A stretch of DNA of 64,000 nt, from the NCBI RefSeq assembly GCF_003704095.1, contig NW_020844656.1:434001-498000 (forward strand), written 5' to 3'. Source of the DNA: Pocillopora damicornis (taxonomy: Eukaryota). Shown here one piece after another: positions 1 through 64,000 of the stretch. The position numbers and the translations under genes were made by a program. How positions within the stretch are numbered: the first letter of the stretch is position 1; the number at the start of each line of letters is the position of its first letter. The notes beneath the pieces are model-generated. The model worked only from the letters and a program-made list of their open reading frames with translations, made no database searches and was not told the origin of the DNA.

Positions 1-177
1 TTTACTCCGTACAAGACAAAAAATAATTAGCTGATGAGCCAGATGGCGTAGTTTTGGGTAAAATAAAAGACAAAGCCAAAGAAAAAAATACTGGTCCTTT
101 TTTATTTTACTCCTTTTGTAACATATGTTTAGTTTGTGCAGTATCATTTAAGGAAATTGTTCACAACTAACTGAACT

Positions 178-322
178 GAACCCAGTTGAGAAAAGGATGG
201 ATAATGCTATCTGGTGGATAATCACAACCCAGTGGATGAGTGGTAATAAAACAAGCTGCACTATCCACCTGATAGAGAGTTATCAAGTGGGTAGCATTAT
301 CCACCCCTCAAACATGGTCTTG
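178..322. mobile_element. MITE of the ccagttg...ggataa/tatcca family (related copy at about 44165-44310)
   Basis: cccagttgagaaaaggatggataatgctatc...ctatccacctgatagagagttatcaagtgggtagcattatccacc; parallel text at 44170-44310. Confidence 0.6.
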
Positions 323-1394
323 AACTCTCACAGAGTAACCAGGTCAAAATAAGAATTTCATTCTACTTCCCTTATCCAAATTGCAGCCTTAAAGGATTTG
401 TAACTCTATGGTCAAAGTATGTGGTGTCTCTAAGCAAATATTTAACTGCAAAACCTTTCCCTCTCCAAAAGTTATGAGGATTTATTTCATAATAATTGAA
501 AAGTCAGGTTACATAGTTTAGAGTGTATTCACCACTGAAAAAAATATAAACATCATTTAATGATTAGAAAAGGGTGTCTTGATATACATTACAGGACTCT
601 GGTAAAAATAAAGGAGCAGATGTACTGCTGGATAATAGTTCCCTTTCTTCAATTTTAAAGTTTGGTTTTTGAAATCTGTGAAAAGAAGCTATGGGTAGAC
701 CCTAAAGTTGTACTTTTGCTGTTCAATAATAGTCTTTCAGTCTAGAAAAATCCAAAATTTAAGTAGTGGTAATAGTACATTTAATCCTTTTCATCTTAAT
801 ATCAGTATGCATATTCTCCATACTGTTCTCGATACATTTCCTAAGGTGCTGACAAGGAGGAATTTTGAAACAATTAAGAACTTTGGGGTTAATTATCATA
901 ATGGTAGTAATAATTAGAATGCTTTCCATTAAAAAATCTGCATAGGACACCTCCAAGAAAAATTATAAGAAGTTGAAAAATGTCCACTTGTGCTCTGAGA
1001 ATTACTGTCAAATCCTCAAAACCACAAACACCTGGATATGAATATTAACATGTTCTGACCAGTGACACTGGACATTAGGGCATACAGGTACCAAAAAACA
1101 AACCAGACTACTGATGGCAAAACTGTATTGCTTCTTGGAGTAATTTTGGGAAGACTTCGGTACAACCCCAAACTATTCTAAAACAAAGCTGTTGTGCCAA
1201 AGGTAGTCTATTGTTTTAAGCCGTCATTTTCATAATACACAAACCGTATACATAATGATGTATGGAAAAAAACAACCACAAAATACTTATTTGCTGTAAA
1301 ATCTTTTGAAACTCATTCCCAGGGAGTTCTCAAACTATCATCTGGTGTACTCCTGAACATGCTATAACCCTTGCTAGGAATAGCTACACAGAAT

Positions 1395-1623
1395 GAAGGG
1401 AGCAAATTTCTAAAGAAACTGTGGAGCTGCCTCACTATGAGAGAATAACAGGGTAATTTAGTGTTGTCAACTGAGTTGATAATTTAAATTGACCACCACA
1501 AATAGTTTAAAGGTTGACGTTTCGAGCTCTGATGAAGGGCTGATGCTCGAAATGTCAGCCTTTAAACTCTTTACAATGGCCACTTTCCATTATCAACTCA
1601 GTTGATAACACTAAATTACCCTC
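1395..1623. mobile_element. Penelope-like (PLE) fragment: inverted-repeat arms around a hammerhead-like motif, with a 15-bp flanking direct repeat
   Basis: Arms about 1450-1527 and 1545-1622 are near-reverse-complements. Motif GCT-CTGATGA-A-GGGC(tgat)GCTC-GAAA-T-GTC-AGC at 1526-1559. Flanks atagctacacagaat (1380-1394) and atagctacatagaat (1624-1638). Confidence 0.65.
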
Positions 1624-2177
1624 ATAGCTACATAGAATTGACCAAAAGCAGTCCCAATCCCTCTGGCAAAGCCACTTTCACCCTAACATCTCACTTCTAT
1701 GATCCCAATATCAATTCCCTTTCCTGTCTGACATACCTTTCTTACAGTTTCACCACTGAGTAATTGGAGTTCAGTTGAACTAAATCTACCAAGAGGAACA
1801 TTTCTTTCTTCCCATCACATTTTCATTTGAAATAGATCTGATTTTTAAAAAAGAAATTTATAATTGATCACTCCTGGGAGTGACAAGGTGGAAAGAGAAA
1901 ATAATTCCATTTAAGAGTATGAAAAGTCATCATCACAATTAACCTTAAAGAGAAAGAGAAAAGGATCAGGATCTGTTTTCACCACTCATGGACTGAAACT
2001 GTTTTTTCAGGGTTGACCTTGAGGTAAGATGCATTACTAATATTTTAGCTTCTAGATTCAGTTTGCATGTAATTATGTGGCAGACAAACCAGAGTTAAAC
2101 CACAATTCCTGGTCAAAATGTAGGCCACATCAGCATCAATATAGCCTAGCAAGACAAGAGACACCCAAGTTCAAAGA

Positions 2178-5100
2178 TCATCTTTTTGATGAATGAAGGA
2201 GTTCCACTAAGGAATCACTTGCTTTGATCTGTCCAGTAAGATTCAACATGAAAAGGCGTTCTAGGCTCTTGGTGCCAATTGATCTCAGCTCAGGTAATCT
2301 TAGAAGAATGTTTCCAAATCGATTAGGTTCATTAGGGTGAAAGTTGTTGTTGTACTCCAACAATGATGCATGCACTTTATCCTGCAGTCTTTCAACCAGT
2401 TGTTGATCCAGCAGACCTTTCACATCTGAGCATGGACAAAATCAAAATGAACATAATTAAAATGACATTGTNNNNNNNNNNNNNNNNNNNNNNNNNNNNN
2501 NNNNNNNNNNNNNNNNNNNNNNNNNNNNNNNNNNNNNNNNNNNNNNNNNNNNNNNNNNNNNNNNNNNNNNNCACTTATCTGGTTGATATTGTAAGGAGAA
2601 ATTCTGTCTAGGTCACTTGCAGGAGTTAAAGGGTTAACAGAGAGAGGGCTTGTGAGAAACTTGGAGTTCTAAAAGGTGTGTTTATGGACTGTTTGCAATG
2701 TATCTGGTCCACAATAACTGACTCATCAGTAATATCATGTATCATATGTAACTGGGAGAATTAAATTGCATATGTGTACTTCACCTGGGTTTAGTAGAAT
2801 AATGACTTTGATACAAACAAATTCTGCATCATCCAGACTAAGTTCTTTAAATTTTGCAGTCAGTTGCATTACGCGGTGCATGATGTCACCAATTCCTGTT
2901 GCTTCTGCAGTAGTAAAGTCCAAAACCTGACGAGGACAAAGAAGCACTCCATTATCTAAATGTAAAGACTGCTTTGTCAAATTAATCAGCATAAGTTCAA
3001 TCCATGCACTTCCTGAAAGAATCCGTTTATCATTTTCACTAATGTCACGAAGCAATGGCAAGCATTTAAACCATTCCAAATTTCTTTTGATTTGTTCCTC
3101 TGCTTGTTGTGTGACATGTGCTAATGTCCTCTGCCCATTATCTGCAATATGACATCCCTGGCATTCTGAAGATTGTACATCAACTGGAGGCTCATATCTC
3201 AACAATTCTTTGATAAAAAGAGGAAAAGTTCTGGACGGAATTTTTGTACATGCTGCTCCATCAACTTGATCAGAAGATGAGCTGCTCCTTGAGCTTGTTC
3301 TTGCTTGTTTAGCAGCTGGTTGTGATTTGATACGTGAATTTGAAGAAAAAGATGAGTTCTTGTGTTTACCACCTGGTGTGCGATCCTCCCGGACAGCTGT
3401 AAAATGGAATAAGAGGCAAACCATTTAAAGATAAAGGTTTAAATGTTTCTCAACCAGTTTGGAGAGATGAAGTGATGAACAGAAGGAGACACAGACAGAC
3501 AGACGGTCAAAAAGGTAGAATGATGGTGACAGACAGACACAGATAGATAGGCACACAGACAAACAGACAAATGGACACTGAGGTAGCAAGCAGGCAAGAG
3601 AAAGTCAGGCACACCAATGGACAAATGACAAATACATGTAAATAAACAAAAGAGGTTGAACACCAGAGTGATTAAAATTCTAACCATAACCCTAGACAAA
3701 TGTGATAGTGAAAGGCCAAACGGACACTAACGGTTATCTGTTTGAGCGGGAAAACTGTTTGTTATCTGTTTGTCATCTGTTCGAACACCTAAAAAAATCC
3801 GTTCAAAGCATTCCACAAACCGTTTGAACGGTTTGCATATCTGTTTGAAATACATTAGCATCCATTTGAAGTATTGCGGCATCCATTCGAACAGTTCTGA
3901 CATCCGTTCGAACGATTTCAGCATCCGTTTGAACAGTTTTCCATCTGTCTGCCAACTAGAAGTGCCCGTTTGGAGAACTGCGGCATCCATTCGAATGGAT
4001 TGGCGCCCATTCTGTTCATCCGTTCAAAAAGAGAAAATTGCACTCGTCGTTTCTCTACAGTTATTCAGTGTAGCAGTCGAAACATTATGATCCACATCCA
4101 TGTAACTAAATCGTGAGACAAACAATTAACTCAGCTGTCATTTTAAACTACGATGACAAACACTTTTCATGAGATATTCAGTAGTTTCAGACAATAACTA
4201 AAAACGTTATTTCAATGAGAAATTGGAATAGCCTCAATTTTTGATCCTAAAAATTAACTTAACAACAACGTCAAATCAAATGAAAACAATCCACAGCAAC
4301 CTTGCCCGTTCCATGATCAAGCCATGCGTTTGAACGCATGGCTAAGCAAATGGCTAAGCAAACCATTCAAACGGAAAATTGTTCAAATAATTTATTCACC
4401 CGTTCGAACGCTTCAAGGACTGTTCGTTAACCGTTTGTTATCCATGCGGTTTTCTGTTAGTGTCCATTTTGCCTTTCACGGTCACAAATAATAATGAGCA
4501 GTCAAACAAAGCAAGATCTGGCTGGTGCCCAATTGAACAAAAGACAAAAAAAAAGACTGATGGACAGATAGGCAGATGATAGGCAAAGAGCTAGACAAAG
4601 AAAATATCAAGTTGATAGCAACCTAAAATATGGCAATAAATACACTGTCAGATTGAAATGAAGAATTGCCATTTTTTGTAAAGTCCACTTAAAATATACA
4701 TAACAAAAATACAAAGAAAGAGACACCAACCTTCTTTCAACATTCCAGCTTTGATACACTTCTGCAATCTACAAAACTGACAGCGATTTCGGTGTCGTTT
4801 ATCTACAGGACAATCTTGAGTCAAATTACGGCAGGAGTAGACTTTCTTATTTTGAACACTTCTCTTAAAGAATCCTTTGCAACCTTCACAGCTAGTAACT
4901 CCATAATGATGACCAGTTGCCTTGTCTGAGCAAATAACACAGATGTCATCATCAACTGGTGAAGGAACAGTTTGCTGAGGGGTCCCAGGAGATGATGGCG
5001 TTCTCGGTGTCAAGGGTGAAAGTGATGGTATTGGTAATGACGGTGTAACAGGAACTGAATCAGGAATTGTGTCCTTAATATTTGCTGATGAGTTAGTCAC

Positions 5101-8100
5101 TATGACAGACTCTTTGAGTGCACAAGGGGAAATGTTACCTTCCCCCTTTCTGTTACCTTTAGAAGGTGAAACAGAAGACTCTGAAAATCCATTTTGAACA
5201 GTGGTTGTGGTATGAGGTACAGGTGAGTTTCCAGGCAATTGTATCAGTGAGGGGACTTGGGGAAATTGTTGTGGTGTGGTGTGCTGCATAGCTGCCAATT
5301 GATGAGGTGAAAAGAAATGAGGAGCATAAAAAATGCTAGCTTGGGTGAGGTATGGTGATGCAATAGACACCATGCCTCTGTCTCCTTGAACCAAAGGCTG
5401 TGGAACAAGAAGTGGCTGTCCATTTGGTGCCAAAAGAATGGCACGAGGAAACATCTTTGGTTCTGTTGGTGATGGCAATCCAGCTGCATGAGGACTTGAA
5501 CCTACAGGTTTGAACAGAAAGGACAACATCAGTAGGTTCCTTCTATCGACAATAATTCTCCACCTGCTGATTTGCTTAACCCTTTAACTCTTTGAAATGA
5601 TTAAGATAAACTTTCTCCACATAATAATAGGGATAGCCTTTAGCAAACAGTTGATGGGAAAATTCAAACTTATCAGCGGCAGGGAGGAAACTTGATATAC
5701 ACATGTAATACCCACTTCTATTAACTGATTTATATAGAAATTTATCACATCTGCAAGTGAGAAATAATAGATCTTGAGAGTAAAGAGGGAGAGAAAAAAG
5801 AAAAACGAATGAAGAAGAGCTGTGTAAGCTGTAACTGCACTCGTAATATAACCACCTGAATAATTCCAATCCAATTTTTTCGTATTGAAATTAACTGAAT
5901 GCCCAATCATTGCCTCTTTCATTTACTTTCTTAATCTGACTATCCTATTATCAAGCTAGTAAAAATTGTCAAAACAAATTAGGTTGTCACATCATTATAA
6001 CCCCAATCCCATCTTAACCACAAAAAGAAGCTATTGAGCAAATATAAGCCTATTAACTTCATTGTTGAAGTGCACGCACATCAATCTTGCACAATAGTTT
6101 CTCTCTTTGGTCACACTGACAATGATATCATGGTCAAAACAAATACTTGGTATTTCTAGCTAACTTCTTCCTGTTTGTTTAAGCTACAACTAAATATCTA
6201 TGGTTTACCTAGGGTCAAATTAGTGGGGTTTATTTCCCTCCCACAAGAGAAGAAGTTATTTCAGTAAATCTCTTGCTTTAATTACACATGTTAAGAAATC
6301 TGTCGATAGATAAGGTACTTATACTAGCTTTCTTCTACATTACAAGACAGCCTATTAGTTGCTCGTGGCCAGAGTGCTTTCTACCTCTTGAATGCAGTGT
6401 AAGTCCACAACAAAACTTCCTTTCCATTCAAGATTGTGACATTAAATCCACAGATCATCAACTTGTCCCTAACTATAAAAACTGGTTTTCAGAGATCATT
6501 TTTTTTAAAGAAAATTTGGTACTATCTCATCCTTAAGTACTTTAAAAAATTACACATACATATATGTAAAAAAATAGGTTGTATGAAATAAGTTACTGGC
6601 TAGATTTTATAATTTGATTACAGTTTCTCCCTCTGGGGTACACCAGGGGGTGTATTCATTGCTAAGTTATGCATCTAATAATATGCACAATTGAACTGAT
6701 TTAGGCTAAGATCATGCAACAACAACAGAAAGTATTATCTACTCTACATAAGGGCTTCTTGTATTTTACTGTAATTTATCAAGTAGCTCAGAGCTGAAAC
6801 CAATTTCCTTGACCTTGGCATTCATCTGTGAGTGTTGAAACATAAAGTAGATTCTTGTAGACATATAATCTTGTATACAACTCTTTCATTTTGTTTGTTT
6901 TTTATTTTAATGCGTAGAAAACAATTTCTGGGAAATTCTTTATCACAAAAATTTTCAACAAATTGTCAATTATTTTTGGCAAGAATAACACGAGACATTG
7001 AAATCGTGAAATTTCACATTGGAGGTAATATCGAAAAATTAAGATGATATAAATAAGCAAACTCCTATATTCTTCAATGGAGTAAAAAGTTTTCATCTTA
7101 TGAGAATGTTTTAAAAATTTATAGTTTATGTTTATTTTTAAATTGATTCTATCAATAATGCTAAAACCCCTCCCACTCAATTTCAAATAATCAACAATTG
7201 TGCTCAAGGGTACCAACACAACACTTCCTCATGAGTTTTTTGGCAGCACTTAGTTAAAAGTCAAGAAAATAACACAGAGAATAAGGGGTTATATAAATCT
7301 TTTGAATTTATAGAAATCATGATTATTGTGTGCCTGAAAAGTGTGAATTCAAGTATGGTATTGTACTTTTTTAATCTTTTTCAATATTAATTGAAAAATT
7401 ACCTCGTTGTGGTTCTTGGAAATGAGCAAATATTCCTGACAGCAATGTAACAAAATAAAATTATCAGCTCTCAAAATAAGACTTTGCGGAAGACCTGTCT
7501 ACATAGCTGACAACACTATTCAAGCAAATGAAAGATTAGATCCTTTCATACTCGAATAAGGTTTATGGTCCGATTTTCGTTGTAAGTGATCGATCGTCCT
7601 TGATAAATCGGTCATTCAACCACAAAAGAATGCCAAAAGTCGACCTTTGATACGTTACAGTATCAATATAATAGACAAAATTGCGGACAGGATAAAGAAT
7701 GGCACAATGTACCAAATCGAATTGCGTTTAACTAGACCTCGTGTCTTGTTTTAAAAACAGCAAGAAACATGTTTTAACAGACGTGTCAATTCATGATACA
7801 TCGCGATCTGAAATTACATGACTTGTATTTTGAAAACGTGTCCGATTTAACACTTTAAACTGAAAAAAATAAACTGCAAGACGATCTCGCCAAAATGACT
7901 TTCCCAGCTACTAAGCGGCAATGAATTACAATTCTACTCCTCCTTCTTAATCTTGGAAATGTAGCCCATCCGTGAAAAAATGAAAATAACAACAACAAGA
8001 AGACATGCAGCCAACTACGTGACTTGCATACGATTTCTGACCGTCGAAGAATTCTACAAATTTCCTAAATAACCAGTAAGAAGAAAAACAATCGAGACAC

Positions 8101-8307
8101 CACTGTATATCTCCACGATAAAGAGCTAAAAGCGAGAATAATGCTACCCCTGAAGAAATGACGCCCGAAAAACAAATAGGAAAACCTTCCTCAGCGCACG
8201 TAACCTACTCTAAGAGGCTATTTGTCGCCCAAAAGTGCCATCGTAGCGCGTGCTTACTCACCGATCCTGTCGCTACTACCAACGTTTCTTCCTTCTCCTA
8301 CCGACAT
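2178..8307 (-). CDS. Nuclear hormone receptor, NR6 (GCNF/HR4)-like; exons 8307-8262, [7435-7403 candidate], 5501-4731, 3396-2785, 2425-2178; about 558-569 aa
   Basis: Two C4 zinc fingers ([30 protein letters not shown]...[12 protein letters not shown]) with P-box CEGCKG. The C-terminal extension [11 protein letters not shown] resembles HR4/GCNF (AVREDRMPGGR). LBD signatures present ([58 protein letters not shown]-2-like SLVELL). All introns GT-AG, all phase 1, joined length divisible by 3. The first exon ([16 protein letters not shown]|gtgagt) is inferred. Confidence 0.9.
2472..2571. other. Assembly gap (N run)
   Basis: 100 N. Confidence 1.
3480..3635. repeat. Degenerate (GACA)n microsatellite
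   Basis: gacacagacagacagac...gacagacagacacagatagataggcacacagacaaacagacaaa. Confidence 0.75.
3702..4485. mobile_element. Non-autonomous DNA transposon with ~32-bp TIRs, 4-bp AAAT TSD and internal ~21-bp repeats, in a nuclear receptor intron
   Basis: Left end gtgatagtgaaaggccaaacggacactaacgg; reverse complement of the right end gtgaccgtgaaaggcaaaatggacactaacag. aaat at 3698-3701 and 4486-4489. Repeated ccgttcgaac/ccgtttgaa units inside. Confidence 0.8.
7403..7435 (-). CDS. Candidate 33-nt frame-preserving microexon of the nuclear receptor ([11 protein letters not shown])
   Basis: Minus strand reads ttattttgttacattgctgtcag|GAATATTTGCTCATTTCCAAGAACCACAACGAG|gtaatt. Phase 1 in and out, matching the flanking exons; no stop codon. 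Confidence 0.55.
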
Positions 8308-10384
8308 TTTTCCGAATGGCCGCCAGTTTAAACGATGAACACTAGTTTTTAGTCTCGAAACTCTTCACAAGCGAGATAACAAAACACAGATGATGTCCCC
8401 ATAGCACTACACAAAGGTGGAGGCGTCTGCAGAAAGCGAGGGAAACTCAGACAAGACAAGCAGACACAAACGTTGTCAGTGCACCTCTCAGTTGGTTTGA
8501 TGGAAAATATCACGAGAACATCCGGGGTTTTCCACTGCGCATACTCTATCCCAGACGATTACAACAAAGTTTTGATGTCCACAAAATTGTATTGTAAATC
8601 TATTTTGAATATTTTGAATGGAAATAACCTAAATTGATAACAACAATGGCCGAAAATAATAAAGCCTTTGGAGGCGAAGAGAAAATTGATTCACAGATTT
8701 CCGTAGTTTGGGATGATTCATTCTATGTCTAATTGGCAAAGTTGAGTTCCATGAGGTCCGCGTGGCGTGAACAAAAAACACCGAAGTAAAGTCAAATATC
8801 TTAATTTATAGGGGTGTAATAATTTTTCAAGTCACCGGCTAAGTGGAAAAAATAAAACTTGAAATAAAAACATGGCTCGAGCGTATGTATGAAACAGAAT
8901 TATCATAATACGTGAAAAAAATTCGTTTACGCCAACAAGTAAATTTTTTTTGGGTTTCACATTTTAGTGTAAGATAACCGTGACTAAAGATTCGAGTTTT
9001 TGATGAAAACCATCTGTTATTTTAAATTGTGGACTTTTGTCCTGTGATCATGTTTATTTTTGATTATACGCTTTAGGGGTCGCTCGTGGGGTCAGGCTGA
9101 ACAGACATGCTGGAGGTGTACATGATCACATGCAAGGCGAACAAGTAAACATGAGGTAGCACGTAACAAGCACGTGAAATAGGGTACAAGTGGCAGGTGG
9201 ACAAAAAACATTCGCAGCGCTCCCTCAAATGAAAAGCGGTCATAGTTCACACGGAAGTAGCCTCAGTTCATGCCTTTTACGGTTTTTGTTTCACAGAGGA
9301 TGGAGGGAGGGGCCCAGGGGGGTAGGGAGGTGTCAAGATCGCATTTCACAAAATATCTTACGCCATCTCGAGAAAAACAAATTAGATATTGGTGGGGAAA
9401 AAAAAGACTCGTTTGAAGGATCGATTCTTGCTGAATTACATCCAATGTGAAGCTCTGTTTGTTTTCTTCACCGACTTTACACACCTCTTTCTGTCTCATC
9501 ACGGTAAGCTACTGATGTAGTAATCTGAGTCACGTTCATACATTAGTCACGCATTCCACTCAGGACATCCTCTTTTCAAAGGCCATCCGTAAGATATTCA
9601 TGGTTCGCGTCCATTGTTGCCGAATCACACTTCACGAAGACAAACCAGGTCACGATTCCTGAGAATTAGAAGCGAAGTTCGGTGGATCTTTGACAAATTT
9701 TTTTTCAATTTTTCCCCGTTCTTCACACGCGTGTGAAACAAGAGGCCGGAAAAGAACGGAGAAGACGCCTGCTGAACGCGGAAGTAACCTATTTTTTAAT
9801 TTCCTTTTGGTTTTCTTTCTGTCGATCATGCGAAATAATCGAATTTTTGTCTGTCAAGCAAACAGACCTCTCCTTCTCGAAAGTTGCGACAAAAATTTCG
9901 AAATTATCTTCGTGGAGAAAAGACTCCCCCACCCTTTCCCCGCACAAAAAGTATATTGTCCGAGGACTTGAAAATGTCAAGTTAATTAATTCAGATAAGC
10001 GGATAATTGACGGTCTGGAAATATAAGTGTTGATAAACGCGTGGGTTGTGGGATGGCTTTGTTTTGTTTTGTTTTTATCCTCAAATTATCTCATTTTTTA
10101 TCCTTTTTTTCACTAAGTTACACTTTCACGGAGCAAGAGCTTTCATGTTGAGAAAAAGCATGAAAATAAAAAAAAAACGAAAAGCATCAGTGATATTGTT
10201 TTTTAAACGCTTCTAGAAAATTATTAATCATTTTAACCAGTCTTCTGTGATCCTGTCTCGGGCGGAACTGATGGTTATGCTGGTCTGTCTCTAGACTGAA
10301 TTCTGTCGTAAATCCCAAATTTTAAAGCCAGACATGCTCATCTTTTAAATTAAAATCATTTTTTGTGTTTTTATTGGTAGGTAA

Positions 10385-10700
10385 GTATACTTAATAACAT
10401 GACTTCGAGTGCAAATTTTTCAAAGACAACAAAATTGCACGAGCCCGTGCAAGTGCAATTTGTAGTCTTTGAAAAATTTACAAGTGCTTATTTCATCAAA
10501 TTGCAACACAAAACATGTTGTTTCTTGTTAATAACGTTAATAAAAAAAACATCACAAAGATTCAAGAGAGACGTAAATTTTAGCAGCGTACTCGCTATTT
10601 GTAATTTGTACTCGTGTTACAACTTTGCACTCGTGTTACATGAGATTTCACTCGTTTTTAGCCAATCAGACGCATGCAATTTTTTCATGTACATTATTAG
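10385..10700. repeat. Interspersed repeat with an internal hairpin
   Basis: tttttcaaagacaacaaaattgcac ... gtgcaatttgtagtctttgaaaaa inverted pair; repeated actcgtgttac; agccaatcagacgc end. Confidence 0.55.
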
Positions 10701-12476
10701 CGCTGTTACTGAGTGACTCTCGAACCAGCCTCTCTCGTTTTTCACGTGCGAGAAATATGAAAAGTAAAATCACTCGTGTGAGGTAAATTTTTGTTTTTTA
10801 AGCAAGAGCGTATTTCGACTGCGAGGCGTAAATCCAAATCGAAAAGATCAAATTTCTGAACTACAACATAGATAAAATCCTACGTGGAGCGAATCAGAAC
10901 TCAGAGTAAAATTTAGCAAACTGCCCGCAACATTCGAAAATGTGAGTGGCCAAATCGTACAACTAGTTTCAGTTTTGCATGCGATTGGTCCAGAGGACTA
11001 TGGTGTCGCGAGTTTTCTGAACCAATCACAAAGCGTAGGAAAGCCAAACTAAAGCTTTTCCGGATCACCTTTTAACATTCATCTTAAAATTGTTTTGAAA
11101 ATCACACACTAGATTTATTAGTCTTCTTATATTTATCATAAGGGAACAAATAGAATGCGTGGAGTGAGGGGAGGGGAGGGGAGGAGAGGGCGGTATTGCA
11201 GAGTTGAGGAAGGTAATCGAAAAAGGAAGGATTCGCCAAAGACATTGACGCAAATTACTCCAAATTGCGGTTTCCGCAGTGTTCAATGTTCTCTCAAGTT
11301 TGAGGGCGATTTTCTTAAGGATTGAGGTTACACAAAATGTTCGGTTTGATTTCCAGCTCGACAATGATGAAGAAAAAATATCCTCGTGTTAAACAGAATC
11401 CTATTTCAAAACACTACTTCTGTTAATGACAGTCCTCTTTGTAGAATCGCAACATCGATTTGAGCAATTTTAACACCATTATTGAAACCAAAAGACTTCA
11501 AGCAATCCGGACTTTTCATAATTATAATGTATTTGAGCACTTAAAATGTTTTTAACATTAGATTTGTTCCTGTAAAGAACTTGGGAAGAATGAATAAAAA
11601 TCCTCAGCTGGTTATTCCATTAATTCTAGTTTGTTTTATCCTTAAGATAAATACATTTCAAAATTTTTCTTCCAAATATTGCATAAATTAGGAAAAAATC
11701 GTTTTCAAACAATTTCCTTGAAAATAATCATTGTTCTCTACCTGGAACCAACTGTCCTCGATTCAATACATTGAAATAAACTTTCCCAACGGAAAATCTA
11801 AATTTGAAAGCGTAGAAACACGGAGAATCTTATTTTTTAATAAGTTTTACCTCATACCTTTCTGTGAGCAAAATTGCAAATCTTATTTACGAAAGGGCAA
11901 CTGACGTCATTAGGCTGAATCTAATAGCCGATCCTATTTGTTTCATAGAGGAACAATTTCCCTGACAACACAAACTGACTACAACTGAGTAATGAGCACG
12001 CTCGTATTCGATACTTATTTGATATTCTTCTCTCTTTATTGCATAGGGTTATTTTGAGTGTTTTGCGCGATTTCGCAATCTCTTTTTGAAAAGTTTACAG
12101 GTGTGCGCGTACGCCAGATACCCAGAGATCAAAGCGAACCCTGATAAACTGGCTTGCCAATTTTAATTGCTGTTTGACGCGTGGGTGGTTTTGGACATAA
12201 AATATTAAGGCTGTGAGACTCAAGCCACATATGCATTTCGCAAGGCTTAGAATGAACAAGTAATCCCTAAGAAACAACAAATCTTTCGTCCAGAACTTCG
12301 GGGGCCATCCATTCGCTGACGTAGACTGAGTGAGGTCTTCCAGATTCAGTTCAACCAGGCAGAAAATGCAGTAGTTGAAACTAAAGAAGAAGGAGGATTT
12401 TCTTTCAAAAGGGGGGTTTTCCCAAGGAATTAATTGTTTAGATCATCAGCTGCTAGCGAAACATTCGATCTCTCAA

Positions 12477-12917
12477 ATGGGGTTCACAAGGCTGTTCAGA
12501 AAGTTACGTTTTCGTGTCGTACCATTCTCTGGTAGCCGAATTCGTCGGCCGGAAAACTGCGAAAAATTCACCAGCAGTGAGGACCAGTCCATCAAAGAAG
12601 GCTACCTTTGGAAACAGAGCAAGTCAATGCCGCTAAAACGCCGTTGGAAGAGGAGATATTTCATCTTGTCCGAAGACAAACTGTATTTGTTGAAAGAGAA
12701 AAACGAAGAGTCTGTTTCGGCGAAAATCATTCGTATACTAGACATCGTCTCTCTCATGGCAGAGGACTTCGGGTTTCGACGGAAGAAATTTGGTCTTCGC
12801 CTCCGAGCAAACAACAAAGAATCGTACGTTGTGAGTTGTAATTCTGAAGACGAGAGAAACGACTGGATCACGGCGGTGCTAACTGCGAAATCTTGCAGTC
12901 TGGTAAAATACGAATAA
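12477..12917 (+). CDS. Small PH-domain-only protein (146 aa)
   Basis: ATG at 12477 (MGFTRLFRK...). PH signatures IKEGYLWKQ...RRWKRRYFILSEDKLYLLK and C-terminal helix SEDERNDWITAV. Likely 5'UTR acceptor tgtttag at about 12441. Confidence 0.85.
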   Translation: MGFTRLFRKLRFRVVPFSGSRIRRPENCEKFTSSEDQSIKEGYLWKQSKSMPLKRRWKRRYFILSEDKLYLLKEKNEESVSAKIIRILDIVSLMAEDFGFRRKKFGLRLRANNKESYVVSCNSEDERNDWITAVLTAKSCSLVKYE

Positions 12918-15002
12918 GTTTGAATCAAACCCCTGAATCCAAACTATATTATATGTATTAGGAATGTTACCGTTTAAACCTAAAATTAATTTTCATCACA
13001 AAAAACGGAACTCCTGCAAGACTAAGCTGAAAAAATATTCGACTGAAATCTTGAAAAATCAATTTGAAATGGCAGCTGATTTCCTGGCGCGGTGACATTA
13101 CTTAGAATTAAATTTTTGATGCAGAACAGTATTTACCACTTTCCTGACTATTCTATTGACACCAGATATTGGACAAAACTTCGACATTTGCGACATTAAG
13201 GTGTCTATTTTATTGTCACTATAAAAGTTTCTGTGTTTTTTAGATAAAAATTTTTAGTTGCGAAATTCTGAGCTGTTTACTTATTTCATTAAAAGTTTTT
13301 AATTTTTTCTTGGAAAATTGAGTTGATTCCCTCGCGTAGTATAGTTTAAGTGCAGTTTAAAAATATAGATTTTATGAAAAGTTATTTTCAAGAGAATATG
13401 TTCTCTTGTTATTTCTTAATCAGGAATAAACATCGACAACTTTTGAGGCTTTCCGGTTTTATTTCATAGCTCTAAAGCTCTGAAATATCAACTAACTCCA
13501 GATTTTTTTTCTCTTGGAAAATGTTCAGGAACTATCCTTTAATTGACGAGCGATGGTCACGGGACATACAAAATCTAGGAGTTTCAGTGACATCAACAAG
13601 CATTGAGCTGGCAAAAGTTACGAAACAATAGAATGATATCTTTGAAACGTAAATTGCTATTTTTAGGCAGAAAAGATTCCTTTCCACGGCTCAGAAAATT
13701 TAGCTATATTTTATGACCACAAGGAGGTCTCCCTTCGGTATCTTCTCCTAATAAGTAACTTTGTGATGTGGAAAATGTCATGTCTAGTATCGTGCGTTAT
13801 GTCTTCCCAACAAGAGGCTTCTGATGAAAGTATGGAATTTGAAAACAATGCATCCACGAGAATATAAAATTGAATTTAATTTGCAAGCTTCTTCAGTAGG
13901 TGATTTGTAAAAACACGTTCCTGATTGGCCTTCATATTTACGAATTGAACTATTTTGCCATTTGTGTTCCATTAGATTCAATGGAAAAGTTTGCGTTCGT
14001 TTGTAATATTTTTGGTAATTACAGAAAAACACATGCCCCTTACTGTGACGCCACACACAACTTTGCATCCTCCCACTCATAACACGCTAAAGCCGTGTGC
14101 TTTTAAAAAAATGTATTACGCATACCCTCAAATATTCAAAGGAATATGTTAAACAAATCAGAGAAAAAAAAATTTATTCCCAATTCAAACCATCAACTTT
14201 AAGATGCACGCAAAACGATGCGCGATTTTACTATGGTATGCTACAAAATCCGACAAAGAATATCTGACGGGAAAATTAGTGCTTCGCAGAGCCGAGAGTA
14301 TTATCTAGCAATAGATGGAAAGTAACCACCTCTGGATTTAATTCAGTGTTAACTGACACTTGCAAACTCTGCTAAAACTGAAGCTATCTGTACAAGCAAG
14401 CTCCGCTTTCAAATGCATTGTCAGAGAATCTTGACATTTACAAATATTACGCTTTCTCAAGTCTTTTTAATGTTATTCCACGAGTATTGCATGTTTTGAC
14501 ACAATTTGTTTTAAAAATAAAACTTACGAACGCCAGTACAAACAAACAGCTGTTTTTTCGTCCTTTTGATTGGACGTAATTCATACCTAGTTATCCCTAT
14601 TCTTATCTTCGCGCGCATTACACCACCTTGCAGTCTTTGCCCCAGCCTTCTTTCTAAAATAGCGTTTTTCAATTGACTGAAAAGGATGACTTTCTTTCTT
14701 GGAGTTATATATCGACTATTATGCGTTAGCTTTCAATTTGAATAACTGCCCCTATATTGGATCATTTCATATCTTGATCTTAATATCTATCCAGAAAAAG
14801 ATCAGAGTTGGTGCAAACGGTAACAAAGACTGCAATTCTTGTCTCAAATTACCCTATTTTCAAAACGAGGAATATTTTCAGCATGACCGTTACTCCAAAA
14901 AGAAGGTAAAATTTAAAATTTCTGGGTCCTGATCTGTTCTATTTCCATTTTCTATTTTTAAAAATGAGCTATTTACAAGGCAAAACATATTAAAAATTAA
15001 AA

Positions 15003-15037
15003 ACCGAACGTTTTCGACACTAGGTCATCATCAGGGT
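15003..15037 (-). ncRNA. Minimal type I hammerhead ribozyme motif (Penelope-like element type)
   Basis: Minus strand ACC-CUGAUGA-U-GAC(cuagu)GUC-GAAA-ACGU-UC^GGU: full catalytic core, stem I ACC/GGU, stem II GAC/GUC, palindromic stem III AACGUU. Confidence 0.6.
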
Positions 15038-16504
15038 AAATAAACTCCGTCCGCTAAACTGCATATTTCATATCCTTAGGTATAATTCCAGATGGGAAGA
15101 GTTTCGAAACGTAGGAGTTAATTTGTCTATTCAAATTAGGCCTAAAAATTTTGGATCATTAGGCTTTCAAGGATTCTGCATTGATCAAAAGGATTTTGGT
15201 AGCCTACGTATAGCTGTACCCTCCCCCCCCCATGGTGAAATGGAGGGGGGTTTGGAACGGCTACACGTTGACTAGGTTTTTTTGGCCAAGCAGAGTATGC
15301 GCCAGCTGAAAGAATGCGAAGGATTCTCCCGAATTTAGGGGGACAGGTTCAGAGTCATGATGTGTTTAAGTGTACATCAACTCGCACGTGCACCTTTCTC
15401 ATGGTCTCGCCGATGTTAACTACGCCGCAAAACAGTCTTCTTTGCCAGTCAGGGTGTATGTTTCCGATTAAGATCGCATGAGGATGTGTAAGCATGTCGT
15501 ATCGGCTTGTTGGATCGAGCATTTCACTCCGGTCCACTGTTTCTCAGGGCGCGGTTCCTCGGGGCACGGTTCCTCAGGGCGCGGTCGGGAAAGCCGAAAG
15601 GAAGTTCCTTCTCAAGAGCATCGAATACTGGAGCCAAGATAAAGTCGGAAATCGAGTTACAAACATTTGTCCTTCGTTTTTTATGACTGTATCCGATTGA
15701 ACTCAAATAGCCTGTCTCATTATATCCCTTGTTCCTATCAGGAAACCTCTCCCCACACACGGTTAGACGCGGATGATCTGCCCGAGATGGGCGTGCGTTT
15801 TACACACGAGGTTTATGAAATATTGGGATCTCCCAAGGTGGGTCAGTGAAAAAGTAAAAGAAAGCTGCTATCAACATGAGGTCTAAAAATGATTTAAGGG
15901 TTATTCGCAGCAAAGGTAGGTGAGTGTTTCTTAGTTTTTTAGTAAAACAGTTCATTCGTCTCTGCTTGTCCTTGAGAGATGGCCGGCGCGAGGTTATCGG
16001 CATATAAAAGGGATCCTTTTTCCTTATAAGGTACATGATTTTTTTCCAAAAGTGGTTTATCAAAGTATACGCGTTTGACCCCCATTCTCCGTTGCTGCCC
16101 CACTCACCTGGTGGAAATATCCTTTAAAATCATATGAACGCGAATTTTTTTTTTACCATGAACTAAAACACTCGTAGAATCAACACAACCCCTATATGGT
16201 TATATTGTATCTTACTCGAACCGAGTGACGTCTCTACATCCCTTGGACCCTAACATCAGCATTTATATTCTCCATACTGTTCTCTAGACATTTCCTACGG
16301 TGCTGACAAGAAGAATTTGGGGATTAATTTGTGTACTTGATTCATGGGTTTTATTGTATCAAAGGTTTAAACTGAACAGACATTGAACGTTTCGGACATA
16401 AACGTAAATAACCCATAGTGTTTATTGTTTGTTCAATTTATCAGATGTTAATGTGCCACAAATGATTTAAACTATACGTACGAATCACCAAAACAGGTCA
16501 AGCT

Positions 16505-16894
16505 TACGCGTAGATCAATTCGAAGCTTCAACATCCCCCCCTGCGCAAATCTCGGGCTTTGAACTTTTGATGACTTTTTTGTTCAAATTTCCTCCGCCCC
16601 CCACCCCCGAGCAAAAATTGTGTTCAAATGCCCCACCCAATTTTTGGGTAAAATGCAGATAAAAGAAAACCTAGACCTTGTAGACATTTCCATCTGAGTC
16701 ATTCACTCGGTAAATTGAACTACTTTCCTTAACATCTCCATATCTCATGATATAACGCTTGCATTCTACTGGAAAGACTAGACACTTCCGGTTTAAATTC
16801 TCCACCCCCCCCCCCCCCCCCCCCCCGGGCTTGGAAGACGGGCAAATGCCTATGGGTTGCCCGGGAGGAATGTTGCTTCGAATTGATCGGCGTA
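16505..16894. mobile_element. MITE with ~30-bp TIRs and an internal poly(C) tract
   Basis: Left tacgcgtagatcaattcgaagcttcaacatcccc; reverse complement of right tacgccgatcaattcgaagcaacattcctccc. Confidence 0.75.
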
Positions 16895-17908
16895 TTATCC
16901 ACAATCAACTTTACACCCTTTCAATTTTAGTAAAAACAGGAACATAAAATTTGATCTATGATTCATGCGCCCGTAACTCTAAATTGTGAGCAGTCATTGA
17001 CCTATAAACCTAAAATCATACTTTTTCTAGAAGGCTCTAGTATTGTTATGGCAATCCTCAACGTAAGTAAAGTGAAAGGCTTAAACATAACTTATTGAGC
17101 AGAATTGAGGCATTTCTTCCGCACCATTTTCGAAGAAACGTATAAAATGCATGATGCAGTAAAACTCCGCTTACTCAAACTCGGGGAATTCAAACCCCAC
17201 CAGTGACTCGTACAAGATCTGATTTCTTTTGACCCATTCCTTTGGTCATTTACTATCAACTAATTCGAACACTCGCTAACTCGAACCATGTTTTGTTCCC
17301 CTTGCGAGTTTGAGTTAGCGGGGTTATACTGTAGTATCGATCAATCAAGGATTAAATAACAACAAATTGAGAAACTGCCTTGAGACAGTACGAACCACCG
17401 AATTTATGATTGTCTTTGGTAGACACAACATTTTAAAGTTTTGAAATCTACTAGCCGCAACATTTGAATAATCTTCTTTTTTTAAGTTTTTTTCCCCCGA
17501 AATTATTAAGCGTTTAAAAGCCCATGAGATCATTATAACACCAGTGAAGTCAATTAGGACTCTCATTCAATAATTCACAACATTCAAAAATAGCTGACGT
17601 GTTTGTTTTTGTTTTCGTGGTTTTTTTTTAGGTCAGGAAGTAATTTTCAATAACTAAATCCCTAATCAGCAATCATTTATGAAATTCATACATCACATAC
17701 GACGGTACAAACTTGTACATATAATCATCGATATCTTAATTTGAAAAATTCAGTCTGTATCAATTACAGGTATTGATCCTGTAATCTGTCCTCTGCAATC
17801 AATTGAAATCCGTTCTGTTCAGAGTACTTAAAAAAAAATTACCACCTCTTCCACTGGGATGATAAATGGCAGAGACAAACATCACATTTGCTCCTTGAAC
17901 GTCCTCGC

Positions 17909-20900
17909 CTATACATACGACTCGTAAAAGTAAGATGGCCGAGAGTGAACAGAAGTTGCTATTTCACTTTTAACATCATTTCTCCAAGCGACATTCCACC
18001 ATAGGGGTCTCAAACCATTTATTACAACGAATAGCAAACCGAGTACATCTGCCAGAACAGCCATCCACAACGCAGCTTTCCCTAACAGGGCCGCAATCAC
18101 GATGGCCAGCTTCAAAATGACGGAGAACGAGATGTTTTCTGCTACGACACGACGGCAGAAACGGCCGAGTTGTACCAGTTCCGGTATTTTCGTCAAGTTG
18201 TTGCTCATCAGTGCCACATCTGCCGCCTCCACTGCTAAGGCCGTTCCCCCAGCGCCCATTGCGATACCAATATTCGCTGCGGCAAGGGCTGGGCCATCGT
18301 TGACGCCATCGCCGACCATACCCACAATGATTTTGTCGCTGTCACGTGATTTTACAGCATTGTAGCGGTGACGGGAACAGCAACAAGCGTACGGTAACAT
18401 ACACCTCCTAGTCTGTTGATCGTCGCCAAGCACCTCGCATTCCACGATTTGCATTCCACCTTGTCTCTCCTCGATCCACGACAGTTTGTCCTGAGGTTTC
18501 ATGTCGGCGATGCACTCGTCCAAGCTTAAGTTACTCTTCACGGCCATGGCTGTACGAGAGTTATCACCAGTGATCATGGCAGTCTGGACACGAGTTTTTC
18601 GTAACCAGTCCAACGCGCCACGACTTTCTGATCTAATAGTGTCAGCAAGAGCGATCATCATGGCCAGTTTACCATCCACAGCCATGAAGACCACAGTTTT
18701 ACTCTCGTTACACCAAGTGATATACTTCTCTTCCATACACTTATTCAGCGCTTTGTTGCCAACACGCTTTAGGAATTCGTAATTACCGATCTGCACATGA
18801 TGACCTCCGACAACACCAGAAATACCTTGTCCTTCGTGAAGTTTAAAGCATTTTACTTCCGGAAGGCTGGAGGATTGTGACTTGCGCATTTCCGAAACAC
18901 AACCACTAAATTCGCTTACTATGGCAGCCGCAAGAGGGTGGCTGGACTTGCTCTCAAGCGCAGCTGCTAGGCGTAAAGCTGATCGTTCTTTCACTCCAAA
19001 AACGCATTCTATGTCAACAACTTGAAACTTTCCTTCTGTCAATGTTCCAGTTTTATCAAACGCAAGGACCTGCAACTGAGCGAGGGTCTCGAGGTGAACT
19101 CCACCTTTGATCAGTGCTCCTTTACGCGCCGCTGCAGTGATACCACAGACCATAGCAATAGGGGTGGACATAACGAGGGCGCAGGGGCACGCTATGACCA
19201 GAAGGACAAGGGCTCGTTCTCCCCACATCTTTAGCTCCTGTGAGTAGGTTCCCACGCCTGCAGCACCAAGAATGGCTGGAATAACAAATACTAGAGCTGC
19301 AACAACGACCACAGTTGGAGTGTAATACTTGGCAAACCGATTTATGGCGACTTCGATCCTTCCTGAACCAGTTTGGGCTTCCTGAACTAGTTGTGCAACT
19401 TTAGAAACTGTGGAAGATGTCGAGTCTGATGTGGTATTCACTTCCAAGTAGCCATTTTGATTAATCGTTCCGCTAAATACTTTAGATCCCACAGTTTTTT
19501 CAACGGGCACAGATTCACCAGAAACCGTACTTTCGTCCACAGCAGCTCGTCCTTTTATGACTTCACCATCCAAAGGAATAAACTCTCCTGGCCTAATGGC
19601 GATAGTGGTTCCAATAGCAACTGATTCCACCAATACACATTCGCCAGTGTTCGCTAGTATTGCCACCCGCGGCGCTTTTAGCATGAGCCCAGAGATTGTC
19701 CGATGGACTTTAAACATGCAAAACTCTTGCAAGGCTTCGGCGAAGGAGAATACGTAAACTACAGCGGCGCCGTCCAACCACTCCTCAATGCTAAGCGTTC
19801 CCGCTATGGCAATGAGTATCAGAATATTGATGTCGACGCTACAGGTTTTAAGAGAAACATACGTTTTCTGGAGGACTGGAAATATACCGAACACGATTTC
19901 CGCAATGGCCGGCCATCTGTACCAGGACGCATCACAGAAGAACGCTACAACACCTGTCATCAGGAGAATGGTTTGGAGCAGAAGATAAATCAGAAAAGTC
20001 GATAAGGACGGCGGGAGACTTTTACTATCATCGTGTTCCTGGGACCCAGTCTCCATGACGCTCGCGCCCAGATGGTTTCGGTTGAGTGTGTCAACAAGCT
20101 CGGTAGCTGACGTCACTTCTGGGTCGTGACGGACGTACACGACTCTCCCGATCACATTGACTGCGATTGATTTCACTCCTTCCAATGGTTCTAAGGATTC
20201 TTGAACGAGTGTGCTTTCCATCGCACAGCAAATGTTTTGCACTCGCAGCTTAGTGGTACTTTCGCGTATCACGGGTTTCTTCTTTGAGCTGTGGTCGCTT
20301 TCCTGAATACCGGGTGACGTGGGAGGGGTGAGAGGATAGAAACCATTGCGGTTTGTCACTGAGATTCTACTGCCAGATAGTGATCGATCGCAAAGTCCCT
20401 CGACAGACAATTTACGCTGGGATTTTTGGTAGCGATTGTCCCCACGTGGTTTTCGCGTGGAACCACTACAAGCTTGACTCTCACAGCAGTTGTCTTCAGG
20501 CGGAGAACACGTGACAGTTAATTGTGGATTGCGTGTCTGACATGTCAACTGACCACATGAAGACCGACGAGGGCTACCACTTTCGCAGCAAGTTGACACG
20601 GAGATTGCATCCGCTGAACTGGACGGTCTACCACTGTCTTTATCCGTGTGGCTGCAATTCGTTTGACAAGAATCACTCCAGTCGTCTGCCACAGTTCTAC
20701 CGCAACAATCAGCGCTGGTTCTTCCCGAAGGCCCACCGGACTCAGTTGACTTACTCTCTGGGATTTCCCTCTCAGAGCAACAACCTCGACATGGTGATGA
20801 GTCTGGCATAGCAGTAGCTTGTGCCGGTTGCTCAGACGCTTTTTCACTACAAGTGTCTTCTTTCTCTTGTTGTGAATTCTCCTGAGACGAGCAGCTGCCT

Positions 20901-21277
20901 TTGACAGGTTCACCTATTCTTACATCGTTGACAGTAGTCGAGCAACACTTACTTTGGAAACATTCGGCTGCTTCATCGCTTGGCTGTTTGGCTGAAGCAG
21001 AAGGACAAGGACTACACAGAGTTTCTTCATTGCAAGAATCCTTCTCATCATCGCAGCAGCTTTTGGAACGAGCAGACACACACGGGTCTCTCGTCTCCTC
21101 TTCTCCATACGAATCTATCCCATCCTCGCAAAAGCTTTCAATTTTTCCTGTTGTAGAAACAAAACATAGGTTGCTCATCTTTTCTTCGTTACAGTAAGTT
21201 TCGGACGGGTATAGATTCATATCATTCACTACCACAATACTTTGCCTCAAAATTACACTTCGCTGCAATCTCACCAT
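17909..21277 (-). CDS. P1B-2 heavy-metal (Zn/Cd/Pb-type) P-type ATPase, HMA2/3/4-like; single coding exon, 1122 aa
   Basis: Motifs: DKTGTLT phosphorylation site, SGES (TGES variant), SHPL, TGDN, GDGVNDGPAL. P1B-2 membrane signature CPCALVMSTP, ENISFSVILK (N-x7-K) and WMAVLAD. HMA domain with ICCAME. An in-frame TGA lies two codons upstream of the ATG. Confidence 0.93.
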   Translation of the reverse strand: MVRLQRSVILRQSIVVVNDMNLYPSETYCNEEKMSNLCFVSTTGKIESFCEDGIDSYGEEETRDPCVSARSKSCCDDEKDSCNEETLCSPCPSASAKQPSDEAAECFQSKCCSTTVNDVRIGEPVKGSCSSQENSQQEKEDTCSEKASEQPAQATAMPDSSPCRGCCSEREIPESKSTESGGPSGRTSADCCGRTVADDWSDSCQTNCSHTDKDSGRPSSSADAISVSTCCESGSPRRSSCGQLTCQTRNPQLTVTCSPPEDNCCESQACSGSTRKPRGDNRYQKSQRKLSVEGLCDRSLSGSRISVTNRNGFYPLTPPTSPGIQESDHSSKKKPVIRESTTKLRVQNICCAMESTLVQESLEPLEGVKSIAVNVIGRVVYVRHDPEVTSATELVDTLNRNHLGASVMETGSQEHDDSKSLPPSLSTFLIYLLLQTILLMTGVVAFFCDASWYRWPAIAEIVFGIFPVLQKTYVSLKTCSVDINILILIAIAGTLSIEEWLDGAAVVYVFSFAEALQEFCMFKVHRTISGLMLKAPRVAILANTGECVLVESVAIGTTIAIRPGEFIPLDGEVIKGRAAVDESTVSGESVPVEKTVGSKVFSGTINQNGYLEVNTTSDSTSSTVSKVAQLVQEAQTGSGRIEVAINRFAKYYTPTVVVVAALVFVIPAILGAAGVGTYSQELKMWGERALVLLVIACPCALVMSTPIAMVCGITAAARKGALIKGGVHLETLAQLQVLAFDKTGTLTEGKFQVVDIECVFGVKERSALRLAAALESKSSHPLAAAIVSEFSGCVSEMRKSQSSSLPEVKCFKLHEGQGISGVVGGHHVQIGNYEFLKRVGNKALNKCMEEKYITWCNESKTVVFMAVDGKLAMMIALADTIRSESRGALDWLRKTRVQTAMITGDNSRTAMAVKSNLSLDECIADMKPQDKLSWIEERQGGMQIVECEVLGDDQQTRRCMLPYACCCSRHRYNAVKSRDSDKIIVGMVGDGVNDGPALAAANIGIAMGAGGTALAVEAADVALMSNNLTKIPELVQLGRFCRRVVAENISFSVILKLAIVIAALLGKAALWMAVLADVLGLLFVVINGLRPLWWNVAWRNDVKSEIATSVHSRPSYFYESYV

Positions 21278-21557
21278 TTTTCAGGAAGGGAAAAACATTT
21301 TCCAAGTCTTGACGTCCATGGTAACACTCGCCACATCCGCAAGAGTCTTCGGGTAAATCATCCGAACAACAGCCGCAGTGAAATTCTTGACACATCGGTA
21401 CTTAATTCTGTAAGCAATAAAGATAATCTAAGAACTAAATTGTAATTAAAAAGTTCATCCAATTTTTTACGGTGTTACACCTTATCATGAACAAAACATG
21501 CTTTCTCTTGAAGATATGGCCTTGCGTCAGGAGGCCAAGAAAAAAAATGAAAACAAA

Positions 21558-21742
21558 GGGATAAGTTTCCAAGGAAACGATGGTGCTGCGTCGGCGGGAG
21601 AGTATAACAGCTAACAGGGTTATTTACCTTCATTAACTGAGTTCATAACGTAAACTAGCCACCGTAAAGAGTTATAAAACAGCTTTACAAACCTTTACGG
21701 TGGCCGATTTACGTTATCAACTCAGTTAATAAAACAAAATTA
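21558..21742. mobile_element. Second copy of the same PLE-like inverted-repeat family, central motif deleted
   Basis: Shares gaaac..tggtgctgc...gagagtataacag and aactgagtt..taacgtaaa...tttacgttatcaactcagtt with the 1395-1623 and 61705-61945 copies. Confidence 0.6.
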
Positions 21743-24700
21743 GCCCATCCCAACCCCCCCCTTCGAAAAAAAAATGGTTGCAAAGGAGACTTGATGTTGC
21801 GTGACAAGTCGAGAGCTACACAATAATCGTTTGTCACATTCCCAGTAAGTCACACCAAAGCGTGCGCTCAATTGAAGCATTACGTTCACCAAATTATATG
21901 ACATGCAAGGAAAATAGTTAGACTGACGTCCCACAAATGAATCAGAAGTAGAAATAATAACTTTCCGCCTATCGGATTAAAAAATGCCCAACGTGGATAC
22001 GCAAGAATCTCGCACCCGGCTCCGCTGCTACTTACAAGTCAGGGTCAATTCGACACTTTAAGCTCTGTTCGATGTTCGTCCTGGTGTCTATTACAATTTC
22101 GAATTTTGATATAGTTTGATTTACTTATCAAGATCCTTTCACAAACTCGCACATACCTTAAATATTTTCAAAGATTCGGCAACGATGGCAGTGTTTCATC
22201 CGCTTTTCAACAAGTAAAAATGCACGTTAAGACAGAGATTGTGAAATACTAATGTCGACGTGTGAAGAGCAAGCTTCAAGATTGGCTAATTCAATTTCGT
22301 CACGAAATCTTCTGAAACTGATAGTTTATATAACATGACAGATGTCATGTTATATAATTGCACATGGTTTTTGTTTCTAAATTTTCGGGAATTTGATATC
22401 TTGCATTATGCTTTCGAATTGTCTTAGCTTTTCTTCTTCCTTTCAAATTCAACTTAAGTCTCGTTCTTTGATCAATGTGCTTTTTACACCGACAGTGAAA
22501 GGACAGAAAGCTGATTGCTTATCTTCAGATACTCCTTGACCCTCCACGGTGTCTTCAAAACCTTTTGATACCTTTTGATTTGTGTTACATAACCCTTTGA
22601 TTCGTGTAACCTTTTGTACATTAAAAGAAAATAGATTGGGGTGTTACTTGCTGTTTCTCAATGCCGGAGAGAAGACAGGTGAGGAGTCCAAAGGCGCCGT
22701 CTCATAAACTTAAAAACTTCGTAGGTTCTCCGACGTTCTACTGCATCTCTAAATCGGATGGCAAAATCGCACAGAATGACGCGCTTGTGCAGACGAACCT
22801 TGGCTGCACTCATACTAAATTTACGAGGAAAAAAATCAATTTCGGGGGTGTCAGCAGAATCATTTGACCTTCGTAATTGGCTCTTCCTGAATATTTTTGC
22901 ACAACGAATCAGGATTCATCAGCGATTTTTGTTTTCGATATCTACAATTCATTCATTTTTTTTTGTTGCACTACATCACGAAATTCAAGATTCCCAAGTT
23001 TAAAACACGAAAATTAATGATTCCTTCTAATATCACATGAAACATGATCCCCATTTATCTCCCAAAATTAATTTGTGAAGCGGCGGAGAACTTATTCGTG
23101 CATCCTTTACCGTTAAGAGAGATTCTAGCCTATTACTGGGACTTTCCGGCACTGCACCGCATCGATTGAGATAGGTTTACCACTCCAGGTAATATAAAGC
23201 GACAAAAAGTAAAACAATCCTGCTACTTTGCCTGGCATTTTGGACCTCAAAAAACGTTATTTCATTTTGTACACCAGGTATAAATTACACAACGCTCACA
23301 CATACACACCTTTTGTTCACCTTTCATGAGAGTGGGCCGTATTAATGACAGTAACAACAAACGCGGGCTTGTACATGTAACGATGCGCGTCTAAAAATTA
23401 TCGTGATCTCCCTATGAAATGCTATGTTACGTAGGATTTTATAGTACACTTTATCCCCACAAAAACTTGGCGCGTTTTCGGGTGAAAAATTCAGTTCTTA
23501 GTTGGCCAAATTTCAACTGTTAGCTTGTGGTACACTAGAATAACAAATAAATTTGAATCAACATAAAGCATTGGAAAGTCAACAATACCTTACGCTGATA
23601 AGGAATTGTAAGGTAAGCCATGTTATTCATTTGCAAGTATAAAGTCCCTTTTCAACAGTAAAGAATGCCATGGGAATGAACCAGCTCATTAGCATAGGAA
23701 TAATGCCTCTTTGTGCCATCAAACTCTTGCAAAGACACGCTTTAAACTGAAATCTTGTTTAGAAATTTGGTAAAAACTGAGACAGACTTAGGATGTAAAT
23801 TTTGGCGTTCAAAATCGATCCGAAAACAAACTACTTAATCACTATGCTTTATCTACCTACTTTGATAAGCACTCGCCAAAAATGTCATAACATTCATTCT
23901 AAAGGATCATCGATCTTACAACAATGTTTCTAAACCACAAAAAAAAACAGATAACAAAATAAGGTAAACTTGCATGAAAGGATTGCAAAGTTATAGGAAT
24001 TTTTGCACAAAATATATGTACGTCAATTATGTTCTACCCTAAGCAGTTCGATTGATATTTCAGGGGGCTGCAACCATCAATAAATCGCTCATACAAAAAA
24101 AGTAAACGCCAATTACGGTCAGTACAAAAAAAAAAAAAAAATACCCGAGCTTTTACCTTGCGGTGGTGATCATACGGCGTTCCATCTAAGATCTAAGTGA
24201 TGTTTGAACATAACTGAACAAAAAAATATTTTACGTCCATTTAACCGTCAATTAGCTAACTGTGCTAAGCGCAGCTAAGACGTACTACCCCCAAAAACCA
24301 CGTACGAATCTCAGTTGAATTAAGTTAGTAATTGGAACATTGCAACTCTGATCGCAACCGATCTCAGCCACAAAAATCGTCCGTTTTCGCAGAATAAACT
24401 CAAAATTAAACCGGTCACGCTTATCGAATTATCAGCAATATCAAACAGGTGATCGATATGTTACTTACAAAGTGAATGTGGCCTCAATAAAGCTTCCATT
24501 GTCAGTGCTTTTTTCAAAATTGGACATTTCCCAAGGTGTGGTCGCTCTTAAATAAGGAGAGAACGGGTGGCCAAAATGGCCCCGTTTCAAATCTGCAATT
24601 AGAATTTTTAAACACGGAATGTGGAAGGACAAATTGCAAATGTATCTGAAATGGTTTTTCACGGAAAAATACACAAATAAAAGTTGAAACAAATTATTTT

Positions 24701-27381
24701 GAAGGTCTAAAATTAAATCATGAATTTCTTATCAGGAACCTAAAATTTTGCTCAATGAATAAACAAATGAAAGATTTTAACTTCAGTCATATTTCCAAAC
24801 GAAATGAAAGTCAAGTAATTAAAAACAAGGTTATTTAGGAATTCATAACTAGAATCTGTATTCATTTGAAATAAACAGCAAAGGAAATGTAAACAAAATT
24901 TGTTATGAACAAACATCACAGATAAAGGGATCTGGTTCACATTTTGCACACTTGTCTCTGACAGTTTGAACCAATGAAACACATGTTGAAAAATAAATAT
25001 TCCACGTTATCAGCTCACCAAGGAGGTGACAAGATTTCAAAAAAATTAGGCTCAGCCACAATCTGCTAATACCCAAATAATTGTTATATTGCTCAAGACT
25101 GTATGGTTGCTGTATATAACACATCCAAAGTGTCAGTAGTGAATAATTACATACCAATTAGGAGTTGTAGTGTTTAAAGGAGTGATTTTTTTTTCTATTT
25201 TAACATTTTAACAGGAAACTCCTACTTACACAATCACATTTTAAAGTATATAGATTATGGGAATTAAACAAATAATCAACTCGAAGATATGGAATTTATC
25301 TTGTATCAAATCCTCTGATGTAACATGGAATGATATGTCTGGCACTTGCCAAGGAGAATGTTGCCTAAGATCTGAGAAGAGGAAGGGTTCACACATTTCT
25401 TGAGAGTATGAGGATATGTGACACAGATTACAATCAATGTTCATGAAATTTTGCAAAATTTCATTGGAAAACTTGCTTCTATGACAAAATCAACTAGAAC
25501 AACAACACCAAAAAATTCTAAAAAAAGTGCAATTCATTTTAGCTGTTTTCTAATCAGAGCCAAACACTTGTCATACCATGAATGATAAAAAATTGCTCAA
25601 GTCATTCAAATATTTCTGAAGAGTTACAACCAGTAGCTGGAGAATTCTTTGTTATCCAACACTATGAATGACATACGACAAGTTCATAACATTTTCAGGA
25701 AGAATGTCCACTAAGTCGCTCATGAGCTGACCTTCATAACCCATACCACTCTAAATAAGAGACAGACACATCTTACTGACAGACACACCCTATGAGCAAA
25801 AATTTGCATCAAGTCAATGTCTTGCTCATCTGTAAACATTTAGAGCCAGTAATTTACATGCAGTCTAACCCAAACTGCAGTTTTACACTTGAAGTGGGCC
25901 TAGTTATTCTCTATAAGAAGGTTGATTTAATGAAATAAATGTCCTTCCACTCTATGTTTTTTAGCCCTCTTGACACTATTCACAAAAATAAATGTTCAGG
26001 TAAAAGGTTTGGTCAAATTGAAAATAGTTTGGAACGTGGTTCAAATAACTAGCCCATACACTGTCTTAGCCACTCAAAAAGTGCAAAAAGCTTTCTCTTG
26101 CAGTTCTGAAAAGTTCCCACAAGCTTATTGTACACCTAGCCCAAATGTTATTTCTTTAACCATGGTGTTAGTCAATGCATGACACAAGAATACTTGGAGA
26201 AAAAAAAAATCTTAAGAGTTGCAAGCTTAAGGTTGAGAGTAGCAAGGGGTCCTAATCCCACTTCATACACCACCTTAGAAAATCACAGATTACATGTACT
26301 TTAAATAGTATTTCATGCATCACAAATTTAACAGAGAATACTTTAATTATTAACACCTTGCCACCCTCAAGATAAACCTGTGACTTTTCAGAGCCATGTT
26401 CAGATGCTACAATGCTGAGCAACTGGGTATTACTTTTAACTAAGCCATTAAACCAAATTCATTGGTCCGGACGTGATGCTTTAGGACACAGAGCGACATG
26501 ATGATTGTTCAAGGATTGTAGCCAAAGTAAAGTTGCGGAAAACCTTGTTTAGTGTTTCACTTTAGCAGTGGAGCCCTTGTTTCTGATTTTGCGACATTCT
26601 CACTAGTAACAGTGAAATTCAAATGTAGAATTACACCAATGATATTTTACATGTTTATATACATCTAGAAGAATATCTAAATTCTTATAAAGTCGTGTAT
26701 TCACTTTATGTTAGTAGGTAAGATCCACGTTCGACAAAATAGAGATTTGAATCACGGGTTGGGAGATTTACGAACGATTTTTCGCTTATCCCTGTTGCTG
26801 TTCATCGCAGTTGGAAAATAACACTGACATCATTTCTTGATCAAAGGTCTTTAAAGTCTTTAAGACGCTTTTCGATAAAGGGTGCGTTTTACACGGCTTA
26901 AGTAACGAAAACGCAGTTTGTAAACAAATAATTTTAACAACCTACATCAGCGTCATGTCCCGTTGTCTTCAATTTCATTCAGAGCCAAGCGTTCAAATGC
27001 TATTTTAAAAAAAAGCTCTATACCAGTAATTTTTTTTTTGTGACACGGGTCTGTGATGATGTCTTTGTCTCTGGTAGAAGTTTCAGCGGCGAAACAAAAC
27101 GCCTTAAACGTGTCACAATGCAATGATGAGAACACAAACCTTTAAGGTGAAAGCGATGAGAAATCCTTGACTTCAAAAGAAAAAAGCCTTCGTCAACTCT
27201 TCCTCGAGACAGTCACGGACGCACGATTAAGAAGTTTTCATCACATCCATAGGTCACACCAAGGACAACCCAACAATGGTTTAACGATGTGCAGAAATCA
27301 CCTACGAAGTTGTTTTGAGCCTGCGAGTTGGTCAGTGAAGCACTGAAGTGTAAGCAGCTGCAGTGTTGTTGACTGTTCTCT

Positions 27382-27455
27382 CCGGAAGTGACGTTAACGA
27401 AAACTTCACTTCATACCGGAAGAACATTGCTATTGATCACGTGACTGATGGCGGC
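27382..27455 (+). promoter_or_regulatory. STX6 core promoter: overlapping ETS-CRE, CLEAR-like E-box and YY1 motif
   Basis: CCGGAAGTGACGT at 27382-27394; TCACGTGAC at 27437-27445; GATGGCGGC at 27447-27455; inside a CpG-rich island about 150-200 bp upstream of the ATG. Confidence 0.6.
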
Positions 27456-27596
27456 TATCATCAGCTGTGAGGCTTTTAGCGTCGTCGAGTATTCAACAGA
27501 ATTGTAAGCTTCTGTATCGGCCTCTCTCAACGTGGATTGCCTGTATCTCTTACTTTAGCGAGACATTTAATGTTATAGAACCGTTTTAATCAAGAG

Positions 27597-30500
27597 ATGT
27601 CTCTGGAGGATCCGTTTTTCGTCGTCAAAGAGTAAGTCGATTTGCCATGTCAATGTTTATCTTTTTGTAGAATGCTTCTCTTTGACAAGGAGGAATGTCG
27701 TGAGATGGGATCAAGCTAATATGAAAGCTTTCTCTTTTTTCCGATCGAAATCCTGTTCAAAACATAATCGTTTCAGTGGTGTTAGTGTCGCAGATTACTG
27801 AGGTAATTTCTTACAATTTTAATACCTGTACAAGCATAATGTACGCTGAAACGCTCAAATTGGTTGCATGATCTTGCAACAATATTTCTCAGAACCTAGA
27901 ATACATCTTTTTAGACTTTAAACTCATCCAAATATATTTCAGTGATTGATTTGATATCAAAGAATACTCCGAAATTACAACGCAGGAAGTATTCTTTTTT
28001 TCTTCTTTTTTCAGTACAACCGGATGCGTTTATTCCGATTACGCGAGGGCCGACCTTGCATATAATATCGATTTATTTACTATTTTATAAACAATACGTC
28101 ACCGAGTTGTTTTCGGTGTTTTATTGATAGTCTTACCAAGAAACGTCTATTTCAAGATTTTGCTCTGGTTTTAGTAATGTAAACCAACTTGCATTAAAGT
28201 AAGATGAGATTGCCACCAATAGGCTACCAAACCATCTCTCATAGAGATTCTTAGAGATAATGAGCTGCAAAAAAGTGTATGAATAGTCTTAGAGACAGTT
28301 TGATTCCTGAACAGAATAAGGAAGATGCTAAATTTGGTTCTTTCTCCTGTGATCTCCTTTGCTATATTGTGTAATTAAGNNNNNNNNNNNNNNNNNNNNN
28401 NNNNNNNNNNNNNNNNNNNNNNNNNNNNNNNNNNNNNNNNNNNNNNNNNNNNNNNNNNNNNNNNNNNNNNNNNNNNNNNNNNNNNNNNNNNNNNNNNNNN
28501 NNNNNNNNNNNNNNNNNNNNNNNNNNNNNNNNNNNNNNNNNNNNNNNNNNNNNNNNNNNNNNNNNNGGGTGTCAATGGCACCTCAGAACCTCCCTCCCAC
28601 CTGGCTCTACCCTTGAAGAAGGAGTGAATAGTGGAAAGTCTAAGAATGATGGCTAGGCAGAAGGTTGGGGTCAGGAGAATAACATATTTCCTCTCTTGCC
28701 CTTTTTTTTTGCATCCAACTGGTATCAACCTCTTAGCCTACATTTTCTTAAATGCTATTCAGATTTCCATGAATTTGTTTCTTCAAGTTACATTTGAACC
28801 AGTATTAAGTGGCAGTGTATTAAGGGGTCACCTGTGTTATTTGGTGAAAGTCCCAAATTTTTTTTCCTATAGTTACTGTCATTTTATCCTCTATTTGGCA
28901 TTCAACTCTATTAAACAGTTGTGGTCACCCTTTACATAGTAAAATCTGTTTGTATTGTCTTCCACCTGTATTGAACAGGCACGTAATGAGGAACCATGCA
29001 AATGAAACTAAGAATAATCTTTCAAATAAAATTTAATCCATGTTTCTCTTCTGAAATCAATTTTAGTAGTTTTTTTTAGCAAGTTTTTGTACAGTAAGAG
29101 GTCAAGTAGAGCGTATAATGGGTTTTTTATCATTTTTTCTTTTACCCCTATTCTGCAAAACTTGTATTAATCCTTTAGCTCCTAAGAGAATTTGGTTTTG
29201 AATCATAGTGTCCTCAAGCTGATACTTTGTTATTCTCATCACCTGTGTGCTTGATATTGTTCTAATATTGCTAGGAGAAATTACCTTCTCAGCCAATTCT
29301 GGGAGTGAAAAGGTTAATAGCATACAGTACCCAATATATTCTTTATTTAAGGTATCTGAGATAGGGCTGTCTAGCTCTCACCAGGTTTTATAGGAATGGA
29401 TGTTGGAAAACTTTAAGAGTTACCCAAAAACACAATTCAGGGGCATGAATCACTTATCCTTGCTAAAGCAAAGGCTCTAATCAGTGTGGCTTAAACATCC
29501 AGTGGAATATTTAGCAGTCAAGTGACCAAATAAATACTTAGACAGCATGCTGACTATAAACTATCATTTTTATTTTGTTAGGGAAGTACAGAAGGCAGTT
29601 AACAATGTGCAGTCTCTATACAAGAGGTGGCAAGCCCTATTGGATAATCCTCACACCGTAGGGAAAGATGAATATAATTGGACAACTAATGAACTGCGCA
29701 ACAATGTGCGGAGTATTGAATGGGATTTAGAAGACCTGGATGAAACAGTGGGTATTGTTGAAGCAAACCCAAGGAAATTCAACATTGATGTTGCTGAAGT
29801 TGATCAAAGAAAACAATTTATAAAACAAACTAGAGATACTGTGAATCTCATTAAAGAGCATATGAACAGCCCTTCAGCAAAAGCAAAGGTGGAGAATTCA
29901 TCAAGAGAGGTGAGGGACCAGTTACATTCTGTTACTGTCAATAGTATATTATGAATATATGAGGGTTTGAGGCTGATGTTACTGACTCTTTGGATACCGG
30001 TAATACATTTATGACCTGGCTGAAGAATAAACAAGGCAATCAAATATTCTTTGAAAAATGTTAAATGCTGTGCATTTAATAAATCTTCATTATCAATTTT
30101 TATTTCCTCTTCTGTTTACTCTTTTTTTTTTGTTTAATTTTATGATCCCTGAGAGATTAGATATCAATAAAATGATAGTTTGCTTGCCACACTTTGCAGT
30201 GCTATGCCCACAGAATGAGACTGCGTTACCTTGAACAGGTCTCAATAAAAAGTTTTGAAAATCACCCTGGGGCTTACACATGTCACTTAAATGTTGGAGA
30301 TGTCCTCAGATAGTTATCGTATGTTTGTTAAAAAAATTAATTACAAGTTATAAAAGACACAATTTTGAAGAGATGATGTGACCACTTTAAAGGTTTTATT
30401 CATGATTATCTATGAAGATTGTTCTTGTGTTTTTGCAAGGCTTTGTTGGGAAGAAGAAATGATAAACCAAAAGACAGATACTCAAGGTTAGATCAAGAAA

Positions 30501-32488
30501 TTGAGAATTCAAATCAAGCATTTATCACAGACCAACAGCAACAACAGGAGGTAATAGAGAGTGCACATTACAATTAATGAAACTTGTCTTCTTCATAACA
30601 GTGTAATCTTATACCGTTTTTATAAGGGTTAAATGAATTTTAGAGAGCTTCTGTGCAAGGCTACACTGCACAGATTAGGTACAAATGAAATCTAATGATA
30701 TATTTAATGGTATGTTGAGCCATAGTTGGAATTTGAAGATTATTGCACAACATGGCATTATTTGCAAATAATTATGTACTAGTTGAGTATTCCTATCTTC
30801 TGGGTGAGAAGAATCCTGAGATGGCTATTGTCTGTGACAGTGAATGATGATGTTTTTTAATCTAAGAGGAAGTTTGTTGAAACATGGATCATTATTACTT
30901 CTGGGTTCATAATTCCATACAGTTTAAGTCATTATTTTCATTTTCATGAAGTTAATGATTAGAGCTCAAGATGAACAGCTTGACATGGTTGGACACAGCG
31001 TTGGAGTGTTGAAAACCATGGGAAAGAAGATTGGTGATGAAATTGAAGACCAAAATCTGTAAGTTTTGTCCCAATACGTAGTAATTGCTCAGCTTAAGGC
31101 CCATTCAATGGAGTGTCAAAAGTAATCTGGTATTACTTTACTAGACTGTGTCTGGTTTTGCCTATATGCCACTCCATTGAAATGCAGTAGATTCAAGGTG
31201 CTGAATATTTTTTGAATTAGAGAAAATTATTGTACAGACAATAAAATATATGAGCATTAAAGCCCCATTCAGTTCTGATTTTATAATTGAATGCTCTGTT
31301 CAGTGAGCCACAGAAACTTATTGGTAAGCATCAGGTTAACACAAATTTATGTGATAATAAGAGACTATGGTTCTGGTAGTTATTGTTGTAAAGCATAGTG
31401 GTTAGTATTCATGTCTTGAAGCCAAAAGTTCTCTGTCTTGAAGCATTAAGTATCTTTCAAATTGACCCTCCTTTTTGGTTCATAGTTTCTGTGTTGAAAA
31501 ATTTGTTTGCATTTCCACAAATGTCCATTTTTAGTCTTATTTCTTATCCCCATTATCTAATCATAAAATAATATTTTCGTTGTCTTTTTTTTCAAGGCTC
31601 TTAGATGATTTTGGACATGAATTAGAAATGACAGACTCCAAACTACAACAAACTGTTCTTAAAGTAGAAAAAGTTTTAAGATTATCTGATGGTAAGCAAC
31701 ACTCACCTGCTAGTTGTAGACTGACATAATATTCAGTCATTTCGAGTAGTGGAGCTGAGGTCACATTTTTTTTGCAATTAAAAGCAAACATGACCACAAC
31801 ACCATTCTTATGTCATTTAATTTCCCATTCCTTTCTATAGTGACACCACCCGCAAGATTCTAGCAGCCACTTTGTCACTGGCATTCCTTTTATTTCCTCC
31901 ACAATTTAAAAGTTGTCAGTGTCACATGGGATAATTTGCCCTAATGTACAAAAGACAGAGAATAGCTTTCCCCTTTTGACATTTGGCAGAGAATCCCAAC
32001 CAATAACCTCCTTTATAATAGAGCATTGAAATCTCAATGATAATATTCCCACAAGTTTTCTTGGATTTATTCAATGACTAGAGTATTTAGTTATTACTCG
32101 CTGTGCAAAGAATGGTACTCCAATACTGTAATTGGAAAACTTGTGTCCTGCATGTCATGTATATGAAGGAGTGGAGGAGAGGAGAATGAAAGATCGTTGG
32201 GATTTGGGATTTTTGTGCTGTTCTGGTGGACATGAAAAAAAATTCCGCCCTTGCAGGCATTTCCTTTGGAATTCAAACAGTTACTCTCAACCTTCAAATG
32301 TAAGCCACCATGGAGGCATGAATGCTGACCATGCAGACTGCAGCACTTCTTACTCTTCTTGGTTTTGATGCTTTCTAAGCCTGAACTTTTTATATTATTG
32401 TTTGATTGCAGATAAGAGGCAAACCTGTGTACTGGTAGCTCTAATAGTAATTATGATAGTAGTCATCATTTTATTTGTTGCATTGTGA
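27597..32488 (+). CDS. STX6: Syntaxin-6 (Qc-SNARE); exons 27597-27631, 29582-29909, 30440-30550, 30952-31058, 31597-31691, 32412-32488; 250 aa
   Basis: N-terminus MSLEDPFFVVKEEVQKAV; ELRNNVRSIEWDLEDLDETV; SNARE motif QDEQLDMVGHSVGVLKTMGKKIGDEIEDQNLLLDDF; C-terminal TM helix CVLVALIVIMIVVIILFVAL*. All splice phases consistent (753 nt). Confidence 0.95.
28380..28566. other. Assembly gap (N run)
   Basis: N run in STX6 intron 1. Confidence 1.
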
Positions 32489-32570
32489 GGATTGCAAAAA
32501 AGATGCAGACAAAAATGTAGAATAGACTTCCAGTTTTCTGGAGTTTGTAGGAGAAAGGCTATAACACACA

Positions 32571-32778
32571 TAACCCTTTACACCCTAACATTGGCAATAA
32601 TATTCTACACACTTTTCCTTTTACATTTCCTCTGCTACTTACAAGGAGAATTTATCTGACAATCAGGAACCTTAAATTGGTGATCATTTCCTTTGTTCTC
32701 ATGACCTTAATGTTTGATTCAAGGGTGATGCTTTAAGGAGAAATTCTAAGCCAATCAGTCTTAGGGATTAAAGGGTTA
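32571..32778. mobile_element. ~200-bp piggyBac-like MITE ((T)TAA-CCCTTT...AAAGGG-TTA(A) ends), a high-copy family in this window
   Basis: Ends taaccctttac / ttaaagggtta. Shared internal motifs (atattctccatactgttctc...acatttcct...acaaggagaattt; aggagaaatt..atg..gtcactcttagg). Other copies or fragments at about 780-870, 1680-1890, 2572-2637, 16245-16320, 29165-29316, 40820-41020, 43860-44063, 47300-47500, 48810-48998 and 56587-56785. Confidence 0.75.
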
Positions 32779-35700
32779 CATTTATTTGTTGATGTTTATT
32801 TTGTGGTTTAAGTTCCTTCCTTGTTAAATTTTTATTTTTCTTTCTTTCTGTATATGCTCAAGTAATGGGCACAAAAAGTTAAAATATGTACATTACTTAT
32901 TTATCAGAATGATGTATAAGTTACATAAATATCGAGTAGATACTTTTTTATTATTTTGCAAAAAAAAATTGGCAATGATTGGTTTTTCATGGTCTCAAAC
33001 TTGTACAATGAGTCACTTTTTTTGCAGTGTTTTTGCTATATTTTGGCATGTTGATGGAACCTAAAATCCTGAAAAGTGATATCACTCAGAGGGTCTTTGT
33101 CATGACAATTCTTCTTATGCTTTCAGGTGAAAGTGTGATATAATTGTTTGTTATGATGGATTACAATCAAAGGGGCTTTAAATAAAAAACTAACAAAATG
33201 GCAAAAGTCAGTGAAGGGGGGGGTGGGGGTGGGGGGAGGAGGAGATGAACAGGAGTTAAAATTGAAGAAATGGAGCTGTCAAGGACACTTTGGGAATTCA
33301 GTGGTGTTCCTAAAACTTGTTAAGTTGAGAAGAGATGTGGCAGAAAGAGATATAAAAAAATTTGAGTTAAAACATTATTTCTTACTGTGCAAACTTATCT
33401 GGTGAATGGAAGGGTGAGGTACAAACAAGTTATCTCTTTTGCAACAAGATATCTCTAAGAGAAGGGAATCATCAAACTTATGTCTACTCAACACTCACAA
33501 AAAAATGATATCCTTCGTAGTTACACCAAGAAAGACAAGGATGAATTTAGACAGTTTACTTTCTATTCTTCTTTAGTAAAGGTGCTTGAAAATGACAGTC
33601 ATAATATGTAGAGGACCAAAGAAATGAGAAGGATGTTGATTTGTATCTATTTTCTTTCATATAATAAAAATGAATTTATCATCTTGATGTCTTAATCTCT
33701 GCTAGTCCTATGTCAAGGGTGTTATTGATCACTCTGGATGAAACCCCTAAGGAAGCTTCAGTCTGGGGTGGAATAGAAAAATAATGAAACAATTTAATTA
33801 CAGAAGAGATGAACTTATGGTTTCATATTGATCGTTTAAAATGATTTTTTATTTTATTTCTAAGCACCGCAAGTTTTGTTCGTTTTTTAAATGGCGTTGA
33901 ACAGATATCCAATTATTGTCTCACGAGTTATGCGGCACCACATCCTCTCGTGGTACCCTCTTCTTGGGCTTCGTGTGCTAGTAACTCGGAAACAAGTAGA
34001 GTGATCCCCAATTTTTATTATAAACTATTTATACAATAATTGTAATAAATCTTAAGAGCTGGTTCAGAGCCACCTTTAATCATGAAAAAAATAATAATTA
34101 CCTTTAAACCAACCACTAAACATATGGTAAAACTTCGTAGAGGGATGAATTTTATGTGACAAATAGGGGTCACTGAAGTTGTACTTAAGTTACAGGTGTT
34201 CGAAGCAAGAAATCAGCATATTTTTTTTTTTTGGGGGGGGGGGGTGTAGTTTTGTTATTAATGGCTACTTTTTGTGTTGAAAAAAAGACCCTTTAAAGTT
34301 GATTAATGATGACTGATGCCAACATCGAAGATTCAAACAAACAGTTGTGGCTGTATCGATACATAAATGAATATTTGGTTAAAAAAAAATGGAAACCTTT
34401 CTCAGTTTCATTTATACGTGACTGTAGAAGGAAGGGTGAAATTGCTGACTTATTCCTAAAGATGCCTTTATTCCGTAAGTAATAAATTATGAATTGCAAA
34501 TTTAAAGCTTGGCGTCAATTACTATTTGCGCAGAACGCTTTGCTGAGCGAGCTCACGTAATTTCGAGCACGTTCACGCGTCTTGACCGAAGAAAACAAAC
34601 AGATTCCTTGATCGAGATAACAGTAGCGTAGTCGTTCGAAAAACAGTTTGTTTTGCCATGACACCGCAACGAGGAATGGTTGAGATGATGTCTTTTAAAT
34701 GGGTAATTAGGAACAAAAATAGTACATCTTTGAATAACCACCAATTCCCTTTTCCGCTTTTTAATTTACCTTAGTTCCGCCGATCTGCGCAAACATCATT
34801 TGGCTGTGTTAAAAATTTCAGTCTATACTTGTACGAGGCACTGTAAAACTTGTTTGTACTGTAAGCTTTACGAATAAGACTACAAATTTAAAAGGACATT
34901 GATAAAAACAGTCAAATTTGTCATATGTTGTGTTTTTTCATTTGAGAAAGTACTTTTTCGCGTCATATCTTGATATGTTTATCTCAGTGAGTGGCTGAAG
35001 AAGTTGAATTACTCTCAATAAATCAAATACTTCTTTTAATCAAATTGGCGACGGCAAACTTCTTTTTTTTTTAGTTTGCGTGCATTTAAGTATGTGTTTT
35101 TGGTTACGTAATAATGATGTTTCAGTGTCGAATTCTGACACGTTCCTCACAATTAGTCTCAGAAATATATATATTTTTATAACTCCGGGAAAAAAGAAAA
35201 AAACAAGAAAAGACACAATTATTTTGACTGACTGAGGGTGCAAAAACACTTTTATTAAATTTTCCTTCTCGCATAATCTGTTATTTTTTTCATCACGTTT
35301 TATTTTGGTTTGTTTTTCCTACATGTTGCTGTAATCGTGGAAAAAAATTGGTAAACTTGCAATAAAATAAATGTGTTTTTACTCAGACTAGCTGAGGCAA
35401 ACAAGTTTTAAAATATAGCAAGAGTGAACTGACATTTTTGATATTCCTGACACACTTTAATGGAGCAAATCACATCCTACGAAATAAAACTGTAATTAGA
35501 GGGTGTGATCCACTTACAGTTTCTACTTATTGTGACCAGTCGATTGTGTATAAAGTCACATTCCGAACTATATTTGTTTAAATCTACTACTTTTTTACTC
35601 AATTATTTTCCTTTCCAGTGCCACTATAAAGACGAAAATAGTTATACGTGACGATAAAAATTTTTTTTATACATAAAACTTCTGTGAGGAAATGAAACCA

Positions 35701-37101
35701 ACGCCACAGTAAACATCAGTGTGGACAACATAAATAAGAGGAACGTGACGGGAAATATTTCAGGATGACCATATGTTGTGTTGAGTAGGCGGTATTGTAA
35801 CTGAACACAACAGAGTGGACATCTCAAAACAATCGGTGTTTCGCTGATGGTTTTGCTAAGAACTGTATTGTGCAATAAAGTTGATATCGCGTTGGATTTC
35901 GCCAAGAGAATGGACTGAGTGGAGTTTGTTCCGCCGAACTAGATTACTAATGTGACACGATGTCCTGTGTGGGTTGTAATGGTCTTCCTGGCCAGCAAAC
36001 GCAAGTTAGGGGCGGAGAAAATTGGTCATTGTCAAGTGATGTTTGTGAGGAGTCTCTCTATGTAATTGTTATGAGAAAAAGAAAGCGAGATAAAAACAAG
36101 GACTTAAAGTGAGTCCGATTGCTAAACGTATCTTATTCATAGTATTTCTGAAATACATTCTTAATCAGCGTATGTCAGTTACTTGCAATGATGTATTTTC
36201 TCTTAAGAACACGTAAATGAATTAGCCATGAGTTTTCCTCATGCAAGATCGAGAGAGTTTATAAACAACATCTGCCACTATATCAATTCATTTTGCAACC
36301 CATCGAAAAGTCACACGTTGACGGAAGAAAATGTAGGAAAATCGAACTCGACTGCATTCTTTCGATGGACTAGCAAAAACATTAAATCATTATCAGCAAA
36401 AGATTAAGTGTACAGGGCAACAAGATGCCTAAAAGCCCAGAGAAAATATTGCTTCTAGTCTCCGCCTTTAGGGCTGTGAACGCGAACTAAATGCCCACGG
36501 GCTTTTCAAGCTTATTTAACTTAACTTCTAGAATCTACTCCGATCAAGGAAAAAAAAAAAACAGCGATTACAAATAAGGGGGAAAAATGCTTATTTAAGA
36601 ATCCAATATCTTCGGTGTATTGTCAAAATTATTGTCAAAATTATTCCCAAATTTCAGTAAAGAAATCGCGAGTCGTTTCTTTCTAAAAAGTACCTTCTGA
36701 AACAAGTACATGGCAGAAAGAGATTATCAAAGTATTATTGAATTTTCTTGCGTTTTTTGGATCGTTCGTGGGCTATTAAAATGACAGCCTTAAAGAGGAG
36801 AGAATCTGCGATTAATCTTGTTATTATGACGATCAGCTCGTTGACCGACTAGTGGGGATGTATGTAAATCACCTACTCCCAAAAATAGATCGGAAGTTCG
36901 GCGTGATTGGTTAGTTTTGAATAAGTGCTCTTTTATTGGTGAAAATGACGTCAAATGCATTCTTAGTAGTTCTTACAACGAATTTTTTGTCTCGAATATC
37001 ACTCGTTGCTACCCGGTTGATCACAAGATATGAGATACGGATCGGACCGTAAAGATTTATATGAAGTCTCCGGGCGCTGATCACGATTTTCACACTTGAA
37101 A

Positions 37102-40100
37102 ATGGGAGATATGAAAGCTAAAGAAAACACTCACAAACCACTCGAGGAAGTTGTCCTGTCAACTTCTTGTCAGCTGAACAGAAAGCGATTTTCAGGGGCC
37201 CAGAGTTTTGATGTGCCATCGAGAAATTATGTGACTAAGAAACCTAACCTTTACTTGACAGAGAAAAGAAGTCCCAGTTTCCGTTCAATGCACGGCGACT
37301 CAAACGGATTGTCAAAGAGTATGGTCGATTTGCCGTCACGAAATCTGAACGGTTTTCGAAAGAGCGTCATGTTCGAAGAGGATATTTTTGCTCACAAGGA
37401 GATGTTGCAACGGGCTCGGAATCGCTTTAAGGAACTAGAACTGAAGTATCCTGAAATTTTCAAGAACTCTTCCAGAACGTCTTCGTTTTCTTCATCTGGT
37501 TCAAATCAGCCTAATGGAAGCATCGATCGCTCTCAATCGCTCGACCCGAAATCAGTTGAGCATCAAGAAATACAAACAACGAAATCAGATATATTACAAG
37601 TGCTTCGAAGTGGAACAAACGATCAGAGTTCCACTGTTGTTGCCACCACATCAAGACGGAGGCCTCCTCCTCTTTCGGTAGCTATGAAACTGCATAACCT
37701 CGAGGATAGTTGCGATAGTGCGTTTGATGATATCGACCGCGAGTCGGTACATTCAAAAACGTCCCATGAACCGACGCCGACCTCAATTAGCAAAAATCAC
37801 TTTCTTTACCCAGGAGAGAGCATGGAGTCAGACAAGGACAGTGGAATATCTACAGATCGTCCATGTACTCCAAATTCAAGGTCTTCCAGGCCTACAAGAT
37901 GGGAAGATCCACAACAAAGCGGCCAACAATCTTATCCGTCTACTCGATCGAAGTCACTGAGTTTGACAGCCTTGCCGTTGACAAATTCTCTGGAGTATGC
38001 TAGCTTCGACTCTGAGAGTCAGAGGAGTCGAAGTGTGGATCGACGAGGAATTCTTAAATCTGTGGCCTACAGAAATCAGGAAATTAAGACGGAAAGCTTT
38101 GATATCGCACCAAGTTCAAGCAATTCTTCTCTAAACTGTCAACGGAGTCGAAGCGGATCTTTGACTGAAGGTGTGAGAAGAGGTAAGTTCCAACACGACA
38201 TGATGATTTCTGGACCCAATCTTTGCACCTCTTTTCCTTTTTAAATAATTTTCTACATGTGTTTATTTATTTACATGGTGTTGATTAAGGGGTTTTGATT
38301 TTTTTATTTTTTTCAGAAAACCCTTTTAGTTTCCTGTTGAACGATCAATGAGATTAATCTTTGAATATTTCATAAGTTACAGCTAGCGAATTATTGCTAC
38401 CTTTGAGGCATGAAATGTATGCAAGTAGTTTGAACCTCTTGGGGTATTGATTTTCATTTAAGCGAGTTTTGTTACACTTTTTCTAAAGGAAAAATGTTGT
38501 CCTCTTTTTATTCAATACATATGTATTTTAACTAATTCTGAGATGCAAACAATGAATTAATATTGCACAGGATGAAACTGATTCGAACCTTGCCGATCTC
38601 AAACCTATTTTCGGTTGGGGTGCTATTTTGAATTTTTGTTTTGCGAGGCGGTGAAAGTAACATAAATTTAAATGTTATTTGGAGTTGAGTTTTCACTTGG
38701 GGGCGTCCGAAAGTCAGGAAGTAGTGGTAGTAGATATGTCTTCCATAATTTAATGACCACGAAATTTACGCACTTCTCTAGTCAAGGTCACCTAATGCTA
38801 TAAAAGAAGGTCACATTTTCTCGGTCTAATGTTGTTGTTGAGCGCCAGACGTATTGTTCGATTTTTATTTTACTTTTGGTGTTTTAAATAATTTTCAGAA
38901 ATGATTTGCTCGCCATTTTTATTTTGCCTTGGGCCATTTCCGAATGCTCGTTTCCGTCGAATGACGCAAAAACTATATGTAATATGTTTTCGATTAAGAT
39001 CTCCGTCTAAAAATAGTCTTCTAATCCAGAAATAAGTGAACACATTTGATTGAATTGGTTGGATTCAGGTGTCGGTGATTTAAGAATACCCAGAGAAATA
39101 AGAGTTGGTAGCATATTATATAAGTTAAATTTTTTTTGCGCTTTCGTGTCTTGCAAAATAGAGCAATATTTCCATTTTGCCCTATCGCTTACTTATTTAT
39201 TATCCTATATTTGTTCAATGTTTGGTTAAAAGGCTGATCAAAATTGATTGCTACTGGAAAAAGTGCCGATTTATGGCCGAGTAAGGAGTACATGTTATTT
39301 GTTCGATAATGGTTACATTAAAGCGATAGGAGATAATTTGTTACTGTGGGTAGCGCATTTGTTTACACTCTGTCGGCCTTTTAACAGGTAGCGTTGAAAG
39401 TAGACTGCGCGCGAAGATTTATTTTGCAAATTTTGCTAAAAATCAGGGGATGGGTGATATTTTTTTTCATTCATCATTCTCTTAACCAATAAATTATTTT
39501 CGCACCGTGGATGTGTGACAAGGAATCATTTTGCAACAGAAAGCCAGACAGCCGACTTTTTGAATTAATACCAACGCGATCTTTTGTTGCAATGTTTCAG
39601 AAAGACAATTTAGTCGAAGCTCAAACAATAACTAGTTAATATGAATGATCGTTTTTTACATTTATAAATTTATTTTTTGCTCTTTGTATCTACATGCAGT
39701 TAGTAGGAGTCGTAAAAATACATTTACTCAGTCAAATACTCTTTTTCTTAAATTATGTGACATACTCTCCAGAATAAAGAAAAAAAAATTTGTAAAACTA
39801 TTCATTAAAATTTTTACTTATTGGAATATTATATTTTGTCATAAAATGATTTGGAAACAAGTTTGAGAGTATATTGACCATTCATTTTCCTTGCTTTGAA
39901 AATCATTGTTACCATGTTTTTTAAATATATGTAATAGAAAAAAAAAAGATTTCCTTTGTATTTTCTTTCTTTTTTTGTTGATTTTGGTAAGATTAAAGGC
40001 TGTTGCTATTTTGCCTGCCAGCATGTACATGAAATATACCGTTTTTTTTTAAATTTGGTAATAATGGCAACTGTGCAGTAACAATGTAATTTCTTTGTTG

Positions 40101-41907
40101 AAAGTATCAAAAGGAAAAAAGCTTACTTCAAGCCTGAAGAATCAGAAGAAATTTAAATATTTTGTTCATTTGATTATTTTTTTTTTTGCTATTCATGGAT
40201 GTTTATGAATATAAGCACAATATCACAAGATTATAGAGATTAAATTATCTTATACAAATTAACAATTTTCTTAAAATAAACACAGCAATCCTGGAAGGAT
40301 ATCAGGAGTTGCCAACTAATGTGATAAATGTTGGGAGAGAAATTTACTTTTTCATTTATTGACTAGCTGTTTTAGAACACATTGTTCTATGTTCTATGTT
40401 GGCATGTTTGAGAATCAAAGCTAGCAATTAGTGGCTGTTTATAGACATATAAGAAAGGTATTTTCATGTATTACCTTGTGACATGTCATCAAGTTCTGCT
40501 TGGGTGCAATACTTTCAAGCTGCCAAATATTTCCTTCCTGATAAATATTTCCTGTTCATGTGCCTAGTTGTATGTAAATAAACAATTACTCTTTGGCACA
40601 TTTTCTTTGGATATATTTAGTAACAAGGGCTGTAATGTTTGAAATAATGTCTTCACTTGACCTTGGAACTTGATGTGCTAAATTGAATTTTGCATGATTT
40701 TAGATGGAATTTGTTTTTAATGTTTGTGTGTGTGCTAAACAAATGAGTTCGGCTGAATTTTTTTTTCAGTGTAAAGCAGCAAAATGTATTGCAGTTTTTA
40801 TGTTTATTCTAGACCACAAAGCACTTTCACTCCTGAGACCTGAGAGGGAATTTCTCTTACTGTCGTGACAATGCATTTTGTTGCTGGCTCTTACAAAGAG
40901 ATTTGGGTGACATCAACATAGTATCCACTTGATGATAATTTTCTCAATTCTCATCTTCTGTCTACCTGGTGGTCTAGTAACATTGTGTAAAGAATTTGTT
41001 TTCAGATCACAGATTGCCTTTCCTAATTTTGTTTTTTTGTTGTATTTTCACAGGTTCAAGCATTTATCGCAGGAACATCTTTTTGCAAAGTCGCAGTTTT
41101 AGTGGGAGCCAAGATGAGACAGATTCTGATGCAGAGACAGTGTGTAGTGTTCAAAGTGAGTATATTTTGCGGCCCCACATGTCAGCGCGTGACAGATATT
41201 TCAGCACATATCAGCTCAATACCATTTCTGAAGGAGAACCTAGAGACTTGATCAGAACCCAGAAATGGAGAAGCATGCCTGAGCTAGGTAGAAGTCACAG
41301 TCTTGGAAATGTGTCTTTCTATGGAGACTCTTTAGCTGCCGGTTTTGATGAAGATAGGAAGAAAAAGAAGAAACGAAAGTTTGGTCGCCGATCTGGTCTA
41401 TATGTTGTAAATGACATGCCAGTGAGTGAAAAACCCAGGTTGTCCATTGACAAAGGCAAGAGTAAAACAAAAAGTTCATCAATATTCCTTAAGAATAAGT
41501 CAAAGAAAGAATCTTCACACATTAATGAGCTGACAAAGAAATGGTTTGACTCTACAACTGCTGTGAGTCGGCCAACAGGAGGCCAGAGTTTGGGTAGAAT
41601 AGTAGCCATGCGGGAAGATCTTGGAAGTGCTTATGTCTTGGAATTACATAGGAGTTCTGGAGGATTATTTGGGTTTTTTATTCAAAAGGGTTATCAGCAG
41701 TACAAGAAAGGGGTGTTTGTTAGTCGAATAATGGACTGTGCCTCTTCAAAGTTTATGGCTGGTCTGTTAAATCCTGGAGATGAGATCCTTGATATAAATG
41801 GAGAAAGTACTGCAAGCAAGACAATGTCAGAAGTACACAATATTCTTGCAAATTCAGACAAACTTGTTTTGACTGTGTTACCATTTCTTGGACGTAAGGA
41901 TTGGTAA
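37102..41907 (+). CDS. Ser-rich disordered protein with a C-terminal Par6/KIAA1614-like PDZ domain; exons 37102-38182 and 41054-41907; about 644 aa
   Basis: Phase-1 junction AGA G|gtaagt ... ttttcacag|GT TCA joins two long ORFs. PDZ sequence LGRIVAM...VLELHRSSGGLFGFFIQKG...GVFVSRI...AGLLNPGDEILDINGE. Resemblance to KIAA1614 is from recall, not a search. Confidence 0.85.
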
Positions 41908-42484
41908 CCATTGCAAAGTTCTTTGGAAAATGAAGAACTGAAATTTATCTCTTGCATAACTTATTAACGATTTGTTTTAATGACAGTTTGATGACAGACA
42001 ACCAAATTGAACTGGTTTGGATACAGTATGACTCTCGTAGTTGTAAATTATTTCACAGTGAGTGTGACAACATACCAAGGTTATTGCATAGATTTTCAGT
42101 GTGGGTAACATTTTAGTTGCAAATTAAAAAGGTGGAAAATTCATATTAATGTTAAGATTTTGACCTTGAGTAAATTTTTCAATTAATTTAATTAGGAAAA
42201 CTTGAGAAAAAATAGGAATGGGCTTGATTGTGTTCCAAATAAGTGCTCTCTAATGGGAGGTCTGTCACAGTTAATGCAATTTTGTTAATTTTTCATAATT
42301 TTTTAAAATTGGTCTTTTGCAGATTCCTCACCACAACAATTTTTTCTGTCCTTAATTGTTCTCATTCCTTTGTTATCAAAGTTATGCTTCCCAGTCACAG
42401 AGGTCTAATTAGTCCACTGAACTCTGGATTGAAAAGGGTTGAGTTTGAAATTGTGTTTATGTTCTCTACTCTCACACAACCCAG

Positions 42485-42722
42485 GGCCGAGTTGTTCAAA
42501 GCTGGGTTAAGATAACCTGGAGTTAGTGTGAAATTTGATTTTAGATTTGAAAGCTTGAAGAGCCAATTCAGTTTAATTCTTTTTTACTACAATTTGATAA
42601 TTGAATGCTCTAAAAAAAATGGCTAAAATTATTCCAAAATGGCTTTTGAACAGAGAAATATAGAAACCTGGATTAAAATCTAACCCTGGGTTAGCACTAA
42701 TTGGCCTCTGAACAACTGGGTC
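42485..42722. mobile_element. PIF/Harbinger-like MITE with 15-bp TIRs and a 3-bp CAG TSD
   Basis: cag|ggccgagttgttcaa ... ctgaacaactgggtc|cag. Confidence 0.75.
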
Positions 42723-44065
42723 CAGGAGTATATGTTAATAACTGCTGTGTGGCTGGGAGACATAATAAAAATATGAGAGTAACAAGACATCTTGCTCAGC
42801 TGGAAGTAGCCATACTGTGGGATAAGCTTTGGCAGGGAAGCCAGGGCCTCTGACTTGAAAGCTAACTTCTGTATTTTGGTGTTTTTCTTTCTTACTAAAG
42901 TAATGTTTTGAGGTTTTCCTTTATTTATGTTACAATGGAAAATTTAATGTATCAAGAAATGGTACCTTGGAGGACTAATACCTTTCATTGTAAATATTTA
43001 TTTATTTTTACAACAAATCATGAATTAATTTATTATAATAAATTACATTTGGAATTTGGAACAGCAAGTAACATTGCTGTTATTTTTTAATGAATGTGTT
43101 GTACATAATGTAATCTGGTGAAAAGAGAGAATGCAGTTGCTATCACTCTTTACTTTGCCACAAGCACAAAATGTGGTTGTGTTATTTAAAAGATTTAACT
43201 TTATTTATTCTTCTCCATCCAATATTAATGCTTTCAATATTCATGTATATAAAGCAATTTATCAAAGTATTTTTTTGGGCCCATTATTTTTGTTGTGGCT
43301 CACTGACAGTTCAGTATTTGAAAAAGTATTGCATGATATTCCAAACATAACCTGAAATTTATGGTAACAGGTACTTACTCACTGTAAATAAAATTGTGGT
43401 AGTTTTATTTGTTTGAATGAATGTTGTAATAAGTATCTAATTTATTTCGATGCTGTAACAGCAATTAATGTTTGTTTGCTGTTTTTGGCAAGACAGGATT
43501 TCCAGGGGATAAACCTGAAATAAAGTTTGATGACTGACTCAGATATTTAAGTATTGGATTTCTTCATTCAAGGAATGATGCCCATCCTGGTTCTTTGTTT
43601 GTTTTCTTTTATGTTTTATTGACTTGTCTATTCACAATGTCAACTAGCATTCCCATCTTGTTGATCTAACTAACCAATAGCAACATCCCATTAAAGAATT
43701 TATTTAAAATGCCCGAGTCCTAAAAAGAACAAGATTGTGCATGATCAGAGACCTTAAACCTATGCTGCAACACTGATTACTTTTGATTGATCTTAACTAC
43801 ATTTTAGATAACCCTCCCCCACCACCAATATTCATGAGATGGACATTAAATTTCTTGAATCAAACCAAACTCCCAAGGTTGGATTGTTAATTCTCTCCTC
43901 TAGCTGCGACACATTTCCTTGTATATTTGATACAAAAATTTGGTGTTTGATCAATATAATATCACATACCTAATAAGTTTGAGTATTCTCACTACCAGTT
44001 TGCTGGATGTATTGATATTATAGGGAGAAGTTACTTGTCAATCACATCTGAGAGTTAAAGGGAAA

Positions 44066-44375
44066 ACCAGGAGTACTGCTACTCCCACATACAAGATACT
44101 GGTCAATCACATGTTAGCATCAGGTTTTCCTGATAGTTTGCAAGTACCCAGTTATACTCCTAAGAGCTTAGTTGTTTAAAGAGGTGATAATGCCATCCAA
44201 TAGAAAAACTGCATTCCAGCAGATAAGAGTGAAAAATGTGGTGCACTACCCACAGCATAGAGATTCATCCAGCCAATAGCATTATCCACCCTTCACATAA
44301 CCCAGGACTGGTGGAGAGAGGTATATTGGGAGTTAAGTATCTCATCAAAGAACACAACACAATGACCCCTCGCAG
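44066..44375 (-). mobile_element. Reverse-oriented SINE relic interrupted by a MITE
   Basis: gtacccagttatactcct [MITE about 44165-44310] ggtggagagagg...gagttaagtatctcatcaaagaacacaacacaatgacc: the two SINE halves rejoin across the MITE. Confidence 0.55.
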
Positions 44376-46044
44376 ACCAAATTACTCAGAGTCTTCTTTC
44401 TAGCAGCCCACTGGGCAGACCAAATTAATCAGAGTCTCCTTTCTTGCAGCCCGTTGGGCCAGCCTTTTTCCAATAAAAAATTCCCAGAAGCTAATGAGAC
44501 TTGTATCTGCATAGGTTCATCTGTGTTGTCTCAGATGTACATGTTTACATTGCTTGTATAACAGCAATATGGAAGTCATTTTCAATGGTTAAGCTGAGAT
44601 TATCTCTTCGCATCTGCTTGTGGGTAGTTATCATTTGACAGGCTCAACCCTAAAAAAGTCTTGAAAACCATAATTACAATTGTATCAATTTAATTTTTAT
44701 TTCTGATTACTGGTTAGTGATCTATTGAATTTTTAACATTGTTGTAATTCAGTTATCAGAGTTTATCATATCAGCATTATCTGTTTTTCAAAAATCATAC
44801 AATAAATATCATGAACACTAAGTAACTTCAGAATTTCTTTTCTCCACAAATGCAAAGGGTAATTGCACATAAGGTACACAATCAGATTGATGACAATAAT
44901 TTAATTGAAGTGACCTTTCTTTAAATAACAATTGATTGTTGGATTGAAACCTCATAACACTATAAATAAAACAATTCATAACAAATACCATATAACCATG
45001 CATGGAATTAATGACCTCTTAGAATAAGGAGCATCAATTAGAAACTGGTACTTACTATGTAAGAAACTTGTATTCTATGTACATGTGGTTTACTATCTTG
45101 CTAAAGAATCTGCCACAAAATTTTGTTCATATGTATGATTCATTATGTTTCATAATAAAGAGTTCAGGATGATATTCCTACAATGTCCAAGATGGATTTA
45201 CCACTAAATGTTTTCAGCCACAGATAATCTTCAAAATGTTTGAAAATTGATGTGAAATTCAACTGTTTATAGAAGTGTGTTTAGTTCTATCCAAATGTTT
45301 CTATGGTGAAGGTAGAGACAATTTCCACTTTAAAAATTACTTCCAAATGTTGCTCTGTTGCATGCAGAGTATCCCAACTCATGTAAGAGAGTTATGCCAC
45401 TACATGCTATTTAAAAAAAATCAAAGAAGAAGAAAAATCCAAACATAGAAAAACAAAACTAAGTGAAGTTGGAGAAGATTACCATAAGTTCAAAAATAAA
45501 AGAGAAACAACTTCAATATCTACACCATCTTGTCACTTGTTACTATGTGTTATTAATTGGAAGTTAATTTTTTACAGCTTCAATATTCATCCCTTATAGA
45601 TTATCTAAGTCTCAAAAACTGATGGGCGCATCATTGAAAATAGTGTCATTCAAGTAATTCTAAATGTATGTAAATTATTTACAGGGTGAAAGTTGTCTTT
45701 AGATTTGTATCACACAAATTCACAAGATTTCTACTAGATCTTCTTTAAGCACTAGGGTCACTGCGGTACTGCTTTCCTGTGGCAAAGATCTCTCTTTGGG
45801 TATAAATTGGTGATAAAAAATGACCTGAGCCAAATAGGAAATCATTTCAACTTCATTCAGTAGGCATCATCACATCAAATCAAAGTCTCAAATGGTTCAA
45901 ACACTTGACTGAACTCTGTGGCGGTGTTCTACAATTGAAAGACCTTTTCGTTGGCTTCAAAAGTTCCCATCATATTAGAGGAAACATCCCACAAACTCTC
46001 CTTTACTCTAAAGAGGCCAAACCTTAAAACGCACTTCCAATTTT

Positions 46045-55393
<9,349 letters not shown>

Positions 55394-55627
55394 CTTTCGT
55401 ACCTCGAGAGAACCCTCTTGCTTTGCTGATAAGTGTCTGCACTCTAAGTACCGTTCAGGCCTCGTTTGTTTTTAAATCGTCCAACACCATATGCCACCAC
55501 AATGCTCATCTTCACAAGGTTCTTTCTCCGACAGCTAATAACTTTATTACCTCCCTCAACAGAAACCGTCTTTTCATTATTTCTAAACGTGGTTTGTAAA
55601 TAATGCATCGCGCCAAAAACAAGACAG

Positions 55628-55706
55628 ACGCATGCGCGGAAAGAACTGCTAGATTAGCCGGCTCAGCGGAAACAGCTTAAAGGCTCAACCTGTCATTTAC
55701 TTCCGG
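55628..55706 (-). promoter_or_regulatory. WDR47 promoter: NRF1-like and ETS motifs
   Basis: ACGCATGCGC at 55628-55637 and ACTTCCGG at 55699-55706, in a CpG-rich stretch 235-310 bp upstream of the ATG. Confidence 0.55.
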
Positions 55707-56789
55707 TTGTATTTGTCTCACAATTATTAAAGATAATTGAACCGTGTTCAATTAGTGCTTTCTTGATGTTTTCAAGAATCAAATAAAATTTTACTAGACA
55801 ACATGCAGTTACCATAATACCTGACACAAAAAAAAATAAAGGATTTTCAACAAAATTTCCCTCGAGTGTAATTTTTGCAACAAGAGGAACAATAAATGTC
55901 ATTCCACAATTTTGTAAATATAAGTATGTGATACCAGACATCAAGGGTGTCTAAACTTCAATGATGTCATTACTCACGGCTTGCCTGAAGCCTACACTGT
56001 TTTCTGCAGTTCTGAGTGACAAATCCAGCAGCAGAGCAGGTTACATATCTCTTACCCTTTACTCAGTCTACTACTGACTAACTTAACACTCGTTTCACCT
56101 GGACAAAAGCCTCCTCCTTGTTTTCGTAAAACACTTGAGAAGGGAGAGGCTTTTTGAGCAGGATCTTGGGTGAAATTAGACATAACATAATTTTATAGAT
56201 CTCAAGAATATCCATGTACCTAATCTGTGTAACACTTGCACTAAGGGGAATTTCTGAGCAAAGTAATATGGACATTTGATTCACTTTGTAATTTTTGCAA
56301 GGGGCAAAAATCCTTAATTCTTTCAATTTCAACATTTTTTTTGGTGTGATAACTATGGTTAAAAACTTGATTGTTAAATATTTCAAAATTCTTCTTTTTG
56401 ATTGGTTCCTTTTGTCTCTTTAATCATTACATCATGCACTTATGCATTGGGATTTCAACTGTTTGCAATTGGACATCTGCATTGGGATATTTATATTTCT
56501 AATTTGTCATTTAAGCACTCTTTCATGGGTTCTTTTCCTTTCTCATAATGTTCATAGATGGTCACTAAAAAAAGGTCTTGATATCTTTAACCTTCAAATT
56601 CCCAGAGGTGACCAGACATGAATTTCTCTACAACAGCCATACACTTTCAAGCAGAAATGTGATGAGAAGTGAAATAATTACCTGTTAGGGGAATGTTTGG
56701 TTGACTACCAAATTCTTAGATCTTAAAATTATTGGTTATGAATGACAAAAAGAAGGGAGAATCTGTATTTAGATCTAGGGGTTGACAAG

Positions 56790-57080
56790 ACAGTGCCCTA
56801 ATGATTAGCATTCTGAAATCTGGACTAGAGATGTTGGTTTGAGCCTTGGACAGAGTCACTAAGCAGTGCTGTGTTTGCAGTTTTCACCCTCGTGGTGCCT
56901 CCCACAACTAAGAGAATAAATGAAAACATAAAAATTGTAAGGGAGACCTTAGAAACTATTAGAGGGTAACTTGTGATGGAATAACATCCCATCTTAGGGA
57001 GGGGGGGGGTGATGGAGATTCTATTTCCTAGATGCCATGGAAACCAGCATAGGCATCAGCTTCTATGGGAGTTAGTCTTA
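56790..57080 (+). mobile_element. Degenerate tRNA-derived SINE (V/CORE-SINE-like)
   Basis: Decayed A/B-box head (cctaatgattagc...ggtttgagcct), central gtgcctccc...aaatg and tail gggtaacttgtgatggaataacatcccatc...atgccatggaaacc. Family assignment is from recall. Confidence 0.5.
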
Positions 57081-57220
57081 TATGGAGAGATCACCTTACC
57101 CAAAACCCATTATTCTACTTAGAAAACAACTACAATTGTTAAATTTGGAGCCAGCAACCTAAGAGCTTTAATAAAAATTTTTGGACACTAACACATTGAA
57201 ACAGAACACACCACAAAAAT

Positions 57221-60127
57221 TCACTTGATTATTTCACAATCACTGTCATCATCATCTGAGAGTACAATGGAGATAACTGTCCTTTCAGAAGTTTCCTGTT
57301 TCTTGATGGGAGAATTTCTTCCTGTCTTGTTCAAAGAAAGCAGCAATCTCTTTGATGCTGTTGCTTCAATAGCAGACTTATCACTATTGATACTTTGGTC
57401 TGGTGGGCTGTTTGCAAAAGAAACAGAAGGTTCGTCCTTTTCAATTTTTGATAATCTATTGTTGCAATCAAAATTTAATTTACTGTTTATGGCCTCTGGG
57501 AGGTTACAAGAGGAAGATGGCTGATTTCCTCTAATTTCCAAAGTCGCTTCACGGAAACTTTTCAGTGGACTTTCAAAATCAAGCAATCCATTCTCTGCTT
57601 TCCTCTTCTTGGGGAAAATCCTGTGACCTTTAATTGATATAGGTTTAATATTGACAGTAAGAGGTGATAAAGTAAAGTTTACACTTTTTCTTTTCCTAGA
57701 TGGAGTGGACTTTGGTGCATCATCATGAGAACCATTTTCCTTTGGAGATTTTCCCGCAACAACTTCTCCGTCGTCAACATCAGAATGAAAAGAAGAACCA
57801 GTTACATTGCCAATCACATCTTGTGCCTTATCATCAAAATCTTTAATAGTTGACAGTACAGGTCTTAGAAAAGACTTTGTGTCCTGCACTGAAGAATCTT
57901 CAGAGCTGGAGATTACTTGACTTGGGAAAGTACTGGTCTCTTGAGATTCAGACAAGGTCTCTACTAGTTTAGCAGCTAGCTCTTCCTCAATTAACGTGAT
58001 AACAGTAGGATCTGATTTAACACTGAAAAGAGAAGACTTTGTCAAATGCAAAGAAGAATTGTCAATGTTCGATACTTTATGACTTGAGGAAGTACTACTC
58101 TCTTTGGATTCAGGAAAAGTCTCTTCTGGTTCAGTTGTCAGACCTTCCTTATCAACAGTGATAACACAAGAATCTGATTTTGTACTGGAGGAAGGCTTAG
58201 TCTCCTGCAATGACAAATCATCAACACTTGATATCACATGACTTGGGGAATTATTAGTCACTGAAGACTTGGAAGAAGTCTCTACTGGTTCGGTTGTTGG
58301 AACTTCCTTAATTGCAGAGACAATATAACGATCTGATTTTGGGGTAGAATCGTTAGGTTGCTGATTTGTGGATACTGCACTGTTGTTAATCTTTTCTGGT
58401 GCTATAACAGCAGGCTGATCAGGTAATGTATTCTCTTTCCCACTGGTGCCTGTTTGCTCCAAAATTTCAACAACTGAGGGTTGAGAGGCACCATCCATTT
58501 TCACTATATTTTTGTGTTTCACACAAATTTCATTGCATTCAGACAGAGCTGAGGTAGGTAACTCAACAATAGCAGAGTTTTCCCACAGATTTCTATCATT
58601 TGATTGCAATGGAGTATTGTTTTCTATGTCAAGTATAGTCTCAGTTTCTGTTTCTTTCTTCTTTCCTCTTAGTTGATGAGGAGACTTCATGGAAAAGTTT
58701 TGCAAGTCACTTTCATCGTCATCAAACCCTTCCTCCCTTCTGATCTTTTTTGTGCTGTCATTCATACCTTCTGTCAACCCAAAGTCATTGCATTCATTTT
58801 CACTAGAATCTGATGATTGTGTGACAGAAATGCAAGAGAATCTCTTTTTCATTGTGACTCTGTCACTCTTATCAGGTCTTTCCTCCTCGACATCACTGCT
58901 GCTTGAGGTACCAGTGCTATCATGAGCTTTCATGCGTCCATAGCGCACAAACTTTGTAAAAACTTCATCTAGATTCTTTTTGTTGACCTTCTTGTTTTCT
59001 TCCAACTTCTTGCGAAGTGCTAAGTCATTTATGGCAGGGTCATTACTGGCATTACAATCATCTGTGAGGTGACATCCAAAATTGAAATTAAAATCTCTCT
59101 TCCGTCTCTTCTGTAGAATGTTACCTATACACATGAACACTTCATCACTGATCTCATTGAGAGCTTGTGTTGACAGTTTCAAGCCATACTTTTTGTTTGC
59201 TTCTTGTATTACATTACTGATGTCAAACTTATCAGGAAAACGACCTTTCTTATTCCTTATGAATTTTTTTATGGCATGGTCTATCCCTGGTAGGCCCGTG
59301 GTTGGGCACTTGACTTCTTTTTCTGTTACCCTTCCTGTGTTGGGGGGTTTTCCCTGCACTCTACAGATCTTGTTCCAGATTTGATTAAATTTCTCTTTCA
59401 GACGACATTCTTGAATATACGTACTGTCACTCATATCCATTTCATCCAAACCTAACTCTGCTTGATTTAAAATCTGAATTCTCTCTGCCAGGTTCTTAAG
59501 CTTCAATTCCATTCTTTTGACAAGCTTCTTTCGTTTTCTAGGGGTAAGCGGTTGTTTCGAAGGACTTGCCATTTGTCTTTTCTTCTCATTTATTCGTCCA
59601 TTAACAATACCACTTGAAGGAGGTTGAATAGAGCTTGTGCTGCTCGTTGAGGGGACAGCAGTCTCGGGAAGTTTCGCCCCCTTATCTGTTGTGAGATAGC
59701 CTGGTTCACTGTCCACTACAGTCAGTTCGATCGCTCTGTTTACGTCGCCTTCCACGCGAGTGAAGGGACTCACTGCTTGTCCATTTCCCGCGAAATGTAC
59801 ATCATTGGCTTTTTCGTCAACATTATCCACCTTTGAATCTGGCAAGAGAAGCTTACAAATATCTCCAGTATAAATGTAGCCATTTGACTTGTTCATTTCT
59901 CTCGTCCTCCATTTCAGAGCATTCTTGAATTTCACGGATGACACGAACTCGGACCGAGCCTCCGCGAATTTCAGCTTCAGGAAAAGCACCACATCGTTTT
60001 GGTCTACACATCTCTCAACTTTGGAAACAAATTTTTTAAAAAGTCCCTCGACGTCTTCATCTTCATCTTCATCACCAGAGCTGACTAATATCGTCTCATT
60101 TCCAGAGGTGTTCTGTCTAGCCGCCAT
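57221..60127 (-). CDS. DAXX: Death domain-associated protein 6 (H3.3 chaperone), single exon, about 968 aa
   Basis: N-terminal SIM (TILVSSGDEDEDED), helical bundle (LFKKFV...YIYTGDICKLL), histone-binding domain (AELGLDEMDMSDSTYIQECRLK...TGRV...FPDKFDI...RRKRDF...FGCHLTD...DPAINDLALRKKLEEN) and C-terminal SIM (VISIVLSDDDD). Start taken at aacATGGCG (60127). Confidence 0.9.
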   Translation of the reverse strand: MAARQNTSGNETILVSSGDEDEDEDVEGLFKKFVSKVERCVDQNDVVLFLKLKFAEARSEFVSSVKFKNALKWRTREMNKSNGYIYTGDICKLLLPDSKVDNVDEKANDVHFAGNGQAVSPFTRVEGDVNRAIELTVVDSEPGYLTTDKGAKLPETAVPSTSSTSSIQPPSSGIVNGRINEKKRQMASPSKQPLTPRKRKKLVKRMELKLKNLAERIQILNQAELGLDEMDMSDSTYIQECRLKEKFNQIWNKICRVQGKPPNTGRVTEKEVKCPTTGLPGIDHAIKKFIRNKKGRFPDKFDISNVIQEANKKYGLKLSTQALNEISDEVFMCIGNILQKRRKRDFNFNFGCHLTDDCNASNDPAINDLALRKKLEENKKVNKKNLDEVFTKFVRYGRMKAHDSTGTSSSSDVEEERPDKSDRVTMKKRFSCISVTQSSDSSENECNDFGLTEGMNDSTKKIRREEGFDDDESDLQNFSMKSPHQLRGKKKETETETILDIENNTPLQSNDRNLWENSAIVELPTSALSECNEICVKHKNIVKMDGASQPSVVEILEQTGTSGKENTLPDQPAVIAPEKINNSAVSTNQQPNDSTPKSDRYIVSAIKEVPTTEPVETSSKSSVTNNSPSHVISSVDDLSLQETKPSSSTKSDSCVITVDKEGLTTEPEETFPESKESSTSSSHKVSNIDNSSLHLTKSSLFSVKSDPTVITLIEEELAAKLVETLSESQETSTFPSQVISSSEDSSVQDTKSFLRPVLSTIKDFDDKAQDVIGNVTGSSFHSDVDDGEVVAGKSPKENGSHDDAPKSTPSRKRKSVNFTLSPLTVNIKPISIKGHRIFPKKRKAENGLLDFESPLKSFREATLEIRGNQPSSSCNLPEAINSKLNFDCNNRLSKIEKDEPSVSFANSPPDQSINSDKSAIEATASKRLLLSLNKTGRNSPIKKQETSERTVISIVLSDDDDSDCEIIK

Positions 60128-60539
60128 GTTACATTCACGTTTAAAAATGATGGTGGTCATATGGGTCACTGTCATGCAAGTTTTGGTCGCGCAAGTTGCG
60201 TATCGGATGCGCATTAAACACTCCTTATAAGTGCATAATGACCAATTAAGGTAATAGTAAAGACAATAGAATCCCAAATATAGAAACTTAGAAATTGGGC
60301 CTTGTGAATAGCTGAATTAAATTTATTCAAATTATCTCTAGATAGAGTATCATATAACTGAAAGTAATGATTCAAGAAAGGAAATGCTAAAATGTGAGTG
60401 CATTGAGTCCAAAACAGAGAGAGCGATGCAAATTCTTCTCCTAATTACTTGATGGTACATGCGATAAGTTATGCCAAACTTTGTGTATGGATTAATTAGG
60501 AAATACTTCTTTGACTGTGAACATATGAAAATCATATAT

Positions 60540-60775
60540 GTAAAATTTGAATTAAGAAAAAAATGTGAAAGCTATCTTTGCAGTGATGAACACTACTCAA
60601 GCAGTTGTGAAAACAAGGCTTAAAAAAATTCAAGCCTGTATGGGATTTGAACCCAAAATATGAAAGCGATCTTCACAGTAATGAACACTACTAAAGCAGT
60701 AGTGAAAACATTAGGCCTGAAAAAAATTCAGGCCTGTAGGGGATTCGAAACCATGACATCTGTGACATTGGTTCT
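60540..60775 (-). repeat. tRNA-related tandem repeat / SINE fragment, two ~95-bp partial units
   Basis: gaaagc.atctt..cagt.atgaacactact.aagcagt.gtgaaaac...aaaaaattca.gcctgta.gggatt.gaa occurs twice. The minus strand has a B-box-like GGGTTCAAATCCC. Confidence 0.7.
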
Positions 60776-60928
60776 ATCAGTATCAAGTGTACGAAGAAAA
60801 ATATTAATTACAAGTTAATTTACAAGGATTAAAAGTTGATTCAAAATCAAATTCTTTGAATTAACATCATGAGAATTCAGTAAATGGTTTGAACCCAGGG
60901 GTAACATGTAATAGTGTAGTTTGATCAT

Positions 60929-61129
60929 NNNNNNNNNNNNNNNNNNNNNNNNNNNNNNNNNNNNNNNNNNNNNNNNNNNNNNNNNNNNNNNNNNNNNNNN
61001 NNNNNNNNNNNNNNNNNNNNNNNNNNNNNNNNNNNNNNNNNNNNNNNNNNNNNNNNNNNNNNNNNNNNNNNNNNNNNNNNNNNNNNNNNNNNNNNNNNNN
61101 NNNNNNNNNNNNNNNNNNNNNNNNNNNNN
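60929..61129. other. Assembly gap (N run)
   Basis: N run between DAXX and the FATP gene. Confidence 1.
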
Positions 61130-61139
61130 GTTTATACAA

Positions 61140-61285
61140 ACTGGACTAAGTACATTTGACTGACAACAACCTTTCACTTGACTTTGATTATGACTTCCAC
61201 TCAGGTTGTCGAAACATCAGTCACCATTACTGACAACAGTCCTTCTCAGGACTACACTCAACCGGACAATCAAACTGCATTATTG
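61140..61285 (+). mobile_element. Penelope-like terminal fragment with decayed hammerhead-like core (related copy at about 46760-46865)
   Basis: gactttgattatgacttccactcaggttgtcgaaacatcagtcacc...aacagtccttctcaggactacactcaaccggac is shared with the copy in the last WDR47 intron. Confidence 0.55.
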
Positions 61286-61526
61286 CTTCGTGAGAATTGT
61301 ATGGCAAACAGTAAGGAAACATTTGTAATGAGATCTCATGAGTAATAGGATTAACTGAAGAAAAACATATTGCTTCCTTTAGCATTATCATAGTTTTCCT
61401 ATGATGCATTCAAAAAGAAATCCTTAATGACCTTGTTTAATGTTCCTGTGACTGCATGACATTTTCAATGCTACAAAAACAAATTCAATTGGTTCTAACT
61501 GATTCTCTGATGTACTGGAAAATATC

Positions 61527-62370
61527 ATCAGTGGGGGATTTAAATTCTGGTTCTTCATCCCATGTTGTTGCGTACATAGTTTTAGATTTTTATTATTTTA
61601 GTGGCAAGTGTGACTGATCACAGAACACATAGCAGCAAATTGTTTTTATTGCTACATTATAATTAAATTTACATGTCACACCAAACACATATACATATGA
61701 ATAAAGGGGGTAAGTTTCTATAATTAGAAACTGTGGTGCTGGGTTGGTGGGAGAGTACAAAAAGATAATTTAGTTTTTCTAACTTAGTTGGTTATGTATG
61801 AGTTTCTATTGGAAGCTGATATTTTGAAGGTTTATAGCCCTTTGTCAGAGCAAATGATGAAGGACTAATGCTCAAAATACTGCTTAAGAAACTCCTTACA
61901 GTGGCCAATCTAAAAAATCAACTTAAATGATAAAAAACCAAATTTAAGGGCTCTCAGCTCACTTTTTTCATCAGTGGGGAATTTTAATTCTGGTAATAGA
62001 ACAAATAGAAGCTGATGTTTTGAAGGTTTATAGCCCTTTGTCAGAGCAAATGATGAAGGGCTAATGCTCAAAATACTGCTTAAGAAACTCCTTACAGTGG
62101 CCAATCTACAATATCAACTTAAATTATAAAAACCAAATTTAATGGCTCTCAGCTCACTTTTGTCATCAGTGGGGGATTTTAATTCTGGTTTTTCATCCCA
62201 TGTTGTTGTGTACATAGTTTTAGATTTTTATTGTTTTAGTGGCAAGTGTGACTGATCACAGAACACACAGCAGCAAATTTTTTTTAAGAAACTCCTTACA
62301 GTGGCCATTATCTACAATATCAACTTAAATGATAAAAACCAAATTTGAGGGCTCTCAGCTCACTTTTTTC
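61527..62370. repeat. Complex local tandem/mosaic duplication built from PLE-like, host and MITE-end segments
   Basis: 61527-61641 recurs at about 62164-62279. 61812-61994 recurs at 62008-62189, with a third partial copy at 62285-62370. Confidence 0.85.
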
Positions 62371-62554
62371 TAAGAGTTGCCTCTTTGTGACCATCAATTG
62401 TAAAATGGAGGTCATTAAAAAATGTTTGTACTCCTTTTTTTCCTTTTTCTATCTGGTGGTTGATTGGCCAATTGATGACTTTCATTGCAATTTTAGTTTC
62501 CAAATATATTTTCACTTGCCAGAGTGACCAAAATGGCCGCAGCTTGGAGCACTG
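62346..62554. mobile_element. hAT-like MITE remnant
   Basis: Left gagggctctcagct versus reverse complement of right cagtgctccaagct (CAG-type termini). Confidence 0.4.
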
Positions 62555-63079
62555 AATTATTTATATAAAAATATGTCCTTTGATACATTGCACTGAAAAG
62601 CAGAAGACAGAATAGAAAGTGTAACTTATGACTCGATTATACAGCTACTACCTTGCTTTTCTTTATAATTTCATTGTATATATGCAACAAAATATCTTGT
62701 TCCTGATATGTCAATGTCAAACATAAACAAAGAAACAGACATGCAATTTTCCAAATGGTTCAACAGTGCTACAAGATGTGTACACCCATGATGTATGAAG
62801 TAGCATTTAAAAGTGATTTTGTTGGAAAATGAAAGATAAAAAACACATGAACTATACTCCTACAATTTATGACATGTGAATCATCATAGTACTGAAAACA
62901 TACTGTATGTGAATTATTGAATTTAAGGTAATAATAACTATTAACAGTCAACCTGCAGGACATCATGTGTGAAGCCCGGAAACCTAGTGAAGAGTTTAAG
63001 TTTTGGAATGGTATTGTGGTTCTGTACAGAAGTTGCACAAGTATATAACTAAAAATGAAAAACATGTATATACAAAATC

Positions 63080-63654
63080 CTACATTCTGATTTCACCGCT
63101 AACAATTTTAGCATACTTTCCTTCATCCAAATCTACATATTGCTTTACTTGTGAATCAAAATAAAAAAGTTTATCCTTCACCACTCCTACATCAAATCCT
63201 TCTTGTCTTAACTTAGTTTTCTGAAGTTTAAATGTTCCTGTAAGACTTACATCACCTAGGATTATTCGCAGGAATATGGGATGAGCATAAATTGGTAATT
63301 TTTCTTTCAAGCCCTGAACAAGAGAGCTCAAGTCAATGCCTTTGTTGTGTGGATCTGCAATGGCAGCCATGCCAGCTCTTCCTTCAGTGCCAGGGATTTT
63401 GACACCATAAACCACCACATCACGAAGACTCAGTATATTGCTCATTATTGCCTCCACTTCAGCTGTAGAAACATTTTCTCCTCGCCAGCGAAATGTATCT
63501 CCAATGCGATCATGAAAATAAACATAACCATACTCATCCTTGATGAGAAGATCTCCAGTTAGGAAATATATATCTCCCTTCTTAAAAATGTTGTGGCCAA
63601 GTTTCTTTGCAGTTTCTTGTTGGTTCAAATATCCATCAAATGTAATGCCTCTCT
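63080..63654 (-). CDS. Last exon of a long-chain fatty acid transport protein / very-long-chain acyl-CoA synthetase (SLC27A/FATP family); the gene continues beyond the window
   Basis: FATP signature FDGY...TAKK...IFKKGDIYFLTGDLL...YFHDRIGDTFRWRGENVSTAEVE...YGVKIPGTEGRAGMAAI...TGTFKLQK. Acceptor tttgcag at 63655. Confidence 0.92.
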
Positions 63655-64000
63655 CTGCAAATGAGATAGCAAATATTACTGTCATCAAGTAAAAAATCCA
63701 TAACCTATATCATGACGCACTAGCATAGCAAACACAAATAATGCATTCTTCTTACTATACATTATTTGCCTCCTTCCCCCTTCCCTCACCATGGGGACCT
63801 TCATAAAAAACAGACAAACCATCTAATGGGCAGTAACATGAAATCACCAAAATTTGCATGGCCTGAGAACAGAAACCACACAAGAAAATTATCTAAAATT
63901 TCATTTGGAAGTCAATTCTGTGCACAAACCCTATGCCAAAGTTAAGATGTGGAGCTGTTAGAGACAGTAACCACATCCAGCTGTTTGCAGTTAAAGATAC

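What the first reader, a model, noticed from the sequence alone, without database searches (positions are those of the whole stretch)
20280..21277. Metallothionein-like Cys-pair-rich N-terminal extension on the ATPase
Seen: about 330 low-complexity Ser/Glu/Asp-rich residues before the HMA domain, with about 30 Cys including six CC pairs (SCCD, KCCS, GCCS, DCCG, TCCE, NCCE). Established: plant HMA2/HMA4 carry disordered CC-pair-rich Zn/Cd-binding regulatory tails, but at the C-terminus. Inference: a convergent or relocated metal sensor/buffer module at the opposite end of the pump.
Basis: partly seen in the sequence, partly recalled or inferred. Interest (0 to 1): 0.7.

Follow-up and report, generated by a model that had tools for sequence, protein, structure and literature searches.

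The report
Coral zinc pump with cysteine tail
This coral gene encodes a zinc/cadmium-type membrane pump, of a class that a 2023 review says animals lack, and it starts with a long cysteine-rich tail that likely binds metal and likely regulates the pump.

Summary
The true ATG is at 21395. The real tail has 336 residues, 35 Cys and 7 CC pairs. The pump is a P1B-2 Zn/Cd ATPase found in stony corals, anemones, an octocoral, a jellyfish and Hydra. Its tree follows cnidarian phylogeny, and it sits among animal genes. This answers the contamination doubt about the Nematostella gene and contradicts the statement that animals have only P1B-1 pumps. 'Relocated from plant HMA4' is unsupported: the sister clade is a protist group, some members with N-terminal CC tails. 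Cys-rich regulatory tails are known (HMA4 C-terminus, yeast Pca1 N-terminus). The intron arose from former coding DNA. Metal binding and regulation are untested.

The parts
27140..27289 (-). Upstream non-coding exon, joined to 21407 across a 5732-nt GT..AG intron
   Evidence: Joint 21407/27140 in RNA runs X17 and X1; loose ends in X8 and X11 match 27149-27169
22158..22184 (-). 3' end of an alternative upstream non-coding exon (its full extent was not mapped)
   Evidence: Loose end of run X2 at 21409 matches 22159-22184, next to a GT donor; one run only
21275..21407 (-). First coding exon: ATG at 21395, in-frame TAA 9 nt upstream, 40 codons plus 1 base
   Evidence: covered by spliced RNA contigs
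21318..21395 (-).
   Evidence: Mean column identity 0.58 vs 0.17-0.25 in the linker over 52 rows; found in 40 of 68 long-tailed rows; single copy in the genome; metal binding inferred
21148..21274 (-). 127-nt intron (3n+1, with stops if retained) made from former coding sequence
   Evidence: Spliced in 6 of 6 RNA runs; matches Stylophora coding residues in two successive frames, 10/15 (E 1e-5) then 14/27 (E 4e-9)
20261..21147 (-). Ser/Glu/Asp/Cys-rich linker, residues 41-336, with six CC pairs at 21058-21053, 20947-20942, 20782-20777, 20707-20702, 20590-20585 and 20488-20483; predicted disordered
   Evidence: pLDDT<50 for residues 1-334; no Pfam family at E<=10
20048..20260 (-). HMA domain with a CCxxE-type motif (CCAME at 20230-20216), as in plant HMA2/HMA4
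   Evidence: PF00403; beta-alpha-beta-beta-alpha-beta in the model; CCxxE described in PMC6255694
17978..20047 (-). P1B-2 ATPase core without introns: CPC (19189-19181), DKTGT (19057-19043), Lys equivalent to ZntA K693 (18112-18110), Asp equivalent to ZntA D714 (18049-18047)
   Evidence: TIGR01512 430 bits, above its cut-off of 313.5; Cu model TIGR01511 below its cut-off; alignment to ZntA 4umv; RNA contigs continuous
18338..18454 (-). Cys- and Arg-rich insert in the P domain (CCC here), low confidence in the model
   Evidence: role unknown
17909..17923 (-). C-terminal E-S-Y-V and stop codon; resembles a class I PDZ-binding motif (pattern recalled)
   Evidence: [ST]x[VIL] ends 29 of 44 anthozoan rows vs 9 of 165 non-cnidarian rows

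Best explanation
The gene encodes a cnidarian P1B-2 ATPase, likely exporting Zn2+/Cd2+ from the cytosol, whose 336-residue N-terminal tail likely binds several metal ions and likely regulates the pump. Shown: the exon structure, the splicing, the transport-site residues, the conserved cap and the CC enrichment. Predicted: the linker is disordered. Inferred: (1) each CC pair, with nearby Asp/Glu/Cys, forms a Zn/Cd site like the di-Cys sites of HMA4's C-tail, so the linker is a high-capacity metal sponge whose size is tuned by tandem repeats; (2) the cap, with 7 Cys and 1-2 His at fixed spacing, folds around about two metal ions and is the actual switch; (3) at low metal the unloaded tail holds the pump inactive or away from the cell surface, and metal loading releases it and feeds ions to the CCxxE domain. 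My odds: tail binds Zn/Cd 0.85; binding regulates activity, location or stability 0.6.
For: P1B-2 identity; CPC, Lys and Asp are kept in 29 of 29 cnidarian rows. CC pairs total 341 vs 126.5 expected in 36 hand-picked tails, with p<0.05 in 34. Unrelated repeat units each carry a CC: period 32 in Montipora, 10 in the jellyfish Sanderia, 36 in Nematostella, and 17, 18, 29 and 30 in unnamed rows, which points to selection on CC number. Against Oculina P0019, 14 of 14 CC cysteines are kept vs 126 of 261 non-Cys residues; Fisher p<=0.002 for Cys vs other residues in 6 of 7 pairs. Flanks are mostly Ser, Asp, Glu and Lys. Cap columns are far more conserved than the linker. When a frameshift fell 15 codons into the linker, the cap stayed attached through a new intron, although an in-frame ATG lies right at 21277. 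Precedents: HMA4 di-Cys motifs bind about 11 Zn with KD<10 nM and are needed in vivo (PMC6255694); Pca1's Cys-rich N-tail binds Cd and masks a degron (PMC10654040; PMC11050377); the distal N-terminus of MmCadA autoinhibits (PMC13677743).
Against: No binding or activity data exist here. Single CC pairs are dispensable. Against Stylophora, Cys is no better kept than other residues (18/28 vs 176/257, p=0.67). The window's allele lacks one CC found in 26 of 27 close sequences, and the tail varies at 44/295 columns vs 28/784 in the core. Hydra and several coral paralogues have tails under 100 residues. The cap is absent from the Nematostella, jellyfish and several unnamed rows. AlphaFold gives the cap no confident fold (pLDDT 55, no metal modelled). 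The pairwise comparisons are not phylogenetically independent. The window protein has Ile and Asp where ZntA has M187 and E202.
Confidence: 0.62

Rival explanations
1. The tail is a passive, tethered metal buffer or donor: it binds Zn/Cd but does not switch the pump.
For: Length varies from 118 to 717 residues among 40 cap-bearing rows, and repeats arose independently. HMA2's C-tail is not essential in planta (PMC6255694 introduction).
Against: A buffer does not need a cap with fixed spacing or the conserved RISMTDCSGFYP-like segment before the HMA domain (23 of 32 rows).
Confidence: 0.2
2. The cysteines are not metal ligands but sites of S-acylation or redox modification that control trafficking.
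For: Cytosolic CC pairs can be acylated (recalled). The P-domain insert has Cys next to basic residues.
Against: The CC flanks in the tail are acidic or Ser-rich, and the tail sits on a heavy-metal pump. Similar di-Cys tails bind Zn in vitro.
Confidence: 0.08
3. The linker is a nearly neutral low-complexity expansion, and only the cap (or nothing) is functional.
For: High polymorphism, a 73-residue duplication in two close sequences, loss of 43 codons to an intron, and short-tailed paralogues.
Against: CC pairs are enriched 2.7-fold over composition across anthozoans and a jellyfish, and Cys is kept preferentially in 6 of 7 pairwise comparisons.
Confidence: 0.1

Closest known systems
Plant HMA2/HMA4 (P1B-2) with a di-Cys C-terminal tail
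   Same: P1B-2 core, CCxxE HMA domain, and a long tail with 6-13 di-Cys motifs. The best non-cnidarian hits include a Cryptomeria HMA2 at 40% identity.
   Different: The tail is N-terminal, and the C-tail is only about 25 residues with no Cys. No tail homology. Not the sister lineage. A fixed-spacing cap is present.
Yeast Pca1p cadmium pump
   Same: P1B pump with a Cys-rich N-terminal tail that senses Cd and controls delivery to the plasma membrane (PMC10654040; PMC11050377).
   Different: Sequences were not compared here. Pca1's tail hides a hydrophobic degron and binds Cd but not Zn. The coral linker is hydrophilic, and no degron was tested.
Bacterial ZntA and CadA
   Same: Transport residues C-P-C, F210, E214, K693 and D714 are kept. 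E. coli ZntA has a short CCCDGAC motif in its N-terminal domain (PMC10800456). MmCadA's distal N-terminus autoinhibits.
   Different: GxxCxxC instead of CCxxE; much shorter Cys segment; MmCadA regulation depends on His stretches.
Protist P1B-2 pumps of the sister clade (one named: Pelagophyceae sp., P0204)
   Same: Sister to the cnidarian clade (SH-aLRT 99). They share N-x-C-C in the HMA domain and a Cys after the N-domain HP motif. Six of 17 testable rows have N-tails of 230-360 residues with 4-11 CC.
Metallothioneins
   Same: The cap has 7 Cys in 24 residues with CxCC and CxCxxC spacing.
   Different: It is fused to a pump, the linker is only about 9% Cys over 300 residues, and no Pfam metallothionein model matches.

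Membership tests
P1B-2 (Zn/Cd) ATPase | P-type motifs: DKTGT, TGE-type (SGES here), GDGxND, N-domain HP | tested here: met
P1B-2 (Zn/Cd) ATPase | CPC plus N-x7-K-x(10-20)-D-x-G in the last helices (PMC6305203) | tested here: met
   CPC, Lys and Asp align to ZntA K693 and D714; kept in 29 of 29 cnidarian rows
P1B-2 (Zn/Cd) ATPase | Scores above the IB-2 family cut-off and below the IB-1 (Cu) cut-off | tested here: met
   TIGR01512 430 vs 313.5; TIGR01511 313 vs 397
P1B-2 (Zn/Cd) ATPase | Entry and exit residues of ZntA (M187, E202, F210, E214) | tested here: inconclusive
   F210 and E214 kept; Ile for M187 and Asp for E202 in this protein; HMA4 has Val at the cap position
P1B-2 (Zn/Cd) ATPase | Zn/Cd-stimulated ATP hydrolysis and transport | not testable with these tools
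   Needs an assay
Plant HMA2/HMA4 type | CCxxE N-terminal metal-binding domain | tested here: met
   CCAME
Plant HMA2/HMA4 type | Di-Cys-rich C-terminal extension | tested here: not met
   C-tail of about 25 residues with 0 Cys
Plant HMA2/HMA4 type | One clade with land-plant HMA2-4 | tested here: not met
   AU p=0.0002 against a cnidarian plus plant clade (the plant rows were picked after the tree was seen)
Metallothionein | Small free protein (PMC9777932 listing) | tested here: not met
   The tail is part of a 1119-aa pump, with continuous RNA contigs
Metallothionein | Match to a metallothionein family model | tested here: not met
   0 families at E<=10 for the cap and for the linker
Metallothionein | Metal-thiolate clusters | not testable with these tools
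   Needs spectroscopy or mass spectrometry
Pca1-type Cd-masked degron | N-terminal degron hidden on Cd binding | not tested
   No Pca1 sequence was fetched; needs a turnover assay
Intronization (intron made from exonic DNA) | Spliced in this lineage with canonical ends | tested here: met
   GT..AG, 6 of 6 RNA runs
Intronization (intron made from exonic DNA) | Homologous to sequence that is open in frame in outgroups | tested here: met
   Matches Stylophora, Oculina and two unnamed corals; 3 of 7 proteins gave no useful match
Intronization (intron made from exonic DNA) | Not spliced in outgroup mRNA | tested here: inconclusive
   The Stylophora RefSeq protein and two Logan members keep the segment, but no outgroup RNA was laid

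The most novel reading that the evidence does not exclude
Cnidarians are the one animal lineage with a P1B-2 zinc pump, taken up by their common ancestor from a stramenopile-type protist. In anthozoans the pump gained a new kind of N-terminal metal switch: a fixed Cys7/His cap that folds only on metal, followed by a di-Cys array whose capacity each lineage retunes by tandem repeats. The cap matters enough that a frameshift just behind it was absorbed by a new intron.
Probability: 0.3. Interest if true: 0.75.

Novelty: new variant of a known kind. Interest (0 to 1): 0.6.

Why it matters
A 2023 review states that animals have only P1B-1 pumps and calls the absence of Zn pumps in animals not well understood (PMC10654040). 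A 2014 survey found one in Nematostella and put it down to horizontal transfer or contamination (PMC3922081). The data here remove contamination: the gene is spliced, flanked by animal genes, and inherited across Cnidaria. That gives an animal system in which to ask what an ATP-driven Zn exporter is for, and a candidate for Zn/Cd handling in reef corals. The tail gives a natural series of 118-717 residues for testing how di-Cys arrays set metal sensing. The intron is a clean, recent case of intronization with a frameshift. Automatic annotations already call these proteins HMA2/HMA3-like, so the gene is not unknown to databases.

Tried and rejected
Start at 21277 and an intron-free gene: rejected by RNA joints. 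Assembly error as the source of the frameshift: rejected, because two DNA-like runs show no indel in the intron and a 57-aa read-through product has 9 members in the collection. Symbiont or bacterial contamination: rejected, since the neighbours are a nuclear receptor, DAXX, WDR47 and syntaxin 6 and the tree follows cnidarian phylogeny. Cap docking on the core with two Zn (complex prediction): no answer, score 0.00, alignment not used; this is no evidence either way. AlphaFold of the cap alone: pLDDT 55. Atlas: only generic P1B clusters for the whole Stylophora protein and no usable hit for its first 120 residues. Search for the cap on shorter proteins: one hit, the unspliced exon product; this word search has low sensitivity. 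A search with sister-clade protein P0215 found four unnamed close relatives and listed no recognisable cnidarian hit among its 120, which shows that the word search misses relatives. The careful bootstrap tree did not finish, so only quick trees are reported. Run X1 has depth of about 2 across introns, read as pre-mRNA or DNA background and not as intron retention. The Pca1 primary paper was not held. Three look-ups of earlier findings returned nothing.
Full report
Observation. The minus strand holds an open frame of 1122 codons from an ATG at 21277 to a stop at 17909. Shuffles give 2.4 CC on average (p=0.013). An HMA domain, an E1-E2 ATPase domain and a hydrolase domain follow. The counts are right for that reading.

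Organism and context. The core is 87% identical to Stylophora pistillata and 99% identical to many unnamed sequences. The host is a pocilloporid stony coral, likely Pocillopora; that name is my inference and comes from no call. Neighbouring frames encode a nuclear hormone receptor, a PH domain, syntaxin 6, a PDZ protein, WDR47 and DAXX. One copy was found in the genome, plus one distant match at 49% identity over 45 residues (only the best candidates are scored).

The real start. Most coral homologues begin M-C-Q-E. That motif lies in the window at 21395 in another frame. Removing a GT..AG segment, 21274-21148 (127 nt), gives 1119 residues, 1101 of them identical to P0005 without gaps. The joint is seen in 4 of 4 RNA runs and 2 of 2 (5 studies; 6 of the 14 runs on record as RNA were laid). 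It is absent from both DNA-like runs. A non-coding exon at 27140-27289 joins to 21407, and an in-frame TAA lies 9 nt before the ATG. The tail is thus 336 residues with 35 Cys and 7 CC. All runs are assembled contigs, which drop rare forms, so minor intron retention is not excluded.

The intron is former coding DNA. It translates to Stylophora residues in two successive frames: 10 of 15 identical (E 1e-5), then 14 of 27 (E 4e-9). Weaker matches were found to Oculina and two unnamed corals, and none of use in 3 of 7 proteins. The Stylophora segment is 43 codons (129 nt), two bases longer. In other corals the frame is open from the conserved Met on long contigs. Intronization is a known process, mostly without frameshift in human retrogenes (PMC3565874, abstract seen). 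Whether the splice sites or the deletion came first is not shown.

Anatomy of the tail. In a 55-row alignment (52 rows scored), mean identity to P0005 is 0.58 over residues 1-27, 0.17-0.25 over the linker, 0.76 over the HMA domain and 0.70 over the core. A cap pattern is present in 40 of 68 rows with tails of 100 residues or more. Two octocoral rows have a related pattern, and 13 of the 26 without it are unspliced readings of this same gene. The Cys were part of the search pattern, so their invariance there is by construction; Met1, Pro15 and His26 were not, and they are kept in 31 of 31 distinct caps. The cap is found in stony corals and Actinia but not in the Nematostella or jellyfish rows. 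In 36 tails picked by hand to limit redundancy (short tails and a frame-shifted model left out), CC pairs number 341 against 126.5 expected, with p<0.05 in 34. Tail length runs from 118 to 717 residues, with unrelated repeat units that each carry a CC. Against six other coral proteins Cys is kept preferentially (p<=0.002), but not against Stylophora (p=0.67). Among 27 distinct close sequences (3 dropped for a duplication or truncation), 44 of 295 tail columns vary against 28 of 784 core columns. AlphaFold gives pLDDT under 50 for residues 1-334 and a P1B fold for the rest. No Pfam family matches the cap or the linker.

Pump class. The cadmium-family model scores above its cut-off and the copper model below. 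The best solved relative is ZntA, with CPC, F210, E214, K693 and D714 matched, Ile at M187 and Asp at E202. The importance of these residues is from PMC6305203 (passages seen).

Range and origin. Named homologues come from Stylophora, Oculina, Orbicella, Montipora, Acropora, Actinia, Nematostella, Dendronephthya, Sanderia and Hydra. In a FastTree of 252 of 273 rows (21 dropped for short coverage), 29 rows form one clade (support 100) that splits Medusozoa from Anthozoa and octocorals from hexacorals; unnamed rows were assigned to it by similarity. Its sister is a group of 22 rows, one of them named Pelagophyceae. IQ-TREE quick trees on 65 and 43 rows give the same pairing (SH-aLRT 99, no bootstrap). 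A Cys after the N-domain HP motif occurs in 25 of 29 cnidarian rows, 20 of 22 sister rows and 0 of 201 others. N-x-C-C in the HMA domain occurs in 29 of 29, 17 of 22 and none of the others, though 59 of those lacked the region. A cnidarian plus land-plant clade is rejected (AU p=0.0002). Long N-tails are common outside cnidarians: 59 of 168 rows have 100 or more residues and 15 have three or more CC, one of these being cnidarian and some holding extra HMA domains. A full HMMER scan of 1.84 billion representatives showed a gap from 617 bits (Hydra) to 487 bits. Most rows are unnamed and the word search misses relatives, so other animals or holozoans are not excluded. Transfer from a protist into the cnidarian stem (about 0.5) and ancient retention with losses (about 0.4) both remain open. 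The intron-free core fits the first; Hanikenne and Baurain favour losses for this subgroup in general.

Mechanism. Shown: gene structure, splicing, class residues, cap conservation and CC enrichment. Inferred: the linker binds several Zn/Cd ions as HMA4's di-Cys tail does (about 11 Zn with KD<10 nM; PMC6255694, introduction and one discussion section read). The cap likely folds on metal and acts as the switch. Metal loading would release the pump from inhibition or retention, as in Pca1 (PMC10654040, section 4 part 1 of 2 read; PMC11050377, passages) and MmCadA (PMC13677743, passages). I give 0.62 to a metal-binding regulatory tail, 0.2 to a passive buffer, 0.1 to a near-neutral linker and 0.08 to non-metal Cys chemistry.

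Novelty. The notable points are the animal host, the undescribed cap and the new intron. Palmgren 2023 says animals have only P1B-1 pumps, and Hanikenne and Baurain 2014 took the Nematostella gene for transfer or contamination (passages seen). Six searches aimed at cnidarian or coral P1B-2 pumps listed no study of this gene beyond that sentence; I saw the listings only, and only the top 25-30 rows of the larger ones. Subscription journals and supplements were not seen and may hold a mention. Database names already read HMA2/HMA3-like. Verdict: a real feature with a corrected boundary, a new variant of a known kind, interest 0.6.

Noticed in passing
window 17912-17923: The protein ends in E-S-Y-V. 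The pattern [ST]x[VIL] ends 29 of 44 anthozoan rows vs 9 of 165 non-cnidarian rows, which suggests an animal-type PDZ-binding trafficking signal (pattern recalled).
   Followed up: partly
window 18338-18454: The P domain carries an insert with a Cys cluster next to Arg/Lys in the anthozoan rows examined; it is short and Cys-free in two medusozoan rows. It could be acylated or bind metal.
   Followed up: partly
P0060 (Acropora millepora model): Its tail has only 10 Cys and reads like another frame of the repeat region, while near-identical P0059, P0062 and P0063 have 45-53 Cys. This is a likely frameshift in the model or assembly.
   Followed up: no
P0020 and P0064; rows with longest contig 1,167,935: Oculina has adjacent locus tags for a long-tailed and a short-tailed paralogue, and seven proteins share one longest-contig length, which suggests tandem expansion in some corals. 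The window's genome shows one copy.
   Followed up: no
P0128 and P0131: A 73-residue tandem duplication inside the tail adds CC pairs in two members of the window protein's own 90% cluster.
   Followed up: partly
P0094 and P0095 (octocoral type): Their tails combine CC pairs with a His-rich stretch (36-44 His) and a different Cys cap, recalling the di-Cys plus His layout of HMA4.
   Followed up: no
window 21580-21750 and 25840-26020: Short dispersed repeats with very high contig depth in DNA-like and RNA runs. One RNA contig of run X9 runs unspliced from 21274 to 21742, a possible third 5' end.
   Followed up: no
window 27140-27500: The pump's upstream exon lies about 2.3 kb from the first syntaxin-6 frame seen on the opposite strand (29526), so the two genes are arranged head to head and may share a promoter region.
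   Followed up: no

What the first reader, a model, noticed from the sequence alone, without database searches (positions are those of the whole stretch)
17909..21277. A plant/bacterial-type Zn/Cd-exporting P1B-2 ATPase encoded in an animal genome
Seen: an intact 1122-aa ORF with P1B-2 transport-site residues (CPC-x4-S, N-x7-K, membrane Asp in WMAVLAD). It lacks the Cu+-type YN / M-xxSS motifs, and its metal-binding domain has CCxxE (ICCAME, 20216-20230) instead of GMxCxxC. Established: well-studied animals have only Cu+-type P1B-1 pumps (ATP7) and move Zn with ZnT/ZIP carriers; P1B-2 pumps are known from bacteria (ZntA/CadA) and plants, and CCxxE is the hallmark of plant HMA2/3/4. The gene sits among ordinary intron-containing animal genes and host repeat families with no gap nearby, so it looks genuinely integrated. 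Inference: an ATP-driven Zn/Cd efflux or sequestration system in a cnidarian, either horizontally acquired or an ancestral eukaryotic gene lost from most animals. It could matter for metal supply to symbionts, calcification or metal tolerance.
Basis: partly seen in the sequence, partly recalled or inferred. Interest (0 to 1): 0.9.

Follow-up and report, generated by a model that had tools for sequence, protein, structure and literature searches.

The report
Zinc/cadmium pump gene in cnidarians
This coral gene encodes an ATP-driven zinc/cadmium-type metal pump of the plant HMA2-4 kind, which reviews say animals lack; it is a real, spliced, expressed host gene shared by corals, anemones, jellyfish and Hydra, although one copy was already glimpsed in a sea anemone in 2014 and dismissed.

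Summary
The 1122-aa ORF at 17909-21277(-) is intact and carries every P1B-2 hallmark. CPC, the TM5 Lys and the TM6 Asp align with ZntA C392-P393-C394, K693 and D714. The Cd/Zn subfamily HMM passes its cutoff and the Cu HMM fails.

Corrections:
- RNA contigs from three studies splice out 21148-21274, so the true CDS is join(21395..21275, 21147..17909), 1119 aa. Its MCQEFHC... start is conserved across hexacorals.
- An assembly gap lies at 28380-28566.

It is a genuine host gene. It is linked without a gap to animal exons, has GT-AG introns and a core dN/dS of 0.20. Orthologues occur in Anthozoa, Scyphozoa and Hydrozoa, and their tree mirrors the species tree.

In a rooted ML tree Cnidaria (100/100) are sister (100/100) to a protist clade that includes a pelagophyte. 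Both sit inside a CCxxE clade with green plants and a few bacteria. AU tests reject placing Cnidaria outside (p 1e-5 and 2e-4).

This is not wholly new. KEGG annotation listed such genes in Acropora (2013), and Hanikenne & Baurain (2014) called the Nematostella copy 'HGT or contamination'. A 2023 review still states that animals have only P1B-1 pumps. Function is inferred, not tested. The scan's first stage had also noted the Cys-rich N-terminus of this same stretch.

The parts
22157..22327 (-). 5' untranslated exon (seen in one RNA study)
   Evidence: An RNA contig of run X1 joins 22157 to 21407, skipping 749 nt. The in-frame translation of this 5'UTR has stop codons before ATG 21395.
21408..22156 (-). 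5'UTR intron, 749 nt, GT..AG; holds a highly repeated element at about 21528-21724
   Evidence: Joint in X1. Splice dinucleotides GTATGT...TTACAG on the minus strand. Word depth in the unspliced run X16 rises to ~190,000 at 21528-21724.
21275..21407 (-). Exon carrying the true start codon (ATG at 21395-21393). It encodes the first 40 residues, MCQEFHCGCCSDD..., which are Cys-rich.
   Evidence: RNA contigs of X1, X3 and X9. The transcript-derived proteins P0003, P0004 and P0016 start here. The N-terminus is conserved in Stylophora, Oculina, Acropora and Actinia.
21148..21274 (-). Coding-region intron, 127 nt, GT..AG, phase 1.
   Evidence: Skipped in RNA contigs of three independent studies and contiguous in the unspliced run X16. 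GTGAGA...CAACAG on the minus strand.
17909..21147 (-). Main coding exon (3239 nt including the stop at 17909-17911). Together with the start exon it gives a 3360-nt CDS of 1119 aa.
20261..21145 (-). Cys/Ser/acid-rich N-terminal extension: 295 aa, 28 Cys, 6 CC pairs, fast-evolving
   Evidence: Composition. dN/dS of 0.79 against Stylophora, with 18 of 25 aligned Cys conserved.
20045..20260 (-). Ferredoxin-like heavy-metal-binding domain with the CCxxE motif (ICCAME at 20216-20233)
   Evidence: Pfam HMA at ORF residues 344-398. Beta-alpha-beta-beta-alpha-beta fold in the AF2 model, residues 1-72 of the core. C11, C12 and E15 are invariant in the 17-sequence alignment.
19511..19522 (-). A-domain dephosphorylation motif SGES, a conserved coral/octocoral variant of TGES
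19181..19189 (-). TM4 CPC metal-site motif (ORF C697-P698-C699)
   Evidence: Aligned to ZntA C392-P393-C394. Invariant in the alignment.
19043..19057 (-). DKTGT phosphorylation motif (ORF D741)
18326..18460 (-). Anthozoan-specific, Cys-containing (CCC) insert in the loop just before the GDGxND motif; predicted disordered
   Evidence: The loop is 20-21 aa in bacteria, plants and protists, 22-25 in medusozoans, 35-47 in the octocoral and anemones, and 59-61 in scleractinians. pLDDT is ~30. dN/dS is 0.87.
18047..18136 (-). TM5-TM6 divalent-metal site: N1048, K1056 (= ZntA K693) and D1077 (= ZntA D714) in ORF numbering
16838..17908 (-). 3' untranslated region (at least 1.07 kb)
   Evidence: RNA contigs of X1 and X9 run from the coding exon to 16838, and X3 to 16967. 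Laying stops at a repeat at 16800-16837.

Best explanation
WHAT IT IS. A functional, host-encoded P1B-2 (divalent heavy-metal, Zn2+/Cd2+-type) P-type ATPase of the eukaryotic 'HMA2-4 / CCxxE' lineage. It has been present since the last common ancestor of Cnidaria and is retained here as a single-copy, spliced, polyadenylated gene.

HOW IT MOST LIKELY WORKS (inferred from the family):
- Cytosolic Zn2+ (and the mimic Cd2+, possibly Pb2+/Co2+) is captured by the Cys-rich N-terminal extension and the CCxxE ferredoxin-like domain.
- The metal passes to the membrane site formed by the TM4 CPC and the TM6 Asp.
- ATP phosphorylates Asp741 (DKTGT), driving the E1P-to-E2P transition and releasing the metal on the non-cytosolic side.
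[quoted passage not shown] Which membrane it sits in is unknown.

SHOWN HERE: gene integrity, splicing and poly(A) RNA, all catalytic and site residues, subfamily HMM membership, fold, purifying selection, pan-cnidarian distribution congruent with the species tree, and phylogenetic position.

INFERRED: substrate, direction and physiological role.

ORIGIN. I favour, at roughly 50%, capture by the stem cnidarian from a marine protist lineage (eukaryote-to-eukaryote transfer). Ancient vertical descent with many losses is the main alternative.
For: Identity:
- TIGR01512 scores 430 bits (cutoff 313.5) while TIGR01511 scores 313 (cutoff 397).
- The best solved relative is ZntA 4umv at 2e-86, with CPC, K and D aligned to C392-394, K693 and D714.
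- All 24 cnidarian sequences keep CCxxE, (T/S)GE, CPC, DKT(G/A)T, HP, GDGxND and N..K..D, while CopA outgroups show N..N..M.
- The AF2 core model (pLDDT 75) has a metal-binding domain, 8 TM helices and A/P/N domains. Foldseek's top hits are P1B pumps, with ZntA at 1e-40 and 31% identity.

Host gene:
- Two GT-AG introns are seen only in RNA contigs, from poly(A) libraries of three studies.
- It is linked without a gap to PH-domain and nuclear-receptor exons.
- There is one full copy in the 234-Mb assembly, beside a separate multi-exon ATP7-type gene.
- Core dN/dS is 0.20 against Stylophora.

Age:
- Orthologues occur in Stylophora, Oculina, Acropora, Montipora, Actinia, Nematostella, Dendronephthya, Sanderia, Hydra, Hydractinia and Clytia.
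- Cnidaria have support 100/100, with internal branching ((Scyphozoa,Hydrozoa),(Octocorallia,(Actiniaria,Scleractinia))).
- The Hydra and Hydractinia genes share six introns with identical phases and an upstream MBOAT neighbour.

Position:
- Cnidaria + protist clade A has support 100/100, and the CCxxE clade 100/99.
- Clade A members are eukaryotic: a Pelagophyceae genome, an MMETSP transcript, a EukProt transcript, and a contig with EBP, MBOAT and PKG-like neighbours.
- AU tests reject trees with Cnidaria outside, at p 1.2e-5 and 1.7e-4.

Mechanistic statements about the Lys counter-ion and regulatory termini follow Palmgren 2023 (PMC10654040).
Against: - No transport, ATPase or localisation data exist for any cnidarian member in the literature I could search.
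- Substrate assignment from site residues is reliable at subfamily level but not for the exact metal.
- The A-domain motif is SGES rather than the canonical TGES, and Hydra has DKTAT. Both are conserved variants but untested.
- The N-extension and the insert evolve almost neutrally (dN/dS 0.79 and 0.87), so a specific regulatory role for them is weakly supported.
- On origin, most of protist clade A is taxonomically unlabelled metagenome or transcriptome sequence. Cnidaria are sister to clade A, not nested within it, so neither donor nor direction is established.
- The AU groups were defined after a first tree had been seen.
- GC3 (0.46-0.48) is higher than in most neighbouring exons (0.27-0.36). 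For so old a gene this is not informative about origin.
Confidence: 0.85

Rival explanations
1. Origin rival: the gene is an ancestral eukaryotic IB-2 pump inherited vertically into animals. It was then lost independently in bilaterians, sponges, ctenophores, placozoans and the unicellular relatives of animals. The Cnidaria-protist grouping would reflect hidden paralogy and differential loss rather than transfer.
For: - Hanikenne & Baurain 2014 proposed exactly this 'ancient function with multiple parallel losses' for the patchy eukaryotic IB-2 group.
- Cnidaria are sister to protist clade A, not nested inside it.
- Hydrozoan genes have 6-7 spliceosomal introns.
- The gene is as old as the phylum.
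Against: - No non-cnidarian animal appears between the cnidarian hits and the ~41% plant/protist/bacterial level in three large searches. The 2014 survey of 219 eukaryote proteomes found only Nematostella among animals.
- AU tests reject Cnidaria branching outside the protist + green (+ CCxxE bacteria) assemblage. That branching is what a single-copy vertical history predicts if clade A is stramenopile-like.
- No exact intron position is shared between hydrozoan genes and the green alga Cymbomonas in the parts mapped.
Confidence: 0.35
2. Origin rival: direct transfer from a bacterium into the cnidarian ancestor.
For: - The main coding exon is uninterrupted in corals.
- P1B-2 pumps are overwhelmingly bacterial.
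- A small bacterial group (a Myxococcota MAG and relatives) shares the CCxxE motif and lies in the same 100/99 clade.
Against: - The best bacterial and archaeal identities in GTDB representatives are only 30-38%.
- The sister group at 100/100 is eukaryotic, not bacterial. The CCxxE bacteria group with the green lineage (93/80), not with Cnidaria.
Confidence: 0.05
3. Artefact: contamination by symbiont, alga or bacterium, or a chimeric assembly join. This was one of the two options offered in 2014 for the Nematostella copy.
For: - GC and GC3 are higher than in most neighbouring exons.
- A scaffold gap lies at 28380-28566.
Against: - The gap-free stretch 2572-28379 links the gene to animal exons.
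- Independent assemblies of other runs cover the gene and both flanks.
- Orthologues lie on chromosome-scale scaffolds of Hydra (52.8 Mb), Hydractinia (28.4 Mb), Acropora, Oculina and Nematostella.
- The gene tree follows cnidarian phylogeny.
- An STX6-family gene is annotated head-to-head with the Actinia orthologue, as in this window.
Confidence: 0.01
4. Functional rival: the protein is not a Zn/Cd exporter. It would handle another metal (Co2+, Pb2+, Cu+), or act mainly as a metal sensor or buffer ('transceptor') through its Cys-rich regions.
For: - P1B-2 pumps are promiscuous among soft divalent cations, and eukaryotic P1B termini are discussed as sensors (Palmgren 2023).
- The protein has an unusually long Cys-rich N-extension and a Cys-containing insert.
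- SGES and DKTAT variants occur.
Against: - The full catalytic motif set and the CPC/K/D site are invariant across >20 cnidarian sequences, and the core has dN/dS 0.20. This fits a working pump.
- The Cu-type residues are absent.
- The Cys-rich regions evolve nearly neutrally.
Confidence: 0.12

Closest known systems
Plant HMA2/HMA3/HMA4 (P1B-2, Arabidopsis and other Streptophyta)
   Same: - Same strongly supported clade (100/99).
- Same N-terminal ferredoxin-like domain with CCxxE instead of GMxCxxC.
- Same CPC / N-x7-K / D transport site.
- About 38-41% identity over the core.
- Both carry di-Cys-rich cytosolic extensions.
   Different: - The Cys-rich extension is N-terminal here (about 335 aa), whereas HMA2/4 carry it at the C-terminus (13 CC pairs plus a His stretch in HMA4). 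The C-terminus here is short, about 35 aa after TM6.
- Extra 40-aa Cys-containing insert before GDGxND.
- SGES instead of TGES.
- Cnidaria are closer to a protist clade than to plants.
Bacterial ZntA (Shigella/E. coli; structures 4UMV/4UMW)
   Same: - Best solved-structure relative by sequence (2e-86).
- Site residues align one-to-one.
- Same fold.
   Different: - Not an orthologue. The ZntA-specific models NF033775 (380 against a cutoff of 1240) and PRK11033 (447 against 1005) are far below cutoff.
- The metal-binding motif is CCxxE, unlike the bacterial motif (Pseudomonas MDCPTE).
- About 31% identity.
- The eukaryotic extensions and the insert are absent from ZntA.
Nematostella vectensis Me2+ (IB-2) ATPase noted by Hanikenne & Baurain 2014, and K01534 models in Acropora digitifera (Dunlap et al. 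2013)
   Same: Orthologues of this gene. Nematostella P0089 is 61% identical, and Acropora proteins are 70-74% identical. This is the same family as the one reported in those papers.
   Different: - The papers recorded presence only. The 2014 paper attributed it to 'HGT or contamination' from a single species.
- The evidence here shows a phylum-wide, vertically inherited, spliced and expressed host gene.
Animal ATP7A/ATP7B (P1B-1 Cu+ pumps)
   Same: Same P1B architecture. This genome also has an ATP7-type gene (multi-exon, G000:C37, 448.6-454.7 kb).
   Different: - Different subfamily. The Cu-type TM5/TM6 residues are absent and the Cu HMM is below cutoff.
- One CCxxE domain rather than multiple GMxCxxC domains.
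- CopA-type sequences form the outgroup at 100/100.
Yeast Pca1p (Cd-exporting P1B ATPase with a Cys-rich N-terminal sensor/degron)
   Same: Architectural analogy: a long Cys-rich N-terminal cytosolic extension in front of a P1B core. In Pca1p that extension senses Cd and controls delivery to the plasma membrane (Palmgren 2023).
   Different: This is a lead from the literature, not a membership claim.

Membership tests
P-type ATPase superfamily | Catalytic motifs: TGE (A domain), DKTGT (phosphorylated Asp), TGDN, GDGxND | tested here: met
   SGES (a conservative T>S change shared by scleractinians and octocorals), DKTGT, TGDN and GDGVND are all present. Pfam finds E1-E2_ATPase at 4e-41 and Hydrolase at 3e-20.
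P1B (heavy-metal) ATPases | Eight TM helices including the extra N-terminal MA/MB pair, an N-terminal ferredoxin-like metal-binding domain, and the SxHP motif in the N domain | tested here: met
   The AF2 model shows a beta-alpha-beta-beta-alpha-beta domain followed by 8 long helices. SSHP is present. TIGR01525 scores 507 bits against a cutoff of 346. The top Foldseek hits are all P1B pumps. The topology rests on a predicted model with pLDDT 75.
P1B-2 (Zn2+/Cd2+/Pb2+) subfamily | TM4 CPC, TM5 N-x7-K and TM6 Asp forming the divalent site | tested here: met
   These align to ZntA C392-P393-C394, K693 and D714. They are invariant in the 17-sequence alignment and in all cnidarian rows.
P1B-2 (Zn2+/Cd2+/Pb2+) subfamily | Scores above the curated subfamily cutoff, and branches within the Me2+ clade when rooted on Cu pumps | tested here: met
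   TIGR01512 scores 430 against 313.5. In the tree rooted on 5 CopA sequences the ingroup has 100/100 support.
P1B-2 (Zn2+/Cd2+/Pb2+) subfamily | Zn2+/Cd2+-stimulated ATPase activity and transport | not testable with these tools
   Needs biochemistry or complementation. No published data on any cnidarian member were found.
Eukaryotic HMA2-4-type (CCxxE) lineage | CCxxE in the N-terminal metal-binding domain, and membership of the clade containing plant HMA2/3/4 | tested here: met
   ICCAME at 20216-20233. The clade of Cnidaria, protists, green plants and 7 bacteria has 100/99 support.
Eukaryotic HMA2-4-type (CCxxE) lineage | Long C-terminal Cys/His-rich metal-binding tail (as in Arabidopsis HMA2/HMA4) | tested here: not met
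   The C-terminus after TM6 is about 35 aa and has no Cys or His cluster. The Cys-rich extension is N-terminal. This feature is typical of HMA2/4 but not universal in the clade, so it bears on 'HMA4-like architecture' and not on clade membership.
ZntA orthologue (NCBIfam NF033775 / PRK11033) | Score above the curated equivalog cutoffs | tested here: not met
   Scores are 380 against 1240, and 447 against 1005. It works like ZntA but is not a ZntA orthologue.
P1B-1 Cu+ pumps (ATP7/CopA) | TM5 YN and TM6 MxxSS residues; GMxCxxC domains; TIGR01511 above cutoff | tested here: not met
   The protein has K and D where CopA has N and M. It has CCxxE rather than CxxC. TIGR01511 scores 313 against 397.

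The most novel reading that the evidence does not exclude
More than half a billion years ago the stem cnidarian captured a Zn/Cd-pumping P1B-2 ATPase from a marine protist (algal) lineage by eukaryote-to-eukaryote gene transfer. Every cnidarian class has kept it since. Cnidaria would then be the only animal phylum with primary-active zinc transport, a capacity that could underlie metal supply to or withholding from intracellular symbionts, metal loading of secretory compartments, or tolerance of metal-rich water.
Probability: 0.45. Interest if true: 0.7.

Novelty: new member of a known kind. Interest (0 to 1): 0.55.

Why it matters
[quoted passage not shown] The only evolutionary study that saw an animal copy wrote it off as HGT or contamination from one genome (PMC3922081).

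The evidence here shows that a whole animal phylum carries, expresses and conserves such a pump. That corrects the textbook distribution. It also provides animal systems with genetic tools (Nematostella, Hydractinia, Hydra, Exaiptasia) in which to ask what ATP-driven Zn/Cd transport adds to the ZnT/ZIP carrier systems.

It further offers a clean, datable candidate for ancient eukaryote-to-animal gene transfer. For coral biology it is a concrete candidate for metal handling in symbiosis, calcification or pollution tolerance, but none of those roles is yet supported by data.

Tried and rejected
1. MBOAT-ATPase co-inheritance. Hydra, Hydractinia and a protist contig all have an MBOAT gene just upstream of the pump. 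The protist MBOAT is unrelated to the hydrozoan one (E 0.06), so the resemblance is chance. Only the Hydra-Hydractinia linkage is real.

2. Shared ancient intron. An approximate match between a hydrozoan and a Cymbomonas intron dissolved on exact mapping: 7 nt apart and in different phases. Cymbomonas exon mapping was incomplete (residues 210-515 and 700-718 unmapped). The Actinia N-terminal intron (codon 60) and the Pocillopora one (codon 41) are not at homologous positions.

3. STX6 synteny by sequence. tblastn of the window's STX6 exon found nothing in the Stylophora or Actinia loci. The Actinia synteny therefore rests on the Pfam label of its neighbouring gene. Stylophora shows no STX6 within 10 kb.

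4. Naming the protist sister clade. Three cluster look-ups, a profile search and the ESM Atlas gave few organism names, so most members remain unlabelled.

5. Expression and function literature. Nine searches and checks of a coral cell atlas and a bleaching study found nothing on this gene.

6. The look-up of encoding contigs had no record for the Nematostella, A. millepora and Dendronephthya proteins, so their gene structures were not checked.

7. Fold comparison cannot separate Cu from Zn pumps. CopA and ZntA tie.

8. GC3 as a sign of foreign origin was considered and set aside, because a gene this old should be fully ameliorated.

The database protein P0004 and the separate exons were used instead. 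Exon flanks were joined only inside scripts to verify splice sites and the upstream stop codon.

Full report
OBSERVATION

The minus-strand ORF 17909-21277 (1122 aa) exists exactly as described. Pfam finds E1-E2_ATPase, the HAD hydrolase domain and a weak HMA domain. Among NCBIfam models, the P1B model and the Cd/Zn subfamily model TIGR01512 pass their curated cutoffs (507 against 346, and 430 against 313.5). The Cu subfamily model TIGR01511 fails (313 against 397), and the ZntA equivalog models are far below cutoff.

The closest solved structure by sequence is ZntA (4umv, 2e-86). In that alignment the TM4 CPC, the TM5 Lys and the TM6 Asp fall on ZntA C392-P393-C394, K693 and D714. I verified the coordinates of each motif: ICCAME 20216-20233, SGES 19511-19522, CPC 19181-19189, DKTGT 19043-19057, GDGVND 18296-18313, and N/K/D at 18134-18136, 18110-18112 and 18047-18049.

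An AlphaFold model of the core (pLDDT 75, pTM 0.66) shows a ferredoxin-like domain, eight long helices and the A/P/N domains. Its best structural matches are P1B pumps. CopA and ZntA are essentially tied, so the fold does not discriminate between metals and the site residues have to.

CORRECTED GENE MODEL

The gene is found in poly(A) RNA-seq assemblies of at least three independent studies. Laid on 16800-22700, RNA contigs of all three studies skip 127 nt (21148-21274). The run that behaves as genomic DNA is contiguous there. One RNA study also skips 749 nt (21408-22156) to reach a 5' exon at 22157-22327. Both skipped stretches are GT..AG on the gene's strand.

The transcript-derived proteins in the database (P0003, P0004 and P0016; P0004 has 359 member sequences) begin MCQEFHCGCC.... 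That start is encoded at 21395-21275 and then joins the main exon. The CDS is therefore join(21395..21275, 21147..17909), 3360 nt, 1119 aa. Stop codons lie in frame upstream of ATG 21395.

The MCQE[FY]HCxCC..D.LPED.C.C..C[YF]H start is conserved in Stylophora, Oculina, Acropora and Actinia. RNA contigs extend 3' to 16838, giving a 3'UTR of at least 1.07 kb.

A HOST GENE, NOT A CONTAMINANT

- The window's other long ORFs are animal exons: nuclear receptor DNA- and ligand-binding domains, PH, syntaxin-6 N-terminal domain, PDZ, WDR47 and DAXX.
- N runs lie at 2472-2571, 28380-28566 and 60929-61129. The gap-free stretch 2572-28379 still links the gene to the PH-domain and nuclear-receptor exons.
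- The 234.35-Mb, 4393-contig assembly has one full copy. It also has a separate multi-exon ATP7-type Cu pump on contig C37. From memory, the assembly size and contig number fit Pocillopora damicornis. The closest named orthologue is Stylophora pistillata (87%), which fits a pocilloporid.
- Against Stylophora the core has dN/dS 0.20, the N-extension 0.79 and the insert 0.87.
- GC3 (0.46-0.48) exceeds that of most neighbouring exons (0.27-0.36). For a gene this old I do not read that as evidence of origin.

DISTRIBUTION

Orthologues are present in:
- Scleractinia (Stylophora 87%, Oculina 83%, Montipora and Acropora 70-75%),
- Actiniaria (Actinia 64%, Nematostella 61%),
- Octocorallia (Dendronephthya 53%),
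- Scyphozoa (Sanderia 47%),
- Hydrozoa (Hydra 44%, Hydractinia, Clytia).

Many of these lie on chromosome-scale scaffolds. After the cnidarians, identity drops to about 41% or less (plants, protists, bacteria) in both the word-indexed searches and the exhaustive search of 1.84 billion cluster representatives. No other animal appears in between. All cnidarian sequences examined keep CCxxE, (T/S)GE, CPC, DKT(G/A)T, HP, GDGxND and N..K..D.

GENE STRUCTURE AND SYNTENY

- Stylophora's model is a single exon.
- Actinia has one short N-terminal intron, and an STX6-family gene is annotated head-to-head upstream, as in this window.
- Hydra has 8 exons over 27 kb and Hydractinia 7 over 11.7 kb. They share six introns with identical phases (1,0,0,2,0,0). 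Both have an orthologous intronless MBOAT gene immediately upstream.

PHYLOGENY

A first FastTree of 278 sequences comprised cnidarians, named plants and algae, 145 cluster representatives, 80 named bacterial and archaeal loci from GTDB genomes and five CopA outgroups. It placed all cnidarians in one clade next to a group containing a pelagophyte protein.

I then ran a careful IQ-TREE analysis (LG+C20+F+G4 PMSF, 79 sequences, 715 columns, rooted on CopA). Supports below are UFBoot/SH-aLRT.

| Clade | Support |
|---|---|
| Cnidaria | 100/100 |
| 'Protist A' | 99/96 |
| Cnidaria + protist A | 100/100 |
| CCxxE clade (Cnidaria, protist A, green plants/algae plus Ancoracysta, seven bacteria) | 100/99 |
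| Green lineage + CCxxE bacteria | 93/80 |

Within Cnidaria the branching is ((Scyphozoa,Hydrozoa),(Octocorallia,(Actiniaria,Scleractinia))), which is the species tree.

Members of protist A are eukaryotic wherever this can be checked:
- a Pelagophyceae sp. CCMP2097 genome, where the gene is intronless and lies next to pyruvate kinase;
- an MMETSP transcript;
- a EukProt transcript;
- a metagenome contig with EBP sterol isomerase, 3-beta-HSD, MBOAT and a cNMP-dependent kinase as neighbours.

AU tests reject the best trees in which Cnidaria are kept outside:
- protist A + green held together: delta lnL 64.6, p 1.2e-5;
- protist A + green + CCxxE bacteria held together: delta lnL 55.9, p 1.7e-4.

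One caveat applies. The groups were defined after the first tree had been seen.

READING OF ORIGIN

Congruence with the species tree, and presence in both Anthozoa and Medusozoa, put the gene in the cnidarian ancestor. Its specific and robust affinity to a protist clade, rather than a position outside all Diaphoretickes sequences, favours eukaryote-to-eukaryote transfer into the stem cnidarian. So does its absence from other animals in these searches and in the 219-proteome survey of Hanikenne & Baurain. I put that at about 50%.

Vertical descent with many losses and hidden paralogy remains viable (about 35%). Cnidaria are sister to the protist clade, not nested in it, and most of that clade is unlabelled. 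Direct bacterial transfer is disfavoured (about 5%). Contamination is effectively excluded.

ACCESSORY REGIONS

- The N-terminal extension (the start exon plus 295 aa of the main exon) has 9.5% Cys with CC pairs, and is rich in Ser and acidic residues.
- The scyphozoan orthologue has a tandem CCSEPEKA array at its N-terminus.
- Hydrozoan proteins (about 760-790 aa) and the 'short' coral paralogues lack the long extension.
- An insert before GDGxND grows from the 20-21-aa baseline to 59-61 aa with Cys clusters in scleractinians. It is predicted to be disordered.
- Both regions evolve almost neutrally. Any sensor or chelator role, by analogy with the HMA4 C-terminal di-Cys motifs or the Pca1p N-terminal Cd sensor, is a hypothesis.

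WHAT WAS KNOWN

- Dunlap et al. 2013 listed three A. digitifera models as K01534 Cd2+/Zn2+-exporting ATPase in a 'chemical defensome' table (PMC3750612).
- NCBI pipelines name the cnidarian proteins 'cadmium/zinc-transporting ATPase HMA2/3-like' or 'probable cadmium-transporting ATPase'.
- I found no paper describing the phylum-wide distribution, expression or function. The library searched is open-access only.

VERDICT

The thing itself is a new member (more precisely, an under-recognised animal branch) of a well-known pump family. Its interest lies in its distribution and origin, and in the opportunity for functional work, not in a new mechanism.

Noticed in passing
window 21148-21274: The 127-nt intron of Pocillopora corresponds to sequence that is annotated as in-frame coding in Stylophora (...NSIDLYPSKTCGNEEKMSK... 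against ...VVNDMNLYPSETYCNEEKMSN...). Its length is not a multiple of 3, so read-through from the true ATG would shift the frame. This looks like recent intronization of coding sequence, or else the Stylophora model is unspliced in error.
   Followed up: partly
window ~21528-21742 (inside the 5'UTR intron): A highly repeated short element. Summed contig word depth in the unspliced run jumps from ~160 to ~190,000, and many contigs of all runs end there with unrelated flanks. Probably a SINE/MITE-like host repeat.
   Followed up: no
L106 (Hydra vulgaris orthologue P0122): Hydra's phosphorylation motif reads DKTAT instead of DKTGT, and NCBI labels some Hydra isoforms 'putative inactive'. Whether the Hydra pump is catalytically competent is open.
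   Followed up: no
Other coral genomes (proteins P0018/P0019/P0063 of Oculina; P0034-P0060 on one 1.17-Mb contig): Several corals carry tandem paralogues: long forms (~1150-1250 aa) beside short forms (~740-890 aa) that lack the N-extension. The short forms often score the HMA Pfam domain better. This genome has a single full copy.
   Followed up: partly
P0057 (Montipora capricornis, 1500 aa) and P0052 (1437 aa): Gene models that fuse the pump to PF13769 and PF10178 domains. These are probably merged neighbouring genes rather than real fusions.
   Followed up: no
P0096 (Sanderia malayensis) N-terminus: A tandem array of CCSEPEKA-like octapeptides: a repeat-built di-Cys extension, different in sequence from the coral N-extension.
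   Followed up: no
G000:C37:448600-454750: The genome's ordinary ATP7-type Cu+ pump, split into at least nine exons in this stretch. It makes a useful internal contrast to the near-intronless Zn-type gene.
   Followed up: partly
window 2735-5529 (-): Exons of a nuclear hormone receptor: zf-C4 at 4648-5529 and the ligand-binding domain at 2735-3424. An assembly gap at 2472-2571 lies just beyond.
   Followed up: no
window 53516-60277 (-): Long single ORFs for WDR47-like (625 aa) and DAXX-like (1018 aa) proteins lie next to each other.
   Followed up: no
window 21414 (RNA contigs of runs X3 and X9): Two RNA studies continue upstream of 21414 with letters that do not match the window (loose ends GTGAAAGCGATGAG...). 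This suggests an alternative 5' exon or an allelic difference from the X1 form, which splices at 21407.
   Followed up: no
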